Assembly (NCBI GenBank): GCA_964471825.1
Contig: CAYYKD010000002.1
Span: forward strand, 68,901 to 130,884
Reading direction: 5' to 3'
Length of the DNA: 61,984 nucleotides
DNA from: an uncultured Spirochaetales bacterium
Lineage (GTDB): Bacteria; Spirochaetota; GWE2-31-10; CAYYKD01
The notes under the pieces are model-generated. The model was not told where the DNA came from and ran no database searches. It saw only the letters and a list, made by a program, of their open reading frames with translations. Within the stretch, counting starts at the first letter, position 1; the number at the start of each line of letters is the position of its first letter. Made by a program: the position numbers and the translations under genes. Positions 1-61,984 of this stretch are shown here, piece by piece.

Positions 1-1
1 T

Positions 2-1495
2 AAACCTCAGTATTTAATGAGTCAGATACTTCAGAAATTAAAAGAAGATTCTGAGAGGTTTCTAGGGGAAAAGGTTACAGAGGCAGTGATAACAGTTCCG
101 GCCTATTTTAGCGATGCTCAGAGACAAGCGACAGTAGATGCAGGGAAGATTGCCGGTCTGAAGGTCTCGCGAATAATAAATGAGCCTACGGCAGCAGCGT
201 TAGCATACGGACTTCATAAGGATATGACCCATAATATTCTGGTCTATGACCTTGGAGGCGGGACATTTGATGTGTCGATCTTAGAGTTGGATGGCGGGAT
301 ATTTGAGGTGAAGTCAACCAGGGGTAATAATATTCTTGGTGGAATTGATTTTGATAAAAGACTTGTGGATATCGTAGTTAAACAATTTAATACGGCAACC
401 GGGATAGATCTGACCTCCGATTCATTAGCTATGCAGAAACTTATTGAGGCCTGTGAGAAAGCAAAGATGGTTCTGTCATCTGAGAATGAGACAGAGATAA
501 ATATACCATTTATTAGTGCGGATGAAAAGGGGCCGAAACATTTGCGTTTTGATCTCAGTCGAAAAGAGTTTGAGGGATTGATTGATGATCTAATAGAGGA
601 AACGGTAAATCTTTCATTATTTGCATTGGAAGATGCCGGTCTTGTTGTAAGTGATATAGATAAAATAATTCTTGTCGGCGGATCAACAAGGATTCCGCTT
701 GTAGAAAAAAAATTGACCTCTAAGTTTGGTTTTAAGATTTATAGAGGGACAGACCCAGAGGAGGCGGTAGCTCTTGGTGCTGCTATTGAGACAGGGATTA
801 TTAAAGGTGATCTATCCGGTATAGTTCTTCTTGATGTAACGCCATTGAGTCTGGGGATTGAGATTGAGGGTGGCATTTTTGCTCCTGTCATTAAAAGAAA
901 TTCACCTATACCTAATCATGTAAAAAAGATATTTACAACTGTTGCAGATAATCAGGATGAGGTGGAGGTCGTTGTTCTACAGGGTGAGAGTAAGAGTGCG
1001 TCAGATAATATATTGCTGGGAAAATTTATTCTTTCCGGTATCAGGAAGGCTCCAAAGGGAACACCAAGAATTGAGGTTCTCTTTGATATAGATGTAGACT
1101 CTATAGTTCATGTGTCTGCAAGGGATATGGATACAGGTCTGAGTCAAACAATTGTTATTAACTCCAAAATAGGACTTACAAAGCAGGAGCTTGAACTTCT
1201 AATTGGTGAGTCTAGAACCGGCTCAAGAAACGAAAATAGTGAGTTGAGATTTATCGGGTTAAAAAATGAAGCTAAGGGGATAATATATAGAATTGAGTCA
1301 TTGTCCGGTGAGTTAAAAGTTGATGCGGATTTCTTAAAAGAGATTGACGGCGTTGTACTGGAGATTAATAGGGCTATTGATGATAAAAGTATTGAGATAT
1401 TAGAGAGGTTGAATCCGATTTTAATTGATTTTCATGAAGAGCTTGTAAATCTTCAAAAAGAAGAGACTTTTTGTGTGGCAAACAGTTTAAAGTAG
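2..1495 (+). CDS. dnaK: Hsp70/DnaK-family chaperone, divergent paralog, 5'-truncated by window edge
   Basis: Motifs AVITVPAYF, IINEPTAAALAYG, VYDLGGGTFDVSIL, ILVGGSTRIP and LLDVTPLSLGIE. The frame is open upstream of ATG 17 (KPQYL aligns with the usual SPQEI before ILQKLK), so the gene starts before the window. Short C-terminus. Confidence 0.9.
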   Translation, partial: KPQYLMSQILQKLKEDSERFLGEKVTEAVITVPAYFSDAQRQATVDAGKIAGLKVSRIINEPTAAALAYGLHKDMTHNILVYDLGGGTFDVSILELDGGIFEVKSTRGNNILGGIDFDKRLVDIVVKQFNTATGIDLTSDSLAMQKLIEACEKAKMVLSSENETEINIPFISADEKGPKHLRFDLSRKEFEGLIDDLIEETVNLSLFALEDAGLVVSDIDKIILVGGSTRIPLVEKKLTSKFGFKIYRGTDPEEAVALGAAIETGIIKGDLSGIVLLDVTPLSLGIEIEGGIFAPVIKRNSPIPNHVKKIFTTVADNQDEVEVVVLQGESKSASDNILLGKFILSGIRKAPKGTPRIEVLFDIDVDSIVHVSARDMDTGLSQTIVINSKIGLTKQELELLIGESRTGSRNENSELRFIGLKNEAKGIIYRIESLSGELKVDADFLKEIDGVVLEINRAIDDKSIEILERLNPILIDFHEELVNLQKEETFCVANSLK

Positions 1496-1516
1496 TTTTA
1501 TAAAAGGGCAACTAAG

Positions 1517-2443
1517 ATGGCAGATATAGGTAAGAATAATGAGAATTACTATGATATTCTGAATATTCCAAGAGATGCAAACAATGCAGAGATAAAATCT
1601 GCCTATAAATTTCTTGTGTCTAAGTTTCATCCTGATCTTAATAAGGATGCAAATGCCTCGGATAGATTTAAAAAAATTGTTCGGGCCTATACCGTATTAA
1701 AAGATAGTGATCTTCGACCTCAGTATGATAGGGCAATAGGTAACGGATTGTTCTTTGTTCCAAAGATTAAGCTTGGTGAGTTGATAAAGGGTATAACGAG
1801 ATCCAGAGATTCAATATTAACCTTTGTTAAAATTTTTTTTAAGAATGTTGCCGGAAAAACTGTGCTGAGATCATTAAAAGAGTATAATGATGTTTCGGGT
1901 ATGGAATTTGATACTGTTTCAATACCAGAGGAATTGATAAGTATGTCCTTTAATGAACTCTCGCAACGATTGGTTTATTCATCGAATGTCTTTGTTAAGG
2001 CTAATGCATTATTAGCATTAGGTATGAAAGGGGAACGGCAGAGTTTTTCTGTGATATCACAGCATGTATTTTCAGAAAATCCTATGATATGTAAATCAGC
2101 AGTCTGGGCACTATCAAAACTTAGGATGAGAACTGCAACTGAGGTATTGAAGAAGTTGTATATAACAACACAGGATAGCGATTTGAAGATAACTATTGTC
2201 AAGTCAATATTTAGGTTAGAGCCGTCAGATAGTTATGAACTCTACAGTATGCTTGTAAAGTCAATAAATGATACTGATGAGTCTGTAAGGGTTGCGGCAT
2301 TAAATATACTCAACGAGACCGGTAAGAAGGTTGTGTATTCTGATATTAAGGATGTTTTTGGTACAGGGATGTCTGATTTTGGTCAGGGTGTGTTAAATAG
2401 GCTTATTGCACAAAATAGAATAATTAATTATTACGGGAGATAA
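1517..2443 (+). CDS. J-domain protein with C-terminal HEAT/PBS-lyase-like repeats
   Basis: N-terminal NYYDILNI...KFHPDLNK...F..I..AY.VL.D...R.QYD with an intact HPD motif. C-terminal helical repeats: VFVKANALLALG, ICKSAVWALSKL, DESVRVAALNIL. Confidence 0.85.
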   Translation: MADIGKNNENYYDILNIPRDANNAEIKSAYKFLVSKFHPDLNKDANASDRFKKIVRAYTVLKDSDLRPQYDRAIGNGLFFVPKIKLGELIKGITRSRDSILTFVKIFFKNVAGKTVLRSLKEYNDVSGMEFDTVSIPEELISMSFNELSQRLVYSSNVFVKANALLALGMKGERQSFSVISQHVFSENPMICKSAVWALSKLRMRTATEVLKKLYITTQDSDLKITIVKSIFRLEPSDSYELYSMLVKSINDTDESVRVAALNILNETGKKVVYSDIKDVFGTGMSDFGQGVLNRLIAQNRIINYYGR

Positions 2444-2916
2444 TGATGGCAAAAGACAATATTATAAGTACTACAGAGAATCAATTAATCTTATTTAGTC
2501 TGGGGAAAGGGTATTATGCAATTCCTATAGAAAATGTATTTGAGATTAAGAAAATACAGGAGATAACTGTAGTCCCAAAGTCACCAAAATATATTGAAGG
2601 GGTTATTAACCTTAGAGGAAATGTAGTTCCAATAATAAATCTTAGAAAAAGATTTGGAATGGAGCTTGTTGAATTTTCAAAGAAGAATAAGATAATTATT
2701 GTTGAAGTAGGTAAAAGGCAATTTGGATTGATCGTTGATGCAGTTGCTGAGGTTATTGTCTTAAATAATGATCAGGTAGAGTCGACTCTTCCTACCTCCT
2801 CCGGTCTAAAGGCAGAGTTTATTAAGGGGATCGGCAAACTTGTTGATAAACTTATTATTATTCTTGATATAACAAGAATTCTACAAAGTAATGAAGAGAT
2901 CAGAATAGAGGCGTAG
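2443..2916 (+). CDS. cheW: Chemotaxis coupling protein CheW
   Basis: LILFSL...YAIPI..V.EI, VPKSPKYIEGVINLRGNVVPIINLRKRF and FGLIVDAVAEV. The start overlaps the upstream stop (TAATG). Confidence 0.95.
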   Translation: MMAKDNIISTTENQLILFSLGKGYYAIPIENVFEIKKIQEITVVPKSPKYIEGVINLRGNVVPIINLRKRFGMELVEFSKKNKIIIVEVGKRQFGLIVDAVAEVIVLNNDQVESTLPTSSGLKAEFIKGIGKLVDKLIIILDITRILQSNEEIRIEA

Positions 2917-2945
2917 TCTTTTCATATATAATTTTTGCAAGAGAC
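2916..2945. repeat. Degenerate remnant of the GAGGCTCTTGCAAAAAT MITE family (weak palindrome)
   Basis: ATTTTTGCAAGAG (2931-2943) is identical to the start of the right TIR of the 19106-19286 element. The left arm GTCTTTTCA is poor. Confidence 0.35.
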
Positions 2946-2986
2946 ACTAATATTTAGGATTAGAAATAGGTTAAATAGAGGGGTAT

Positions 2987-3859
2987 ATGAACAATGTTAC
3001 AGGAAACTTATCTCCGCTTGTTTTTAAGTTTGAAGAGATTATGAAGGAACCTTCAAGATTAACAATGCAGCAATTTGAGAGACTTTCTAAGTTGATCTAT
3101 GATATATCCGGAATTTGCCTAAAGGAGAACAAACTGACACTTCTTTCTAATAGGCTTAGAAAGAGGTTGGAAGTGTTATCATTTGAAGATTTTAATGAGT
3201 ATTTTGCCTATCTGTTTTCCGGTGGCGGATATTCTAGTGAAATCGACCAGATAATTAATGCAATATCTACTAATGAAACATATTTTTATAGAACAGATGC
3301 ACAGTTTAGGGTCATGATTGATGTTGTAATGCCGAAACTTATGGAAAAGGGAACAAGCATATCAATACTAAGTGCAGGTTGTTCTACAGGTGAGGAACCA
3401 TATACAATTGCTATGATGCTTAATGAAAAGGGTTGGTTAAAAAATGGTATTGTTTCGATAAAAGGCGTCGATATTAATAGTGAAGTTATTGACCTTGCCG
3501 GTAGGGGGATCTATGATGAAAAAAGCATAAGGCTCCTACCGGATGAATATAAAGAAAAATATTTTATACCTACTGATAATAAGAAGTATAAGTTGTGCGA
3601 TGATATTAAATCGAGGGTGAGTTTTGAAAGGCTAAATTTAAAGAATGGAACTATTGACGGGAAATATACAATAGTTTTTTGCAGGAATGTGATGATATAT
3701 TTCGATAGAGATGATCAGGTCGCTCTAATAAATAGGATCTATAATTCTATGGAATCAGGTGGTTACTTTTTTATCGGACATTCTGAATCCTTGTACTTTT
3801 TGTCTAATGTTTTTAAATATGATATGATCTACGGAACGCCTGTTTACTTCAAAGAGTGA
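2987..3859 (+). CDS. cheR: Chemotaxis methyltransferase CheR
   Basis: STNETYFYR, SAGCSTGEEPYTIAM, GVDIN, FCRNVMIYFD and GGYFFIGHSESL. Confidence 0.95.
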   Translation: MNNVTGNLSPLVFKFEEIMKEPSRLTMQQFERLSKLIYDISGICLKENKLTLLSNRLRKRLEVLSFEDFNEYFAYLFSGGGYSSEIDQIINAISTNETYFYRTDAQFRVMIDVVMPKLMEKGTSISILSAGCSTGEEPYTIAMMLNEKGWLKNGIVSIKGVDINSEVIDLAGRGIYDEKSIRLLPDEYKEKYFIPTDNKKYKLCDDIKSRVSFERLNLKNGTIDGKYTIVFCRNVMIYFDRDDQVALINRIYNSMESGGYFFIGHSESLYFLSNVFKYDMIYGTPVYFKE

Positions 3860-3888
3860 ATGGGGAAATTGAATAGAGGGAGATTTGT

Positions 3889-6261
3889 ATGGCTTTTATT
3901 GATGAGAAAAGAATACAGGAAGCGTTTTTAGAAGAGGTTGTAGAACTTCTTGAGCATCTTAATGAGAAATTACTCGAACTTGAGGATGATCCGTCCAGCA
4001 AGGAAACGATAAATGAAATTTTTAGATATTCCCACTCAATAAAAAGTGAGGCTGCCTTGGTGGGTTATATGAATATGTCATCCATAGCTCATAAAATGGA
4101 GGATATATTTGAAAAAGTAAGAAGGGATATTCTTTTAGTTGATAAGGAGATAATGGACGCCCTTTTTATGGCGTATGATAGAATAATGGATATAATAGGT
4201 ACTATTCAGGCGGGTGGAGATGACAAACAGATAGATATTGATGATGTTATTGCTGCATTAAATGGGGTAATTAAGAGGATAGATCCGAGTGCCGGAGATG
4301 TCAAAGTAAAGAGTAAACCCGTGGCAGAAGATACGCGAGATGAATCTGTTGTTGATAGTATATCCGGTAAGATAGGTGATCTATCAGGTGTCAGTTTCAG
4401 CGATATGGAAAAAAACCAGATAGAGGAAGAGCTTGAAGCCGGTACGAGATTCTATAAGGTTATGGTAAAACTGGATCCTGAGTGTGATATGAAATATCCA
4501 AGGGCCTATCTTGTTTACAATAATTTTGATAATATGGGGACTGTAGTTAAGTCTGTGCCTGATATAAAGACAGAGACTGAGGATGATAGATTTATTAAGC
4601 TCGATATGTATATTTTTACTGAGCGGACATTAGACGATCTAAGGATTGCAGCGGATGTAGATCAGGTCTCAAAAGTTGAGGTGCTTGAGATCGGCAAAAA
4701 TGCAATCCTCTCCCTGCTTGGAATGGATGATATGATCTCTCAGGATGACCTGCTTAGCGAAGATGATGTAAAAAGTGCAGAGCTTATTGAGGAACAATGG
4801 GCTAGAGAGTACGCTGATTCACTTAACAGGGTTGGTATTCAGGAAAGTGATGCTACAAAAACCGGCTCAGAACAGCAGACAACCGAAACAAAAGATCTAA
4901 AACAAGAAAAAACTGATAAATCAGATAAGTCAGATAAGGATCTTTCAAAAGGGGATGCTCTTCAAAAACAAACAATAAGAGTTGATATAGAGAGGCTGGA
5001 TAACCTATGGAATCTGGTTGGAGAGCTGATTATTACACGATCCAGGTATCTTCAGATAATTGATAAGATCAATGACTTTGAGACAGTACAGGCAATAAAG
5101 TCAGAGATTGAGGATGCAACAAATGTGCTTGATCGGATAACTGATCAAATGCAGGTTGGTATGATGCAGGCGAGAATGGTTCCGATAGGTAATGTTTTCT
5201 CTAAGTTTCCACGGATGGTAAGAGATCTTGCAAATCAGATTCACAAGAACATTGAGCTTGAGATTGCAGGGGAGTCAACAGAGATAGATCGGACAGTTAT
5301 TGAGCATATTGCAGAACCATTAACCCATTTAATAAGAAATTCTATCGATCATGGTATTGAGTTCCCGGAAGATAGAGAGAAGAACGGAAAATCCCGTGTA
5401 GGAAAGGTAATTCTCAAGGCCTATCAGGAAGGTTCAAGTATCTATATTGAACTCTCAGATGATGGTAAGGGGATAAGCGTAGAAAAGATTAAGGAAAAGG
5501 CATTGCAGAATGGCCTCTATACACAGCAGCAGATTTCATCATTAAGTTATACAGATATATTAAATATTGTTTTTCAGCCGGGTTTTACAACTAAGGATAA
5601 TATATCCGATCTTTCGGGACGGGGTGTAGGTATGGATGTTGTAAAAACTAAGATAGAGAAACTTAGGGGACGGGTTGAAATTCAGACTACAGTTGGTGTA
5701 GGAACTAAATTTTTAATTACTCTTCCATTAACACTTACAATTGTTGAGGCATTACTTGTAAATGTAGAGAGAAATATCTTTGCGATACCAATTTCTGCTG
5801 TTGAAGAAACTATAATGATAAAGCGAAGTATGATTAAATTTTTTGATGAGTATCAGATCTATGATTATAGAAATGAGACCCTTGCACTAATATTTCTATC
5901 TGAATTGGTGGGACTTGATATCGTTAAACCTGAGACCCCTGATGATGAGTTGTATATAGTTGTAGTATCATTTGAGGGCCGAAAAGTGGGTCTGGTTGTT
6001 GAGCATCTTATAGGAGAACAAGATATAGTTATTAAATCTCTTGATGAGGTCTTAAGAAATAATGATGGTATCGCAGGTGCATCTGTACTTGGGGACGGAG
6101 GTATAGCTCTAATCCTCGATACATCAGCACTGGTTAAAGCTGCCATCAGGGAGTGGAATAAGATAAAGTTAAATGTTGATTTCTATGGGGAAGGTGTGGA
6201 GAAGGTGGGGCTTGATATACTATATGATAATCTCAATAAAGAGGCCGTGTCTACAAATTAG
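3889..6261 (+). CDS. cheA: Chemotaxis histidine kinase CheA (P1-P2-P3-P4-P5)
   Basis: HPt EIFRYSHSIKS (H49). P2-like MKYPRAYLV...VKSVP. TIRVDIERLDNLWNLVGEL, HLIRNSIDHGIE, DDGKGI, SGRGVGMDVV. C-terminal CheW-like domain GASVLGDGGIALILD. Confidence 0.96.
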   Translation: MAFIDEKRIQEAFLEEVVELLEHLNEKLLELEDDPSSKETINEIFRYSHSIKSEAALVGYMNMSSIAHKMEDIFEKVRRDILLVDKEIMDALFMAYDRIMDIIGTIQAGGDDKQIDIDDVIAALNGVIKRIDPSAGDVKVKSKPVAEDTRDESVVDSISGKIGDLSGVSFSDMEKNQIEEELEAGTRFYKVMVKLDPECDMKYPRAYLVYNNFDNMGTVVKSVPDIKTETEDDRFIKLDMYIFTERTLDDLRIAADVDQVSKVEVLEIGKNAILSLLGMDDMISQDDLLSEDDVKSAELIEEQWAREYADSLNRVGIQESDATKTGSEQQTTETKDLKQEKTDKSDKSDKDLSKGDALQKQTIRVDIERLDNLWNLVGELIITRSRYLQIIDKINDFETVQAIKSEIEDATNVLDRITDQMQVGMMQARMVPIGNVFSKFPRMVRDLANQIHKNIELEIAGESTEIDRTVIEHIAEPLTHLIRNSIDHGIEFPEDREKNGKSRVGKVILKAYQEGSSIYIELSDDGKGISVEKIKEKALQNGLYTQQQISSLSYTDILNIVFQPGFTTKDNISDLSGRGVGMDVVKTKIEKLRGRVEIQTTVGVGTKFLITLPLTLTIVEALLVNVERNIFAIPISAVEETIMIKRSMIKFFDEYQIYDYRNETLALIFLSELVGLDIVKPETPDDELYIVVVSFEGRKVGLVVEHLIGEQDIVIKSLDEVLRNNDGIAGASVLGDGGIALILDTSALVKAAIREWNKIKLNVDFYGEGVEKVGLDILYDNLNKEAVSTN

Positions 6262-6312
6262 AAAGAGTTGTCATAGTTAACAAGGCAATTTTAAATGATG
6301 TATTTTTAATAT

Positions 6313-7008
6313 CTATGTTTTTTGGAAATCATGTATCTGATGTCTTCTTCTATAAACAAAGTATAATATACTAAGAGCCATAAGAATTGCTGCCGGAATT
6401 AAGGTCGAGTGAATATTTAATAACTGAAAGAATATATAACCTAAATAAACTCCAAAGAGAAAACCTAGCAGTAATGTTGTTAGTATAACAAGTGAGGTGA
6501 CATTAATTGGTCTTCTACATATATAATTCCCAATTGTTGACCCGATATCTGTTACGATACCTGTAAAGTGGGTTGTTCTTACGACAGCATTACTAAATGT
6601 TGTTACCATTGCATTTTGTAGACCACACGCACCTGCCAGAATAAAAAAAGAGGTCTTTTGATAATTAAGGACTAAAAATATATATGCAACAAGGATTGCT
6701 ATAGACTCAGTTAACAGTGCAACTCCGTATCTTCTTCCCAATATTAGAGTTTTATTTCCAATAATTATACCGCTAATTATTGAACCAAAGAAGAAAGAAA
6801 GAATCGCTATTAAAAAATAACTGCCTAGAGCAAATTGCCCCTTTGCAAATAATAAGTTTGCTCTAAAGAGGAACCCTGACATAAAACTTACACCTATATC
6901 TGCGCCCTCTAACGCAATAATAGAATTAATCATACCTGCAATTGCCGGTAAGATAAATATACCTACTTTGACCCAACGGGGAACTTTATGTATCATAACT
7001 ACCTCCAA
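6313..7008 (-). CDS. YoaK/DUF1275-family membrane protein
   Basis: Hydrophobic protein with AGMINS...SFMSG and ACGLQNAMV...VRTTHFTGIVTDIG motifs typical of DUF1275. Confidence 0.8.
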   Translation of the reverse strand: MEVVMIHKVPRWVKVGIFILPAIAGMINSIIALEGADIGVSFMSGFLFRANLLFAKGQFALGSYFLIAILSFFFGSIISGIIIGNKTLILGRRYGVALLTESIAILVAYIFLVLNYQKTSFFILAGACGLQNAMVTTFSNAVVRTTHFTGIVTDIGSTIGNYICRRPINVTSLVILTTLLLGFLFGVYLGYIFFQLLNIHSTLIPAAILMALSILYFVYRRRHQIHDFQKT

Positions 7009-7137
7009 ATCAACTTCAAAATAAAGTATAGTTTTGCGAGATTTTATTTTTACTAGTTTATTTCTATAAAAAGTTTATTGCAAAAAAATTTATAATTGTC
7101 AATATGGTGGATACTGGATACTGATATTTTTAAAAAA

Positions 7138-8157
7138 TTATTTATATTTGAGTCCCTTTTTAAGTTTTGTGAGATTGTCCTGCATTATCGTTATAAATGA
7201 AAGGTTTTTATTAAACTCATCTCTTGAAAGGTTGTGAGCTCCATGAAGTAATTCCAGTGTAACACCTGTTGAATCCGATATCATTCTTGCAACCTTTGGG
7301 TCGATCAATTCTTCATAGTATAAAACCTCAATATTATTATTTTTGATATTTTCGACTAACTCAATAATTCTTTGCGGTGAAGGCTCTGCGTTAGGTGTAA
7401 ATCCCTCGTATGGAGAGATGTGGGTTAAACCATACCTTCTTACAAGATAACCAAAGGCAAAATGTCCGCCATACATAATAGTCTTTAACTCGCATCTGGT
7501 TAAGGTCTCTTTATATTCATTGTCAAGGGCCAATAGTTTTTTATTGTACTGTTTTGCATTGCTAAGATAGAATTCTTTATTCGGAGGATCAATCCTACTT
7601 AATTCGTCTGCAATTAGATTAACTATATTTTGGTTGATTTCAAAGTCTAGCCATATATGAGGATCATTCTCGTGATGATGATGTTCTGATGTGTGGATTT
7701 CTTTATTATTCGGCATATTTTCATGATCATTGTTATGTTTTTTTTCATGAACTTTATTGTAATCTTTATGATTTTTATTTTGATCATTACTATTTTCTTT
7801 ATGCTCAATCATTTCAACTACTTGACCGGCTTCAAGGATAACCAGATTTTTGTTAGTAATTGAATCTGCTATATCGTGTGCCCAGGGTTCCATATCTTCG
7901 CCGATATAGATAAACAGTGAGCTTTCATTTATCTTTACAATATCTTTAGGGGTAGGTTCAAATGAGTGGGATTCTGCTCCGGGTGGAATAATAATCGAAA
8001 CAATAACCTTATCCTTACCAACTTCCCTAACAAAGTCATAGAGTGGAAAAAGTGTTGTAATAACCTCGACTTTATCAGATTCAGTTTCTTTTTTGCATCC
8101 CGATATTATAAGTGCAAAAAAAATTATTGAGACTGTATAAATAATTATTTTTTTCAT
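7138..8157 (-). CDS. Zn/Mn ABC-type substrate-binding lipoprotein (ZnuA/AdcA-like) with His-rich loop
   Basis: Lipobox IISGC, PPGAESHSFEPTP, His-rich loop ending HHHHENDPHIWLD, HFAFGYL and YEE motifs. Confidence 0.92.
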   Translation of the reverse strand: MKKIIIYTVSIIFFALIISGCKKETESDKVEVITTLFPLYDFVREVGKDKVIVSIIIPPGAESHSFEPTPKDIVKINESSLFIYIGEDMEPWAHDIADSITNKNLVILEAGQVVEMIEHKENSNDQNKNHKDYNKVHEKKHNNDHENMPNNKEIHTSEHHHHENDPHIWLDFEINQNIVNLIADELSRIDPPNKEFYLSNAKQYNKKLLALDNEYKETLTRCELKTIMYGGHFAFGYLVRRYGLTHISPYEGFTPNAEPSPQRIIELVENIKNNNIEVLYYEELIDPKVARMISDSTGVTLELLHGAHNLSRDEFNKNLSFITIMQDNLTKLKKGLKYK

Positions 8158-8171
8158 AAAACATCTCCTAT

Positions 8172-8202
8172 TTTAATATAACAACTCTTTAATATAACAA
8201 CT
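8172..8202. repeat. 15-bp perfect direct repeat TTTAATATAACAACT x2 (16-bp period) upstream of the Zn-binding protein gene
   Basis: Copies at 8172-8186 and 8188-8202, lying between a candidate promoter and the RBS of 7138..8157. Confidence 0.7.
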
Positions 8203-8219
8203 TATTAGAGTAATATGTT

Positions 8220-8248
8220 AAATTATTTAATTTTTGATATAAAGTCAA
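8220..8248 (-). promoter_or_regulatory. Candidate sigma70 promoter for the Zn-binding protein gene
   Basis: Minus strand TTGACT-N17-TAATTT; the -10 element is weak. Confidence 0.35.
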
Positions 8249-8363
8249 GATAATTATATTATGAATATAGAGGGCGGAGGGTTTTGCATGAAACTCATTT
8301 ATAATTTTTACTTTTTTACTTTTTTTGATGACTTAATTATAATTTTATTTTAGTATTGCGGTT

Positions 8364-10484
8364 ATGAATATATTGAAGAGCTTGTTATATATATTTTTAT
8401 TATTAGTGTTTTTTTTTAGTTTTGGCTGTAGGTCTGACTACTTAGAACTTTCGGATAATGACAGTTGCAACATCGAGGGAGAGTGGGAGATTTATCCGTC
8501 AATATTTCTATATTCAGATAAGGTTGATCAATCAGAACTTAGGAAGCTTTTTTTCAGATTTCCATTTAATCCGGCAAGCTCCGCTAATAATTATGACTTT
8601 TATAATGATGCAGATCATGCTAAATCAAAGAAATCCGGTGATGGCTTTGGATATGGAACAATACGAAAATTGGTGGAGGTTGATCTTACATCTGATACGG
8701 TATATCTAAGGATACCTGAGATCCCCTCCAGTTATAATTTATGGATTAACGGTGTTTTTCGAGATAGTGTTGGAATCCCGGGTAAATCAAAGGCTGATAC
8801 TAAACCGGGTTACAGGATAGATTTTTATGAATTAAAAAATGGGAGAGACTTTACCGGCAATCAAGTTGAAATTGGCATAGAATATGCAAATTTTACCAAT
8901 AGAATGGCAACAGTCAGCCATAATTTAACCATTCATTCAAAGAGAGGGTTTGAAAGAACATTTTTCATTAACAATTTTGTTATCCTCCTCGTAAATGGAG
9001 TTCTACTATTTCTATTTATCTACTACGGACTTCTCTTTTTTATGAATCGAGTTTATTTGCAGAATCTATATTTTTCCCTGTTTGCTCTATCACTTTTGTT
9101 AAGACAGATAATTCTTGGGCAGGAGATAACCTCCGTTATATTTTATGGAATAAGCTGGCACCTGAAGTATACAGTCTGGTACATTCTGATTATCGTTCAG
9201 CTCTGGCTCTACAATCAATTTATTGCAACCTTGTTTAAATATGAAGCCTCAAAACTTATATCAAGGCTGTTGAGTGTAATATGTGTTGTCTATTCTATTT
9301 TTTGTGTATTCTCACAGCCTGAGGTTTTTACGGCTACTATTATATTTCCGCAGATGACCGCCCTCATGTTTGGTCTCTATGTTCATGTAGTCATTGTTAG
9401 GGCCATTATAAATAAAAGAAAAGGGGCGATTCTTGTTATCGTTGGTAACTTTGTTATGTTTCTTGCTGTAATAAATGATGTCCTGTATAGTCACGGTATC
9501 TTGCAGACAGGACGACTACTCACTATTGGTGCATTAGTGTTTATAATTGCACAGGCAAACCTTCTGGCGGTTGTGTATACTGATAATGTTCGAAAAATTG
9601 CAATGGTTACAGATCGACTTTCGCTTATAAATACAATCTACGGGTACTTTGTGCCGGCAGGATTAACATCATTGTTTAATAAAGAAAAAACAGGGGATGT
9701 TAAAGCGGGGGATTTTGTTACTAAGAAAATGTGTGTATTTATTCTAGATATCAGAGATTTTACCAGCCTATCTGAAACGATGTCAGCAAAAGAGTGTTTT
9801 GATTTTATCAATGGTTTTTTATCAGAGTTTGTTCCTGTTATTAAGCAATGTAGGGGCCTTATTACAGGGTTTGCAGGTGATCAGATTAATGGGTTGTTTG
9901 AAAAAAGTTCAGATGGAGTTGAGGCCTCTATCAAGATAGGCAGGTTATTGGCCCGTTACAATAAGGATCGTTTAAGTCAGGGGTTGGTTCAGATCAATAT
10001 TGGAATAGGTCTATGTACCGGTGAGGTCGTACTTGGGATAAGCGGTAATCAAAATAGGATACAACTGACAGCAGTCTCAGGAGAGGTCCAGAAAGCAATC
10101 CTTCTTGAATCTCTGACTAAATACACAGGCTCTATGATAATTGCTGATAAGTCGGTTCTCGATGATAGTGAGGACTCAATAAAACTCTCATCCAGGCGGA
10201 TAGGAAGGTACTCGGTTTCTCAAGGTGTCCAAAGTGATGCCTATGAGATGATCTTTAGTTTTATGCCAAAGTCGACTCTAAGACGGCTTGAAACAAAATA
10301 TCTATTTGAAAGAGCACTAAACGATCTTGAATCGGGCAGAATAGAGTCCGCAGGGGTGGAGTTTAGCTCATTACTTCAAGAAAACCCCAATGATGAGTTA
10401 ATCAAATGGTATCTTAGAGTTAAGAATTCTATAGTAAAATCTGAAAATATCTCAGTCAGTTTGGATGGTCTATATGAAGCATAA
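8364..10484 (+). CDS. 7TM-DISM receptor class III nucleotide cyclase, subunit A (metal-binding Asp pair present; K, N, R and KGK absent)
   Basis: Lipoprotein-like leader (FSFGC), extracytoplasmic beta domain (GEWEIY, YNLWING), about 7 TM helices, cyclase core LDIRDFT...AGDQ...IGIGLCTG and a C-terminal TPR-like hairpin. Confidence 0.88.
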   Translation: MNILKSLLYIFLLLVFFFSFGCRSDYLELSDNDSCNIEGEWEIYPSIFLYSDKVDQSELRKLFFRFPFNPASSANNYDFYNDADHAKSKKSGDGFGYGTIRKLVEVDLTSDTVYLRIPEIPSSYNLWINGVFRDSVGIPGKSKADTKPGYRIDFYELKNGRDFTGNQVEIGIEYANFTNRMATVSHNLTIHSKRGFERTFFINNFVILLVNGVLLFLFIYYGLLFFMNRVYLQNLYFSLFALSLLLRQIILGQEITSVIFYGISWHLKYTVWYILIIVQLWLYNQFIATLFKYEASKLISRLLSVICVVYSIFCVFSQPEVFTATIIFPQMTALMFGLYVHVVIVRAIINKRKGAILVIVGNFVMFLAVINDVLYSHGILQTGRLLTIGALVFIIAQANLLAVVYTDNVRKIAMVTDRLSLINTIYGYFVPAGLTSLFNKEKTGDVKAGDFVTKKMCVFILDIRDFTSLSETMSAKECFDFINGFLSEFVPVIKQCRGLITGFAGDQINGLFEKSSDGVEASIKIGRLLARYNKDRLSQGLVQINIGIGLCTGEVVLGISGNQNRIQLTAVSGEVQKAILLESLTKYTGSMIIADKSVLDDSEDSIKLSSRRIGRYSVSQGVQSDAYEMIFSFMPKSTLRRLETKYLFERALNDLESGRIESAGVEFSSLLQENPNDELIKWYLRVKNSIVKSENISVSLDGLYEA

Positions 10485-12756
10485 TTTTGTCGGATCATTT
10501 AATAAAGATGATCATAATAAAAACGATAACAACCAAGATGATCTAAATAAAAATGAGTTTAGTTTCTATGGGTTAAAATCTAATGGGATAATAGTAAAAT
10601 CACTAATTATTGCAGCGATCTATATCTCATTGATAGTTGTTTTGTCTGTGTTATCAAGTGTAAGCTCGGGATTTCAGGGCATAGTTTCAGTTAGAGATGG
10701 GGTTTCATATGTTAACTATAATCTGCTAATGGAAAATGGGAGTGTCGCAATAAATAATAATTGGGAGTTCTACTATAGACGATTGATCTCACCTGAGGAG
10801 TTTGCCGTTATAGATAATCTAGTTTTAAATGAGTTAGCCTCTGATAAGCTAGTCTTAGATAAAATGAGTCCGTTGATTGTTAAGACACCTGCTTCATGGA
10901 CCTCATATAGTGATAATCAAACTAGATATTCGGGTGACGGCTATGCTACTTACCGTCAGAGAATAATTATTGATACTGACACTAGACTGATAGTCAGATT
11001 TAGAAAGATCGGAACTTCGTGCAGAGTCTGGATAAATGGGTTAGAGAGAATAACAGGCGGGGTTGTTGGAACTGACATTAATACTACAATACCGGGGTAC
11101 AACCGTACATTTGCAATTGTTGAGCCTAAGGATGGACAGCTTGATATTGTGGTACAGGCGGCCAATTTTCACCATAGATCAGGTGGGATTAGGGAGTCTA
11201 TAGAGATAGGCACTATCCCGTTGATGCGCAGGAATATATATATCATCAACACTATTGAGATTCTATCACTTGGAATGCTTTTTATCATATTTGTATATCA
11301 TCTCATGCTCTTTGTAGCGTACCGTGAAAGGGTAGAATACCTGTTTTTTTCACTCTTTTGCCTGTCAATATCGATAAGATTTTTTATTGATTCATCTGAG
11401 GTTCTGTTTTATATATCAAGGATAGTCGATTGGCGATCGTTGGTAATTCTTGACTATCTCACAGTGGTAACCAGCCCATATCTATACTTTATGTTCCTTG
11501 CTTCGATCTATCCTCTAAGATTCTCTAAAATTGAGAAGATGATCGTTACATATGATGTCTTTGTTTTTTCATTGTTTGTACTATTTACTCCTGTGAAGGT
11601 ATTTACCGGTGCAAATGAGCTTCTATATGGTCATTTTGTATGTGTCGGGATCTATATGGTGGTAAAAATTGTCTATGCAGTTATCAAGAAGGAAAAGGAT
11701 GCGATCTATATTCTTACTGCAGTCTCTATACTCTTTGGTGCATCGATCTACGACCTTCTTTCTTCAATTGATCTTTATAGCGGTAATTACTATTTTCATA
11801 TTGGGATGATGTTTTTTCTTTCTATTCAGTCTGTTGTTCTTGCGGGTAGGGTGAATAGCAATCTAGAAAGAAGTCATCAGCTGCAGAGGGAGTATGAGGT
11901 TACAAATAGAAACTATGAAAGGTTTGTTCCTGCTGAGTTTATCTCAAAGTTAGGTAAGAAAGATATTGTAGAGTTGAAACAGGGAGATTTTATAATTGAT
12001 GATATTACTATTGCATTTATCGGACTGACTAGGGGGCGAGAAGAGTATAACAGATTAACAGATGTCGATAGAATTAGATTTTTAAATAAAATGATAGATA
12101 TTATCAATAGCTCTCTGGAAAACAACGGCGGTTTTATAGATAAGTTGACTGTTACCGATATAATGGTTATCTTTCCTGACAATCCTCAAAATGCATATCG
12201 GGTCTGTAGAAGGATTATGGAGGAGACCGAACGATATTTTAATGAGTCTGAGTATAATATCCGACTTGGAATCGGGATTCACACAGGTGAGGCGGTTCTG
12301 GGTATTATTGGTGAACAGGAGCGAATGGAGAGTACGGTTATATCTGATGCGGTAAATCTTGCAAGTAGAATAAAGAATCTAAATAGTTATTTTGATACCG
12401 GAATGTTAGTAACTAATTCTACCTACGCCGGTTTATCAGATGAGGTTTTCTATAACTCAAGATTTCTCGGGCGGGTCAAGGTCAAGGGAAAGAATGAATC
12501 AGTAAATATATTTGAGGTGTTTACTGATAATAAGCCTGACACCATCATTAAGATTAACACAAAAGACTATTTTGAGAGTGGACTTTTTGCCTATCACAAA
12601 AAAGATATGCAGACTGCAAAGAGGGTGTTTTCGGAGATATATTCCTCAAATCCATCTGATAAGCTATGTAGTTATTACCTTGAGAGGTCGTGTTTCTTTA
12701 TAGATAATCCACAGATGCTTGATGAAGAGCTGTTTGAAGTAATTAAGAAAAAATAG
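10465..12756 (+). CDS. 7TM-DISM receptor class III nucleotide cyclase, subunit B (K/T, N/R and KGK present; metal-binding Asp pair absent)
   Basis: N-terminal TM, sensor domain (NWEFYY, GYATYR, RVWING, ANFHHRSGG), about 7 TM helices, cyclase core FIDK...IGIHTG...TVISDAVNLASR...RVKVKGK. The start may be 10474; either start overlaps the upstream gene. Confidence 0.9.
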   Translation: MVYMKHNFVGSFNKDDHNKNDNNQDDLNKNEFSFYGLKSNGIIVKSLIIAAIYISLIVVLSVLSSVSSGFQGIVSVRDGVSYVNYNLLMENGSVAINNNWEFYYRRLISPEEFAVIDNLVLNELASDKLVLDKMSPLIVKTPASWTSYSDNQTRYSGDGYATYRQRIIIDTDTRLIVRFRKIGTSCRVWINGLERITGGVVGTDINTTIPGYNRTFAIVEPKDGQLDIVVQAANFHHRSGGIRESIEIGTIPLMRRNIYIINTIEILSLGMLFIIFVYHLMLFVAYRERVEYLFFSLFCLSISIRFFIDSSEVLFYISRIVDWRSLVILDYLTVVTSPYLYFMFLASIYPLRFSKIEKMIVTYDVFVFSLFVLFTPVKVFTGANELLYGHFVCVGIYMVVKIVYAVIKKEKDAIYILTAVSILFGASIYDLLSSIDLYSGNYYFHIGMMFFLSIQSVVLAGRVNSNLERSHQLQREYEVTNRNYERFVPAEFISKLGKKDIVELKQGDFIIDDITIAFIGLTRGREEYNRLTDVDRIRFLNKMIDIINSSLENNGGFIDKLTVTDIMVIFPDNPQNAYRVCRRIMEETERYFNESEYNIRLGIGIHTGEAVLGIIGEQERMESTVISDAVNLASRIKNLNSYFDTGMLVTNSTYAGLSDEVFYNSRFLGRVKVKGKNESVNIFEVFTDNKPDTIIKINTKDYFESGLFAYHKKDMQTAKRVFSEIYSSNPSDKLCSYYLERSCFFIDNPQMLDEELFEVIKKK

Positions 12757-12775
12757 ATATGTTTAGAGGGATTTT

Positions 12776-13468
12776 ATGAATAATGCAATTGTAACCGGAG
12801 CATCTTCCGGTATAGGTAAGGATATAGCTTTATATCTTATAAAAAATGGATTCAATGTACTGGGACTTTCAAGAAGTGATCCTAAGATAGATGACCCTAA
12901 TTTTAAACATCATAGAATAGACCTCTCAAAAACATCTGATATATCAAAAAATCTAAAGCCAATAATTAATAACCTTGAATCAATTGATCTTCTTGTTCAC
13001 TCGGCAGGATTTGGTCTGTTTGGGCATCATGAAACCTTAAATATTGAAAAGGTTCAAGAGATGATTGATGTTAATCTATCGTCACCGATAAAAATCACCT
13101 CATTATGTTTACGAAAGATAAAAATGTGTAAGGGAACAGTCATTTTTATCTCCTCTATAACTGCAAGAATTTCTGCATCAATGGGGAGTGCCTATGCGGC
13201 GACTAAGGCAGGTATATCAAGTTTTGCTTCAAACCTATTTGAGGAAAATCGTAAATATGGTGTTAAAATTTCAAATATTCTACCTGATATAACAGATACC
13301 CCATTCTATAACTCCTTGAATTTTAAACCTTCCTCTGATAATCAGTCTTTTATTACGACTGAATGTATAGTAAATGCAGTTGAAATGATTCTAAAATCAC
13401 GAGTTGAGACTGTTATAACTGAAGTTGTCTTACGACCGCAAAGGGTAATCATAGATTTTAAACGATGA
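12776..13468 (+). CDS. Short-chain dehydrogenase/reductase (SDR)
   Basis: TGASSGIG Rossmann motif, HSAG, catalytic S...YAATK. Confidence 0.92.
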   Translation: MNNAIVTGASSGIGKDIALYLIKNGFNVLGLSRSDPKIDDPNFKHHRIDLSKTSDISKNLKPIINNLESIDLLVHSAGFGLFGHHETLNIEKVQEMIDVNLSSPIKITSLCLRKIKMCKGTVIFISSITARISASMGSAYAATKAGISSFASNLFEENRKYGVKISNILPDITDTPFYNSLNFKPSSDNQSFITTECIVNAVEMILKSRVETVITEVVLRPQRVIIDFKR

Positions 13469-13526
13469 TATGACCTTATTAAGTAAACTGTATTAATAAG
13501 TGTCTTATAAAAAACTTATTCATTAT

Positions 13527-13555
13527 TTGACAAACCGTAAAACTTGTTATATTCT
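13527..13555 (+). promoter_or_regulatory. Candidate sigma70 promoter upstream of the MCP gene
   Basis: TTGACA-N17-TATTCT. Confidence 0.5.
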
Positions 13556-13628
13556 TTAATTATCATATAAGTTTAATTTTTCAGTTTGAGTATTTATTGA
13601 AATTCATATCGAAGTGGATTTAATAATG

Positions 13629-13648
13629 CAGATAGGTTTACTTATCTG
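13629..13648. promoter_or_regulatory. Near-perfect palindrome CAGATAGGT-TT-ACTTATCTG in the MCP leader (operator or RNA hairpin)
   Basis: 9-bp arms with one G-T mismatch, between the promoter candidate and ATG 13731. Confidence 0.35.
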
Positions 13649-13730
13649 TTTTAATTTATTGATGTCTTTTTATTATCGATAGTTTTTTAATAATAGTTTT
13701 TTAATAATTGATATTTTAACTTATTACCTT

Positions 13731-15770
13731 ATGGAGGTCTCTATGAACATTGGAAGAGAGTCAAAGATAAAATTGATGTTTTTTTTTGTAATATCTGAGC
13801 TTATTGTTTTAGTATTTATGGATTTTATTCTCTATCCTGTACTTGGGTTGGAGTTTAACATGATTATTAGTGGTTCCAGAAACACATTTATTATACAGAT
13901 GTCTATTCTAATTATTTTTTCGATTATTTTATTGAGACTTATAAGACCGTTTGATAAGCTGAATAGTGATTCAATATCAGAGGATGAGAGAGCCAGGATA
14001 TTATCTGTAGAGAAAAAAATTATGGGAATTATTGTAATTCTTAACTCGGCAGGCTATATAGTCGGGCCGATTCTCGGTGGAATGGCAAGAATGTATCTTG
14101 TTGACGGATTTCTAAGGAATGCCACAGTGAGACTAATGATTTCCTCTTTCTTCCTGGGTCCCGCTGTTGGAATAGTTCAGATCATATATACCTCAACACT
14201 ATTTCATCGAATAAAATCAAAATTAAATATTATTGAATTCACAATTGATAGATATAGCTTAACCCTAAGGAAAAAAACTGTCCTTATTTTAGCAGTGTTT
14301 ATTGCATTTATCAGTGTGTCATCTCTTTTAATTGTATATACTGCTATAGAGAGAGCATCAGGTTTGAGTAATATATTTCTTGTTGTTAAGGATGGTGTTC
14401 TACCTGAATATGCCTCTGATACAGATAGACTCATTAAATTATCTATTGCTTCTAATGATCCCATGATTGTTGAGCTAGCCGGTCGCGTGGAGAAGCAGAG
14501 GAATGATATGGGTATTTATCAAAAAATTATAGCTCTAATGGCTGTTCTAATTTTTTTATTTGTATTTATAGGTATATTCTTGTTTGCCTCAAACCTCTCG
14601 GAACTAATGCAGAGTCTTGTGAGGGGGATTAAGAATATTATTTCTGCCGAAAATAAGGGTAGCAGATTTGTTGTAAAAACAGATGCTGCTGAGATTGGAG
14701 AAATCCAGGTACTTATAAATAATCTTATAGTATCATTAAATAATAAATTCTTGAAGATCTATAGCAGTGCCAATGAGATAATTGAATTGACAGGAAATGA
14801 GAAAGAGCATATAGAAGAACTACTCGGCTCTACAGAGGATATCTATAAGAATGTAGGGGAACTCTCAGTAAGTCTTGATAAACAGGTTGCCAATACAAGG
14901 GAGACCTCGGTTGTTCTTCGGGACACGGTGAAGAGTATCAATGGAAATCTGTTAATGATCTCAGAGCAGTCAGCGATGGTCGAACAGATGAGTGCATCAT
15001 TGACTGAGATGATAGCTTCGCTTAATTCTGTAACCAATTCTATAGAGAATGCTGCCGGATTGATAAGTAAACTTTCTGAGGCATCATTCTATGGCATGGA
15101 ACAGATTGATGAAATGAAAGAAACAATAAGTGATATCTCCAGAGTCGGTGAGGTTATTGGTGGAATAGCAGGGACAATTGAGCAGATAAATGACAAGACC
15201 TCGATTCTTGCCCTGAATGCTGCAATTGAGGCTGCTCATGCAGGGGAGAGAGGAAAGGGCTTTGCGGTAGTTGCAGATGAGGTCAGGAAACTTGCTGAGA
15301 GTACCGGGGGACAGACAAAAGAAATAACTGAACATCTAAAGAGTTTGCGATTAACAATAGATAAGACAGTCTCAAATTCTGTATCTGTCAGCGATGCTAT
15401 TGAGAAAATAAGGGAGGGCGTTGAGGTCACTAATACTCTGATTGTTGAACTTGATAATGCCTCCAGAGAACAGATGATAAATTCTAATGAGAATATGAAG
15501 GCTGTAACCAGGCTTGTTGAAAATACAGGTGTTCTTCTTAAGAATATTGAGGATCAGAAGCAGCAGAATGAGTTTCTTGGTAGAATTGCACTCTCTAATG
15601 AGGCATCAGCTGATGAGATTAGTGTAATTAAGGATAGGCAGGTAAAATATTTTAGTGAGCTAAAGAGTCATTTTGAGAGTTTCTATGGGTATTTTACGAA
15701 GGTAAGCGGCAAACTTCGAGAACTTGAGACTAATTTTGATGATATTGATTTTAGGGATGAACAAAGATAA
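13731..15770 (+). CDS. Methyl-accepting chemotaxis protein with polytopic membrane N-terminus
   Basis: Multiple TM helices, HAMP-like segment (AEIGEI...IN), hairpin tip [32 protein letters not shown]. Confidence 0.93.
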
Positions 15771-15834
15771 TTAAGAAATGATAAAGAAATTAAAGATGAT
15801 TTTGATAGCATAAAGGATTTTTCAACTTAGATAG

Positions 15835-16599
15835 ATGAGGAGTAGAGTTATGGATTTTTCAAATATTAGACCAATTTCACTAAGCACGGATTCTGAGGTC
15901 GGAGTACTTGTCAGTCATGGTTTTACAAGCACACCCGAGTCGATGCGTCCCCTCTGCGAGGCTCTGCATAAAGCAGGCTACAATGTAGAATGTCCGATTC
16001 TATCAGGACATGCAACAAACTGGAAAGATCCGGGTAACTATAAGTACACTGATTGGCTTAACGATCTTGAAAAAGCTCTTGATAAATTAAGGGGACGGAG
16101 TAAGATTGTGTTTCTTGCCGGCCTTTCTATGGGGGGGGCTCTTTTACTTCTCTTGGTTCAGAAGTATCCGGATCTATTTAAGGGGATAGTACTTATAAAT
16201 AATTCTGCTGTCTTTGATGACATAAAGATTAAATTATTACCCATAATTAAATATTTTGTCAGGTCAGCACCACCTGTTGCATCTGATATAAAGAAAGAAG
16301 GGGAAAGAGAGATTGCCTATGATAAACTGATAACAAGCTCTGTGGTTCAACTAGTAAAACTAAATAAGATTATGGTCAGAAATCTTAATAAGGTTGAGAT
16401 TCCTGTGTTGATATTCAAGTCAAGAGAGGATCATGTTGTTCCTTCAAGATCAGCACTTACTGTTTATGAGGGTGTGAAGTCTGAGGATAGAGAGCTAGTC
16501 TGGCTTGATAATTCATACCATGTGGCTACTCAAGATAATGATAGTGAGTTTATGTTTAGCAGAATAATCGATTTCATTAAGAAAAGAATCGGAGACTAA
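15835..16599 (+). CDS. Alpha/beta-hydrolase, carboxylesterase (Est30/YvaK-like)
   Basis: HGFTSTP oxyanion motif, GLSMGG nucleophile elbow, DHVV and SYHV triad residues. Confidence 0.88.
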   Translation: MRSRVMDFSNIRPISLSTDSEVGVLVSHGFTSTPESMRPLCEALHKAGYNVECPILSGHATNWKDPGNYKYTDWLNDLEKALDKLRGRSKIVFLAGLSMGGALLLLLVQKYPDLFKGIVLINNSAVFDDIKIKLLPIIKYFVRSAPPVASDIKKEGEREIAYDKLITSSVVQLVKLNKIMVRNLNKVEIPVLIFKSREDHVVPSRSALTVYEGVKSEDRELVWLDNSYHVATQDNDSEFMFSRIIDFIKKRIGD

Positions 16600-16601
16600 T
16601 T

Positions 16602-17762
16602 ATGGAGTATCGTGAAGCTGCGTATAATTTCTTTAAAGGTTCCGAAGATCTGAGGTTTTTCTTTGCTCCGGGAAGAGTAAATCTTATTGGTGAGCATATT
16701 GATTATAATGGAGGGCCGGTTTTACCCTGTGCACTCTCTATCGGCATATATGCTGCTGTGAGAGATCGGGGGGATAATATAGTATCGCTTAACTCAGATT
16801 CTCAAAAGTTATCAATAGAATTTAATTTAGATGATAGTATAGAATATCGAGAGGAAGATGGCTGGACTAACTATCCAAAAGGGGTAATCTCTGCATTGAT
16901 TGATGCAGGCTATAGATTGAAGGGGGGAGACCTGTATTTCTATTCTACATTGCCTTCAAGTTCCGGTCTATCAAGTTCAGCCGCTTTAGAATTACTAACT
17001 GCCTATGCAATACTTATGGCAAGTGGTTATAGAGATGAAGAAATTGATAGAGTGAAACTTGCAATTCTTTGCATGACTGTTGAGAATAAGTTTGTTGGGG
17101 TGGACTGTGGTATAATGGATCAGTTCGCAGTAGCAATGGGGAAAAAGGATCATGCTGTATTGCTAAACTGTGATTCTCTTAATTATAGGATGATACCGGT
17201 TAACCTTGGGGAATATTCGGTAGTTATTATGAATACCGGAAAAAAGAGATCACTTGCTAACTCACAATTTAATCAAAGAGTTGAGGAGTGTAGAAGGGCA
17301 CTGGCTATACTTAGAGACAGACTTGACATTAAGAATCTTTCTGAAATAGATTCACTTGACAGTCTTGAGATTCTAAGAGATGATATTTTAATCAGACGAG
17401 TAAGGCATATTGTAACAGAGACTAAAAGAGTTCTAAGAAGTTGTGAATTGCTAGAAAATAATAAACTTATTGAGTTTGGTCAGATTTTGACCCAGTCTCA
17501 TATTTCATTAAAGTACGATTTTGAGGCAAGCTGTTACGAACTTGATGTAATAACAGATGAGGCTATGAAGATAGATGGAACGCTTGGAGCTAGGATGACA
17601 GGTGCCGGTTGGGGTGGGTGTGCCTTAGCTATAACTAAGACTAGTCAGGTGGCAAGTCTTGTAAAAAAAGTTTCCAAGGTTTATAAGGGGTTAACGGATA
17701 TAAAACCATCATTCTATACAGGTGCGATTGAAAGTGGGGTAAGGGAGATCAAAGATGCGTAG
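16602..17762 (+). CDS. galK: Galactokinase (GHMP kinase)
   Basis: APGRVNLIGEHIDYNGG, LPSSSGLSSSAALE, CGIMDQF and GARMTGAGWGGC. Confidence 0.92.
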   Translation: MEYREAAYNFFKGSEDLRFFFAPGRVNLIGEHIDYNGGPVLPCALSIGIYAAVRDRGDNIVSLNSDSQKLSIEFNLDDSIEYREEDGWTNYPKGVISALIDAGYRLKGGDLYFYSTLPSSSGLSSSAALELLTAYAILMASGYRDEEIDRVKLAILCMTVENKFVGVDCGIMDQFAVAMGKKDHAVLLNCDSLNYRMIPVNLGEYSVVIMNTGKKRSLANSQFNQRVEECRRALAILRDRLDIKNLSEIDSLDSLEILRDDILIRRVRHIVTETKRVLRSCELLENNKLIEFGQILTQSHISLKYDFEASCYELDVITDEAMKIDGTLGARMTGAGWGGCALAITKTSQVASLVKKVSKVYKGLTDIKPSFYTGAIESGVREIKDA

Positions 17763-18507
17763 AATTGGACTTAAACTGTGGTCAACCAATGAAAATTATC
17801 TAAGTCACGCAACTCGTCTCTTTGAGGATGGTTACTGTGATTATATTGAACTCTATATTAAACCTGCTTCCGGATATCTGGATATATGGGAGAGGATTAA
17901 AGTACCATTTATAATCCATGCTCCTCATTTTGGTGATGGAGTAAATTTGTCATTGCCTGAAAATATTGAATACAATATGCATTGCTATGAACTGGCTGCA
18001 AAATATGCTGATAGGCTGGATTCCAAAACAATAATTTTTCACCCTGGAGTTGGAGGTAATATTAAGGAGACCGTGAGGCAGCTTCAAGTGATATCTGATA
18101 AAAGGATAGTAATAGAAAACAAGCCACAGTATGGACTTAAAATGGAAAATTGTGTTGGCCATTCCTATGAAGAAATCGATTATCTACTAAAAAACACAGG
18201 TCTACGATTTTGTCTGGATATTGGCCATGCAATATGTTCTGCTAATAGTAAGAGAGTTGATTATTTGGAGTTTATTTCTAAAATGATTTTGTTAGGCCCA
18301 TCAATTTATCATCTTACAGACGGGGATATTAAGTCTGAATTGGATAGACATGATCACTATGGTGAGGGGACATACCCGCTAGATGATATACTTAGATTGA
18401 TGCCCTCTGATTGTATTATAACAAACGAAGCCAAGAAGGACTCAGATTTAACTTTAGATTGTTTTATAAAAGATGTAGAGTTTCTTAGGAAGTTAAAATC
18501 CTTTTGA
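17755..18507 (+). CDS. TIM-barrel metalloenzyme, sugar phosphate isomerase/epimerase (AP-endonuclease-2-like) family
   Basis: IIHAPH, IIFHPG, VIENKP, CLDIGHA, YHLTDG and DHDHYG-like metal ligands. Confidence 0.75.
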   Translation: MRRIGLKLWSTNENYLSHATRLFEDGYCDYIELYIKPASGYLDIWERIKVPFIIHAPHFGDGVNLSLPENIEYNMHCYELAAKYADRLDSKTIIFHPGVGGNIKETVRQLQVISDKRIVIENKPQYGLKMENCVGHSYEEIDYLLKNTGLRFCLDIGHAICSANSKRVDYLEFISKMILLGPSIYHLTDGDIKSELDRHDHYGEGTYPLDDILRLMPSDCIITNEAKKDSDLTLDCFIKDVEFLRKLKSF

Positions 18508-18904
18508 ATACATCTCTAAATATCTTATTTGTTTTTAACATTTTTTCATCGGTATTAATAAGACTCAGCAGTTCATTTTTATCTTCAGAATTATCTGTTA
18601 TTAATATTGTTTCTTTTAGTTCATTAAGAATAAATTTTCTATAGAATCTATTGTATTTAAAAAATGTGTTTTTAAGGATAAAGTGAATCAAGAGGCTAAT
18701 AATAAGCAATAAAAATAGACCTGTTTTATATGGACATGATGAATAAAATGCAAAAGGGTTATTGCGCATCATAAAAGATATCCATACAAAGGGTAAATAG
18801 TAGATAAAGATTCCATAAAGATACCGTTTTTCAAATCCTGCTCTGTATATGTTGAATTTACCTTCTATATTTAGTATCACTTCCCTTATTAGATCTCTAT
18901 CCAT
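18485..18904 (-). CDS. Hypothetical two-TM membrane protein (about 139 aa)
   Basis: Start moved from the ORF-track 18988 to ATG 18904, which follows the RBS GTGAGGT and a TTGACT-N17-TATATA promoter-like sequence. Two hydrophobic segments. Confidence 0.6.
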   Translation of the reverse strand: MDRDLIREVILNIEGKFNIYRAGFEKRYLYGIFIYYLPFVWISFMMRNNPFAFYSSCPYKTGLFLLLIISLLIHFILKNTFFKYNRFYRKFILNELKETILITDNSEDKNELLSLINTDEKMLKTNKIFRDVFKRILTS

Positions 18905-19105
18905 TTTAAACCTCACAAGATATATACAATGAAAACTTCTCAAAGTCAATTGTTTTGATAAATAGTTATGACTAATTATCATTTTCAATTTTTTAGTTCA
19001 TAATAATAAATGTGAATAAAGATTGTAAAATAATCATTTTTTTTTAATATTTTTATTAGTAATATAAATGAAAAAAATAAATTTTCGTTTTAGTATATGA
19101 GTAGA

Positions 19106-19286
19106 GAGGCTCTTGCAAAAATAAATTTTGAATTTTTGCGAAGCATATTTTTTTGGAAAACAAGGAAAGTTGTGGCAAAAAAACACAGAATAATCACTTT
19201 ATTTGAGTATTTTTTGCCGTAATTTGACGCATGTTTAACAAATAAAAGATCAAGCAAAAAACTGAAGGGATTTTTGCAAGAGCCTC
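19106..19286. mobile_element. Non-autonomous MITE-like element, 181 bp, 17-bp perfect TIRs, 4-bp flanking duplication TAGA
   Basis: GAGGCTCTTGCAAAAAT (19106-19122) and ATTTTTGCAAGAGCCTC (19270-19286). TAGA at 19102-19105 and 19287-19290. No ORF. Related copies at 44917 and 53648. Confidence 0.8.
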
Positions 19287-19356
19287 TAGAGTTTAATTAT
19301 TAAGCTTAAAGTCCGTGAAGTTCCGATGAGTAACTAAATTGAGTAACTAAATTGAA

Positions 19357-19385
19357 TTGACTTAGCTTAATATAAGTATTATATT
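19357..19385 (+). promoter_or_regulatory. Candidate sigma70 promoter for recQ
   Basis: TTGACT-N17-TATATT, about 50 bp before the TTG start with RBS AAAGGTGGAG. Confidence 0.5.
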
Positions 19386-19434
19386 TTTACTGTTTCATTG
19401 TATAAAATGAACTAGAATTCATAAAGGTGGAGAT

Positions 19435-21414
19435 TTGCAAGAGGCGTATTTTTATTTAAAACAATATTTTGGTTATGATTCATTTAGGCCTGGGCAAAAA
19501 GAAATTATTGAATCTATACTTAAAAGCAGGGATACACTTGGTATAATGCCTACAGGTGGGGGTAAGAGCATCTGTTTTCAGATACCTGCTCTATGTATGG
19601 AGGGGTTAGCAATAGTTATTTCACCTCTCATCTCTCTTATGAAGGATCAGACTGACGGACTAAAACTTATTAATTACCCTGCAGAGTTGATGAACTCGAC
19701 AGTATCTCAGGAGAGGCAGCGAGAGATTATGAGTGAAGTTGAGGCTGGGCATATAAAACTTCTTTATCTGACACCCGAGAGATTTAGAAGCAGATTTTTC
19801 ATGGAATGGTTGAGGGATCAAAAGATTGATCTTTTTATAGTTGATGAGGCTCACTGTATCTCTGAATGGGGACACGATTTCAGGCCTGAGTATAGAAAAA
19901 TGTCGGCAATAATTAAGGAGTTAAATAACCCGCCCATTCTTGCTGTTACGGCAACTGCAACAGGTGAAGTTCGTGATGATATTGTTAAATCTCTAAATAT
20001 GAATGATCCATTTGTTCTTGTAACAGGATTTAATAGAACAAACCTTGTCTATGGCGTGCAAAATCATAAGACAAAATTAAGTAAAAATCGATCGTTGATA
20101 TCATTTGTGAATAAGGTTAATCCGCCCGGTATAATCTATACAAGTACAGTAAATGATGCTGAAACTGTATTTAATGTGCTTTCATCCAATACAGAAAAGA
20201 AGGTGGGGATCTATCACGGAAGTTTGAGTCCCGATAAACGAAAAAAAACTCAGGAGGATTTTCTGAGTGATAAGATATCTGTATTAATTGCTACAAATGC
20301 CTTTGGGATGGGAGTAAATAAACCGGATGTAAGGTTTGTTGTCCATTATTCAATTCCCGGTACACTCGAGGGGTTTTATCAGGAAACGGGGAGAGCCGGA
20401 CGAGATGGCGATCTGAGTTTCTGTCTATTGATGAATTCCTATGGTGATGAGAAAATTCAGGATTTTTTTATTCGCAGCAAAAATCTGGGTGTAGAGTTCC
20501 TTGAAAAAGTTTTAGACGAGATAGTTAAACTTTCAAAAAAAGGTGATGTCTATTCAGATGACTGTGATAATATTTTAAAGGAAGAGAAGGGGGGGAGATT
20601 TAAAATCCCCGGAGCGATCAAGCAGTTGATTCATCTTGGATTACTTGATACTGAATATATGCCTGAGGAGAGGTATGAAGTAATTGTAAAGAAGTATAAG
20701 ATGAAAAATGAGGAGCTGTATAACTTTAAACAACTATTTACCGAGGGGGATCTCAAGATAAATAATGAAATTTCCATCTCTGTTTCAAGAGCTATCAAGC
20801 GAACCGGTACGACTGCCGTTGAGGTTGAGTATCTGCTCAATAGACTTGAAAAATGGGATGTGATTTCATATAGGAAGGTTAGGAAGGGGCAGCGATTAAT
20901 TGTTAAACACAAAAAAATCAGCAATGAATTAAAGAAGGAATATAGTACAAATCTTATCAAAAGAATGGCGATCGATGAGAAGAAACTTGAAGCAGTTCTT
21001 GAGTATACGCGACTATCACAATGCAGAAGAGTCTATCTATTAAACTATTTTGGTGAGAAATTCACAGAGTCAAATTGTGGAAAGTGTGATATCTGTAGAG
21101 GAACCTATAAACCATCTGAGGATTTTAATATAAATGAAACAAATAAGATGATAATGAAATTCTTTATTGTAAATAATAATCAGATTGGGTTGAAGAAGGG
21201 GGTAGCTATACTAAAGGGTTTATATGAGTTGGAGCCAAAGTTAAAGGAGTTTTATGGTTATGGTCTATTGAGACATCAAGCTGAGAGCTATATTAGAGAG
21301 GAGATTGACTCACTTGTTGCATGTGGTTATCTAGAGTACAAAAAGGGGCAGTATAAGGTCATCAAGGTAACACAAGAGGGGCAAAATTTAATTTCCAATC
21401 TGAGCATAACATGA
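19435..21414 (+). CDS. recQ: RecQ-family ATP-dependent DNA helicase
   Basis: MPTGGGKS, VDEAHCISEWGHDFRPEY, TATAT, ATNAFGMGVNKPDVR, QETGRAGRDG and Zn site CRR...CGKCDIC. No HRDC domain visible. Confidence 0.95.
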   Translation: MQEAYFYLKQYFGYDSFRPGQKEIIESILKSRDTLGIMPTGGGKSICFQIPALCMEGLAIVISPLISLMKDQTDGLKLINYPAELMNSTVSQERQREIMSEVEAGHIKLLYLTPERFRSRFFMEWLRDQKIDLFIVDEAHCISEWGHDFRPEYRKMSAIIKELNNPPILAVTATATGEVRDDIVKSLNMNDPFVLVTGFNRTNLVYGVQNHKTKLSKNRSLISFVNKVNPPGIIYTSTVNDAETVFNVLSSNTEKKVGIYHGSLSPDKRKKTQEDFLSDKISVLIATNAFGMGVNKPDVRFVVHYSIPGTLEGFYQETGRAGRDGDLSFCLLMNSYGDEKIQDFFIRSKNLGVEFLEKVLDEIVKLSKKGDVYSDDCDNILKEEKGGRFKIPGAIKQLIHLGLLDTEYMPEERYEVIVKKYKMKNEELYNFKQLFTEGDLKINNEISISVSRAIKRTGTTAVEVEYLLNRLEKWDVISYRKVRKGQRLIVKHKKISNELKKEYSTNLIKRMAIDEKKLEAVLEYTRLSQCRRVYLLNYFGEKFTESNCGKCDICRGTYKPSEDFNINETNKMIMKFFIVNNNQIGLKKGVAILKGLYELEPKLKEFYGYGLLRHQAESYIREEIDSLVACGYLEYKKGQYKVIKVTQEGQNLISNLSIT

Positions 21415-21525
21415 GCTCATATTTGTAAATTCCATCTTTAGCTATTGCATTTTTTTAAAAAAAATAATAAATGATACACTATGTAAATAATAATCAGATT
21501 TTATTAATACTTATGGAGATATTCT

Positions 21526-22605
21526 ATGAAAAAATTAGTACTTATTTTAATTGTCAATATTCTTGCAGCCTTCTCTGTCTATCCTTTTTTTGGTCTGTTT
21601 CAACCGGATGCAGTTAAAAATGACGGACTCTATGCAGTTTTTCATACAACTCATGGCAAGATCTATTGTGAATTGTATTTTGAAAAGACTCCTGTTACTG
21701 TTGCCAATTTTGTTGGTCTGGCAGAGGGCAGTATTGAGTTTGCTGATCCTCAGACCGGTAGAAAGTCTAAGAAGAAGTTCTATGATGGACTTACTTTTCA
21801 TCGGATTATTAAGGGGTTTGTTATACAGGGCGGTTGCCCGCTTGGAAATGGTACTGGTGGACCGGGATATAAGTTCCCTGATGAATTTGACAGCTCCCTG
21901 CAACATAGTGGTGCCGGTTTTCTTTCAATGGCAAATTCGGGACCAAATACAAATGGATCGCAATTTTTTATAACGCTGGGTGCAACACCACATTTGAACA
22001 ATAAGCATTCAATATTTGGTAAGGTTATTTCAGGCCATGATGTTATGGAGAAAATTGCTGAAGTTAAAACTGATAATACATATAACAAGCCATATAAGGA
22101 TGTCTATATAAATAAAGTTGAAATAATAAGGAAGGGGAAAAAAGCGGTCGATTTTGATGCATTAAAAGAGTTCGAAAAGAAGGACCAGCTTATAGCAAAG
22201 CAGAATGAGTTAAATAAGAAAAGATTGAACGATCTGCTTATAGGTCTCGGTGTATCATCATCACAGTTAACAAAGACTCAGTCCGGTCTTGAGTATTTCA
22301 TAATGAAGAGTGGAAAAGGCAAGACACCAAATAAGGGTGATGTTGTATCGGCTCACTACTCTGGGTATCTTGTCGATGGAACAGTCTTTGATAGTTCCTA
22401 TTCAAGAAATGTACCGATAGAATTTCCGGCCGGAGTTAATAGAGTTATTGCCGGCTGGGATGAGACTCTTTTAACTATGAAAGAGGGCGAGAAGAGACTT
22501 GTCGTAATACCGTACTATCTTGCCTATGGAGTTGATGGAAGACCACCTCACATACCTGCAATGGCAACTCTGGTATTTGAGGTTGAATTGTTGAAAGTTA
22601 AATAG
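21526..22605 (+). CDS. Secreted dual-family peptidyl-prolyl isomerase: cyclophilin plus C-terminal FKBP
   Basis: Signal peptide. Cyclophilin FYDGLTFHRII...QGGCP...LSMANSGPNTNGSQFFIT. FKBP AHYSG.L.DG..FDSS...GVNRVIAGWDE...LAYG. Confidence 0.93.
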   Translation: MKKLVLILIVNILAAFSVYPFFGLFQPDAVKNDGLYAVFHTTHGKIYCELYFEKTPVTVANFVGLAEGSIEFADPQTGRKSKKKFYDGLTFHRIIKGFVIQGGCPLGNGTGGPGYKFPDEFDSSLQHSGAGFLSMANSGPNTNGSQFFITLGATPHLNNKHSIFGKVISGHDVMEKIAEVKTDNTYNKPYKDVYINKVEIIRKGKKAVDFDALKEFEKKDQLIAKQNELNKKRLNDLLIGLGVSSSQLTKTQSGLEYFIMKSGKGKTPNKGDVVSAHYSGYLVDGTVFDSSYSRNVPIEFPAGVNRVIAGWDETLLTMKEGEKRLVVIPYYLAYGVDGRPPHIPAMATLVFEVELLKVK

Positions 22606-22619
22606 TCAAAGGTAAATAG

Positions 22620-23003
22620 TTGATGAAAAAAATTCCTGCATTGTTATTTATTATATTAATGTTTCTCTCATGTCAGGACAGAAAGGACAATAAATGGCTT
22701 ATTGATCTGCCTGAGAGTAGGATTAACTTAAAAAGTGAGATGTGGGGAGTAACGCTCTATAGTTCTCTAAAACTAAGAGAGGAAAAGGGGCGGGATTCAG
22801 GTGTGATAACATACCTAAAGAATGGTGTGATCCTTAAGATTCTTATAAAAGATATGCAGATTAGTGAGTTTGAAAATATGTTGGATTATTGGTATTTCGT
22901 TGATTATAGAGGGGAGAAGGGATGGCTCTTTGGATCCTATATTTTATTGTATAATACACTTGAAGAAGCCGAAAAAGCTTGTAGGGAGAGGTTCTATGAA
23001 TAG
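22620..23003 (+). CDS. SH3b-domain lipoprotein
   Basis: Lipobox FLSC; LKLRE...YLKNG..L.I and WYFVDYRGEKGWLFGSY. Confidence 0.75.
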   Translation: MMKKIPALLFIILMFLSCQDRKDNKWLIDLPESRINLKSEMWGVTLYSSLKLREEKGRDSGVITYLKNGVILKILIKDMQISEFENMLDYWYFVDYRGEKGWLFGSYILLYNTLEEAEKACRERFYE

Positions 23004-23145
23004 CAAAGATAAAAAGAAATCGGATGGTAAAAAGAAACAGTCAAATCAGATCATTCGTACGGTTTGGTTTGCAGTAATAGTGATTCTCTCTGCATATTTT
23101 ATTCAGACAACTATTGCATTGGCGGTAAATTTATTAAAACTATAA
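22996..23145 (+). CDS. Small single-TM protein (49 aa)
   Basis: ATG 22996 overlaps the SH3 gene end and follows AGGGAGAGG. Basic N-terminus followed by a hydrophobic helix (MNSKDKKK...TVWFAVIVILSAYFIQTTIALAV). Confidence 0.5.
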   Translation: MNSKDKKKSDGKKKQSNQIIRTVWFAVIVILSAYFIQTTIALAVNLLKL

Positions 23146-23406
23146 TTTTTCTATGAGGCTCGACTCACCCCCTGTATTAAAATAGCCCGTTTATTTTATT
23201 TATTAATATTATTACATCATTACATCATCAATTATTCCTAATCATCTTCGATGATTTCTTGTTCATCCAAAATTTACAAATTTGGTATTATAAAACATTT
23301 TAGTTGCATATCTGTTTGCAATGTTGAGTATACTTCAGATTATAAAAAAAATTAATTAATATTTCACAAACTGTAAATGATATGAATAAATTTTAGTTAT
23401 TATATA

Positions 23407-25005
23407 TTGAATAATAGAAAAAAAATTTTAAATAGAAAAAAAAATATGAAAATGTTAAAAAAATATATCTATAAGACACAGCTTTCAAACCCATTATTAT
23501 TGATCTATGCGATTATTTCCCTTTTTATTGTGATTGGTAGGTATCAACTATATATTGCATACAGTTTATGTGTAATAGTATCCATTCTTTTTTATCTTTT
23601 ATCAATATTATCTGGAAAGAGATTCTTTTCATTTATTGCTTTTACTATTTTAATCTTTGGGGTGTCTATATTGATTAATATCCACTTAAAAAATATTAGA
23701 TATCAGGATTTTAAAAAAAATAATCTTTTTTCAGAAAAATTCCTATGCAAATCAGTCGGATTTAGCACAGGATCAGATGGAAAGTACAATACTGAGGTTT
23801 TAATATTAGCTATTAAAAAAAGTAGTAAGAGTGATTATAAGAAGTTGTCTTTTCCGTTTAAAGTATTAGTTAAGACAAAGGCACCATTGGTTAACTATAG
23901 TAATTATATAGTTAACGGTAAAATATCTATTCCAAAAGATAGGAGTTATAGGAACCATCTATTAAATAAGAATATCTATGGAGTCATATATAGGCCAAAG
24001 GTTTCAAATACACTCTATGGTTGTAATACGATTTTCAGTACACCTTCGCACTTAATAAATAGTTTTAGATTGCTTCTATATAACTATATAGAAGAGCATT
24101 TCTCGGTTAGAAGTGCCGGGTTTATTATTTCAATACTTCTTGGTGACCGTTCACAGCTAGATAAATCAGACTTTAATAATTTTAGAGAGACCGGTCTTGC
24201 ACATATTTTAGCGATTAGCGGTCTTCACTTTGGATTTCTTTCATCAATTATTTGTAGTTTTTTTTCTATCTTTTTTAGCAAGAAGATATCATTATTCATT
24301 TCTACTATTGTCATGACTCTATATTTCACATTACTTGTTCCATCGGCGTCATGTTTAAGAGCTTTATTGGCTCTTATAGTTAATCTAATATTTAGAATAA
24401 TTGGGGTTAAGATTAGCTCTCTTAGTGTTCTGATTATATGCGGTCTTACAATGCTAGCAATTAATCCATTCTATCTATTTGATATCTCGTATCAATTTTC
24501 ATATATTGCAGTATTCTCGATTATTCTTCTTGGAAATTATCGTGAGAATATCAAGGCATATGACAATTTTGATCAAAAATTCGGTTTACAAAAAATATGG
24601 CAAAAATTTATCGAAAAAGTAAGCGGGGCATGTACTACCTCCGTGGCAGCATCTACAGGAATGATCCCGTTACAGTTGAGTATTTTTGGAACACTACAGC
24701 CTTTATCAATAATTAACTCGATTATTTTTGTACCGCTATTTGAGATAGTTTTTATTCAGATTATTTGTACGATATTTATAACTATGATCTTAAGAGGACT
24801 TGATATCTGTAGAATACCGCTTGGGTTATTAGATACAAGTATAGGAGTATTTCTAATCATGGTTGATAAGATGAATCTATTTAAGCCGTTAGTTTATGAT
24901 AAATTAAATATTATTTTTGTGTTTTTTAGCCTTATACTATCTGATTTCATCATCAGTTTATTTAATTACTTGCTTCATAATAAAAAGAATAAAATAGGTG
25001 TATAA
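23407..25005 (+). CDS. comEC: ComEC/Rec2-family competence membrane protein (no metallo-beta-lactamase domain)
   Basis: ILLGDRS...F.ETGLAHILAISGLHFG, SCLRA, INPF.LFD.SYQFSY. The start may be ATG 23446. Confidence 0.88.
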   Translation: MNNRKKILNRKKNMKMLKKYIYKTQLSNPLLLIYAIISLFIVIGRYQLYIAYSLCVIVSILFYLLSILSGKRFFSFIAFTILIFGVSILINIHLKNIRYQDFKKNNLFSEKFLCKSVGFSTGSDGKYNTEVLILAIKKSSKSDYKKLSFPFKVLVKTKAPLVNYSNYIVNGKISIPKDRSYRNHLLNKNIYGVIYRPKVSNTLYGCNTIFSTPSHLINSFRLLLYNYIEEHFSVRSAGFIISILLGDRSQLDKSDFNNFRETGLAHILAISGLHFGFLSSIICSFFSIFFSKKISLFISTIVMTLYFTLLVPSASCLRALLALIVNLIFRIIGVKISSLSVLIICGLTMLAINPFYLFDISYQFSYIAVFSIILLGNYRENIKAYDNFDQKFGLQKIWQKFIEKVSGACTTSVAASTGMIPLQLSIFGTLQPLSIINSIIFVPLFEIVFIQIICTIFITMILRGLDICRIPLGLLDTSIGVFLIMVDKMNLFKPLVYDKLNIIFVFFSLILSDFIISLFNYLLHNKKNKIGV

Positions 25006-25172
25006 TTAATCAGACATTTTTTATAGTGATGTTTAATTTTTAACTGATATTTAAGATTCATAAAGTAAATTCCGTTAATATGGCTATTGGTTATATGTGA
25101 AGTTCAGCTAGATTATATGCTCTGTTGACATATATGATACTAAATAAAAGGGATTGAAAAATCTTTATGGAA

Positions 25173-25189
25173 ATTGTAATGATTACAAT
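25173..25189. promoter_or_regulatory. Perfect palindrome ATTGTAAT-G-ATTACAAT resembling a Zur/Fur-family box
   Basis: 8-1-8 inverted repeat. Its context AAATTGTAATGATTACAAT resembles the Bacillus-type Zur consensus AAATCGTAATNATTACGATTT. Confidence 0.5.
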
Positions 25190-25227
25190 GGTATCTGTAA
25201 TAATTTTATGAATTGATATTTTGAGTG

Positions 25228-25244
25228 TTGGCATTTTAATTGCT
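25228..25244 (+). promoter_or_regulatory. Candidate sigma54 (-24/-12) promoter
   Basis: TTGGCATTTTAATTGCT, with GG at 25230-31 and GC at 25242-43 at the canonical spacing of TGGCAC-N5-TTGC. Confidence 0.55.
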
Positions 25245-25367
25245 ATATGTTATTATGTGATTTATATTATGTAAAATATCTAATGTTAAATGTATGTTAT
25301 TAAGTTATGTAAAAAGATGTTTTAGAAAACTATTTTAGAGGGTATTACTCTAGATAAGGAGAAGGTT

Positions 25368-25640
25368 ATGAGCAACATAAAAAAGAGAATAAATACTATA
25401 AGAGCCCTTGAAGATCTGCTTCTTAAGGAGGCCGTTGAGGAATATCAGAGATCAAAGAAATTTCCTATATCTGCTAATGAAAGAGCAGTTATAGAATCCA
25501 ATTGGCACAAACATTCATCCTTTTTTACAAGGATGTGGTTGAACTATATGGATGATAGCAAACTTGAACTACTTCTTATAAAGAAGATGCAGGAACGAAA
25601 AGATGGTGATACCGCAATGAAATTTATTTCAAGTTATTAA
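25368..25640 (+). CDS. Hypothetical 90-aa protein
   Basis: Strong RBS AAGGAGAAGG, own terminator, no recognised domain. Confidence 0.8.
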   Translation: MSNIKKRINTIRALEDLLLKEAVEEYQRSKKFPISANERAVIESNWHKHSSFFTRMWLNYMDDSKLELLLIKKMQERKDGDTAMKFISSY

Positions 25641-25667
25641 TAGAATTATATTTTTATTTGTTTAATT

Positions 25668-25693
25668 ACTGCCTTAACGGGCAGTTTTTTTTT
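25668..25693 (+). terminator. Rho-independent terminator
   Basis: ACTGCC-TTAACG-GGCAGT followed by a long T tract. Confidence 0.75.
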
Positions 25694-25788
25694 GTAAAGA
25701 AAGATTTTTTGATTAGTAAAGGTTAAGATAATGCTTGAATGAAATCCTTAATTGTAATAATTTAAATCTCAGGAAGTCATTAAAAAAA

Positions 25789-26199
25789 ATGAAAACAATG
25801 ATACTATATTTTACATTACTATTTTGTCTAAGCGGTTGTTCTCTCCCTGACTATATTTCAGCATATAGGACAAGTAATACAACTATAGATTTTCTTAAAT
25901 CAAATGAATGGGGGAGTCTCTATGAGATAACATCAATTGATTACAGAAATAAAATTGGCATATCCAGATTTTCATCTCTAGAGAGATGGGTTAATAAGGA
26001 ACTCGGAGCATATATATCAAAGAAACAACATTTTTTCTATTCGGAGTCTTTTTTTTTACCTTTTAGACCACAAAAAATAACTTCGGTCTATCTGTGTGAG
26101 TTCGAAAATGCAGATGGTGAGATATCAATAGAACTTGTTAAAGAAAATGAAGTATATAAAATTACAAATATTAACTTTACAAAAATCGCAAAATATTAG
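25789..26199 (+). CDS. Hypothetical lipoprotein (about 136 aa)
   Basis: From ATG 25789: MKTMILYFTLLFCLSGC lipobox. The ORF-track TTG start at 25735 is probably too far upstream. Confidence 0.65.
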   Translation: MKTMILYFTLLFCLSGCSLPDYISAYRTSNTTIDFLKSNEWGSLYEITSIDYRNKIGISRFSSLERWVNKELGAYISKKQHFFYSESFFLPFRPQKITSVYLCEFENADGEISIELVKENEVYKITNINFTKIAKY

Positions 26200-26223
26200 A
26201 TAAGTCTAATAATTTAGTCTCTA

Positions 26224-27147
26224 GTGGATACGAATATGAAAAAAGATACTAATCTCTCAAAGTTGCCCTATGCGTTGCTTCCGATATTATTTTGGTCATC
26301 TCATGCTGTATTTATCAAGTTTAGTGTTAATCTCAATAATATTGGCGTGTTTGAGATGAATATCTATCGAACAATACCAATTGTTATTTTGGGGCTTATC
26401 GTTGCAGGCAAGAACTCATTTAAAATTAGTCACCCCAGGGATCTTATACCGGGCGTGTTTCTTGCTATTAATTTTTATACATTTAACTATGCACTTAAAT
26501 TTATAGATGCCTATCTGCTAATTATTATAGAATCCAGTTGTTTCATTTTCAGTATCATCTATGATAGGCTGGCAAAACAGAATACTAAGTTTTCATGGGC
26601 AGCTCTGCTTCTGTTTGTGTTTGGCTCAGCGATTTTACTTATTGAGGCATTTATCAGGCAGGATAAAGTGATGATAATTGGTGTCCTGGTTGCTCTTATT
26701 GTGTCTATGACTTTTGGTCTCTACAATTCAACTCTTTATTTGATTGAGAATAGACCTAATAAACTTCTTCTAATGATGGCTCCTATACTGTTAACGAGTA
26801 TTCCATTTGTATTTCCAGAGGTATCAGTCAAGCCCTTTAAAGTTGAAATAGTTCTATTGACCATGCTAATATCCGGTATATTTCAGACTCTGTTTCCTTA
26901 TCTGCTATGGTCAAAGGCGACCAAATATTTTTCAGGCATAAAGTTATCAGAATTTTTACTCCTATCTATACCGGGTACATTTATTGTTGAGTATTTTACA
27001 TTAAAGATTTCACCGAGCAAATTCCAGATAGCTGCTTCATTAATTTTAATTCTTGCTACAGTCTTTAACATAATATTTATTGCGAGAAATAGTAAAAACG
27101 ATGGTTTAGAGCCATTAGCAGAAAACCGTGCTATAGACACCCGATAA
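26224..27147 (+). CDS. DMT/EamA-family transporter
   Basis: About 10 TM helices in two repeats; ILFWSSHAVFIK, GVFLAINF...YAL, YLLWSKA. Confidence 0.8.
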   Translation: MDTNMKKDTNLSKLPYALLPILFWSSHAVFIKFSVNLNNIGVFEMNIYRTIPIVILGLIVAGKNSFKISHPRDLIPGVFLAINFYTFNYALKFIDAYLLIIIESSCFIFSIIYDRLAKQNTKFSWAALLLFVFGSAILLIEAFIRQDKVMIIGVLVALIVSMTFGLYNSTLYLIENRPNKLLLMMAPILLTSIPFVFPEVSVKPFKVEIVLLTMLISGIFQTLFPYLLWSKATKYFSGIKLSEFLLLSIPGTFIVEYFTLKISPSKFQIAASLILILATVFNIIFIARNSKNDGLEPLAENRAIDTR

Positions 27148-27940
27148 AGTTTAGTATTATTGAGATGAGGTCATTTTCAGCCTTCTGTGCGATCTCAATT
27201 ACTTTGTTATGATCAAGTCGTTGTGTTGTAACACCTGAAGTATAATTTGATATGCAGCTTATACCTACAGTTTTGATGCCGCAGTGGTTTGAAACAATAC
27301 ACTCAGGCACAGTAGACATTCCAACAACATCACCACCAATCTGTCTGAAGAAGTTGACCTCTGATGGCGTCTCAAAACTTGGTCCTGAAACTCCTACATA
27401 CACACCCTCTTTGAGCGGGATGGGAGAGAATTGTTTTAATGTTTTAATAAGAGCCAGGTCGTATGGTTCTGACATATCAACAAATTTGGGACCATGTTCA
27501 CTTATGTTTTTACCAATTAGAGGGTTTGTTCCCATCATATTGATATGATCTGTTAATACTATTAGTTCACCTGGCTTTAGTTCCTTCTTAAGTGAGCCTG
27601 CTGAGTTAGTTATAACGAGGTATTTTACACCTAGCTCCTTCATAATTCTAACCGGCATTACAACTTTGCTCATCGGAAAGCCCTCGTAGTAATGAATTCG
27701 TCCAACAAAACATAAAACTTTTTTATCGGCGATCTCTGAGAATATTAGTTTGCCTTCATGACTCTTAACTGATGGCACCGGGAAGTCGGGAATATCACTA
27801 TATGGGATCTCTATACCCTTAATAGATTTTGCAAATCCACCAAGTCCTGTTCCGAGTATAATTGCAATATCAGCGGTATCTGTCTTAATTTTAGAGCGGA
27901 TAAAGTCTGCAGATCTTTTAATTACTTCAAGTTCAGTCAT
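27131..27940 (-). CDS. punA: Purine nucleoside phosphorylase I (trimeric family)
   Basis: IILGTGLG, VKSHEGKL, GRIHYYEG, ITNSAGSL, DHINM, GPSFETPSE and VGMSTVPE. Confidence 0.94.
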   Translation of the reverse strand: MTELEVIKRSADFIRSKIKTDTADIAIILGTGLGGFAKSIKGIEIPYSDIPDFPVPSVKSHEGKLIFSEIADKKVLCFVGRIHYYEGFPMSKVVMPVRIMKELGVKYLVITNSAGSLKKELKPGELIVLTDHINMMGTNPLIGKNISEHGPKFVDMSEPYDLALIKTLKQFSPIPLKEGVYVGVSGPSFETPSEVNFFRQIGGDVVGMSTVPECIVSNHCGIKTVGISCISNYTSGVTTQRLDHNKVIEIAQKAENDLISIILNFIGCL

Positions 27941-28064
27941 ATCGTCTTCCTTTGTTAACTATCATCAATAGAATTAATTCATACAATTTTGTATACACCT
28001 TTTCCATAACTGTATAATATAATAAAATTTAATTAATTGCTAATTCATTTTTATAATTTATTTT

Positions 28065-28769
28065 TTATTGATTGTCATTCTTTAAAACAAATTTCGACTT
28101 TAACTTTAAAACCAGTATCAAAAGTATAATCCCTATAATCGATGCAATACCGATTAGTGAAAATATTTCATTAAGTTTAGAATTTGATAGCGTGTTGTTG
28201 TTTATCAAATTGCCTAATAATACATGAAGAATTGTTACAGGGATTATCCCAATTGCAGAGTAAAAGAGATAGCTTGAGGTCTTCAATGAAGAAAGTCCAT
28301 AGGTTATATTTTGAATGTTATATGGAAAAATAAACAATAGCCTGAAAAAAAGAACAGCAAAACCTTTATATTTGGCAATGTATTGTTCAAGTAAAAGCAT
28401 TGTCCGGTTAGCTCCAAACCTTTTTTTAAATTCATCTCTAAATATGAACCTCGTTGACAGAAAAGAAGTTAACAGTCCTAGTGTCATTCCAATCCAAGCA
28501 ATTAAGAAGCCGTATTTGATTCCATAGAGATAGCCTGCTAAAAAATTAAAAAAAAGTGTCGGCATCATAGCGACATTAAAAATTGTATAGAATGTAATTA
28601 TTATAATTGGAGCAAGAAGTCCAAAATCCAGGATAATATTTTTGACTTGAGTGATATTATCATAGTTGAAAAACCTGTTAAGCCTAAAAGAAAAGAATAC
28701 AATTATTACAGAAGTTATGATAGTTAATAATAATAATCTAATAATGTTTTTTGGTAGAAATATCCACAT
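28065..28769 (-). CDS. TVP38/TMEM64 (VTT, DedA superfamily) membrane protein
   Basis: AGYLYGIKYG...GMTLG, FFRLLFIFPYNIQN..YG, YSAIGIIP. Confidence 0.88.
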   Translation of the reverse strand: MWIFLPKNIIRLLLLTIITSVIIVFFSFRLNRFFNYDNITQVKNIILDFGLLAPIIIITFYTIFNVAMMPTLFFNFLAGYLYGIKYGFLIAWIGMTLGLLTSFLSTRFIFRDEFKKRFGANRTMLLLEQYIAKYKGFAVLFFRLLFIFPYNIQNITYGLSSLKTSSYLFYSAIGIIPVTILHVLLGNLINNNTLSNSKLNEIFSLIGIASIIGIILLILVLKLKSKFVLKNDNQ

Positions 28770-29009
28770 ATTACCCCTCCATTCTAAAAATTTTTTATCG
28801 TAAATCCACCTGTTTCTTATGTTATTATTTGAGCAATTTAAACTAAATTTTTAGCATTATACTTCATTATAGTCAAGATTAATAATTTGCACATAATAAT
28901 TTGCACCCAACTATGCAACTCTGCGATCATCAGATTTTTTTTCATTTTTTCCTTGCATAAATTAGTGAGTTATTTTATATATTTTTAGTGATGTTTTGAA
29001 TAATTATAG

Positions 29010-29108
29010 GGGGCAGTCCATTAAGTCGAGAAATTTTTATTTGTACCGGTTAATTGCCGGCGTAAAACGAGTAAAAATCGTTTATAAACCGACTTAGTGG
29101 ACAGCCTC
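29010..29108. mobile_element. MITE-like 99-bp element with 19-bp imperfect TIRs (GAGGCTGTCCACTAAGTCG type)
   Basis: GGGGCAGTCCATTAAGTCG (29010-29028) versus CGACTTAGTGGACAGCCTC (29090-29108): 16/19 complementary. Flanks ATAG and ATAT. Confidence 0.6.
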
Positions 29109-29133
29109 ATATAGGTATAGGAATAGGTTTGAG

Positions 29134-29168
29134 CTTCTAAAAACCTTAATACATAAGGTTTTTAGAAG
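29134..29168. repeat. REP-like perfect hairpin CTTCTAAAAACCTTA-ATACA-TAAGGTTTTTAGAAG
   Basis: 15-bp perfect inverted arms with a 5-nt loop, upstream of the SBP gene. Confidence 0.65.
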
Positions 29169-29205
29169 TGTCCTATAATTTTGTTGATAAATCTGAGGTC
29201 TATTT

Positions 29206-29988
29206 GTGAAAATCTGGTATTTTGTTTTAATATCTACACTATATGTAGTTTCTGTTTTTAGTAATGATAGTCAGAGAAGATATATAGAGGTTGCCTTCTA
29301 TGAGTATGGATATCTCTACAATATGGGGGTTGGGATCGATCGTGATATTATTACAGAGGTTTCAAAAAGGACCGGATATTTTTTTGAACCGGTAGTGTTA
29401 GCTCGTGCAAGGATATGGAGTGATCTAAAAAACGGGAAACTTGATATGAGTGTCTCCGGCATACAGAATGAAGAACGGGATACTTTTGCATGGTTTGTAC
29501 ATTATATGATTATTAAAAATTATGCTGTACTAAGGAAGGCGGATATTAAAAATATTAAGAATGCTGAAGATTTTATAGTACAGGGGCATCTTCTATTCGG
29601 TGCAGTAACAGCTTTTAAGCACGGCCTCATGCAGGACAGATGGCTCGATATTCTTAGAACTCAAAATAGGGTAGAGTATTCGCAATCAGCAGACGCGATT
29701 TTTAAAAAAATAAGGGATGGGCGGGTAAATGCGGTTTTTTCACAGCCTCCTGTATATAATAAATATTTAAAAGATTTAATGATGGAAAATATTGTTGTCA
29801 TACAGGACTGGACTCCGGAAGAGAACGGTATTAAACATGGGCTAATTCTTTCTAAAAAAGTATTCACAGAATCAGATGCAGTTTTTTTTAGAAAGATAAT
29901 TTCTGATATGAAAAATGATGGAACTTTAAGAAGGATCTATTTAAGGTATCTGCCTGAAAATATCGTAAAAAAGATGTTGGACTTTTAA
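29206..29988 (+). CDS. Extracytoplasmic solute-binding protein, family 3 (amino-acid-type fold)
   Basis: GTG start with signal peptide; GIDRDII.EVSKR.G, ARIWSDLKNGKLDM..SG...EER and IRDGRVNAVF. Confidence 0.82.
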   Translation: MKIWYFVLISTLYVVSVFSNDSQRRYIEVAFYEYGYLYNMGVGIDRDIITEVSKRTGYFFEPVVLARARIWSDLKNGKLDMSVSGIQNEERDTFAWFVHYMIIKNYAVLRKADIKNIKNAEDFIVQGHLLFGAVTAFKHGLMQDRWLDILRTQNRVEYSQSADAIFKKIRDGRVNAVFSQPPVYNKYLKDLMMENIVVIQDWTPEENGIKHGLILSKKVFTESDAVFFRKIISDMKNDGTLRRIYLRYLPENIVKKMLDF

Positions 29989-30045
29989 ACCTTTAAAGTT
30001 AATAATAAATTTGATTAAATAATAGAGTAGGGATAGTTTTGTAAT

Positions 30046-32001
30046 ATGATATTAACGAATGATAGTAAAGAAAAAGTAAGTGATAGAATAAAACCGCTCT
30101 CATTAATCCTTCTCGTTAGACTTTTTTCAACATATTTTATAGTGGGGATAGTTTTTGCATTTTTACAGTTATCTATAGAATATGTTAAATTAAAAGAGGA
30201 TATTAGGGAGACACTAAAAGGACTAACCAGAACATTCTCTCCTGCAATAAGTTCTGCTATATGGGATTATCAGATCCATCACATTGATGCAATAGTTAAG
30301 GGGATATCCTCTAATCCATTGGTTGCATCTGTTATAATATCTGATAATGAGGGTACGATTCTTTCTGAATGGAAGAGTAGTGACATTGATATAATATCTG
30401 AAGATCTAACTGTCAGATTTAACTTGATCAGATTTACAGGGAGCGGAGATGAGCGGGTGCTTGGTGAGTTAGTTATGTCATCAAGCAGTAAGTTTATTAG
30501 ACGGAATATTCTAAGGATATTACTAAGTGGATTAACTTTGTGGTTTACCCTATTTTTTGTATTGATAGTTATTCTATGGATTAATACTAATAATCTCATA
30601 GTTATGCCGCTCTCTACATTTTCGTCTCAGGTTAGAGAGTTAATAAATGGGGATCTTGATAGAGAGATCAATATAAAGGACCTGAGAATTTATGAGATCT
30701 ATAAACTTGCAGATTTTTTTAATCAACTTATGCATAGGGTATCAGATTCACGAAATCAGATAGCAGTTTATGCAAATGAACTTGAAAGGATGGTAGATGA
30801 ACGAACTAAAGAGTTGTATGAGGCAAAGGAGAGGGCAGAGAGGGCAAGTCGTGCAAAGTCCGAGTTTCTTGCTAATATGAGTCATGAGATAAGAACCCCA
30901 TTAAATGGAATAATTGGATTTACTGGTTTGTTGCTAAAAACAGAAATTGACAGAGAGCAGGCAGACTTTGTAAAAAATATTAATACCTCAGGGCAGACTC
31001 TTCTTGGTATAATAAATAATATCCTTGATTTATCAAAGATTGAAGCAGGAAAGATGGAGCTTGAGGTAATTAAGACAGATATATATAAGATGATAGAGCA
31101 GTGTGCGGATATTGTGAGATTTCAGATTGAAAATAAGGGACTTGAATTGATCCTTACATTTGCAAATGATATGCCGAGGTATGGATTTTTTGATCCGTTG
31201 AGGTTACGACAGATTTTGATAAATCTTCTCAATAACAGTATAAAGTTTACAGAGTCTGGTGAGGTGGAGCTTAAAGTACATTTTACTGATCATGGATCAG
31301 GCTGGGGTAAATATACATTCTCGGTTAGAGATACAGGTATTGGTATAAGTGAGTCTCAGAAATCTAAACTCTTTTCAGCCTTTACACAGGGGGATAACTC
31401 AACTACAAGGCGTTACGGAGGGACGGGGCTTGGGCTTACAATATCAAGTCTATTGGCAGAAATGATGCATAGTAAGATTAGTATTAAAAGTGTGCTGGGT
31501 AATGGTAGTGTCTTTTATTTTTCGATAGAGACAGAATATGAACATGACATAAATGGTGAAAAAGGAGTAATTGATAATGTTGATAGGTTAGATGATAATG
31601 ATTTTAAGAATACTGTAAAGAGTGAACCTATCATATTGATTGCTGAAGATGTTAGTATAAATATGCTATTAATTACATCACTTATCTATGATATAATTCA
31701 AAAACCGGTTATTATTGATGCATTAAATGGTGAGCAGGCAGTAGAGAAGTTTAAAAGAGCCAGACCGGATATTGTACTCATGGATATTCATATGCCTGAG
31801 CTGGATGGACTTAATGCCACCAGACAGATTCGAGTCTATGAGGAAAAGCATGGATTTCATACTCCTATAATTGCCTTGACAGCAGGTGCATTTGACAAAG
31901 AGAAGGAGAGCTGTTTTGAAGCCGGTATGGATGATTTTTTGACCAAACCTATTGATATTTCCGAGTTAAAGAGGGTTCTAAAGAAATACCTTGGAAAATA
32001 G
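30046..32001 (+). CDS. Hybrid sensor histidine kinase (2TM-HAMP-HisKA-HATPase-REC)
   Basis: H-box [17 protein letters not shown]-box [29 protein letters not shown]; receiver [12 protein letters not shown]...KP. Confidence 0.95.
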
Positions 32002-32012
32002 TGTGAATTGCA

Positions 32013-32080
32013 AGTGTCGGGTTTTAAGTGTCTCTGAAAGCATGACAGTGTCGGCTTTTAAGCGTCTCTGTATGCATGAC
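32013..32080. repeat. Tandem duplication of a 34-bp unit (30/34 identical) between convergent genes
   Basis: AGTGTCGGGTTTTAAGTGTCTCTGAAAGCATGAC (32013-32046) and AGTGTCGGCTTTTAAGCGTCTCTGTATGCATGAC (32047-32080). Confidence 0.85.
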
Positions 32081-34788
32081 TAGAGTTTGTAGTATTTAGA
32101 TTCAAACAGTGTTCTGAGCTTTTCGAGTTTGTCCGTTTCTCCCTGAGTTGTGTAGAGTGTAAAGAGGCGATTGAATGCTTGGTATACCATATAGACATCG
32201 GTTGGATAGGCATAGTGGATTTTTATAAGATCGGTTATCGCCTCTTCGATCATTCCGGTTTCGATTTTAGAGAGCCCTTCATAGTACAACAATTCACTTG
32301 ACAGGTTGATTCTTGCATTCTGAGGTATAGAAGAAAAAAGGTTTAATACCGCATTATACTCCTTAGATTCATAGTGTATTCTAACCAGCTGTGTTAATGC
32401 TTCCAGAATGTTTTTGTCCGTTAATTGCTTTTCTCTTATAAAGTCTTCTAGTGTTTTCTTGTATTGCCTGATATCAGTTGAATAGAGATTAAAATAATTA
32501 TCAAGAAGACTGTACTTTTTTATTTGCTCATTTATTAACGGGCTATTTAGATATTCAAAATCTCTCTCTCTATGAACCGCCAAGACAAATTTACTATCGA
32601 AAATCTCACTCTGAATTGAACCTTTAGCTTTTATCAATATGTCAATGGCTTTTTTATAGTTGTCTGAATAGGTATAGGTATCAATGATTGATATGATCTG
32701 AGAAGCAGAGAGGTCATTCAAAGGGTAATCTGATATCAAGTCAGCATATTTGACTGCATTATTAAAGTCATTTATTCTTTTATAGGCATCATGTTTAATA
32801 TAAACTATTTCACGAGTTAAACTATTTCTAAAGACTTCATCTGCTCTTTTAGTGTCCTTAAATTTGAGGAAAAATCTAAAAAATTCACCATTGATCTGTG
32901 TGTTATCTAATAATTGAATGTTTTTTTTGTGCTTATCGAAATTTTTGATGATTTCATTGTTGTTTTCAATAGCGATTGTCGTTTTTAAGAATAGACTAAG
33001 GTTTTCGGTGTAGAATGGTTCATATATAGTTCTGTATTCTTCAATATTTGCAGAGGTCATAGCCGCAGCACTTTCAAGGTCATTAGTTTTAAAAAATGCA
33101 AATGCCAGATAGTATTTTTCTGTTAATGACCGGGTTTTTTTTGATTTAATAAATGAAATAATATCTGTATATCTGTCTGTTCTAAGAAAACAGAGTGATA
33201 TTTTTTCAGTGATATTGTTTAGCTCACCATATTTAGCATAGTATTCCTGATACAGCTTTAATGCCTTTTCAAAGTCCTTAATATTAAAATGTGCGTTTCC
33301 GGACTGAAGGAGAACAAAACTTTTTCTTTCATCACTTACATCTTGTCTGAGGTAGACCTCAAAATTTCTTATGGCAGAACCGTATTCCCATAGATAGAAA
33401 TAGAGTTCACCCTTTTCTGCAAAGGATTCATAGTAGAGTTTGTCTTTTTTATTCATCTTCTCAATTTCTGCAAGGTAGTTTATCGCCTCACTATATTTTT
33501 TTTTGCTCTTCAGGATCATGGCAATAATGTAGTTTACTGAGTCCGATCTCTCAGACCCGGAAAATAACTTAGACCACTCAGTCAAAAATATCAGTGATGA
33601 ATCGTAGTTTTTTCTGTTATATAATGTTTCTCCGGTTTTATAGTAGAGGTAGTTTTTCAATTCAGGTTCGTAGTCTGAAAATCTATTAGAATACTTTGAA
33701 AGTTCAATTATTGTGCTTGGATTTGCAGTCTTGTCAGCAGATATAAATGCACATAGGAATGCCTGTGTATCCAGAGTTTTTAGATTAGCCTGTTTAAAGT
33801 ACTTTAATGCCGATTTGTAGTCTGATATTTTATAGTATAGTTCACCCAGTCGTTTGAAATACTTCTTATCACCTGACTCTTTTAGGATCTTAATTGCATC
33901 ATTGTATTTTGAGTCAGCAATTAGGGTGTCTGTAATAAACTCTGTCATCTCTCTCTGTGCCTTTTTTACGCCGAGAGAGGCATATAGAAGTTCTCTTGCA
34001 TCTTGAAATTTTCCTGTATTATAGAGACTGTATGCAGCATATTTAATTGACTCATGGTCATTTTTTTTGGTAATATTGTTTACTTCACTGGTGATTTTAT
34101 CGAATTGAGCAAGATTGTATAGAGCTCTTATTCGATTTCGTTCAAGAATGATCTGTTCCTCATTTTTAAAGAGATTTTCTTTTAAAATTTCGTTAATATA
34201 GCGAAGGAGCTTCTCATCATCCTTGATATTGGCCAGATTGTTGTGAAGCATTTTAAGAATTGGCACTCTAAATAACCTGTAATTTTTGTGCTTCAGATAT
34301 TCCAGAGAGGCACTTTCTGCAAGTTCAAGCTGATTTAGTTTGTATTTGTTTGTTATTGAATAGTATGAGATAACCTCAGTTTGATTTTCATCAAATACTA
34401 TTTTGCCTGATTGACTTAGTAATAATTCTGATTCATCAGCTAAACCGACCATTGAGGTAAGTACAATTAAATTGTAGTATAGGTCACTCTCATATTCAAA
34501 CTTTTTTATCTCAGTTAGTGGTTTGAGGGTTACAATTGCATCTCTAAGTTTCCCTGTTTTAATAAGTGCGAGTCCTGAAAAGTAGATAGCGTTCTTATTA
34601 AATTTGGATTTAGGATAGTTCAGAATAAATCGGTTAAACGAATTAAGTGCAGAGTCGTAGAATCCATCGTCAAATAGTTTAAGAGCTATGCGATAATCCT
34701 CAAAATCCCCCGCGTAAAGAGTAAATGAACCCATAAGTAGAAGTAAAGTAATAACTGTCTTTTTGATAAAATTTACTCTGGTTTTCAC
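32080..34788 (-). CDS. Large secreted tetratricopeptide-repeat protein (BamD/CpoB-like N-terminus)
   Basis: GTG start with RBS AAAGAGG and signal peptide; DYRIALKLFDDGFYDSAL..F..F...YPKS, and many Y..GE.YY...Y..A repeats. Confidence 0.82.
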   Translation of the reverse strand: MKTRVNFIKKTVITLLLLMGSFTLYAGDFEDYRIALKLFDDGFYDSALNSFNRFILNYPKSKFNKNAIYFSGLALIKTGKLRDAIVTLKPLTEIKKFEYESDLYYNLIVLTSMVGLADESELLLSQSGKIVFDENQTEVISYYSITNKYKLNQLELAESASLEYLKHKNYRLFRVPILKMLHNNLANIKDDEKLLRYINEILKENLFKNEEQIILERNRIRALYNLAQFDKITSEVNNITKKNDHESIKYAAYSLYNTGKFQDARELLYASLGVKKAQREMTEFITDTLIADSKYNDAIKILKESGDKKYFKRLGELYYKISDYKSALKYFKQANLKTLDTQAFLCAFISADKTANPSTIIELSKYSNRFSDYEPELKNYLYYKTGETLYNRKNYDSSLIFLTEWSKLFSGSERSDSVNYIIAMILKSKKKYSEAINYLAEIEKMNKKDKLYYESFAEKGELYFYLWEYGSAIRNFEVYLRQDVSDERKSFVLLQSGNAHFNIKDFEKALKLYQEYYAKYGELNNITEKISLCFLRTDRYTDIISFIKSKKTRSLTEKYYLAFAFFKTNDLESAAAMTSANIEEYRTIYEPFYTENLSLFLKTTIAIENNNEIIKNFDKHKKNIQLLDNTQINGEFFRFFLKFKDTKRADEVFRNSLTREIVYIKHDAYKRINDFNNAVKYADLISDYPLNDLSASQIISIIDTYTYSDNYKKAIDILIKAKGSIQSEIFDSKFVLAVHRERDFEYLNSPLINEQIKKYSLLDNYFNLYSTDIRQYKKTLEDFIREKQLTDKNILEALTQLVRIHYESKEYNAVLNLFSSIPQNARINLSSELLYYEGLSKIETGMIEEAITDLIKIHYAYPTDVYMVYQAFNRLFTLYTTQGETDKLEKLRTLFESKYYKL

Positions 34789-34924
34789 GATTCCTCTTTA
34801 TTAATAAAGCATTTATTTAGTTCTCTCTACTTTATTATTATATTTACAAAGACTCTAATTTATGATACTTGTTATCATAAATTATGTATAAAGTGAACTT
34901 TATTTACAAAAATGAAAGAATTTA

Positions 34925-35863
34925 TTGGGGATGAATATGGATAAAAACTCAAGGATATTTATTGCAGGGCATAGAGGGTTGGTCGGATCTGCTATAGTGA
35001 GGGAACTACAAAGAAATGGTTATAATAACTTAATAACCAGAACACGAACTGAGCTGGATCTAAAAGATAGCTATAGAGTTAAAGAATTCTTTGAGACACA
35101 GCGGCCTGATTTTGTATTTCTATCGGCGGCTAAGGTTGGTGGTATTATGGCTAATTCCACAAAAAAAGGCGAGTTTATCTATGAAAACTTGATGATTCAG
35201 TCAAATGTAATTCATAATTCATATTTAACAGGAGTTAAGAAACTTCTGTTTCTCGGCAGTTCATGTATATACCCCAAACTTGCAATGCAACCTTTAAAAG
35301 AGGAGTATCTGCTGTCAGGGTATCTTGAGCCGACAAATGATGCCTATGCGATAGCTAAGATAGCCGGTCTAATTATGTGTAAAAGCTATAATGAGCAATA
35401 CGGCACAGATTTTATCTCTGCTATGCCGACAAACCTATATGGAACTAATGATAACTTTGATCCTATTGGATCCCATGTTCTGCCTGCCTTAGTCAGGAAG
35501 TTTCATGAAGCCAAGATTAACAAATCAGATTTTGTAACAATCTGGGGGACAGGTACCCCCATGCGTGAGTTTCTCTTTGTTGACGACCTAGCCGAGGCAC
35601 TTATATTCTTAATGAATAATTACAGGTCAAATGAGACGATTAATGTTGGAACAGGTGTTGATGTTACAATAAGAGAGCTGGCTGAGACAGTTTCAAAGGT
35701 CGTCGGCTATGGGGGTAAACTTGAGTTTGACACCACCAAGCCTGATGGCACACCGAGGAAGCTTCTTGATGTATCAAAAATAAACAATCTTGGTTGGAAA
35801 TCTCGAACTTCACTTGTAGATGGTATAAAAATAAGCTATGATTGGTTTAAGAGTAATTATTAA
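34925..35863 (+). CDS. fcl: GDP-L-fucose synthase (GDP-4-keto-6-deoxymannose epimerase/reductase)
   Basis: [67 protein letters not shown] and KPDGTPRK. The start may be 34937. Confidence 0.96.
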
Positions 35864-35937
35864 GACTCTTTTTATGTCGCCTGTATTAATTTAATTTTTA
35901 GTAATTTAGTATTTAATAATTAAAAGGAAGAAAGTAA

Positions 35938-37266
35938 TTGAAAAAATCAATAGTTAGAAAAACCTTTATCCTCTATTTACTTTTCGGGATTTTTATGGGG
36001 GTGGTTTTCCCCGGTTATGCCTGGTTTTTCGTTAATTTCAAGTCCAGTTTTCATTTTGTCTTTTTTATAATTGGGTGTGTGGGGGCAGGAATAACAGTTG
36101 GTGCTGTCAGCTTTTTTATTATGAAGAAAAGTATACTAAGGATCATTAAGGGGATCTCTAATTCGATCAACCTGCTTGAGCGGGGGGATGTTGAGTTGGT
36201 TGATGTATTAAAGATCGAGTCAGATGATGAAATCGGGAGTCTTGTTGATTCATTTAACAAGATCGTGACAGAATATAAAGATATAATTGTAAAAAACAGA
36301 TCCGTATTATCCGAGGTCAGAACTATTAGTGATTATCTGGATGAACATATCAACCATGTTAAAGACTCTGCTGATAACATTACTGCCTTTATTGGAAATG
36401 TTAACCAGTTGATATGGTATCTTAGTTCTGAGATAGAGATATCTGATACAAATTGGGATACACAGAACAAATCAACCTTGATTGCTGTAACCCATGTTGT
36501 AGAGTTGTTTACACAGATTGATCTCTTGACCAAGTCTTTACTAAATCAGACTGGTTTTATTACTAATATTTCTGAGGATATAAAAAGCATTAGTGAAAAA
36601 ATCTCAGGAAGTAGCTCCGGTTCACTTGCAGCAAAGAGCAATGAATTGATCGATCATATCAAGGGGACAATTCATCAGTATAGCAGTGATCTAAACTCTA
36701 TTGAGAGTTCAATAATGACAATAACTGAGATATCTCAAAAGACGAACCTTCTGGCAATAAACGCTTCAATAGAAGCAGCTCGTGCCGGTGTGCATGGAGA
36801 GGGATTTAGTGTTGTTGCAACAGAGATTAAGAAGCTTGCAGGAAATGTTCAGAAGATGTCATCTTCTATCCTTGCTGTAATAAAAAAAGTAAAATCTGAT
36901 TTTGATGGTTCAAATCATAAACTTGATCAGACAATCAAGGATTTTGAGCAAAACTATATTACTCTAAAAGGGTCAGGTGAGAACATAATTCTAAGTGTTC
37001 AGGATATATCAAAACTCTATGATGAGGTGCGGGAGAACCACAAATTTCTGGCAAATACCCTTTCTGGGTTAAGAAAAAATATAGTTCTCCTTAGAGACGC
37101 CTCACAGACTTCTAAGAATTCAATAGAGGTAATAAAATCTAACTCCACAAGCGTTACGGATAATATGAATCAGATTCAATCAGATGTTAACTTGATATCA
37201 AATACAATATCTGATGTAGCGTCAGTTGCAATAGATCTTACTGAGAAACTAAAAGAGATAAATTAG
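35938..37266 (+). CDS. Methyl-accepting chemotaxis protein (2TM-HAMP-MA, minimal periplasmic loop)
   Basis: Two adjacent TMs, HAMP ([13 protein letters not shown]), [33 protein letters not shown]. Confidence 0.9.
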
Positions 37267-37358
37267 TCTCTCGATAATTTTTTTTTACTCTGTTTTTTTT
37301 CTCTGTATAGATTTACCTTTGTATAGGTTTAACTCTGTATAAATTTCTATAAACTATT

Positions 37359-37778
37359 TTAAAACAAACTACCTCTTGTTGTCAGCTGCCATTTTCCATC
37401 TACTGTTTCAACAATAACCCATTTTGATACCCCTGTTCCATCTTTGTACCAGATAACAGAGGTTACTTCAACAGCATTTTCCATGTCCTCAGCAGGCACA
37501 TGAGAAAGATCAACAGATATTATTGTCTTGTCTTTAGAGATGTAATTGATATACTCAGTATATTCCTGCATCTGCATCTTTGAGGGGCCGACCGGATTGT
37601 TTTTAAAGAGGTTTAATGACTCTTCATACTTACCTTCATTGATTAGTGTAAAAAAAGTTCCTAGAACCCACTCAGGCGAATCCTCTTTATGACCGCTTGC
37701 AAATCCGCTTTTCTCATCAACACATCCGGCTAGCAAAAGTGTTACAAGCCAAGATAAAATTACTAATTTCTTTTTCAT
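37359..37778 (-). CDS. Lipoprotein, NTF2/DUF4878-like
   Basis: Lipobox LLAGC; SPEWVLGTFF..I.EGKYEES...DGKWQL pattern. Confidence 0.6.
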   Translation of the reverse strand: MKKKLVILSWLVTLLLAGCVDEKSGFASGHKEDSPEWVLGTFFTLINEGKYEESLNLFKNNPVGPSKMQMQEYTEYINYISKDKTIISVDLSHVPAEDMENAVEVTSVIWYKDGTGVSKWVIVETVDGKWQLTTRGSLF

Positions 37779-37975
37779 CGTTACTCCTCATGTTATACAT
37801 TAAAAAATATTAATTTAAGTAAATATATCATTCTTATTTTGAATGTCAATTTAATTATTGAATTCTTTTATAAGTACCCTATAATTAGTGCGATTTGTTT
37901 TTTTGCAATAGCGAATTAATTATCAAACCATTTACAGAATCATTGAAAAATATTAAAATTAATTTGTTAGAGCGT

Positions 37976-38081
37976 AATCTTAGGGGACAACCTATGTTGA
38001 CAAACTATGTTGACAAATATCGTGTTGTTGATAGGATTATTTAATTCATTATAAGACAGACATAGGGTGTCCCCTAAGATT
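37976..38081. mobile_element. MITE-like 106-bp element with 22-bp inverted ends (GGGGACA...TGTCCCC core)
   Basis: AATCTTAGGGGACAACCTATGT versus the reverse complement of ACATAGGGTGTCCCCTAAGATT: 21/22 match. Internal 13-bp tandem CTATGTTGACAAA x2. Confidence 0.6.
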
Positions 38082-38210
38082 TACTATGATTCCTAAGATT
38101 ATAATCAGGGGCAATTACATATTTATTTAATTTCTATTTTATTTCTTTGATAATTCAAGTTTTATTGTTAGATTAAATTAAACATTTTGAGAATTAATGG
38201 GAGGTGTATT

Positions 38211-39284
38211 ATGAAAACTATTTATGTGATTTTACTGGTTATAATGAATTTTTTAGTATTTTCAAATGAATTATCTAAAAATAATTTATCTCTAAATAAT
38301 TTATCTACGATAGATACGAGATTTATCCCAAGATGGATTAAGTCATATTCGGTTAAAAGAGATATAATTGATGGAGTTACTGATGAGGCGGATCGCGGAA
38401 AGATCCTTGATTACTATATTGATGATGGTATTAATTACAACTGGATATTGAAACCCTCAAAAGACAATAAGGCTGATCTAATTATCCTATATAATCTTCT
38501 TCTTAAATATCCGACAACCAGAGCTATATTGACATTAGAAAAAGAAAAAACACTCTATGAAAATCAGAATCCGGTTTTTTTACAGAAGGGCGGGATGCTC
38601 TTTGGAGGAGATCACTCTTTCTATTTTAGAACAGATGATGAGTGGACCGGATTCTCTACAGTATTTTTGGGATATAGATTTGGCGTTAACGAATTTTTTA
38701 ATATTGGATTTGAGGGTGGGGTAGGATTGCCGCAGATATACCTTGTTAATCTTATACTTCATTTTAAACTATTTGAAACTGATAATAAAGTTTTTTTTCT
38801 TGGATTACGGGCTAGAATTGGTTATAATTATCAAAATACTGAGCAGTTTATGTTCGTCGGAGATATGGGATATATGGGATTAGGCGTTGATTATTATAAT
38901 ATTAAAGACAGACATGGTTTTTACTTTGCTACAGATCTGACTGCAGCCGTACGATTTGGCAGGTATAAATCTCAGGCATTCTATTACACCATCTTCCCTA
39001 AGGTTGATTTTGATCTTAGAACAGGCAAGGCTAAGGTTTTATTTAGCCCTGTGATGGCAGGTTATGAGGTAAGATGGGGAATAAAGATGGAATGGAGTTT
39101 TGCTGTTGAAACAGGTTATGCATTCCCGATCCCATGGGGGAGTATTCCTGACGGCGAGTGGATAAATTTTCCATCTCTTGCTAATGTGAGTGTAAATTAT
39201 AGATTTGGCGGACCAAGTGATAGGTTTTATTCTAAGTCTAATCAGAAAAAGATCTATGATAAAGCCCAGGCAGATACCTGGTAA
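38211..39284 (+). CDS. Hypothetical exported protein, probable beta-barrel outer-membrane C-terminal domain
   Basis: ATG 38211 after RBS GGGAGGT, with a signal peptide. C-terminal half has alternating aromatic/Gly strands (FLGYRFG, NIGFEGGVG, GLRARIGYNY, AGYEVRWG, AVETGYAF, NVSVNYRFG). Confidence 0.6.
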   Translation: MKTIYVILLVIMNFLVFSNELSKNNLSLNNLSTIDTRFIPRWIKSYSVKRDIIDGVTDEADRGKILDYYIDDGINYNWILKPSKDNKADLIILYNLLLKYPTTRAILTLEKEKTLYENQNPVFLQKGGMLFGGDHSFYFRTDDEWTGFSTVFLGYRFGVNEFFNIGFEGGVGLPQIYLVNLILHFKLFETDNKVFFLGLRARIGYNYQNTEQFMFVGDMGYMGLGVDYYNIKDRHGFYFATDLTAAVRFGRYKSQAFYYTIFPKVDFDLRTGKAKVLFSPVMAGYEVRWGIKMEWSFAVETGYAFPIPWGSIPDGEWINFPSLANVSVNYRFGGPSDRFYSKSNQKKIYDKAQADTW

Positions 39285-39298
39285 ATCGGACAAATTGT

Positions 39299-39331
39299 TG
39301 AGCTTGTTTTTCTGCAGTAAGCTCATTTTTT
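39299..39331 (+). terminator. Candidate rho-independent terminator
   Basis: TGAGCTT...AAGCTCA stem followed by TTTTTT. Confidence 0.5.
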
Positions 39332-39412
39332 ATTACAGGAAACTTTTAAAGCAGGTCTTTAGAATTTTCCTTAAATAGGCTCTAAATCGATATTTTTTAC
39401 GGGGAACTACTT

Positions 39413-39610
39413 ATGAAGAGAATTGGTGAATTATTTATTGAAAACAAGGTTATTACAAGTGAAGATTTACAGCATGCTTTGTCAATACAGAAATCATTAG
39501 GTGTGCATAAACCACTTGGGGAAATTCTGGTTGATCTGGAACTGATAACCTATGATAAATTGATTAGGTACATTGAGATTCAGCTTGAAGCACTAGGTGA
39601 AACTATATAG
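39413..39610 (+). CDS. Standalone MshEN (GSPII_N-like) domain protein, putative c-di-GMP receptor
   Basis: Tandem motifs RIGELFIENKVITSEDLQHALSIQ and PLGEILVDLELITYDKLIRYIEIQ match RLGxxLxxxGxIxxxxLxxxLxxQ except at the internal Gly. Confidence 0.72.
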   Translation: MKRIGELFIENKVITSEDLQHALSIQKSLGVHKPLGEILVDLELITYDKLIRYIEIQLEALGETI

Positions 39611-39623
39611 GAGTTTTCTGTTT

Positions 39624-40436
39624 TCATAGATTTGATTTATATTTTTCATATAGAATAATACCTGCAGATACAGATACATTTAATGAGTCAATTTCTCCGT
39701 TAGTAGGAATAGAGAGTATAATGTCACAATTTTTTTTTACCAGGTCTCTCATCCCTTTTCCCTCATTGCCCATTATTATTGCCGACCGCGGAGCAAACTT
39801 TTCCTTATGAACCGGCACTCCCCCCATATCAGTACCATAAATCCAGAAACCTGATTGTTTTAGCTTATCAATAACTCTGATAAGATTTGTTATGCTGTAA
39901 ATATTAAGATGTCCTGCTGCACCGGAAGATCTTTTAATTACAGTTGAGTTTACAGGTGCAGAATTATCCTTAGGCAGTATTATGTGTTTTACACCAAACA
40001 GGAGTGCAGATCTTAGAATTGCTCCAAGATTACCGACATCATTAATAGAGTCTAGGATAAGGAAAACCTCCTGTTCTGAGAGATTTGAATCACAAAAATC
40101 AAAGAGTTCTTTCTCTGATTTTAGGTCGATCGCTTCTCCGCTTGTTAGTATGGCAATTCCCTGATGATTAAGTCCCTTCAAGTGTTTTTCAAAAAACAAG
40201 TTATCCTTATAGAGTACCCGTATATCGTTGTCAGTTGCTTTCTTGATTATTTCAAAATAGTTTTCTCTATGACTACTTAAAATATATAAGATAGAGCATT
40301 TGCTTTGTTTTAGATATTCTCTAACGGCATTTTTGCCAAATATAAGGTTATTAGCTTCAATTTCATGATCATTTTCATTTAAGTTAGAACCTTTCAATTT
40401 TATTAACCTTTCCGTCAAAATTTGTGTCCTTTTCAA
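39624..40436 (-). CDS. rlmB: 23S rRNA (Gm2251) 2'-O-methyltransferase RlmB, TrmH/SpoU family
   Basis: IFGKNAVRE, NHQGI, LILDSINDVGNLGAILRSA, IIMGNEGKGM and DSLNVSVSAGIILYE. Confidence 0.9.
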   Translation of the reverse strand: MKRTQILTERLIKLKGSNLNENDHEIEANNLIFGKNAVREYLKQSKCSILYILSSHRENYFEIIKKATDNDIRVLYKDNLFFEKHLKGLNHQGIAILTSGEAIDLKSEKELFDFCDSNLSEQEVFLILDSINDVGNLGAILRSALLFGVKHIILPKDNSAPVNSTVIKRSSGAAGHLNIYSITNLIRVIDKLKQSGFWIYGTDMGGVPVHKEKFAPRSAIIMGNEGKGMRDLVKKNCDIILSIPTNGEIDSLNVSVSAGIILYEKYKSNL

Positions 40437-41184
40437 TTCTTATTACTCTTCGTTTTTCATCTGTGTAGTGCCATTCGTCAGGTTTACCGTCAAAATTGTT
40501 ATCTTTAACTATAGTTGGTTTATCAGTTTTTACCAATGCCCATTTACTGTCATAGTTAAATACAACCCACATATCAATTTTACCGTCATGATTTGTATCA
40601 AGCTCATATCTAAGTGGAATCTTACCCTCGGATGTGTTATTATCCCATTTATTACCCGGGCCGCCGTTTGCAGGATCAATAAATGTATAATAGTAAAACT
40701 CATTCATTTTACCGTCATTATTTGTGTCAACAGATTCTTTAATGTTTTTGCCGTTATCATTAATCTCTTCCATGTTTTCAAAGATGCCGTCATAGTTGTT
40801 GTCGTATTTTTCCATGTAGATTATATCGTTAAACTTATAGATGTAATAGTCAGGTTTACCATCTGTATTTCTGTCTACCCCGATCTCAGTTCTGACACTG
40901 CGTCCCTCAAGGGTATTTTTGATGAATAGGTCTTTGATCCCGTCATTATTAGAATCAAACTCTTCGCTTCGTATGTAGTAGATTATATTTTTATCTGAAA
41001 CAAAAAACCAGCTTTCATCAGCTTTTCCATTTTTGTTTAAATCAAGGGTTTTCCATTCGCTATATAGCTGTGGAGTAATCCATCTATTTATCCTTCCATC
41101 ACCATTTGTATCTAACTCCATTGAGTAGATGTTGATACCTAAAAATATCAGAATAATCAGAAAAAAGTATTTAAAACAGCTCAT
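40384..41184 (-). CDS. Secreted protein with nine Dx[DN]xDG Ca-binding-like repeats
   Basis: Signal peptide; DTNGDG, DLNKNG, DSNNDG, DRNTDG, DNNYDG, DTNNDG, DTNHDG, DNNFDG and DTNFDG. Confidence 0.75.
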   Translation of the reverse strand: MSCFKYFFLIILIFLGINIYSMELDTNGDGRINRWITPQLYSEWKTLDLNKNGKADESWFFVSDKNIIYYIRSEEFDSNNDGIKDLFIKNTLEGRSVRTEIGVDRNTDGKPDYYIYKFNDIIYMEKYDNNYDGIFENMEEINDNGKNIKESVDTNNDGKMNEFYYYTFIDPANGGPGNKWDNNTSEGKIPLRYELDTNHDGKIDMWVVFNYDSKWALVKTDKPTIVKDNNFDGKPDEWHYTDEKRRVIRIEKDTNFDGKVNKIERF

Positions 41185-41300
41185 AAGTCATCCTTTGTTA
41201 AATTTAAAATAATATAACCAATAATACAGGTTTATTCAATACATAGTTTCGACATTTTACAAATAATTAAAAGTTAAATCATACATCTTTTTAAAGATTA

Positions 41301-43124
41301 TTGAATAAAAACTCGAAAATGAAGAGGTTAAAGGAAATATTAATGCCCGGTAATACCAATTTAGACTCACAAAACAACTTTGATCCATTAATTAAAGAGC
41401 TTTCAGATACAGAGAGAAGAAAGTTACTGGAAAAAATCTCTACAAGGCTTGATAGTAAAGTGTTGAATGAAAACTATGAGGAATCGGTTAAGTCTGAAAC
41501 AACGGCATTTTCTAAACAAGATGGATATCTTGAAAATCGCCTTAACTCGTTAGGTTTTATAGATAGAATAATAATCTGGTTTAAGTCACTATTTAGCGGA
41601 CGAAATGAAAAAATAATAGTTCTGGATATTGAGCTGTCGCATTTAAAAAGAAAGATCAATTCAGTGAACTCCGGTATAGTTGATTTTGAAAATGGAGTTT
41701 TGACACATAGATTCGCACAGGTGTTTTTACCATTAATTAGTCAACTGTCTGATAATTTATCAAGATTTGAAAGATTCATGCTTGACCCTGTTTACTACTA
41801 TGGTTTTTTATCCTATGCATTTGAAAAGAGGTTTGATGAAAAACAGAAAAATGATCTTGAAGACTTGACTCCTACAACGATTGCATTCTCTGAAAATAAG
41901 GAGAGCTATATTGAGGATCAAGTGTTTTACAGTGAGTTGGAGAGAAGACAGAAAAAGTTTTTTTTAGGATTAAATAGCTCTGCTTTTACTGTTATTTCTG
42001 AACAGATAAATCTGTTTGACCGTTTCTTACTACTATTAAAAACTGATTTTAAACCATTCTTTGTAGAGTTTAAGATAATCAATAATACTGATGTAATTAA
42101 TGTTTCTAACTTTGGAGAATTTAAAAAGCTCGTTGGGGTACTTGAGAGATTTACTTCAATATTAAATAGTTTTCCTGAGTCGATCAGTCAGGTTGATTAT
42201 ATAAAATATCTACCGGAATATAGCAAAGAGAATCCAATTATCATGGTTAATGACAGTATCGATATCTTTACTGAATATGATCTTAAGGTTGTTGAGGAGA
42301 TAATAAGTTCTATGAGTCAGATTGGGAAACAGATCCCATTTACTGATATATTTAAATACTTCAAAAAAAATCTATTCTACACTCCTAAGACGATAAATAT
42401 TAAGTATGATTTTACCTCATCATACAAAGACTATAAGAAAAATGTTACGGATTTTCTTTGGAAAAAGTTCTATGCTGATTTTAAAAAAGAACTATACTAT
42501 AAAATGGTTGATAAGGTTTTGCCGGGCTATAGATTTTCATGCTTAAGGTATTTTAACGGGTCTCTTAGAAATATGCTTGATCCGGAATTAAAACCTTTAT
42601 TGTTGAATACAGCACATCTAAATCTAGGGTATAAATTTCATGAGGAAATCTATACGAAGTTTATGGAACCACTTGTACACAGACTTTTAATTGATGGATC
42701 GTTCTACGATAATAACGAAAGAGAGAAACTTTCTACGGTATATTATAAATTAAAGGAGATTAGTAAGAAGATTAAGGAGTTTGATGAACTCATGAGTGAA
42801 TCCGGTGAGCTTGGTAAAAAGTTTCGATTATACCAGAGAAGGGCAAGTGCAGATGAATATTACCGGCAATCATTGAAAAATTCAATTATTGAGATAAACG
42901 GTAAATCAAATGAGATTGTTGATGAACTAATTCAAAGTTATGATGATGTAAATAGATTTATTGTTCAGTTTGAGGTTCCTATTCCGGGAAAAGGGTTTCC
43001 TATTACTAATTTAGATGACATAAAACCCTTAAGCGGTCTTCATGTGTATTTATCTATTGAAAAAGCATTGAAATATTTTGAAAATTTTTATAGTATTTAT
43101 AGAATATCAGAAACAATACAATAA
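41301..43124 (+). CDS. DUF5312-like protein, paralog 1
   Basis: FDPLIKELSDTERRKLLEKI start and EPLVHRLLIDGSF motif resemble the spirochaete DUF5312 family (from memory). Clear paralog of the next gene. Confidence 0.65.
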   Translation: MNKNSKMKRLKEILMPGNTNLDSQNNFDPLIKELSDTERRKLLEKISTRLDSKVLNENYEESVKSETTAFSKQDGYLENRLNSLGFIDRIIIWFKSLFSGRNEKIIVLDIELSHLKRKINSVNSGIVDFENGVLTHRFAQVFLPLISQLSDNLSRFERFMLDPVYYYGFLSYAFEKRFDEKQKNDLEDLTPTTIAFSENKESYIEDQVFYSELERRQKKFFLGLNSSAFTVISEQINLFDRFLLLLKTDFKPFFVEFKIINNTDVINVSNFGEFKKLVGVLERFTSILNSFPESISQVDYIKYLPEYSKENPIIMVNDSIDIFTEYDLKVVEEIISSMSQIGKQIPFTDIFKYFKKNLFYTPKTINIKYDFTSSYKDYKKNVTDFLWKKFYADFKKELYYKMVDKVLPGYRFSCLRYFNGSLRNMLDPELKPLLLNTAHLNLGYKFHEEIYTKFMEPLVHRLLIDGSFYDNNEREKLSTVYYKLKEISKKIKEFDELMSESGELGKKFRLYQRRASADEYYRQSLKNSIIEINGKSNEIVDELIQSYDDVNRFIVQFEVPIPGKGFPITNLDDIKPLSGLHVYLSIEKALKYFENFYSIYRISETIQ

Positions 43125-43146
43125 CGGATTGAATAACGGATAAATT

Positions 43147-44895
43147 ATGGATAAAAAATCGAGTCTTGATTTAATTATTAAAGATCTTGCTGTAGAAGAA
43201 AAGAAAGATCTCCTTAATAAAATTCAAAAACCCGACAAACAGTCTCAAGAAAGTAGTGATGATGTTAATGAGAAATTAACTCCTGCACAGAAACGAGATA
43301 ATCAACTAAAGATTGCCCGAAAAGAGTATGAAAAGTATGGTTGGCTTAGTAAGATGATAATCAAGATGATATCGATTATTAAGGGCAAGAGGACCGAAGA
43401 GATCGTTCTTGAAAATATTATTTTAAATATAAAAAAAGAGATTATTTCAAGGTATGGTAATATTGTTGATTTTGAAAAGAATGCATTTACAAATGAGTTT
43501 GTAAAAGAAATAATTCCGCTTGCTAAGTCAGGGATTGAACTCTCTCAGCTATTTTCACGATATATACCTGATAATATAAATAGCTTTGTAGCCTATCTAT
43601 TTGAGAACGGTTTAAGTGAGCAGAAGCGGAAAATGCTAGCCCAGACAGATCCGGAAAATCTCGGATATAATCGGGACTATTTTGACAAGATGAAATTTTC
43701 CAAAGAGAAGGATAAGAGATTTAAGGATTATTTTAATATAATTGAGCGATCAGATTATTTTGAATTGAGCAGTCAGATAGATAAATTTGAGATCCTTCAA
43801 AAACTGATTTCATTTGATTTTAGATCATTTTTAAAGCTTTTCTATGTTCTAGATCCTGATGATAAGATAAGTTCGTCAAATTTTGCAGAGTATTATAAGA
43901 TAGATAAAGATCTTGAAAGGCTTTTTAGAATAATCTATAATATTACTTTTAAATTCTCTGATATAGACTTCATTCTAAATTATGCAGAATATGTTAAGCT
44001 TACCGCTGATAATACCGGAAAAACATTGATACCAACTCAGGATGAGATAAGGTCAATCGGTAATATATTTAATGCTCTTGAAAACCTCTTAAGAAAATTA
44101 CCTCTCTTAATGATATTCCGTTTTTTTAAAGAGGACATTCAATATACTCCAAATAAGATTAATTCACCTTACAATTTCCTATTGAATTATAAGAGCTTTA
44201 AGAAAGATCAAAATAATAAGATATGGGATGCATATTATAAAAAAATGAAGGAAAAGTACCTTAGCGATCTCATAGAAGAGTTACTCGGTTTCTATGAATT
44301 TACAACATTATCGCATTTTTCTACAGTACTCAAGGCTCAACTTGAGAAGTATTCAACAGTAAAAGTTGGAAATGTTTATTATTTAAATCTGACCATGGAA
44401 TTTATTAATAGAATATATAAGAAAAAGATAGAGCCTATTATTAACTCACTTCTTGTTAATGGAAATTTTAAGAACGAGGGGTCAAAGGTTTCCCTATCTA
44501 ATGCATATTTTGAGCTTGATAATGTTCAAAAAAATATAATGGAGTATGATGAATCATTCTCTGAGAATAACGGACAGGGTAAAAAACTTATGACTTTCAT
44601 AAAGTTGGTGGGTACTGATTCGAAGTATGTTAAGACTCTACAAAATAAGGTCTTGGAGATAAATACTAAAACACTGGAGTTGGTAAAGAGTGTTTCTACA
44701 CCACTTAAAAATATGTATGAGATTCTTCTTCGGATTCTTGATCAGAATAATCCGGTTATGTGTCCGGTAAGCAATGTAGACTCCATTAGATTTTCAGGGT
44801 ATCTTGCTAATCCAATAAAGGCGATCGAGGATAGTGTTAAATATTTTACACTCTATTATAATATTCTTGAAAACTTTGATGAAGGAAAGAAGTAA
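43147..44895 (+). CDS. DUF5312-like protein, paralog 2
   Basis: LDLIIKDLAVEEKKDLLNKI, NIVDFE and EPIINSLLVNGNF align collinearly with paralog 1. Confidence 0.65.
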   Translation: MDKKSSLDLIIKDLAVEEKKDLLNKIQKPDKQSQESSDDVNEKLTPAQKRDNQLKIARKEYEKYGWLSKMIIKMISIIKGKRTEEIVLENIILNIKKEIISRYGNIVDFEKNAFTNEFVKEIIPLAKSGIELSQLFSRYIPDNINSFVAYLFENGLSEQKRKMLAQTDPENLGYNRDYFDKMKFSKEKDKRFKDYFNIIERSDYFELSSQIDKFEILQKLISFDFRSFLKLFYVLDPDDKISSSNFAEYYKIDKDLERLFRIIYNITFKFSDIDFILNYAEYVKLTADNTGKTLIPTQDEIRSIGNIFNALENLLRKLPLLMIFRFFKEDIQYTPNKINSPYNFLLNYKSFKKDQNNKIWDAYYKKMKEKYLSDLIEELLGFYEFTTLSHFSTVLKAQLEKYSTVKVGNVYYLNLTMEFINRIYKKKIEPIINSLLVNGNFKNEGSKVSLSNAYFELDNVQKNIMEYDESFSENNGQGKKLMTFIKLVGTDSKYVKTLQNKVLEINTKTLELVKSVSTPLKNMYEILLRILDQNNPVMCPVSNVDSIRFSGYLANPIKAIEDSVKYFTLYYNILENFDEGKK

Positions 44896-44916
44896 CAATT
44901 TTTTGAATAATCAATA

Positions 44917-44959
44917 GAGGTTCTTGCATAAATAAATTTTGAATTTTTGCAAGAGGCTC
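44917..44959. mobile_element. Internally collapsed 43-bp copy of the 19106 MITE family with AATA flanking duplication
   Basis: GAGGTTCTTGCATAAATAAATTTTGAATTTTTGCAAGAGGCTC is the left 34 nt of the 19106 element (2 mismatches) joined through ATTTTTGC to the right TIR. AATA at 44913-44916 and 44960-44963. Confidence 0.75.
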
Positions 44960-44980
44960 AATAAAATACTCAATAAAATA

Positions 44981-45709
44981 TCAATAAAATATCGGTTTAG
45001 CACAGTTAATATGTCGCCCTTCATTAATCATTTTAAGTAGATTCTCGATGTTCTCGAATGTTCCATAGTATGAGGTTTTCCAGTTCTCTGCGAATTCTGC
45101 TGATTCACCTGTGTGATCGATAAGAATTGGGGTTACAGAATGGTGGAGGGCACTATCGATATCATTTTTTGTATCACCAAATAAGAAGATATTTTCCGGA
45201 GGAAATTTTTTCTTGAGTAATAGTTCAGACGATGAGATTGCATCCACAACAAGCTCGTGTCGTTCATCTGCCTGTTCCCCAAATCCGCCTGAGCAGAAGT
45301 AAACATTTAGATTGAAGAAAGCAAGTTTTATCATAGCTCCTTCGTAAATATTTCCTGTAACTAATGCAACATTGGATTTTTCATGTAAAATTTTAATAGT
45401 ATTATGTGAATTTGGAAATATTTTAAAAGCATTTTCTGCAGAGCTGTATTCTCTAAGCGTATTTAAATAATTGTTTTTAAATTTACTCCAAAGTTCATTT
45501 TCATTTTTTAGATTTAAATGTTCATTATTTAAGTATCTATTATATAGAACTTTAAAAAATTTACGATCAATGCCACCCTTAAAAGATAGTGATCTATCAA
45601 CCTTAACATCAAGTGTTTGTTCAAAGGCGTCAAGATAAGCTTTTTTACCTGTTCCTGTCGAGTCCATTATAGTTCCGTCTATATCAAATAAAAACAAGAG
45701 ATCTCTCAT
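44981..45709 (-). CDS. HAD-superfamily hydrolase (phosphoglycolate phosphatase-like)
   Basis: Motif I FDIDGTI, motif II LVTGN, motif IV LFGDTKND. Confidence 0.9.
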   Translation of the reverse strand: MRDLLFLFDIDGTIMDSTGTGKKAYLDAFEQTLDVKVDRSLSFKGGIDRKFFKVLYNRYLNNEHLNLKNENELWSKFKNNYLNTLREYSSAENAFKIFPNSHNTIKILHEKSNVALVTGNIYEGAMIKLAFFNLNVYFCSGGFGEQADERHELVVDAISSSELLLKKKFPPENIFLFGDTKNDIDSALHHSVTPILIDHTGESAEFAENWKTSYYGTFENIENLLKMINEGRHINCAKPIFY

Positions 45710-45724
45710 ACTCAGTCCTACAAT

Positions 45725-45753
45725 AATATAAAAAAAAGGTTAATTAAAATCAA
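45725..45753 (-). promoter_or_regulatory. Candidate sigma70 promoter for the HAD gene
   Basis: Minus strand TTGATT-N17-TATATT. Confidence 0.4.
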
Positions 45754-45851
45754 ATTTTATAATATAATAACAAAGATTGCAATTAAATTTTACTTAATAT
45801 TTAATATGAGAAAAATATTTGCAACTTGATTCTTAAGTATAAGGATAAAGA

Positions 45852-46397
45852 ATGGGAAAGCCTGATTTTATAAAACATGAAGTTTACAAATTAAAGATTA
45901 TTGATAAAGATAATAATGAGCTTTACTCGGGCCAGGTTAATAAAAAAGCATGGGAGAAGAGCATTGAAACCGGTAAATTGTGGGAACTTACTGAAAATGG
46001 TAGGGTGATTGAGAAAGAGATAGATGAGTATGATGGTGTAGGAAAAAAAATATCAATTGAAAATGGGCAAATTATTATTAAACTAACTATGGCGCGTGCT
46101 AATATAAGTAATGAAGTAGAAAGCAATCCAAATATGCTTACAAATCTTGAGGATTTAATAAAGAAAAGAAAATATGAAATGCCTGATAACTCATATACAA
46201 CACATCTATTTAAAAATGGTGCTGACAAGATTTTAAAGAAGATGGGTGAGGAAACTATAGAGGTCATACTTGCGAAGAATAATAGAGTTGAGACAATTAA
46301 AGAGTGTGCTGATCTCGTATACCATTTACTTGTTTATCTCGTAAATCAAGGAATAGAGTTTAAAGAGGTTCTAGATGAACTTAAAGAGAGACACTAA
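45852..46397 (+). CDS. hisE: Phosphoribosyl-ATP pyrophosphohydrolase HisE with Cys-free HisI-like N-terminal extension
   Basis: C-terminal SYTTHLF..G.DKILKKMGEETIEVILA...ECADLVYHLLV is classic HisE. N-terminal VNKKAWEKSIETGKLW echoes HisI MN.EAL..T.ETG. Confidence 0.88.
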   Translation: MGKPDFIKHEVYKLKIIDKDNNELYSGQVNKKAWEKSIETGKLWELTENGRVIEKEIDEYDGVGKKISIENGQIIIKLTMARANISNEVESNPNMLTNLEDLIKKRKYEMPDNSYTTHLFKNGADKILKKMGEETIEVILAKNNRVETIKECADLVYHLLVYLVNQGIEFKEVLDELKERH

Positions 46398-48004
46398 TGA
46401 GTTACACAACTAATAAATATTATATACCTGATATAGTTGAACATAAATTTATACCGATTAAAATATCAGTTGATATTAGCGAAATACCTGAACATAAGAA
46501 AAAGATAATCAAGGTTTTAATTGAAGCTGCTAAGCTGGTTGAAGAGCTGTATCTTTTTCAAAAGAATCCGGAAATACATCCTATTATTAACGAGTTTATC
46601 ACTAGAGGTGAAAATTCGGTTGTTTCATTTATTAAGATTATGGGTGGAATCAAAGATCATTTTAATGAAGATGCGATGTTTATTGATGGATCTACTGATT
46701 ATAAGTATGGGTCATTCTACCCCTCGGACATCACAATGGATGAGTGGGATAATTTTTATAAATTAAACAGTGACAAAAGTGATTTACTGACCTCACCTCA
46801 TACAGTCTTGATAAGATCCGGTAGCTCTTTAGAGATTGTTGATTATTCTGTCTATTATAAAGAATATCTTACAAAGATTTCTAAGCTTCTATCGGATGCT
46901 TCAGAGTTAGCTGATAACTATTCTTTAAAGTCTTATCTTTCATCACAGGCAGCCTCATTTTTAAATAACGACTTTGATGATGCCGATATAAGATGGTTAC
47001 AATTAGATGGCAATACCATAGAGCCTTTGATTGGAGCACATGAATATTATGATGATAAATTTCTAGGCTATAAGGCAAGTTTTACTGCATTTGTTTCAAT
47101 AAGAAGGGATGCGGAACATCAGAAGATGCTAATAATCAGAAAACATATTGATTTATTGCAAAATACACTACCTATTCCTGATCACTATAAGAAGTTTAAA
47201 AGAGGTTCAATCTCGCAAATTGCCATTTGTGATCTGATCTATTCTGCCGGAGATGGTAGGGTGCCGATTCATACTGCAGCATTTAATTTGCCAAATTCTC
47301 AAAAGATCCGATCTGAGTTTGGGTCAAAGAAGGTACTTCTCTATAATATTATGGAACATAAATTTAGATCTATATTATTATTGATTGGCGAGAGGGTTCT
47401 TTCTAATAATGATTTTGATCGTTTGACCTATAGTGCGTATTTCAATCTGATTTTATTGCATGAGATAAGCCATGAATTAGGAGTTGGATTTGTAAAGGAT
47501 GAGGATGGTGAACTTCATGAGATAAGTTTTTATTTAAAGGATCTATATACTATTATAGAAGAAGCAAAAGCTGATGTAATGAGTATCTATGGACTTGTCT
47601 TTTTTATAAAACAGGGTTTGATTATAGATTGCTCATTCACAGATGCAGTAACTACTTATATTACAGGGATTGTAAGGTCATTAAGGTTTGGAGATGATAA
47701 TGCACACTCTAAGGCAAATTTAATTCAATGGAATATCCTTATTAAAGATGGTGTTATTCTTCTTGATAGTGATACCGGTAGGTTGACATTTAATCTTCAT
47801 CGCTTTGAGAAGTCTATTGAGAAACTATTAGTTAAAATATTAACCCTTCAAGGCGAGGGTAATTACGATGTTACAGAAAAATTTATTAAACAGAATAGTG
47901 GTAATGATACACTTCTTGATTGTTTCATTAAAGATATTGAGGATGTTCCGGTTGATATTATACCATATTTTGACAATGCCGGTGAAACATCTCCATTTGA
48001 ATAG
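46397..48004 (+). CDS. Peptidase M49 (dipeptidyl peptidase III-like) zinc hydrolase, HEXXH variant
   Basis: LLHEISHELG and IEEAKAD zinc motifs; IGAHEYYDDKFLGYKASF, AFNLPNS..IR...GSKKV. TAATG overlap with hisE. Confidence 0.85.
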   Translation: MSYTTNKYYIPDIVEHKFIPIKISVDISEIPEHKKKIIKVLIEAAKLVEELYLFQKNPEIHPIINEFITRGENSVVSFIKIMGGIKDHFNEDAMFIDGSTDYKYGSFYPSDITMDEWDNFYKLNSDKSDLLTSPHTVLIRSGSSLEIVDYSVYYKEYLTKISKLLSDASELADNYSLKSYLSSQAASFLNNDFDDADIRWLQLDGNTIEPLIGAHEYYDDKFLGYKASFTAFVSIRRDAEHQKMLIIRKHIDLLQNTLPIPDHYKKFKRGSISQIAICDLIYSAGDGRVPIHTAAFNLPNSQKIRSEFGSKKVLLYNIMEHKFRSILLLIGERVLSNNDFDRLTYSAYFNLILLHEISHELGVGFVKDEDGELHEISFYLKDLYTIIEEAKADVMSIYGLVFFIKQGLIIDCSFTDAVTTYITGIVRSLRFGDDNAHSKANLIQWNILIKDGVILLDSDTGRLTFNLHRFEKSIEKLLVKILTLQGEGNYDVTEKFIKQNSGNDTLLDCFIKDIEDVPVDIIPYFDNAGETSPFE

Positions 48005-48112
48005 GGGTGGATTCTTCAGTCAGGCTTGTTAGTAATATTTTATAAATATTACTTGTTATTTATCTCAAACTGTTTTATATTTAACATATTCAATGTATGA
48101 TAGGAGTGGATT

Positions 48113-48523
48113 ATGGATGATAAACTTAAAGAGTCCTTAGATAAGGCAGTTAATAGTGGAAAAAATGCAGCTGAGAATATAAAAAACATATCAAAGATCG
48201 TTACAAAACAGATGGCTGAACAATCAAAGGCACAGGGCGATGATCTTAGAAAGTCATCTGCAGTAGTATTTAAGGATATTGTAAACTCATTAGGAGAGTT
48301 AGGTAAAGGCTCAGTAGATTATATTAAGGCAGTCGGACATGGGATTCATGAAGGTCTAAAAGAGTCTGGGGCTGAGGATAACAATCTTCTTAAATCTACA
48401 GGTGATACAATTATTGAAGGATTGAAAGGTCTAGGTGAAGCCGGATTATTTGTAACAAAAGAGACTGTAAAAAGTGTCTCAGGAAGTATCAAAAACATAT
48501 TTAACAATAAAAAAGACTCTTAG
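48113..48523 (+). CDS. Hypothetical amphipathic helical protein (136 aa)
   Basis: RBS AGGAGTGG; Lys/Gly/Ser-rich helical repeats (GELGKG, EGLKES, EGLKGLGE). Confidence 0.7.
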   Translation: MDDKLKESLDKAVNSGKNAAENIKNISKIVTKQMAEQSKAQGDDLRKSSAVVFKDIVNSLGELGKGSVDYIKAVGHGIHEGLKESGAEDNNLLKSTGDTIIEGLKGLGEAGLFVTKETVKSVSGSIKNIFNNKKDS

Positions 48524-48553
48524 TAGAAACTTAAAATTGTAACAGAGAGAAAA

Positions 48554-49396
48554 ATGGATCCATCTATTGAGCAAATAGACCCAAAAAGAAAAGCTGATTT
48601 TTTGAGTAACTATAAGAGAATTGAAGATTTTTTTGTCCTAAAATCCAGACATTTGGAAAAATACAAGAATCTATCTATAGAAGAGATATTAAACGATGCA
48701 CCAAAGCATTATTCGTGGATTAGAGTAGTTGAACAGGTAAATTGTTTTATATTTAATGATAAGAATTGGCTTATAACATTTGTAAAGAAGAACAATATAC
48801 AATTTGATCTTGATGCTTATAGGTTGTGGAAGTCCGGTAAAAACTATTATAAAGAAACATATGATGCAACAAAATCACCGACTAAATGGATAGTTAGTAT
48901 ACAGGATACATTATTTGAAATAGTTAAGTCACTTCAGATATTACTTATGATGGAGTTGCACATCAATGAAGAGGATTATAAACAATTCTTGCGTAGAAAT
49001 CCTGTAATCGAATATGAGGTAAGGGCAAACTATAAGATCAAGTCACCTCCATCTGAAAATATCAATGAGTTTTTTAAGCTTCTTGATAAATTACTTGAAT
49101 TAAGCATGAAGTATGATTTTAACACCTCATTGTTATGCGATACATTTGTTTGTATGCAGGCATATCGTGAAATTGATAATTCTAAAATTTTTGATCTCTT
49201 AGTTAAGAAAGAGTTCTATATAAAGTACCACGCGAAATACCTTAAGATGACTCAGGATAAGAGAAATCTAATTCCACATGAAAATGATCTTCTTCTAGCT
49301 GCCGATGAGTTTTGTGTTCTATATACCGACCTACAGGTAGCTTATACACAATACAAATCAAGACTTATTGAAAAATATAATAAAGTAAAAAAATAG
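48554..49396 (+). CDS. Hypothetical protein (280 aa)
   Basis: Long ORF with normal composition, followed by a terminator; no recognised domain. Confidence 0.7.
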   Translation: MDPSIEQIDPKRKADFLSNYKRIEDFFVLKSRHLEKYKNLSIEEILNDAPKHYSWIRVVEQVNCFIFNDKNWLITFVKKNNIQFDLDAYRLWKSGKNYYKETYDATKSPTKWIVSIQDTLFEIVKSLQILLMMELHINEEDYKQFLRRNPVIEYEVRANYKIKSPPSENINEFFKLLDKLLELSMKYDFNTSLLCDTFVCMQAYREIDNSKIFDLLVKKEFYIKYHAKYLKMTQDKRNLIPHENDLLLAADEFCVLYTDLQVAYTQYKSRLIEKYNKVKK

Positions 49397-49444
49397 ATTA
49401 TGCAGGATTATTAGAAGTAATGAGAGCTAGATTAATAAATAAAA

Positions 49445-49465
49445 AGAGGAGCTATTAACTCCTCT
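49445..49465. terminator. Bidirectional rho-independent terminator
   Basis: AGAGGAG-CTATTAA-CTCCTCT stem with an A tract on the left and a T-rich right flank, between convergent genes. Confidence 0.7.
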
Positions 49466-49493
49466 CCTTTTCGAATATATTTCAAAAATAATT

Positions 49494-49844
49494 TTAGTAA
49501 GATCTTCTGTTGTCGTCTCTAGAAAAGCCGCCTCTTCCACCGCCGCCACCGTTTCGGTTGTTACTAAAAGTTCTTCCGCCACCTCTGTTGCCTTCTTCGA
49601 TAGGCTTAGCGATATTAACTTTTAATTTTCTACCATCAACATCAGCTTCATGAAGTTCTTGAATTGCTTTGTTAGCATCTTCTTCGTTCTCCATTTCAAC
49701 GAAACCAAAACCTCTCGATCTTTTTGTTTCCCTGTCAATAATAACTCTTGTTGACAAAACTTCCCCATACGGGCTAAAAACTTCTCGCAATGACTCTTCA
49801 TTGTGTTGGTAAGGAAGGTTCCCTACATAAATGTTCACAGACAT
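49494..49844 (-). CDS. RRM (RNP-1) RNA-binding protein with Gly/Arg-rich tail
   Basis: RNP2 IYVGNL, RNP1 RGFGFVEM, GRKLKVN.AKP. Confidence 0.95.
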   Translation of the reverse strand: MSVNIYVGNLPYQHNEESLREVFSPYGEVLSTRVIIDRETKRSRGFGFVEMENEEDANKAIQELHEADVDGRKLKVNIAKPIEEGNRGGGRTFSNNRNGGGGGRGGFSRDDNRRSY

Positions 49845-49982
49845 AAATACTCCTAAGAAAAATAATGCAAATCGGACTTGTTTCCAATTAACAAATATAC
49901 AATAGTATATTTTTATGAAGAAATCAATATAAATTTATAAATATCTTTAAATATTTTTATAAATTTATAAAAAAAGCCAAAT

Positions 49983-50414
49983 CTATATAGATTTTAAAGA
50001 ATCTGTAGTTAAGGTTTGAACATTATTTGATTCTAAAACCTTACATGCACCATTAACATCATTAGTTTTTGCTGCCACGAATGCTTTATTACCCTTTTTC
50101 TCCACGAATGCATATATATATTCAATATTAATGTTATTATTTGAAAGAATTTTTAGTACCTTGCCGATTCCTCCGGGTGTGTCATCTACTTCAAAACCAA
50201 CAACTTCAGTTTCCTGGGCGACGATTTGATTTTCTTTTAGCACCTTTACACACTGATCCGGATTATTAACTATAATGCGAAGAATTCCGAATTCACCTGT
50301 TTCAGCAAGGGACAAGGCTCTAATGTTGATGTTATTTTTTTCTAGTATGTCCGTAACTAGTGATAATCTCCCCTGTTTGTTCTCTATGAATATAGAAATT
50401 TGTTTAATTGACAT
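49983..50414 (-). CDS. Tandem ACT-domain protein
   Basis: KQISIFIENKQGRL...NINIRALSLAET.EFGILRII and DDTPGG...NINIEYIYAF. Confidence 0.92.
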   Translation of the reverse strand: MSIKQISIFIENKQGRLSLVTDILEKNNINIRALSLAETGEFGILRIIVNNPDQCVKVLKENQIVAQETEVVGFEVDDTPGGIGKVLKILSNNNINIEYIYAFVEKKGNKAFVAAKTNDVNGACKVLESNNVQTLTTDSLKSI

Positions 50415-50437
50415 ATAATCCCCCTTTTTTCATAATT

Positions 50438-51739
50438 CTATTTTAGATCTCTCTTATCAATTATTCTTTTTGCTTTTCCTTCACTTCTCTGTATTGTTTT
50501 TGGTTCAACGAGCTTAACCTTAGTATGAATATTTAAAGTACCGTAGAGTTTGGTTTCAATTTGTTTCTCTGTTTCCTCAAGTACCTTAATTTCATCGGAA
50601 AATAGTCTGTCATTCATCTCAACTTGTACTTCCAGATAATCAAGATGACCTTTTTTGTCGACAACAAGTTGATAATGAGGCTCGATACCTTCAAACTTTA
50701 ATAGCACCTCTTCGATCTGTGATGGAAATACATTAACACCTCTAATTATCAGCATATCATCAGATCTGCCAAGAAGTCTGTGCATTCTAACTAATGTTCT
50801 TCCACACTCGCATTTAGATCGATCAAGATAGGTAATATCGCGTGTACGATATCTTAGAATTGGCGTTCCTTCTTTTGTTAAAGTAGTAATAACCAGTTCA
50901 CCCTTACTTCCCTCAGGAAGAACCTCTTCTGTTTCAGGGTCGATAATTTCAGGATAAAAATGATCCTCAAAGAAGTGGAGCATATTTTGTTCTTCACATT
51001 CTGCTGCAACTCCGGGGCCAATTATCTCTGTTAATCCGTATATATCATAGGCCTTAATACCAAGATTAGCTTCGATCTCTTTTCTCATAGTCTCAGACCA
51101 CGGTTCAGCTCCAAAAAACCCGGCTTTGAGGCTACTTTTTCGTATATCAAACCCTTGGTCTTTTGCTATCTCAGCAAGGTATAATGAGTAAGATGGAGTA
51201 CAGGTTATTGCTGTCGGTTTAAAATCTTTCATAATCTCTAACTGTCTTGCTGTGTTGCCTGCTGATATTGGGATTATACATGCACCTATTCTTCTAGTCC
51301 CATAGTGTACGCCAAGCCCGCCTGTAAATAATCCATAGCCGTATCCATTTTGTACAATGTCATTTTCTGTTACTCCACCCATGGATAGAGTTCTAGCCAT
51401 TACTTCAGACCAGATATCAATGTCTTTTTGGGTGTATGCATCAACTACCGGTTTACCTGTAGTTCCGCTTGAGGTGTGAATTTCAACAAATTTATTGTGG
51501 CTTACGGCGGCAAGACCCAGAGGATACACATCTCTAAGTTCATATTTTGTTGTTAAAGGGAGTTTTGAAATGTCATCAATACTCTTGATGTCAGATGGTT
51601 TGATGTTTTTTTTGTCCATTTTATCTTTGTAGAATGGTACGGTTGCATATAAATTTTCAACAAGCTTAACAAGGTTGGAACCTTGAATTTTTCGCATCTC
51701 TGAAGGGTCCATTGTTTCATTTTTACTATCCCAGATCAT
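50438..51739 (-). CDS. paaK: Phenylacetate-CoA ligase family protein
   Basis: [49 protein letters not shown] and [20 protein letters not shown]. Confidence 0.92.
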
Positions 51740-51748
51740 TATCCGCTC

Positions 51749-53629
51749 CTACTCAATAATTAAAATATCATCTATATTTATTTTTTTAAAGAAACCTTGT
51801 TCAGATAATAAAACTTCTGAAATATTTTCATCAAGTTTAATTATTGTAGCATATCCTTTTATATCTTCTTTGTTATATATAAATCTCGATCTTTTGAATT
51901 CAATCGGATAATTTTTATTTTGAATAACCAGAAGACGGTCTTTTAATTTGAGGTTGTTATATCTGCCGGCATTAATTATTGCTCTATTGTTTGATATTTT
52001 TACAATCTTACTTCTGAAGGGGATAAATTTAGCAAATTCAGCAGCCAGGTTCTTGGCACTTAAGACAACTCTATTGTTTCCTTGTCTCATAGCAGAGTGT
52101 TCAACAATCTGTTCAAAATTGACCCTGTTGTATAACTTTATTTTTAAATTAACAGAATTATCATTCTCTGTTGCAAAAAAATCAATATAAAATGGGCATG
52201 AGTTTTCGGATGCAATAATTGCTTTTTCCTGTCGGGTGTATTCTTTTTCATCGAATAACTCTACAATAAAACCGGGATAATCAATAGAGGCAGTCTTAAA
52301 TATTGACGCTGCGTAACTCTCAAATCTAAAGTGTCTGTTATTTATATCATAGTTTATAAATAGAGGTATAGTGTAGATAGTATTAGGTGTTCTGTATTGG
52401 TTTAATCCCCAACTGTCCCCAAGCTTGTATGATATTCGAGTGGATTCAACTTCTATTTTGTCTTTAATATTTTTATCATTAGTATATTGACTTGCTATCT
52501 TTAATTCATTGATATATCTTTCGGGATATTTTTTTGATAAATAGTAATTAGCTAATTCGATTCGAGGTATAACGCCTGATGGATTAATCCTTAATGATTC
52601 TTTAAGATAGTAAAGATACAGATCGAAGTTTGCACTTTTTTTGTTCGACATTGCAAAATCATAGTAATATTCTCCTCTGTCAAGTATACTTCTATTAGTA
52701 ATTTGTAGATTATCAATAATCAGTATGTCGTACAATCGGGCAACGATTTCATTATCACTTCTTAGGTTTAGGCTTTTTTTTAGAGCCTCTATAGCTTTTT
52801 GGAAATTTCCCTGCATATTGTAACATATTCCGATATGATAGAAAATTAAGTAATCTGATTCTTTATTGAGAAGACCTCTAAAAATATTTAGTGATTCATC
52901 AGGCCTGTTGAGAACAAGGAGAACCTTAGCATACATAGTGTTGTATATGTCCCTTTTAGATATTTTTAAAGCTGTCTGAATCATTTCAAGGGATTTGTGA
53001 TAGTTCTTTGTCTTGTAGAGAAATATTGCATAATCATAGAATGCGTCTGAGTTTAAAGAGTTGAATTTAATGTTATACTCATAATATTCATTTGCTTTTT
53101 TTTGATCAATTTTTTCGAAATACTTAGCCAAGAGCATATTTGCTTTATAATTCTTAAGGTCTCCGCTTAAGACTTCATCAATTGTTCTTTTGGCAAGGTG
53201 CGACTTACCTGATGAAAGATATATATCTGCAAGTCCATTTCGAGCTGAGTTATTTAGCGGGTCATACTGAAGAATTTCACGATACTTTGACTCTGCATCT
53301 GTGAACCTCCCTAGTTTTGACTCTATATCAGCTGTAAAAAGAAGAGTTTCATAATTATTTTTTGCAAGTTTCAAGGCACGATTTATGTATATGAAGGCAT
53401 AGTTATATTCCCCGTTTAAATAATATATTTCTGCAAGAAGTTTTATCGGCTCCTCGAAGTTCGGGTTAATATTTAGAGATTCTTTCAGTGATATTATAGC
53501 ATTATTGTATTCTTCAAGAAAATAGTACTTCCTTGCTTCATTATACCAGTCAATAGCACTTTTTGAATATAAACAGGTTAGTGAAAATAAAATCAGAATT
53601 AATAAAAATGTTCCCCTGTATTGCCGCAT
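51749..53629 (-). CDS. Secreted TPR protein with C-terminal beta domain
   Basis: Signal peptide; multiple TPRs (A...LKESL.INPNF, A..KYREIL.YDP.N, A.EALKKSL.L). Confidence 0.8.
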   Translation of the reverse strand: MRQYRGTFLLILILFSLTCLYSKSAIDWYNEARKYYFLEEYNNAIISLKESLNINPNFEEPIKLLAEIYYLNGEYNYAFIYINRALKLAKNNYETLLFTADIESKLGRFTDAESKYREILQYDPLNNSARNGLADIYLSSGKSHLAKRTIDEVLSGDLKNYKANMLLAKYFEKIDQKKANEYYEYNIKFNSLNSDAFYDYAIFLYKTKNYHKSLEMIQTALKISKRDIYNTMYAKVLLVLNRPDESLNIFRGLLNKESDYLIFYHIGICYNMQGNFQKAIEALKKSLNLRSDNEIVARLYDILIIDNLQITNRSILDRGEYYYDFAMSNKKSANFDLYLYYLKESLRINPSGVIPRIELANYYLSKKYPERYINELKIASQYTNDKNIKDKIEVESTRISYKLGDSWGLNQYRTPNTIYTIPLFINYDINNRHFRFESYAASIFKTASIDYPGFIVELFDEKEYTRQEKAIIASENSCPFYIDFFATENDNSVNLKIKLYNRVNFEQIVEHSAMRQGNNRVVLSAKNLAAEFAKFIPFRSKIVKISNNRAIINAGRYNNLKLKDRLLVIQNKNYPIEFKRSRFIYNKEDIKGYATIIKLDENISEVLLSEQGFFKKINIDDILIIE

Positions 53630-53647
53630 AGTTTTCCTTTATATCTT

Positions 53648-53960
53648 GAGGCTCCCCAAAAAAAATCCCTTCAGTTTTTCATCGCTCCCTTTATGATTTT
53701 AATGGTAGCGATACGAGTGCTTGATCTTTTATTTGTAAAACGAAAGTCAAATCGTGGTAAAATATAAACAGGATGTCGTCGGTCAACCAAATGCGTTAAG
53801 GATGACATTGCATTTGCCTTGTTTGTCCTGGACATCGGACGAACATAAGCCGGTGCATACTCAAAATTAAGAAATAATGCTGCTTTTTTTTTACACACTT
53901 TCACAGATTTACCATAAAAAATACTTCACAAAAATTGAAATTTATTTTTGAAAGAGCCTC
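53648..53960 (-). mobile_element. Long (313 bp) copy of the 19106 MITE family with two internal hairpin insertions
   Basis: The reverse strand begins GAGGCTCTTTCAAAAATAAATTTCAATTTTTGTGAAG, shares TTGAGTAT, ACAAATAAAAGATCAAGCA and AAAAACTGAAGGGATTTTT with the 19106 copy, and ends GAGCCTC. Confidence 0.78.
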
Positions 53961-53976
53961 CTATAGTTCTATAGTT

Positions 53977-54780
53977 CTAATTATTATTAGTGTCGATTTC
54001 CAACTTAATTGCCTTAATATTTCTTCCTGTTATTGACTCTATAGTAAAGTTTAGATTGTTATAACTTACCTTTTCTCCCTTTAAAGGGATTTTACCAAAG
54101 AGCATAAACATTAAACCGCCTAGAGTGTCAATCTCTTCTACTGTCAGATTTGTTGCAAGCTGATCATTCATTTCTTCTATGGTTAATCTTGGATTGATAA
54201 TAAATGTGTTTTCTGAGACAGTAATAATATCATCAATTTCATTATCAAATTCATCTTGAATATCCCCTATGATTTTTTCTACAATGTCCTCTAGAGTAAT
54301 AATTCCTGACATACCGCCATATTCATCGACGACAATTGCCATGTGGCTTTTTCTCTCTCTGAGCTCAATTAAAAGTGTACTTATATACTTCGTCTCAGGT
54401 ACAAAAAATGCAGGTCTGAACTCATTCTGAAGTATAAAACCGTTTGGTGCAGACAACGACTTTAGTAGATCTTTTGTGTGCAAAATCCCGATAATATTAT
54501 CAATCTTTTCATCATACACGGGGAGTCTTGAAAATATTTTTGCTGATAGCATATTTAGGATATCTTCAAGTTTTGAGTCCTTAGAAATACTGGTAACATC
54601 TACCCTGGGAACCATTATCTCTTTAACTGTAAACTCTTTTAAGTCAACAATATTTTTGATCATTTTTATATCATTGTGATCAAGTAAACCCCTTTTTTCA
54701 AGATCTCTAATCGACCTGTGAAGAGGATTTTCTTTATTTCGTAATTTTTTAATCTTCTGTAATATTCTATTCAATCTCAA
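53977..54780 (-). CDS. CBS-pair/CorC-HlyC domain protein (hemolysin C/CorC family)
   Basis: VKEIMVPRVD, SRLPVYDEKIDNIIGILHTKD, HMAIVVDEYGG.SGIITLEDIVE.I.GDI.DE.D and DTLGG. Confidence 0.92.
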   Translation of the reverse strand: MRLNRILQKIKKLRNKENPLHRSIRDLEKRGLLDHNDIKMIKNIVDLKEFTVKEIMVPRVDVTSISKDSKLEDILNMLSAKIFSRLPVYDEKIDNIIGILHTKDLLKSLSAPNGFILQNEFRPAFFVPETKYISTLLIELRERKSHMAIVVDEYGGMSGIITLEDIVEKIIGDIQDEFDNEIDDIITVSENTFIINPRLTIEEMNDQLATNLTVEEIDTLGGLMFMLFGKIPLKGEKVSYNNLNFTIESITGRNIKAIKLEIDTNNN

Positions 54781-55249
54781 CTCCGGTTAGTTTTTTGTAA
54801 ATTCCATTCTCCATGATTGCCATCTCTCCGCTGTTTTCTTCATCATGATCATAACCTAAAAGATGAAGTGTTCCGTGAAGAGATAGAAAAAAAATCTCAT
54901 CTTGCAGTGATATTTTTCTTTCATTTGATTGCTCTAATGCTTTATCGACTGATATGATGATATCACCTAAAAAACCGTTTTTTACTGCAAATTCAAATTC
55001 ATTATTTGAGCTTTCCAGTTGATCAAAAGATAACACATCAGTAGGTTTGTCGATCCCACGATATTGTTGATTTAAATTCATTATAGTATCGTTGCTGCAA
55101 AAAAAAAGCGATAGTGATACACCTTTTTGTTTAAGCTCTTTTAAAACTTTTTTTATCCAACTTACAACTTTTTGCTTACTTATTATAGTATTGTATGAAA
55201 TGTCTTCAAAGTCAATTAAAATTTCAGTTCTTTTGAATATTTGTTTCAT
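54767..55249 (-). CDS. ybeY: rRNA maturation endoribonuclease YbeY
   Basis: LNQQYRGIDKPTDVLSF, LGDIIIS and HGTLHLLGYDH. Confidence 0.95.
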   Translation of the reverse strand: MKQIFKRTEILIDFEDISYNTIISKQKVVSWIKKVLKELKQKGVSLSLFFCSNDTIMNLNQQYRGIDKPTDVLSFDQLESSNNEFEFAVKNGFLGDIIISVDKALEQSNERKISLQDEIFFLSLHGTLHLLGYDHDEENSGEMAIMENGIYKKLTGVEIE

Positions 55250-57491
55250 TTTCTTCCCTATTTTTGTTTTGAGTTTGCTCTGGATATTCGATTCGGGAAT
55301 GATACATCCCTATCAGTACCCTTAGAAAAACTTTTTTTATCTTTGTAAGATCTTTGAGAGTCAGACCTGATTCATCAAGATGCCCCTCTAGAAATTTTTC
55401 ATCAAATATTCTGTCTAATAACTTTTCTATCTTTACCGCTGAAAATGATTTTAAAGATCTGCAGGTTGCCTCTACCTGGTCCGCCAGAAAAACTATTGCA
55501 GACTCCGGAAACTGGGGGTTTTTACCATTATATCTAAAAAATTCGCTACTTATATCCTCTTTTTCCGGTTCATTATTTTTTATTGCCATATCATAGAAGT
55601 ATTTAATTATGGTATTACCGTGGTGCTGACTGATAATATCAATTACCTCTTTAGGTAGTTTGTTATTTAATGCTTTTTCTGTACCTGCTTTAAGATGTCC
55701 CTTAATGATTGAAACAGAAATTGAAGGTTTTACAAGGTCATGCTTGTTGTGATCGCTCTGATTCTCGATAAAATAATCGGGATTATCAACCTTTCCAATA
55801 TCATGATAGTACCCCCCGACCCTGGCAAGGACTGCATTTGCTCCAATTTCTCGTGCAGCAGCCTCAGCAAGGTTACCTACTACAATTGAGTGATGGTAGG
55901 TTCCAATGGCTCCTGTAAATAGTGTCTGCATTAAAGGTGAAGACATATCAGAAAGCTCCTGTAGTCTGAAAATTGTTGGTGAATTTAACAACAGTTCTCC
56001 CAGAGCTATTATACCGATAGCAAGGAGTGATGAAAATAAACCATTAAATGATGCAAATACAAGTAGTGTAAAAATATCAATTAACGGGAAATTTGAGTTG
56101 AGAAATATAAATAATGTAATGAGAATATTTATTATTGATAGTTTTAATCCTGCAAGTAATAAGTCAGCACGCCCCTTAACACTTGAGATTGTAAAAACCG
56201 AACTAACCCCTGACGCAAATATAAATATAAATCCATATTCGTTGTAGTCTGAGATAACAAAAAACATCATTGCAAGAATTATTGAAAAGTAACTCGATAA
56301 TGATTTTGAAAAGAGAAAGGCCAGGGTAAATGTAAATGCAGATATTGGTAGGTATAAACCATAATAAGCACCTGATTTATCAAAACCAAGGTATGCCGGC
56401 AACGACATAAAAAAAACATAAACTACAAGCAGAATACTTATAAAGGCAGTATTTCTTACTCTAGAAAAAAATGCAGGATCAAAGTGAATTATGTAAAAAT
56501 ATGAAAAAATCATGATTGCAAGTGTAAAGAGAGTTAATGAGAGGGCCTTTTTTACATTAAAATGCCCCCCTGCCACTGACATTACGGCTTTTACTTTTGA
56601 TTCATTGTCTATAGTAATTAATTCGCCCTTTTTTAAGACCGGATCGCCCTTTTTGATAGTTTTATAGATAGGCTCGGCATTGTTTATTGCTTCCCTAAGC
56701 AATTGATCGGATAACTCCTTATCATAATGCAGATTAGGCTTTAATAATTCTTTTAGTGTGTTTTTTAGTACATGTTTTTCATTTGACTTCATGCCGTTTA
56801 GGTCTGAGACGATTTTGTTGTATAATTCATCCAGCACCTGATGTTTTATATTTAGATTATAAAGAGATAAAACCTCATCTTTTATTGTATTGTTTTCTGT
56901 TTTTCGAATGAAAACACCTGAGGCTTCAAGGATCTCAATTTTACTTTCACTTATTTCTATAAGACCTTTTTCAAGATAACCTGAGTATTCATCGATAATT
57001 TTTTCAGAGAGATTGTTATTTTCAAGAATCTGTTTTAGAAGGTTAAATTCCTGATTTCCTATGGAATAAACAAGGTCAGAATATTTTGCATTAAAGACTT
57101 CGTAGTTCTCAGATAACACAATGTTATTAAATAAGTATGAAAGATGTTTGATGTTATTTTTAGAATCTGATGTCCTTAGAATGTATGCGGGGCTTAGAGT
57201 TATCTTTAGAAGTTCAATATTTCTTTGAGTTGCATCTTTGTCAATATATCTTATTGTAGTTCGAGCAATAAGGTCATAATTAAGTGTTTCGCCAATCTGA
57301 GGCAAACTTTTTTTACTTACAGGATGATAAATAATAAGTGCGTCAATAATTAAAAATAAAAGTGATGCAATTGTTATTTTTTGAATTATTTTTAGTGAGA
57401 ATTTTTTTAGTGAGAGTTTTTGTACAGAGAGTTTATTTACTGTAATTTTTTTTAAGATAAAATTAGACTTTTTCATATTGCTCATATGCAC
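55224..57491 (-). CDS. 7TM-HD family phosphohydrolase (PgpH-like c-di-AMP phosphodiesterase)
   Basis: 7TMR-HDED extracellular region, about 7 TMs, GTYHHS..V.NLAEAAA..IGAN..LARVGGYYHDIGK, HHG and LADQVEA..RS. Confidence 0.9.
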   Translation of the reverse strand: MHMSNMKKSNFILKKITVNKLSVQKLSLKKFSLKIIQKITIASLLFLIIDALIIYHPVSKKSLPQIGETLNYDLIARTTIRYIDKDATQRNIELLKITLSPAYILRTSDSKNNIKHLSYLFNNIVLSENYEVFNAKYSDLVYSIGNQEFNLLKQILENNNLSEKIIDEYSGYLEKGLIEISESKIEILEASGVFIRKTENNTIKDEVLSLYNLNIKHQVLDELYNKIVSDLNGMKSNEKHVLKNTLKELLKPNLHYDKELSDQLLREAINNAEPIYKTIKKGDPVLKKGELITIDNESKVKAVMSVAGGHFNVKKALSLTLFTLAIMIFSYFYIIHFDPAFFSRVRNTAFISILLVVYVFFMSLPAYLGFDKSGAYYGLYLPISAFTFTLAFLFSKSLSSYFSIILAMMFFVISDYNEYGFIFIFASGVSSVFTISSVKGRADLLLAGLKLSIINILITLFIFLNSNFPLIDIFTLLVFASFNGLFSSLLAIGIIALGELLLNSPTIFRLQELSDMSSPLMQTLFTGAIGTYHHSIVVGNLAEAAAREIGANAVLARVGGYYHDIGKVDNPDYFIENQSDHNKHDLVKPSISVSIIKGHLKAGTEKALNNKLPKEVIDIISQHHGNTIIKYFYDMAIKNNEPEKEDISSEFFRYNGKNPQFPESAIVFLADQVEATCRSLKSFSAVKIEKLLDRIFDEKFLEGHLDESGLTLKDLTKIKKVFLRVLIGMYHSRIEYPEQTQNKNREENETNIQKN

Positions 57492-58410
57492 AGACGATTT
57501 TTTTTACTAGAGGGTGTCTGACAACATCTTTTTCTTCGAATTCCAGGAAACCAATTTCGGGGATTCTGTTAAGTATTCTAATAGCCTCAACAAGCCCGCT
57601 CTTTTTTTTGTGTGGCAGGTCAATCTGTGTAATGTCACCGGTTATAAAAAGTTTAGAGTTTTCGCCAAGCCTAGTCAGAAACATTTTCATCTGATTGTGA
57701 AGAGAATTTTGTGCCTCATCAAGAATAACTATAGCATCATTAAATGTTCTTCCACGCATATAGGCAAGCGGTGCGATCTCAATTAGTCCTTGACTGGATA
57801 ATTTTGCATAGGTCTCTGTATCTATCAGCGAGTTAATTGAGTCAAAGAGTGGAACGAGATAAGGGTTAATTTTTTGTATGAAGTCTCCGGGAAGAAAACC
57901 AAGGCTCTCTCCAGCCTCAACAACAGGGCGTGTTAGTATTAGTTTTTTTATGTTTTTATCAAGAAGTTGCTTTATGGCATAGGCTATTGCTATAAATGTT
58001 TTGCCTGTGCCGGCAGGACCATATGAAAAAACAATATCTTTTTTTTCTAGCATTCTTATATAGAGTCCCTGATTAACAGTTTTAGGATTAATGACTTTTT
58101 TTGCTTTATTAATCTCGATATTAGAATTCATAACTGACTTTAGATCTATGCCCGTATCATTATCAAGCTCTTTGTAGACTATTTCGATAAGACTGCTGTA
58201 TACAGTTCCATTATTTTCAGCTATCGATATGAGGCTGTGGATAAGTCTATTTATTTTACCACTCGGGTCATCATCAAAATGGATCTCATTTCCGGTCGAG
58301 AAAATTTCAAAGCCTGAAATAGTGTTTATCTTTCGAAGGTTTTTGTCATTTATTCCGCAAATCCTGATGAGTATATCTGAGTTGTCGATAATTATTGAAT
58401 TCTTAGTCAT
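57463..58410 (-). CDS. phoH: PhoH-family ATPase
   Basis: GPAGTGKTFIA, ILTRPVVEAGESLGFLPGD, IAPLAYMRGRT, ILDEAQN and ITGDITQIDLP. Confidence 0.95.
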   Translation of the reverse strand: MTKNSIIIDNSDILIRICGINDKNLRKINTISGFEIFSTGNEIHFDDDPSGKINRLIHSLISIAENNGTVYSSLIEIVYKELDNDTGIDLKSVMNSNIEINKAKKVINPKTVNQGLYIRMLEKKDIVFSYGPAGTGKTFIAIAYAIKQLLDKNIKKLILTRPVVEAGESLGFLPGDFIQKINPYLVPLFDSINSLIDTETYAKLSSQGLIEIAPLAYMRGRTFNDAIVILDEAQNSLHNQMKMFLTRLGENSKLFITGDITQIDLPHKKKSGLVEAIRILNRIPEIGFLEFEEKDVVRHPLVKKIVCAYEQYEKV

Positions 58411-58421
58411 ATAGAATGCGG

Positions 58422-58450
58422 ATTATAATTTAAAAGAGAAAAAAAGTCAA
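58422..58450 (-). promoter_or_regulatory. Near-consensus sigma70 promoter of the phoH operon
   Basis: Minus strand TTGACT (58450-58445) - N17 - TATAAT (58427-58422), only 11 nt before the ATG. Confidence 0.7.
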
Positions 58451-58692
58451 AATAAATTTACTTTGTTGAAAAGTATCGTAATTAAATCTGCAACTAAAAA
58501 AATTGGGTTTATTGAACTGGGTATTTTTGCATGAGTCTTAATCACTACAAATTAACATCAAATATAGCTTTACAATAGCCGCTATAGTTTTAACTACTTT
58601 AACACAATATTAACAACTCCTTTATCGTCAATTAATATTTTTTATATATTTTGCGTCAACACCAATAAGGTGAAATAAAAAGGAGAGTAAAA

Positions 58693-59850
58693 ATGAAAAA
58701 AATCAGTATTTTAGTTTTAATGATTGTTGGGTTGACAGTAGCCTTATCAGCTCAAACTGACGACAAAAAAAAGGCATCACCTGTAAAGGTAGGTCTTTCT
58801 TATTCTGCACAGTATCACTATGACACACTTGGTGATAATGCAGGTAAAAACAGAGGGGAAGCTGATCAATATATCAGAAATGAAGCTACAGCTGACTTTG
58901 GTTTTGATATTTTTAAAAATGACAGCATTAAGTTAACCGGTAAGGCTTATATCAAGGACAGATTTGATATCAAGTTTGGTACAACTACAGTTGTTACTGA
59001 TGTTGTAGCAGTTCCTGCTAAAACTGCAAAAATAGCAACAGTTATACCAAGAAACAGACTTTACTTGGGTTACACTTGGGGTTTGGACATTGTTAAGATG
59101 ATCCAAATCGGCTTAGAGCATGAGTTTAGACTTGAGAATGACTTAACTAAAACCGGTGCTGTGTTAAGAATATCTCCGGCAGTATTGTCTATATCAAGTA
59201 AAGCAAAAGAACTTCAAGGGTTCTCTTTTAGTGTTAAACAACTTGCTGGTATTCATTTAAATCTTTCTCCTGCATCAAGAGTCGGTAAAGATAAAAAACA
59301 TCCAAATATAGAGGTGTTTGAAGCGGTAGAACTTGAAGGTACTTATCAGGTTGCATTTGAATTCTTACATTTTATACCGGACAACAAAGACATTAAAGGT
59401 TCTTTCTATGTCAAAGATTATCTTAATATACTATTACACTCTGCTGATGTTAAGACACAAAGCTACATCAAGTATAATGATATTACTGTTGGTCTAGAGT
59501 TTGACTTCTTTAAAGTTAAACCAAGAGTTGCACTTTTAGTAAGCCCGCTTGCAAAGGTTGCTGAAACTAAATCACAATATGCTGTTGATTCGGGATATGC
59601 TGCTCAAAAAGCACTTAAGGGATCTTCAGAGGCGTTTGTTGGTTTTGAAACAGGTGTATCTTTCTCAAAAGAATGGTTCTCAATTGGTGTAACTTACCAA
59701 GGAAGATCAAAAGTATACAACAAAGATACAGATGGAAAAGAGACATTTTATGATGATTTCTTTACTGGTCTAGAAGGACAAACTTTAGCTGAAGCTCAAT
59801 TGAAAGCATGGCAATCACATGTTGAAGTTGTTGTTGGTTTCAAGTTATAA
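58693..59850 (+). CDS. Putative outer-membrane beta-barrel/major surface protein
   Basis: Strong RBS AAAGGAGAG and signal peptide (ALSA/Q). Amphipathic strands (VKVGLSYSAQY, ATADFGFDIF, LYLGYTWG, GVSFSKEWFSIGVTYQG). C-terminus VEVVVGFKL. Own terminator. Confidence 0.6.
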   Translation: MKKISILVLMIVGLTVALSAQTDDKKKASPVKVGLSYSAQYHYDTLGDNAGKNRGEADQYIRNEATADFGFDIFKNDSIKLTGKAYIKDRFDIKFGTTTVVTDVVAVPAKTAKIATVIPRNRLYLGYTWGLDIVKMIQIGLEHEFRLENDLTKTGAVLRISPAVLSISSKAKELQGFSFSVKQLAGIHLNLSPASRVGKDKKHPNIEVFEAVELEGTYQVAFEFLHFIPDNKDIKGSFYVKDYLNILLHSADVKTQSYIKYNDITVGLEFDFFKVKPRVALLVSPLAKVAETKSQYAVDSGYAAQKALKGSSEAFVGFETGVSFSKEWFSIGVTYQGRSKVYNKDTDGKETFYDDFFTGLEGQTLAEAQLKAWQSHVEVVVGFKL

Positions 59851-59894
59851 TTCGTCCAATCAATTTGTTTAGTTGATTTAATAAAAACTAATTT

Positions 59895-59930
59895 AAAGGG
59901 GCTGTTCTAGATAGACGGCCTCTTTATTTT
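59895..59930 (+). terminator. Rho-independent terminator after the putative OMP gene
   Basis: AAAGGGGCTGTTCTA-GA-TAGACGGCCTCTTT stem followed by ATTTT. Confidence 0.7.
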
Positions 59931-60038
59931 ATTAATTGGTGTTTAAATGGTTTAACAGATTATTAACATTATTCTAATACTAAAAATAGAAATAAAAACT
60001 ATAAACTTATTGATAATTTAAAAATAGGCGGTGATAAA

Positions 60039-61984
60039 ATGAATAAAATTAAAGTTGATATGCATGTCCACTCTTCGTTTTCTGAAAGACCTTCAGAGTG
60101 GATATTAAAAACTATCGGCACAAAGGAATCATATACAGATCCGGAAGAGGTCTATAGAAAGGCAAAAGCTCAAGGTATGACCTTTGTGACAATCACCGAT
60201 CATAATAAGATTGATGGTGTCAGGCTGTTGAAACAAAAATATCCTGATGAAGTTTTTATGGGCGTTGAGTTAACTTCCTATTTTCCTGAAGATGGTTGTA
60301 AAGTACACATTCTTGTCTACAATTTCACTGAAGAGCAGTTTACTGTCCTAGATGAGATCAGACATGATATATATGAGCTTAGAGATTACATCTCATTGAA
60401 TAATCTTCCTTACTCAGTTGCACATGCCTCATACTCTGTCAATGGCAAATTGAAAATGGAGCACCTTGAGAAGTTGATCTTATTGTTTGATGTTTTTGAG
60501 GGGATTAATGGCGGTAGAAACCACTTCAACAATAATATCTGGGAGACCTCATTAAAGGGTTTAACACAGGAAAAGATTGAGGCACTATCTAAACTATATA
60601 AAATAAAACCGATAAGTGATACTCCTTGGGTTAAGAGTTTTACAGGCGGTTCAGATGATCATGCAAATATTTTTATAGCTAAAACCTATACTGTGTGTGA
60701 GGGCAGTACCATTGATGATCTGATGGATCAGTTGAGAAGCAAAAAAACCTCATCTGAAGGGCGACATAACGAGTACTACAGTCTTGCACTCTGTATCTAT
60801 AAGATAGCCTATGATTTTATGATAAATGAGAATAAAGGGTTTTCAAATGAATTTCTTGATAATATCAAGAAGATAGTATTCACTAAGACTTCATGGCATA
60901 AAAAATTCTTTCTTGAAAAAATTAAAAAAAAGTATAGAAAGAGAAATGAAAAGACAAAGGAGATTCTTATAGATATTTTTGAGAATACTATTAAGAATGA
61001 AAATCTATCAATGGAAGCTAAGGTTGATGCGATTTACGATAGTCTAAGTACCCTTCTTGATGATTATTTTAGATCTTTGATTGAGACTGTTTTTAAGGAT
61101 CTCAAGAAAGTTGACATTATGAATATAATGCAGAAAGTATCGGGAACCATGCTTGGGTTATTCCTAACAATGCCATTTATAAGTACTCTGCAGCATATGT
61201 TTCAGGATAGGCAATTGTTATTGGATTTTAAGCATAAATATTCTGGAGAGCCGGAAAATACAAACAAAAATATTGCCTGGTTTACTGATACAATTTCTGA
61301 TCTAAACGGGGTCTCTGTTACTCTTAAAAAGATAGGCTGGATAACCTCTGAGAGCGGCAAGAATGTGTCTATTATATCTGCACTTTGCTCGGGTAAGCCA
61401 ATTGACGAAGATCTTCCGCCGAATTTTGTGTCACTGCCTTCAATTTTTGAACATACACCAAAAGTCTATGAGAGCTATACGGCTGTTATTCCTTCGATTT
61501 TAAAGTCTATAAAATTAATATATGAACTTTCACCTGATAAAATCATCCTATCAACACCGGGACCGGTGGGTCTTGTAGGGTTATTGATCGGTAAAATATT
61601 AAACCTCAAAACAACCTCTATATATCATACCGATTTTACTGAAGAGTTGGAAAAGATAATCGGGGATGGTTCACCGTCATTTTTTATCGAAGCCTATATG
61701 CGATGGTTTTATAATAAAACTGATTCTATCCTTGTTCCTACTAATGCATATATTTATCTGCTTGAAAAAAGAGGGTTTGACAAAGATAAAATGAAGTTGT
61801 TTAAGAGGGGACTGGACCTAAGCCAATATCAGAAACAGATTAGCGATAAAAAGTTTCTTAAAGATGAGTTTGGCATTAAAGATGGAATTACCCTTCTATA
61901 TACCGGTAGAATATCTAAAGACAAGAATCTTGATTCACTTGTAGAGTCATTTACTGAGATATTGAAATCAACAAATGTCAATCT
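60039..61984 (+). CDS. PHP-domain / GT4 glycosyltransferase fusion, 3'-truncated by window edge (absent from ORF track)
   Basis: ATG 60039 after AGGCGGTG. PHP motifs DMHVHS, ITDHN, GVELT, CKVHIL, VAHA and GGSDDH. GT4 motifs IAWFTDTISDLNGVS, IYHTDF and LLYTGRISKDKNLD. No stop seen in the stretches translated by hand. Confidence 0.88.
   Translation, partial: MNKIKVDMHVHSSFSERPSEWILKTIGTKESYTDPEEVYRKAKAQGMTFVTITDHNKIDGVRLLKQKYPDEVFMGVELTSYFPEDGCKVHILVYNFTEEQFTVLDEIRHDIYELRDYISLNNLPYSVAHASYSVNGKLKMEHLEKLILLFDVFEGINGGRNHFNNNIWETSLKGLTQEKIEALSKLYKIKPISDTPWVKSFTGGSDDHANIFIAKTYTVCEGSTIDDLMDQLRSKKTSSEGRHNEYYSLALCIYKIAYDFMINENKGFSNEFLDNIKKIVFTKTSWHKKFFLEKIKKKYRKRNEKTKEILIDIFENTIKNENLSMEAKVDAIYDSLSTLLDDYFRSLIETVFKDLKKVDIMNIMQKVSGTMLGLFLTMPFISTLQHMFQDRQLLLDFKHKYSGEPENTNKNIAWFTDTISDLNGVSVTLKKIGWITSESGKNVSIISALCSGKPIDEDLPPNFVSLPSIFEHTPKVYESYTAVIPSILKSIKLIYELSPDKIILSTPGPVGLVGLLIGKILNLKTTSIYHTDFTEELEKIIGDGSPSFFIEAYMRWFYNKTDSILVPTNAYIYLLEKRGFDKDKMKLFKRGLDLSQYQKQISDKKFLKDEFGIKDGITLLYTGRISKDKNLDSLVESFTEILKSTNVN

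Follow-up and report, generated by a model that had tools for sequence, protein, structure and literature searches.

A paralogous Hsp70 and a J-HEAT co-chaperone encoded in the tail of a spirochaete flagellar and chemotaxis operon

What is the role of an Hsp70 chaperone whose gene, together with that of a J-domain protein, leads directly into chemotaxis genes? A cassette of five same-strand genes, identified by ORF and domain calls at positions 2-6261 of the analysed window (a stretch of 61,984 nucleotides, to which plain coordinates refer), encodes an Hsp70 paralogue, a J-domain/HEAT-repeat protein (J-HEAT), CheW, CheR and CheA. The host is an uncultured aquatic spirochaete. Specialised Hsp70/J pairs serve Fe-S assembly (HscA/HscB) and, as recognised recently, type IV pilus motility in cyanobacteria; to our knowledge, no such pair has been reported to act in flagellar motility or in chemotaxis. 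A preliminary description of the locus proposed that the pair is a dedicated chaperone of the chemoreceptor array, or that the chemosensory pathway acts through the chaperone.

Organization of the gene cassette

The window contains the C-terminal 497 residues of the Hsp70 gene product (2-1495, + strand; PF00012, E = 3.9e-160). A spacer of 21 nt (1496-1516), within which AAGGG occurs, separates the Hsp70 stop codon from the start of the J-HEAT gene (1517-2443, + strand). The J-HEAT stop and the cheW start overlap in TAATG (2441-2445), in which the last A of the TAA (2441-2443) is the first base of the cheW ATG (2443-2445), and the ribosome-binding site of cheW, GGGAGA (2435-2440), is located just 5' of this overlap. 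The genes cheW (2443-2916; PF01584, E = 4.3e-39), cheR (2987-3859; CheR_N and CheR domains, PF03705, E = 2.2e-13 and PF01739, E = 4.8e-53) and cheA (3889-6261) are all on the + strand, cheR encoding a methyltransferase. CheA, of 790 residues, contains P1-P5 (Hpt, P2, H-kinase_dim, HATPase_c and CheW domains) and a C-terminal tail of about 38 aa; its relatives are alignable up to residue 783-785. The operon is bounded by a convergent gene for a DUF1275 membrane protein (6313-7008, - strand; PF06912, E = 1.2e-25). No terminators were found inside window 1-6261, and promoter-like sites in the same interval show no excess over expectation.

All core domains of CheA, CheW and CheR exceed the Pfam cut-offs, and the cassette thus encodes a chemosensory core. 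It is not a complete chemosensory gene cluster, in which cheA is accompanied by cheY and usually by cheB and an MCP gene: no cheY, cheB, cheX or MCP gene was found within it when window 1-7000 was examined by ORFs and domains. The preliminary description had already noted this absence, as well as the TAATG overlap, the same-strand cheR and cheA and the convergent end gene, all of which are confirmed; the ORFs, domains, 21-bp spacing and intact HPD motif that it reported are borne out by the ORF and Pfam calls.

The Hsp70 paralogue and the J-HEAT protein

The window begins just past a 10-N scaffold gap lying within the Hsp70 gene, and the first ~81 codons are located upstream of it in a different frame (L001 9748-9990). 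The gap is unbridged by Logan contigs (~5x depth), and the read sets found for the organism were low-depth DNA metagenomes; an intact gene encoding a 590-aa Hsp70 is present in a relative of the same genus. The PF00012 match and the conserved motifs place the protein in the Hsp70/DnaK superfamily. The motifs NEPTAAALAYG, DLGGGTFD, LVGGSTRIP and LLDVTPLSLGIE are found inside the window, and IDLGTTNS and the K of IKRDMG in the N-terminal piece upstream of it. All canonical ATPase motifs, the interdomain linker and the hydrophobic substrate-binding core are intact, and the protein is predicted to be competent as an ATPase.

The housekeeping grpE-dnaK-dnaJ operon is located on contig C47 (5080-8976), and grpE is single-copy in the genome. 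The window Hsp70 belongs to the 'monoderm' type of DnaK paralogue, missing the ~22-residue N-terminal insert of housekeeping DnaK and also the acidic C-terminal tail that the housekeeping copy has. Its identification as the housekeeping DnaK was rejected on the strength of the C47 operon and the missing tail and insert; its score of 596.6 against the housekeeping DnaK NCBIfam cut-off of 648 comes from an incomplete fragment and is weak evidence. Identification as HscA was also rejected (TIGR01991, 416.6 bits versus a cut-off of 708.55), and no isc genes were found near the gene in the window and upstream sequence. In a tree, the protein falls within a clade of 25 paralogue sequences (support 1.0) and groups with insert-less DnaKs; throughout the clade the substrate-binding arch carries the conserved changes M404E/D and A429V/T. 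The best solved relative is the DnaK of G. kaustophilus (2V7Y). The 'divergent dnaK' of the preliminary description is thus upheld as a second, non-housekeeping copy, the housekeeping operon being on C47, but its divergence is only moderate (52-56% identity to canonical Firmicutes DnaKs).

J-HEAT (308 aa) contains a J domain at residues 10-71 (1544-1729, + strand; PF00226, E = 3.1e-20) with the HPD motif at residues 38-40 (1628-1636). H38, P39 and D40 are invariant in an alignment with 15 relatives (16 sequences) and in a second alignment of nine homologues. The protein has no zinc-finger (PF00684) or DnaJ C-terminal (PF01556) match and is therefore a class C J-domain protein; identification as a class A/B DnaJ (DnaJ, CbpA) was rejected for lack of the same matches, and DnaJ equivalog models cover only residues 8-78. 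The linker (residues 78-121; 1748-1879, + strand) is predicted to be disordered, with pLDDT below 50 and poorly conserved columns. It precedes a HEAT-like alpha-solenoid of about 5-6 helix pairs (residues 138-300; 1928-2416, + strand; pLDDT 80-95), which is detected as HEAT/PBS-HEAT repeats by HEAT_2 (E = 3.2e-13; 50.2 bits versus a cut-off of 27.7). The AlphaFold2 model of J-HEAT (mean pLDDT 76) has paired helices over residues 138-300, and its best Foldseek matches are alphaRep/PBS-HEAT repeat proteins (E ~2e-4, TM(target) up to 0.80). These fold matches are generic in kind. The solenoid is presumed to be a client-binding module. Judged from the sequences, J-HEAT is the cognate partner of the window Hsp70, an assignment supported by gene adjacency in at least 13 spirochaete families and a Synergistetes genome.

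Upstream genes

A flgV-like gene, fliA (sigma-28), fapA and two small genes are located upstream of the window on the same strand, with gaps of 1-31 nt. The genes fliA and fapA were identified by Sigma70_r2/r3/r4 and FapA/FapA_N matches, respectively, and orf187 matches the published description of FlgV (2TM and an acidic tail). The yjfB-like and TM+HTH genes are identified by position, with a weak DUF2802 match here and sub-threshold DUF6115 matches in relatives. The gene order and short gaps are those of the sigma28-FapA-YjfB-TM+HTH sub-module (PMC11607428). The only strong terminator is found ahead of the flgV-like gene (L001 3918-3945). Since flgV-like, fliA and fapA genes lie upstream, the cassette is the tail of a spirochaete fla/che superoperon, and a unit of 11 genes (flgV-like, orf348, fliA, fapA, yjfB-like, TM+HTH, hsp70, J-HEAT, cheW, cheR and cheA) is probably co-transcribed. 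The preliminary description had pointed to the upstream sequence as a possible site of cheY, cheB or grpE; it holds these flagellar genes, while grpE is on C47 and a cheY-cheB pair on contig C6 (6308-7737).

Distribution and gene neighbourhoods

About 400 spirochaete genomes were surveyed, with f-numbers denoting family-level groups. The Hsp70 and J(-HEAT) genes are adjacent in at least 13 families (f1, f3, f4, f8, f12, f13, f22, f24, f31, f34, f44, f51 and f54) and in a Synergistetes genome. The pair occurs with both the flagellar module and che genes in f1, f3, f24 and f12, with che genes and without fapA in f4, and with the flagellar module and without che genes in f22, f8 and f13. In f31, f44 and the Synergistetes genome it has neither and is surrounded by housekeeping or stress genes (cysS, dehydrogenase and thioredoxin-reductase-like genes in the two families; HIT, HSP20 and HtrA genes in the Synergistetes genome).

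The gene cheW lies directly 3' of a full-length J-HEAT gene in 17 of the 21 assessable genomes, and because there are only 5-16 CheW-domain matches per genome this arrangement is far above chance. The J-HEAT-cheW spacing is at most 9 nt in six of eight genomes examined (including L038, L039, L041, L042 and L035). The f4 block has the order DUF6115-like-Hsp70-J-HEAT-CheW-CheR-(CheA), with no fapA in the upstream stretch read and fapA on another contig; in genome G013 the pair has retained cheW-cheR amid unrelated genes. Linkage to cheW is conserved in five families (f1, f3, f4, f24 and f12), whereas no che genes were found near the pair in f22, f8, f13, f31, f44, f51, f54 or the Synergistetes genome. 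The preliminary description had named a lack of linkage to che genes in other genomes as evidence against its interpretation, and such a lack is thus seen in part.

The order sigma-28-FapA-orf-orf-Hsp70-J-HEAT-CheW-(CheR)-CheA recurs in four relatives, which belong to two families; in two it is complete, and the other two are cut or without the upstream part. A fapA gene is located 1-2.5 kb upstream of a second Hsp70 gene in f1, f3, f8, f12, f13, f22, f24, f33, f43, f45, f48 and f52, and fliA belongs to the operon of the pair in f1, f3, f22 and f24 and, by ORF pattern, in f8. The f24 locus has the order flhF-flhG-x-x-sigma28-FapA-...-CheW-CheR-x-CheD-CheA-CheY-CheB. In f24 and f12 the pair is followed by a full che module, which includes cheY and cheB in f24 and cheD and cheY in f12. 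Across families, the pair is linked more broadly with the flagellar superoperon, at its sigma-28/FapA tail, and not with che genes alone.

The small-genome, Borrelia-like group f45 contains the one-strand order flgV (163 aa)-FapA (632)-103 aa-165 aa-Hsp70 (503 aa). The flgB motility superoperon of B. burgdorferi extends from bb0294 to bb0264 and includes bb0268 (flgV, 480 bp) and bb0267 (fapA), and the f45 order agrees with the published order bb0268-bb0264 (PMC11607428). By position, the window Hsp70 corresponds to bb0264, the last gene of this superoperon. The f45 and window proteins are 42% identical, share a 'KAxKG' loop and have no N-terminal insert, but the f45 protein is shorter, with little lid, and its gene has no adjacent J-HEAT gene and no fliA or che genes nearby. 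The gene bb0264 is presumably the one annotated 'dnaK-1'. DnaK-1 and DnaJ-2 are listed as non-essential chaperones needed for full infectivity (PMC3485029), and no functional study of bb0264 was found in the literature.

Possible functions of the pair

The absence of cheY from the cassette suggested that the output of CheA might be the Hsp70/J-HEAT pair in place of CheY. This is very improbable: CheA retains the P2 response-regulator docking domain, the orthologous f24 and f12 clusters include cheY (and that of f24 also cheB), and the C6 cheY-cheB pair, whose CheY is 70% identical to that of the f12 cluster, provides a matching route elsewhere in the genome. The cheW-cheR-cheA genes may instead be a reduced form of the full che module (W-R-x-D-A-Y-B) seen after the pair in other families, and would signal conventionally through the cheY-cheB genes encoded elsewhere. 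The other proposal of the preliminary description, a dedicated array chaperone whose HEAT domain recruits Hsp70 to CheW, CheA, CheR or receptors for assembly or remodelling, stands as far as a specialised cognate pair with conserved cheW linkage in five families is concerned. The tight or overlapping J-HEAT-cheW junctions, the 17 of 21 genomes with cheW next, and the che genes kept in f4 and G013 outside the fapA context all favour it, but an array-specific role is rather unlikely, as the pair is found without che genes in the eight groups named above and in Borrelia-like genomes the Hsp70 gene still follows fapA and has no che gene beside it.

Regulation of sigma-28 is another candidate function, in which the pair would hold and release FliA as DnaK/DnaJ do sigma-32 in E. 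coli. Expression of flagellar genes in E. coli depends on DnaK/DnaJ/GrpE, and fliA, here four genes upstream, shares the operon of the pair in up to five families. Such a function is nevertheless improbable: Borrelia-like genomes keep the Hsp70 without fliA between flgV and fapA, and the pair is unlinked from fliA in f4, f31 and f44. Borrelia has no sigma-28 (PMC11607428). A general or stress-related auxiliary Hsp70 system without a motility-specific client, placed in the operon by historical accident or for convenient co-expression, is unlikely but deserves more weight. It accords with the Synergistetes, f31 and f44 neighbourhoods and with an Hsp70 that retains its canonical ATPase motifs and substrate-binding core. 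Linkage to the FapA module is, however, kept across about 12 spirochaete families, some deeply separated, which is unexpected for a neutral position, and the Hsp70 arch residues are changed in a clade-specific manner. J-HEAT is moreover a class C protein with a folded repeat domain, and in known J-proteins of this class (HscB, DjlC type) a folded extra domain is a mark of client specificity.

The preferred explanation, which we hold with roughly even confidence, is a cognate, specialised Hsp70/J-HEAT pair in the tail of the fla/che operon that probably serves the motility/chemosensory apparatus. Against it, the pair stands among unrelated genes in f31 and f44 (housekeeping genes) and in the Synergistetes genome (HSP20/HtrA), so that the data do not demand a client specific to motility. 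Under the preferred explanation, the HEAT solenoid would bind a single folded client, or a small number of folded clients or assembly intermediates, from the apparatus. The candidates are products of neighbouring genes, namely FapA, the TM+HTH protein or core complexes of CheW and CheA. ATP hydrolysis triggered by the J domain would then let the paralogous Hsp70 clamp and remodel the client, and nucleotide exchange may proceed through the single GrpE or spontaneously. A more specific and speculative proposal is that the TM+HTH (DUF6115-like) protein anchors Hsp70 and J-HEAT to the membrane as an ATP-driven factor that assembles or remodels the spirochaete motility machine, acting on motor-associated FapA and/or CheW-CheA core units and coordinating the motor and the polar array, with bb0264 as a stripped-down remnant; this is possible but doubtful. 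FapA has reportedly been described recently as a stator clutch.

The pair is found in at least 13 family-level groups among ~400 genomes, in the best-conserved motility locus and beside genes only now being characterised (FlgV is said to have been characterised only in 2024 and FapA only in 2026), and its Borrelia-like positional orthologue, without J-HEAT, occupies the position that bb0264 has in the Lyme-disease spirochaete. The HEAT domain of J-HEAT is a small folded bait and offers a concrete handle on the client. Should this client prove to be part of the motor or the array, flagellar or chemosensory assembly would gain an ATP-dependent chaperone step; a general auxiliary role of the pair would make the finding an ordinary one.

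Comparison with known systems

In E. coli HscC/DjlC and HscA/HscB, the gene for a specialised Hsp70 lies beside that for a dedicated class C J-protein, and this J-protein delivers a defined client. The window pair has the same gene arrangement but differs from HscA/HscB in that its Hsp70 scores as DnaK and groups with insert-less DnaKs, and its partner carries HEAT repeats. The fla/che operon of Bacillus subtilis is one long operon with flagellar genes, flhF-flhG, che genes and the sigma-28 gene. The f24 locus resembles it in uniting flhF-flhG, sigma28 and che genes, whereas the B. subtilis operon, unlike the window locus, contains no Hsp70 or J-protein gene.

The cyanobacterial DnaK1/DnaJ3 proteins (Nostoc punctiforme and Synechocystis; DnaK1 in Synechococcus phototaxis) are needed for motility and act on the motor and on chemotaxis-like regulators (PMC9239167, PMC13710413). 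By description, they resemble the window pair in that a DnaK paralogue other than the housekeeping one co-occurs with its cognate J-protein and a single GrpE is shared, but they concern type IV pili rather than flagella and their genes are non-adjacent. A haloarchaeal che cluster encodes a HEAT_PBS protein (PMC2666748). Unlike J-HEAT, this protein is archaeal and has neither a J domain nor an Hsp70 partner; by description, it is similar in that it is small, has HEAT/PBS-type repeats and is encoded among chemotaxis genes.

Gene organization of the cassette

A specialised Hsp70 and its cognate class C J-protein are firmly established as a co-inherited pair within a motility locus. Five genes on the forward strand encode an Hsp70 (window 2-1495; PF00012, E = 3.9e-160), a 308-aa protein designated J-HEAT (1517-2443), CheW (2443-2916; CheW domain), CheR (2987-3859; CheR domains) and a CheA in which five domains were matched (3889-6261), respectively. 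J-HEAT contains a J domain (E = 3e-20) with HPD at residues 38-40 and HEAT repeats (HEAT_2, E = 3e-13). The spacers, in gene order, are 21, -1, 70 and 29 nt. At the sequence TAATG, which has GGGAGA immediately 5' of it, the J-HEAT stop codon (TAA) shares its final A with the cheW ATG, which starts on that base. No cheY, cheB, cheX or MCP gene is present within the cassette, which is closed by a convergent gene on the reverse strand with a DUF1275 domain match (6313-7008). The ORF and domain calls agree with the preliminary description of five same-strand genes with these domains at 2-6261, and its account of the TAATG overlap, the missing che genes and the convergent boundary also holds. The 70-nt spacer between cheW and cheR (2917-2986) is AT-rich.

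The Hsp70 paralogue

The window Hsp70 is a second, specialised copy. The canonical grpE-dnaK-dnaJ operon is located on another contig (C47); grpE is single-copy in the genome. The window Hsp70 belongs to a clade of ~580-aa proteins found almost exclusively in Spirochaetota metagenome-assembled genomes. A tree combining local sequences with the 119 nearest database proteins gives this clade 25 members and a support of 1.0. Its sister group comprises short DnaKs from unnamed bacteria and Synergistetes, and both together are nested among insert-less ('monoderm-type') DnaKs.

The ATPase motifs and interdomain linker of the window Hsp70 are intact. The motif DLGGGTFD, and with it Thr199, is retained, and the later motif GDTHLGG is altered to GNNILGG. 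Clade-specific features include a change in the substrate-binding arch from GIE-T-M/L to GIE-I/V-E/D and replacement of A429 (E. coli numbering) by V or T, a loop with the sequence RKAxKG, and absence of the Gly/Gln-rich, acidic C-terminal tail. Among proteins of solved structure, Geobacillus kaustophilus DnaK (2V7Y) is the best relative. The ~22-residue insert of the housekeeping DnaK of this genome is missing from the window Hsp70. Absence of the 'Gram-negative' insert from some DnaKs is well known. A gap at Pfam HSP70 positions 72-104 was considered as a novel deletion and rejected, as it corresponds to the absence of this insert, which is common to Firmicutes DnaKs and 2V7Y.

The J-HEAT protein

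The HPD motif is invariant across 16 aligned J-HEAT homologues. Neither a zinc-finger domain nor a DnaJ C-terminal domain was matched in J-HEAT in the domain search, and on this basis the protein is classified as a class C J-protein. An AlphaFold2 model (mean pLDDT 76) predicts a J domain (residues 10-75), a disordered linker (78-121) and a confident alpha-solenoid of paired helices (138-300). Foldseek matches to the model were limited to HEAT-like repeat proteins of a generic kind (alphaRep, designed armadillo proteins and the like) and gave no clue to a client. The modelled solenoid indicates a protein-binding scaffold, with no particular client named by its fold.

A word-based protein search with J-HEAT retrieved only two true relatives. 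The 16-homologue alignment was too divergent to serve as a locus-search seed, and a six-sequence alignment was used instead. The resulting profile recovered five spirochaete loci, followed mostly by unrelated J-domain proteins; the relatives found in this way belong to uncultured Spirochaetales/Spirochaetota genomes. An exhaustive profile search gave 843 matches at E <= 1e-30, a figure that is dominated by giant multi-HEAT proteins and does not represent family size. Among the top 150 matches, ~24 single-stretch proteins of 238-308 aa are true representatives.

Upstream genes and extent of the operon

The window spans C2:68901-130884 of an assembly that comprises 3.66 Mb in 102 contigs, and the public read data on the organism consist of three low-depth DNA metagenome runs. 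The window starts inside the Hsp70 gene, directly after a run of 10 Ns (positions 9991-10000 of L001, the stretch upstream of the window). The first ~81 codons of the gene (MSRIIGIDLGTTNS...) are located at L001 9748-9990 in a frame different from that of the window part. Public contigs (Logan, ~5x depth) end at L001 9985 and restart at 10064, leaving the gap unbridged. The gene is intact (590 aa) in a same-genus relative, and the N run is an assembly break. A second N run is present at L001 ~4740-4780, inside orf348 (13 X in the translation).

The upstream genes orf187, orf348, fliA, fapA, orf131 and orf191 lie in this order on the strand of the cassette, with gaps of 1-158 nt. The product of orf187 (L001 4121-4684) has two TM helices, the second starting with Arg. 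Its tail is long, acidic and disordered, and its C-terminus is short and basic/hydrophobic; these features match the published description of FlgV. The gene fliA encodes sigma-28 (Sigma70 regions 2, 3 and 4), fapA encodes a protein with FapA_N and FapA domains, orf131 is yjfB-like by its position, and orf191, separated from the hsp70 start by 1 nt, encodes a putatively DUF6115-like protein with an N-terminal TM helix and an HTH-like C-terminus. This sub-module of sigma-28, FapA, YjfB and TM+HTH genes adjoins flgV in spirochaete flagellar superoperons (PMC11607428), and a recent study describes Borrelia FapA as a stator clutch (bioRxiv 10.64898/2026.10.14.759253). The TM+HTH gene is the most constant neighbour of the pair; it overlaps hsp70 by 4 nt in the Borrelia-like locus and precedes it by 17-111 nt in other relatives.

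At L001 3918-3945 there is a strong terminator with an 11-bp stem and a T run, and orf187, directly after it, seems to open the operon. No terminators were found in window 1-6261, and a sigma-70 promoter scan of the same region gave 23 sites, fewer than the 30.5 in shuffled sequence. The sole match to the sigma-28 consensus in the operon region, TAAA-N15-ACCGATAA with one mismatch, lies inside orf348 (L001 4933-4959), and the scan gave no site before hsp70 or cheW; genome-wide, TAAA-N14-16-GCCGATA[AT] is matched perfectly at only seven sites. The short same-strand gaps, the terminator before orf187 and the lack of one in window 1-6261 suggest that the flgV-like gene, cheA and all genes between them likely form one transcription unit of 11 genes and ~12 kb.

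Distribution and gene context

A survey of 400 Spirochaetota genomes, divided into family-level groups (f-numbers), found full-length J-HEAT in f1, part of f3, f4, f8, f12, f13, f22, f24 and f34, and shorter J-plus-HEAT forms in f31, f37, f44, f51 and f54. The large Leptospira-, Treponema- and Brachyspira-like families in this survey lack J-HEAT. Every carrier has a second Hsp70, which is adjacent to J-HEAT in all families but f37.

Four classes of gene context were recognized. In class (i) (f22, f8 and f13), the pair accompanies a flagellar module without che genes; the f22 genome G038 has the order flhF-flhG-x-sigma28-FapA-x-Hsp70-J-HEAT, after which come Sua5 and a radical-SAM gene in convergent orientation, and f8 and f13 are similar. 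Class (ii) (f1, f3, f24 and f12) combines the flagellar module, the pair and che genes, with a complete che part in f24 (CheW-CheR-x-CheD-CheA-CheY-CheB) and CheW-CheR-x-CheD-CheA-CheY in f12. In class (iii) (f4), the pair is found with che genes and fapA is on a separate contig. Genomes G010 and G004 of this family have the order DUF6115-like-Hsp70-J-HEAT-CheW-CheR-CheA, and G013 has integrase, dxs and corA genes upstream of the pair and CheW-CheR downstream. In class (iv) the pair stands alone, as in f31 and f44 (beside cysS, dehydrogenase and oxidoreductase genes), a Synergistetes genome (GCA_001443005) and one metagenome contig. The Synergistetes pair (L118 8001-10489, LEKQ01000001.1) consists of a short DnaK (570 aa) and a J-HEAT gene overlapping it by 4 nt, near HIT, HSP20 and HtrA genes. 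This locus, in a non-flagellar setting, places the two-gene module beyond spirochaetes and beyond motility loci.

The proposed linkage of the pair to che genes across Spirochaetota held in part. Of the 21 assessable genomes that carry the full-length protein, 17 have cheW directly after J-HEAT (spacing <=9 nt in six of eight closely examined), but classes (i) and (iv) are che-less. In Spirochaetes bacterium GWB1_27_13 (locus L040, MIAN01000134.1), the Hsp70-J-HEAT-CheW-CheR block is separated from flagellar genes and may have been moved by rearrangement or a mobile element. Families f33, f43, f48, f52 and f45, also counted in class (i), carry a more divergent Hsp70 after FapA, with no J-HEAT profile partner genome-wide. 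A tyrosine-integrase gene was observed at L040 515-1324, 3.7 kb 5' of the GWB1_27_13 block.

The che genes and their output

Six CheA genes are present in the genome (C2, C7, C12, C25, C28 and C30), that on C12 in the spirochaete cheA-long cheW layout, and the chemosensory repertoire is large for a 3.7-Mb genome. A 690-aa protein with several CheW domains is also encoded at C25:18293-20047. The best matches to the fla/che cluster proteins of f12 are the window CheW, CheR and CheA. A 120-aa CheY (C6:6308-6670), 70% identical to that of the f12 cluster, is followed directly by a 354-aa CheB (C6:6673-7737), with no cheA alongside; this cheY-cheB pair probably represents the output half of the window cassette, separated from it. 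The P2 domain of CheA is retained. Together, the f12 matches, the C6 genes and the P2 domain argue that the window cassette is a reduced, split version of the standard W-R-D-A-Y-B module. The CheA tail after P5 (~38 aa, window 6140-6261) is conserved: alignments with f1, f3 and f4 relatives extend as far as residue 783-785 of 790.

Possible function of the pair

The most likely reading, at about even odds, is that the pair serves the motility/chemosensory apparatus. In such a role, the HEAT domain would pick its client from the products of neighbouring genes, and the J domain would fire Hsp70. A chaperone dedicated to the chemoreceptor array was proposed in the preliminary description; this idea is kept alive by the class (iii) genomes, where the pair stays with che genes, but the che-less classes (i) and (iv) speak against it as a general rule, and a role confined to arrays is quite unlikely.

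A general or stress chaperone merely located in the motility locus is unlikely, and control of sigma-28 by the pair is highly improbable. Chemosensory output through the chaperone, also suggested earlier, was not borne out: CheA keeps its P2 domain, CheY-CheB is encoded at C6:6308-7737 and nothing suggests such an output, so that this route has only the faintest likelihood. Dedicated Hsp70/J-protein pairs are known as a kind; what is new here is the cellular context and the type of partner.

Relation to known systems

The literature searched yielded no paper that describes an Hsp70/J-HEAT pair from a flagellar or chemotaxis operon, and neither spirochaetes nor flagella are mentioned in a DnaK paralogue survey (PMC11019930). 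The closest systems by working principle are cyanobacterial DnaK1/DnaJ3 (PMC9239167, PMC13710413) and, likewise, HscC/DjlC and HscA/HscB of E. coli. By position, the closest is Borrelia bb0264, the last gene of the flgB superoperon (PMC11607428), for which no functional study was found in the literature searched. The locus of the Borrelia-like family f45, flgV (163 aa)-FapA-103 aa-165 aa-Hsp70 (503 aa) without fliA, corresponds to the published bb0268-bb0264 layout. Its Hsp70 is 42% identical to the window Hsp70 and has no adjacent J gene. DnaK-1 and DnaJ-2 are listed as non-essential chaperones required for full infectivity (PMC3485029). The f45 genomes encode a 279-295-aa J-protein (e.g., G189:C1:701969-702328) whose match to the J-HEAT profile is confined to positions 1-122. 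This protein could be a partner of the flagellar-operon Hsp70 that has diverged and been relocated, and is perhaps the 'DnaJ-2' of PMC3485029.

Follow-up and report, generated by a model that had tools for sequence, protein, structure and literature searches.

Class III cyclases work through cyclase domains that dimerise head to tail, and both protomers contribute to each active site. In an uncultured Spirochaetales bacterium, two adjacent, overlapping genes each encode a membrane receptor whose cyclase domain lacks part of this machinery, and the question is whether the two proteins, here called A and B, together make up one enzyme. The locus lies in a window (the whole stretch of DNA that was analysed) of 61,984 nt (GCA_964471825.1 CAYYKD010000002.1:68901-130884). 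It is considered probable, from sequence and in the absence of biochemical or structural data, that A and B together form a single membrane receptor adenylate cyclase, an A:B heterodimer that is obligate, has one active site and makes cAMP.

Gene junction and domain architecture

A previous interpretation of this DNA, made without database searches (the sequence-only reading), had placed the two genes at 8364..10484 (706 aa) and 10465..12756 (763 aa), and both ORFs are present. It allowed an overlap of up to 20 nt, and the ATG at 10465 that gives this overlap exists, but the source database lists gene B as a 760-aa protein starting at the ATG at 10474. Because orthologues support the latter start, the overlap is most likely 11 nt (table 1). 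The motif GGATGG is found 6 nt 5' of this ATG, and LDGLYEA, the end of the A tail, overlaps the ribosome-binding region and the start codon of B.

The promoter matches upstream of A are only weak evidence, since their count was not above that in shuffled sequence. The short-chain dehydrogenase gene downstream of B is possibly co-transcribed with A/B. It lies outside the conserved A/B unit; lineage L001 has an HTH protein at this place and L003 a cytidylate-kinase-like protein. No cAMP receptor is encoded among the window ORFs of at least 150 aa.

Table 1. Features of the A/B locus, with positions counted from the first nucleotide of the window.
Feature	Position	Strand	Basis
Two sigma-70-like promoter matches (8234-8262 and 8315-8343), intergenic region 5' of A	8234..8343	+	promoter scan
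Gene A, 706 aa, putative 'C1-like' receptor cyclase, predicted metal/phosphate half of active site	8364..10484	+	ORF, Pfam, AF2
A signal sequence, aa 1-22, possible lipobox FSFGC at end	8364..8429	+	sequence reading; model helix 2-20
A extracellular beta-sandwich sensor domain, aa ~23-203	8430..8972	+	AF2 strands 34-192
A 7TMR-DISM seven-helix membrane domain, aa 204-402	8973..9569	+	Pfam PF07695, E 4e-15
A linker/signalling helix, TM7 into cyclase domain, aa 403-453	9570..9722	+	continuous model helix 386-429
A cyclase homology domain, aa 454-632	9723..10259	+	Pfam, HMMs, Foldseek
A C-terminal helical (TPR-like) tail	10260..10481	+	model helices 636-705
A/B overlap, 11 nt, ATGAAGCATAA, B in +1 frame	10474..10484	+	junction analysis
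Gene B, 760 aa, putative 'C2-like' receptor cyclase, predicted substrate and transition-state half	10474..12756	+	ORF, Pfam, database call
B extracellular sensor domain, galactose-binding-like jelly roll	10654..11253	+	AF2 pLDDT 91.5, pTM 0.88
B 7TMR-DISM membrane domain, aa 263-460 (763-aa numbering)	11251..11844	+	Pfam PF07695, E 1e-20
B cyclase homology domain, aa 512-687	11998..12525	+	Pfam, PDB alignments, family HMM
B C-terminal helical tail, homologous to A tail	12526..12753	+	alignments
Short-chain dehydrogenase gene, 19 nt 3' of B	12776-13468	+	Pfam adh_short
First terminator-like hairpin after dehydrogenase gene	13628-13649	+	terminator scan

A and B are 26% identical over their whole length. 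The shared architecture proposed for them was borne out, in that both match Pfam 7TMR-DISM_7TM and Guanylate_cyc, and four parts were observed in each: a sugar-binding-like outer domain, the 7TMR-DISM domain, the class III cyclase domain and the helical tail. The full-length AF2 model of A had a pLDDT of 85. G21 of A was invariant in an alignment of three A orthologues (window, L001 and L003), and the A outer domain could be aligned with that of B. The B outer domain was confidently modelled as a galactose-binding-like jelly roll like those of GH2 N-terminal domains; its top Foldseek matches were sugar-binding domains at the N-termini of beta-galactosidases and beta-glucuronidases of family GH2 (E 3e-7, TMq 0.5). 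Neither outer domain had a Pfam match to an N-terminal 7TMR-DISMED1/2 domain at E <= 1; the galactose-binding-like jelly roll is the fold type attributed to DISMED2. With PF07695 in both proteins and seven helices in the A model, the membrane domains are those of 7TMR-DISM receptors, reportedly described by Anantharaman and Aravind in 2003. The membrane-domain helices of the A model span 193 to 429, and the last of them (386-429) extends beyond the membrane as a linker helix. The A tail can be aligned throughout the family.

Complementary catalytic residues

By sequence, both A and B are class III cyclase homology domain proteins, and cyclase activity is inferred from this. Guanylate_cyc (PF00211) matched A with E 1.9e-5 (24.8 bits, cut-off 21.9) and B with E 7.7e-11 (42.3 bits), and phmmer searches against PDB cyclases gave 2.5e-12 for A and 2.9e-8 for B. 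The A model also meets the class III fold, with a Foldseek match to 3r5g (TMt 0.83, rmsd 2.1 A) and further matches to 1wc0, 2w01 and OaPAC. The nearest PDB matches were CyaB (3r5g), Cya2 (2w01), PACs and CyaC (1wc0).

Every residue number that the sequence-only reading had assigned to A and B was correct. As it had claimed, A retains the two metal-binding Asp residues, D462 (9747-9749) and D506 (9879-9881), as well as R565 and the DFT motif, while G502 (9867-9869) replaces the substrate Lys, Q576 (10089-10091) the Asn and L580 (10101-10103) the Arg, and KGK is missing (RYSVSQG at 615). B is indeed the mirror image. It has G520 (12022-12024) and T564 (12154-12156) at the metal Asp positions and no GFT motif, and retains K560 (12142-12144), T624 (12334-12336), N631 (12355-12357), R635 (12367-12369) and K674 (12484-12486), the last within RVKVKGK at 670-676. 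Whole motifs are affected: B is without the D-I-x-G-F-T loop, and A without SDxVNLASR and KGK.

A register shift had been named beforehand as a result that would refute this pattern. In profile alignments the missing residues were substituted, not shifted: HMMER alignments to solved cyclases (3r5g CyaB, 2w01 Cya2 and OaPAC) placed the residues of A and B at canonical positions, and a family HMM built in this analysis gave identical columns for the catalytic positions of both. The caveat that D565 lies beside T564 in B proved to concern a conserved feature, as the position that follows the lost second Asp (D2+1) is acidic in all five A/B lineages (T-D/E). This residue has no explained role and might take part in metal binding.

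Neither protein qualifies as a homodimeric bacterial class III cyclase (A has D, G, D, T, Q, L, and B has G, K, T, T, N, R). The pair does show the reciprocal loss of heterodimeric and pseudoheterodimeric class III cyclases, with one complete site between two domains. The Lys/Thr pair of B (K560/T624) and the closest similarity to class IIIb enzymes place the proteins in class IIIb, a subclass reportedly defined by Linder and Schultz in 2003.

The Lys/Thr pair is the class IIIb ATP signature, and it is from this pair that cAMP is inferred as the product. Two residues are not sufficient for certain substrate specificity, and the guanylyl cyclase Cya2 (2w01) was the best PDB sequence match of A and the second-best of B, so that a heterodimer making cGMP or another cyclic or linear nucleotide has to be considered. 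Guanylyl cyclases, however, have Glu/Gly or Glu/Cys at the base-specifying positions, whereas B agrees there with CyaC and CyaB, class IIIb enzymes that are specific for ATP, and a product other than cAMP is quite unlikely.

Conservation of the pair in other lineages

The layout is not confined to the window. The proposed genome search for tandem cyclase genes with a complementary pattern was successful in further lineages, including Leptospira and other Spirochaetota. A/B pairs were present in five lineages (the window, L001/L005, L003, L171 and L172), with 31-69% identity and a GC content from 33 to 59%, and the reciprocal residue pattern recurs in the four besides the window. In all five, A precedes B and the start codon of B lies 11 nt before the end of A. 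Unlinked homologues would have spoken against the pairing, but A and B were always linked, and the flanking genes differ between lineages. The A-type degeneracy varies, since L003A and L171A retain the Arg and L172A the Lys.

The A clade and the B clade (100% bootstrap each) had an identical internal topology, which indicates co-inheritance. The suggestion that the pair arose by an old tandem duplication was not supported by the trees, in which A and B formed a clade in 1-26% of bootstraps, and it remains unresolved.

Single-gene relatives (about 85 cyclase domains from 80 genome loci) were canonical at all six core positions, the exception being L069, in which Gln and Gly occupy the two base-specifying positions and both Asp, the Asn and the Arg are retained. 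In this comparison only the A/B pairs deviate, and they do so reciprocally. In the 150 best representatives, 118 of about 143 domains were canonical. Canonical single-gene 7TMR-DISM adenylate cyclases (e.g. P0003 in L004, P0005 and P0020) have the same four-part architecture as A/B at 25-30% identity. Unlike A/B, they carry all six catalytic residues and KGK and stand alone in the genome, and are therefore presumably homodimers.

Nine degenerate lineages had contigs that were examined (the five A/B lineages, Leptospira Up/Dn, L173, L174 and L170). All nine have an adjacent complementary pair or a fusion, compared with none of the approximately 80 canonical loci; in L170 the two complementary halves are fused in one protein. 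The Leptospira pair (saprophytic species, e.g. L. meyeri and L. ilyithenensis) resembles A/B in being adjacent, overlapping, co-oriented, of common architecture and reciprocally degenerate. It differs in gene order, with the C2-like gene first, in its 13-nt overlap and in a milder degeneracy, the protein encoded upstream having lost the second Asp alone (to Ser) and that encoded downstream retaining the Lys. Orthology of this pair with A/B is unresolved.

Degenerate catalytic residues would also result if A and B were decaying duplicates, one or both becoming pseudogenes, with accidental complementarity. Both genes are, however, under purifying selection. Their reading frames are intact in the five lineages, down to 31% identity, and because conservation in the cyclase domains equals or exceeds that in the other domains (A 72/44/44%, B 81/50/49%), neither gene is decaying. 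Together with the invariance of the retained residues and the pairing in all nine degenerate lineages, this conservation effectively refutes decay.

The degeneracy of both domains by the homodimer standard, and their low Pfam scores, could also point to a non-catalytic receptor complex. Its cyclase-like domains would then act only in dimerisation, nucleotide sensing or scaffolding, without synthesis of any cyclic nucleotide. Such a complex would not maintain D462/D506 in A and at the same time the Lys, Thr, Asn, Arg and KGK in B, but the full catalytic set is present across A and B in five lineages, with each residue invariant in the protein that has to provide it. The independent pairs of Leptospira, L173 and L174 show this complementarity as well, and the non-catalytic explanation is very unlikely.

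A and/or B might instead partner canonical cyclases elsewhere in the genome, in a dominant-negative or activating role, or be active as an unorthodox homodimer, e.g. B by means of D565. Spirochaetes frequently have many class III cyclases belonging to the same family, the acidic residue at D2+1 is conserved, and because the remainder of the genome was not covered, other partners cannot be excluded. Nevertheless, the strict adjacency of the genes, the conservation of their 11-nt overlap and the congruence of the A and B trees indicate an exclusive, stoichiometric partnership. B is also without the first Asp and the entire GFT loop, and these possibilities are unlikely.

The proposed heterodimer and known cyclases

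In the obligate A:B heterodimer favored here, each subunit would run from a sugar-binding-like sensor outside the cell through a 7TMR-DISM domain and a long signalling helix to a class IIIb cyclase domain. A would contribute only the two metal-binding Asp residues and the phosphate-binding loop, and B only the adenine-specifying Lys/Thr, the ribose/transition-state Asn/Arg and the gamma-phosphate Lys. As these halves are complementary, A:A and B:B would each lack half of the catalytic machinery, while in the A:B dimer one site would be complete for converting ATP to cAMP and the other would be a dead pseudo-site, as in mammalian C1/C2 or in the alpha/beta heterodimer of soluble guanylyl cyclase (sGC). 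Both the physical heterodimer and the inactivity of the homodimers are inferred. The 11-nt overlap may couple translation of B to that of A and so favor 1:1 synthesis. Because the sensor domains of A and B differ, the heterodimer could respond to two inputs in combination or bind a single ligand asymmetrically; the kind of ligand, and a connection to motility if there is one, are likewise inferences.

The C1/C2 domains of the mammalian membrane adenylyl cyclases (tmAC) form a pseudoheterodimer and show the same reciprocal loss, with the metal Asp residues on one domain and the Lys, the residue for specificity, Asn/Arg and the Lys of KGK on the other, one active and one degenerate site, and each domain following its own multi-helix membrane domain. 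In contrast to A/B, tmAC is a single class IIIa polypeptide (2 x 6 TM) with a Lys/Asp pair, regulated by G proteins and forskolin. A and B are encoded by two genes, and have 7TMR-DISM domains with extracellular sensors, a class IIIb-like Lys/Thr pair and a separate bacterial origin; their best sequence and fold matches are bacterial (CyaB, Cya2, CyaC and PACs). Descent from the eukaryotic class IIIa tmAC/sGC lineage was rejected, as bacterial 7TMR-DISM cyclases of class IIIb-like type are closest to the pair and A matched tmAC and sGC only weakly (E 0.005-0.06). The pair stands outside the C1/C2 lineage but works like C1/C2, as far as heterodimer function can be inferred.

That bacterial class III halves can complement each other is reportedly known from the work of Guo et al. 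in 2001 (cited in PMC9552081), in which inactive metal-Asp and Asn/Arg point mutants of Rv1625c from Mycobacterium tuberculosis are said to have been active when mixed. This makes the mechanism feasible; those were artificial mutants of one homodimeric gene, whereas the A/B split is natural, fixed and conserved.

The sGC alpha/beta enzyme is, like the proposed pair, an obligate heterodimer of homologous subunits from separate genes with a single catalytic site, and the beta homodimer is inactive (PMC3591389). It differs in being eukaryotic, cytosolic and haem/NO-regulated, in producing cGMP and in having no overlapping operon. The chytrid rhodopsin-guanylyl-cyclases RGC1/2 and NeoR are encoded as two receptor-cyclase genes and function only as heterodimers (PMC8815786). 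Unlike A/B, they are eukaryotic, light-sensing and cGMP-producing; RGC1 and RGC2 retain all catalytic residues, and their heterodimer dependence has been attributed to other regions (PMC8815786).

The principle of reciprocal loss is already well known from eukaryotes and the engineered Rv1625c mutants. According to reviews, bacterial class III cyclases homodimerise, and no description of a split two-gene bacterial adenylate cyclase of this kind was found in the searchable literature. If the heterodimer reading is true, A/B would be a natural bacterial enzyme that works only as a mixed pair, like the mammalian cyclases.

Catalytic residues of the two overlapping genes

Class III cyclase domains form head-to-tail dimers, in which one protomer supplies the two Asp of a site and the other supplies Lys, Thr (or Asp), Asn, Arg and a further Lys. 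Both ORFs reported in the sequence-only reading, the C1-like gene A and the C2-like gene B, were present (see table). In the source database gene B is a protein of 760 aa starting from the ATG at 10474, and since orthologues start at the codon equivalent to this ATG, the overlap is likely 11 nt (10474-10484), across which B lies in the +1 frame relative to A. Such an overlap is suggestive of coupled translation, with the two proteins made in equimolar amounts. The C-terminal motif of A, (S/T)-L-D-G-L-Y/H-E/D, shares bases with the GGATGG Shine-Dalgarno-like sequence and start codon of B, and may be conserved for the sake of this coupling.

The Pfam families 7TMR-DISM_7TM (a seven-helix membrane receptor domain) and Guanylate_cyc were matched by both proteins, which align end to end with 26% identity. 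Protein A contains D462, G502, D506, Q576 and L580, with RYSVSQG where the KGK motif is expected, and B (763-aa numbering) contains G520, K560, T564, D565, T624, N631, R635 and K674; every residue number in the earlier reading was right when checked in the two sequences. The residues that appear to be missing could merely have been shifted, but HMMER alignments to CyaB (3r5g), Cya2 (2w01) and OaPAC placed them in the canonical columns, and a family HMM built in this analysis gave the same columns, ruling out a register shift. The degeneracy spans whole motifs. B is without the D-I-x-G-F-T phosphate/metal loop and both Asp, and A is without SDxVNLASR and KGK, retaining the DFT loop, both Asp and the conserved Arg565. 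Homodimeric bacterial cyclases are defined by having all catalytic residues in one protomer, which is not so in this pair.

All five B-type lineages have Thr in place of the second metal-binding Asp and an acidic residue (D/E) directly after it; in canonical relatives the D precedes A, S or G. This conserved T-D/E remains unexplained.

The AF2 model of full-length A (pLDDT 85) gave the domain order listed in the table, and the modelled cyclase part superposed on class IIIb enzymes (3r5g, TMt 0.83, rmsd 2.1 A). The outer domain of B, modelled with pLDDT 91.5, was predicted to be similar to the sugar-binding jelly roll at the N terminus of GH2 glycosidases (E 3e-7); no Pfam match to the DISMED domain was found in it. 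Because their outer domains are divergent, A and B may sense different things.

Features of the window and of the related loci (L-numbers); identities are to A/B
Feature	Position	Remark
Gene A	window 8364..10484	706 aa
Gene B	window 10465..12756	763 aa
A, signal helix	N-terminal	AF2 model
A, beta-sandwich outer domain	aa ~34-192	AF2 model
A, seven membrane helices	after outer domain	AF2 model
A, long helix	TM7 to about residue 429	AF2 model
A, cyclase domain	aa 451-629	AF2 model
A, helical tail	aa 636-705	AF2 model
A C-terminal motif and B start	window 10453-10484	
B T564-D565	window 12154-12159	
DnaK fragment and DnaJ-domain gene	window 17-2443	
cheW, cheR, cheA	window 2443-6261	just upstream of A/B
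MCP gene	window 13731-15770	downstream of A/B
Second MCP gene	window 35938-37266	
DUF5312 genes	window 41301-43124, 43147-44895	607 and 582 aa
phoH-like, 7TM receptor-HD hydrolase, ybeY, CBS/CorC	window 53977-58410	minus strand
A/B pair	L001 = L002 = L005	uncultured Spirochaetales MAG; 66 / 69%
A/B pair	L003	metagenome run (Logan); 41 / 42%
A/B pair	L171	metagenome run (Logan); 39 / 44%
A/B pair	L172	metagenome run (Logan); 31 / 33%
Leptospira pair	L165:5899-10121	Leptospira sp. 96542
Leptospira pair	L166, L167	
Leptospira pair	L168:4001-8250	
Leptospira pair	L169:4001-8292	
Second 7TMR-DISM pair	L165:1-3833; likewise L166, L167	minus strand
Tandem pair	L173:1887-6112	complete 4.03-Mb genome CP115468.1
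Tandem pair	L174:4001-8247	GCA_051745065.1
Two-module protein P0169	L170:4001-7789	MAG GCA_012520945.1

Conservation and inheritance of the pair

Close relatives of A and B are rare, both genes being found in four lineages besides the window. A profile scan of genome contigs with the A alignment returned 80 loci, with L005 (the uncultured Spirochaetales MAG) as the sole orthologue. The metagenome scan with the B alignment, for which N-terminal patterns were used, yielded no new pair and returned only distant 7TMR-DISM proteins. The further A/B lineages came from an exhaustive search of representative proteins.

The reciprocal residue pattern was found in all five A/B lineages, the window included, as was the gene order (C1-like, then C2-like), and in each the C2-like gene has an available start codon exactly 11 nt ahead of the point where the upstream stop codon ends. 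At the first three core positions A-type proteins have D, G (K in L172) and D; Asn is lost, Arg is kept or lost and KGK is absent. B-type proteins carry G (N in L172), K and T at these positions, with D/E directly after the T, and they retain T, N, R and KGK. The GC content of these loci ranges from 33 to 59%, and the genes flanking the pair are unrelated from lineage to lineage. No conserved operon partners were detected, the downstream genes differing (SDR, HTH, cytidylate-kinase-like).

The A and B clades each received 100% bootstrap support and have identical internal topology, indicating that the pair was inherited as a unit. Decay of the catalytic domains, another explanation for the lost residues, is excluded, because the cyclase domains are conserved as well as or better than the other domains (identity of the window's cyclase domains to those of L001, L003 and L171: 72, 44 and 44% for A; 81, 50 and 49% for B). 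The sequence-only reading had also derived A and B from an old tandem duplication. This origin was neither borne out nor excluded, as NJ trees left the deep branching unresolved: A and B grouped in 1-26% of bootstrap replicates, and B grouped with the upstream Leptospira protein in 34-51%.

Degenerate cyclases in other bacteria

Around related cyclases, about 85 cyclase domains in 80 genome loci were canonical, retaining all six core positions (in order Asp, Lys, Asp, Thr, Asn and Arg). L069 alone deviates, with Gln and Gly in its two base-specifying positions, and it keeps both Asp, Asn and Arg. No overlapping tandem pair occurred among the cyclase domains of these 80 loci. Among the best 150 representatives from the exhaustive search (1.84 billion proteins), 118 of about 143 cyclase domains were canonical. 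Each of the nine degenerate lineages whose genomic context was examined (the five A/B lineages, the Leptospira pair, L173, L174 and L170) had its degenerate domain in an adjacent complementary pair or in a fused protein. Degeneracy is very strongly associated with complementary pairing, though the lineages are not statistically independent. Complementary pairs thus occur outside the window as well, and the pattern is wider than was seen in the earlier reading.

Saprophytic Leptospira possess a pair of 7TMR-DISM cyclases in which the C2-like gene comes first, the reverse of the A/B order, with a 13-nt overlap. The upstream protein reads D,K,S,T,N,R,KGK; its second metal-binding Asp is replaced by Ser in 23 of 23 orthologue clusters (61-100% identical), and orthologues were found in at least 13 named saprophytic species. 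The downstream protein (D,K,D,A,G,S,PAK) is without Thr, Asn, Arg and KGK. The pair was confirmed in an L. ilyithenensis assembly and in a sequencing-run contig with a protein named L. meyeri by NCBI.

Adjoining the Leptospira cyclase pair is a second pair of 7TMR-DISM proteins, with a 4-nt overlap, one having a histidine-kinase ATPase domain and the other no output domain that could be recognised. Heteromeric pairing may be a more general property of 7TMR-DISM receptors.

Two further complementary tandem pairs were found. The genes of L173 overlap by 4 nt; the upstream protein (Q,K,N,T,N,R,KGK) has lost both metal-binding Asp and the downstream protein (D,K,D,T,H,I) has lost Asn and Arg. In L174 the genes are separated by an 80-nt gap; the upstream protein (K,K,D,T,N,R,KGK) has Lys in place of the first Asp, and the downstream protein (D,N,D,T,K,K) is without Lys, Asn, Arg and KGK.

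The L170 protein P0169 (1262 aa) joins two complete modules, each with an outer domain, 7TMR-DISM and a cyclase domain; a C2-like module (N,K,S,T,N,R,KGK) comes first, and a C1-like module (D,K,D,I,D,T) follows it. Taken at face value it is a naturally fused pseudoheterodimer, and its order of parts, twice 7TM plus cyclase domain, is the same as that of mammalian tmAC. The first module is truncated straight into the signal-like helix of the second. P0169 was seen on a single contig, and it could be a genuine fusion or result from an assembly or frameshift error. Other bacterial chains with two or three cyclase domains were also noted: P0162 combines PAS with three (one C1-like, one doubly degenerate, one canonical), and P0234, P0261 and P0196 each contain a degenerate and a canonical domain.

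Proposed heterodimer, genomic context and significance

Because sites are built from both protomers, A:A and B:B would each be without half a site. An A:B dimer, proposed in the sequence-only reading as obligate, would have exactly one complete active site and one dead pseudo-site, and would work like tmAC C1/C2 and sGC alpha/beta. The Lys/Thr pair points to ATP as the substrate. Guo et al. (2001) reportedly showed the feasibility of a split site with complementary Rv1625c mutants. That A and B bind each other and that their homodimers are inactive is inference, as are the product, the ligand(s) and the downstream target. The finding itself is real and has good comparative support; biochemically it is untested.

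Unlike tmAC and sGC, A and B do not belong to the class IIIa lineage, their relatives being bacterial 7TMR-DISM class IIIb-like cyclases. Reviews treat class III cyclases that are asymmetric and have a single site as a eukaryotic feature. According to a 2022 review (PMC9552081), the class III enzymes of bacteria form homodimers, and no fused dimer is known among them; another review (PMC8815786) places the known heterodimers in higher eukaryotes. The searchable full-text literature yielded no account of a bacterial class III cyclase that is naturally heterodimeric, although an earlier remark on possible bacterial heterodimers is not excluded, the subscription-only reviews of Linder (2006) and Bassler et al. 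(2018) being outside its coverage. The gcyB/gcyC genes of R. centenum were considered and rejected as a comparable system, since they encode non-catalytic subunits.

A chemotaxis cluster and an MCP gene flank A and B, the Leptospira pair adjoins fliG/fliH, and cAMP rapidly controls motility in Leptospira (PMC9043183). Together these make a link to motility a reasonable, untested guess. The window ORFs of 150 aa or more include no cAMP receptor or cNMP-binding protein. Rfam and tRNA searches across the window detected no non-coding RNA, and promoter and terminator counts were not above those of shuffled controls.

Elsewhere in the window, the DnaK fragment at its edge is followed by a DnaJ-domain protein in which HEAT repeats replace the usual DnaJ C-terminal domains. 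The two adjacent DUF5312 genes are paralogous and belong to an uncharacterised family. The receptor-HD hydrolase (7TMR-HDED, 7TM-7TMR_HD and HD), whose gene stands in one row with phoH-like, ybeY and CBS/CorC genes, represents a second kind of 7TM receptor.

It appears to us evenly balanced whether the window is one case of an unrecognised, recurrent bacterial class of heterodimeric receptor cyclases. In such a class, tandem 7TMR-DISM adenylate cyclase genes of Spirochaetota and other bacteria would have acquired their asymmetry on several occasions or in a single ancient event, giving C1-like and C2-like subunits with their own extracellular sensors, one active site and one pseudo-site. If true, these pairs would be independent bacterial replicates of the evolution of cyclase asymmetry, available in saprophytic Leptospira, which can be cultured and mutated. 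A recurrent class also suggests two-input gating of cAMP, possibly into motility or chemotaxis.

On annotation, A or B alone would be scored as an adenylate/guanylate cyclase, yet each is probably inactive singly. A physiological read-out may be reachable, given the chemotaxis genes near A/B and fliG/fliH near the Leptospira pair. The split has been kept across deep divergence; culturable Leptospira mirror it with independent pairs, and one fused protein matches it. Such pairs would offer simple systems for asking what benefit asymmetry brings (a regulatory pseudo-site, two different sensors per enzyme or tighter control), how heterodimer specificity is encoded and how a 7TM sensor drives a cyclase. 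A natural two-gene bacterial heterodimer would show that cyclase subfunctionalisation has taken place in bacteria too.
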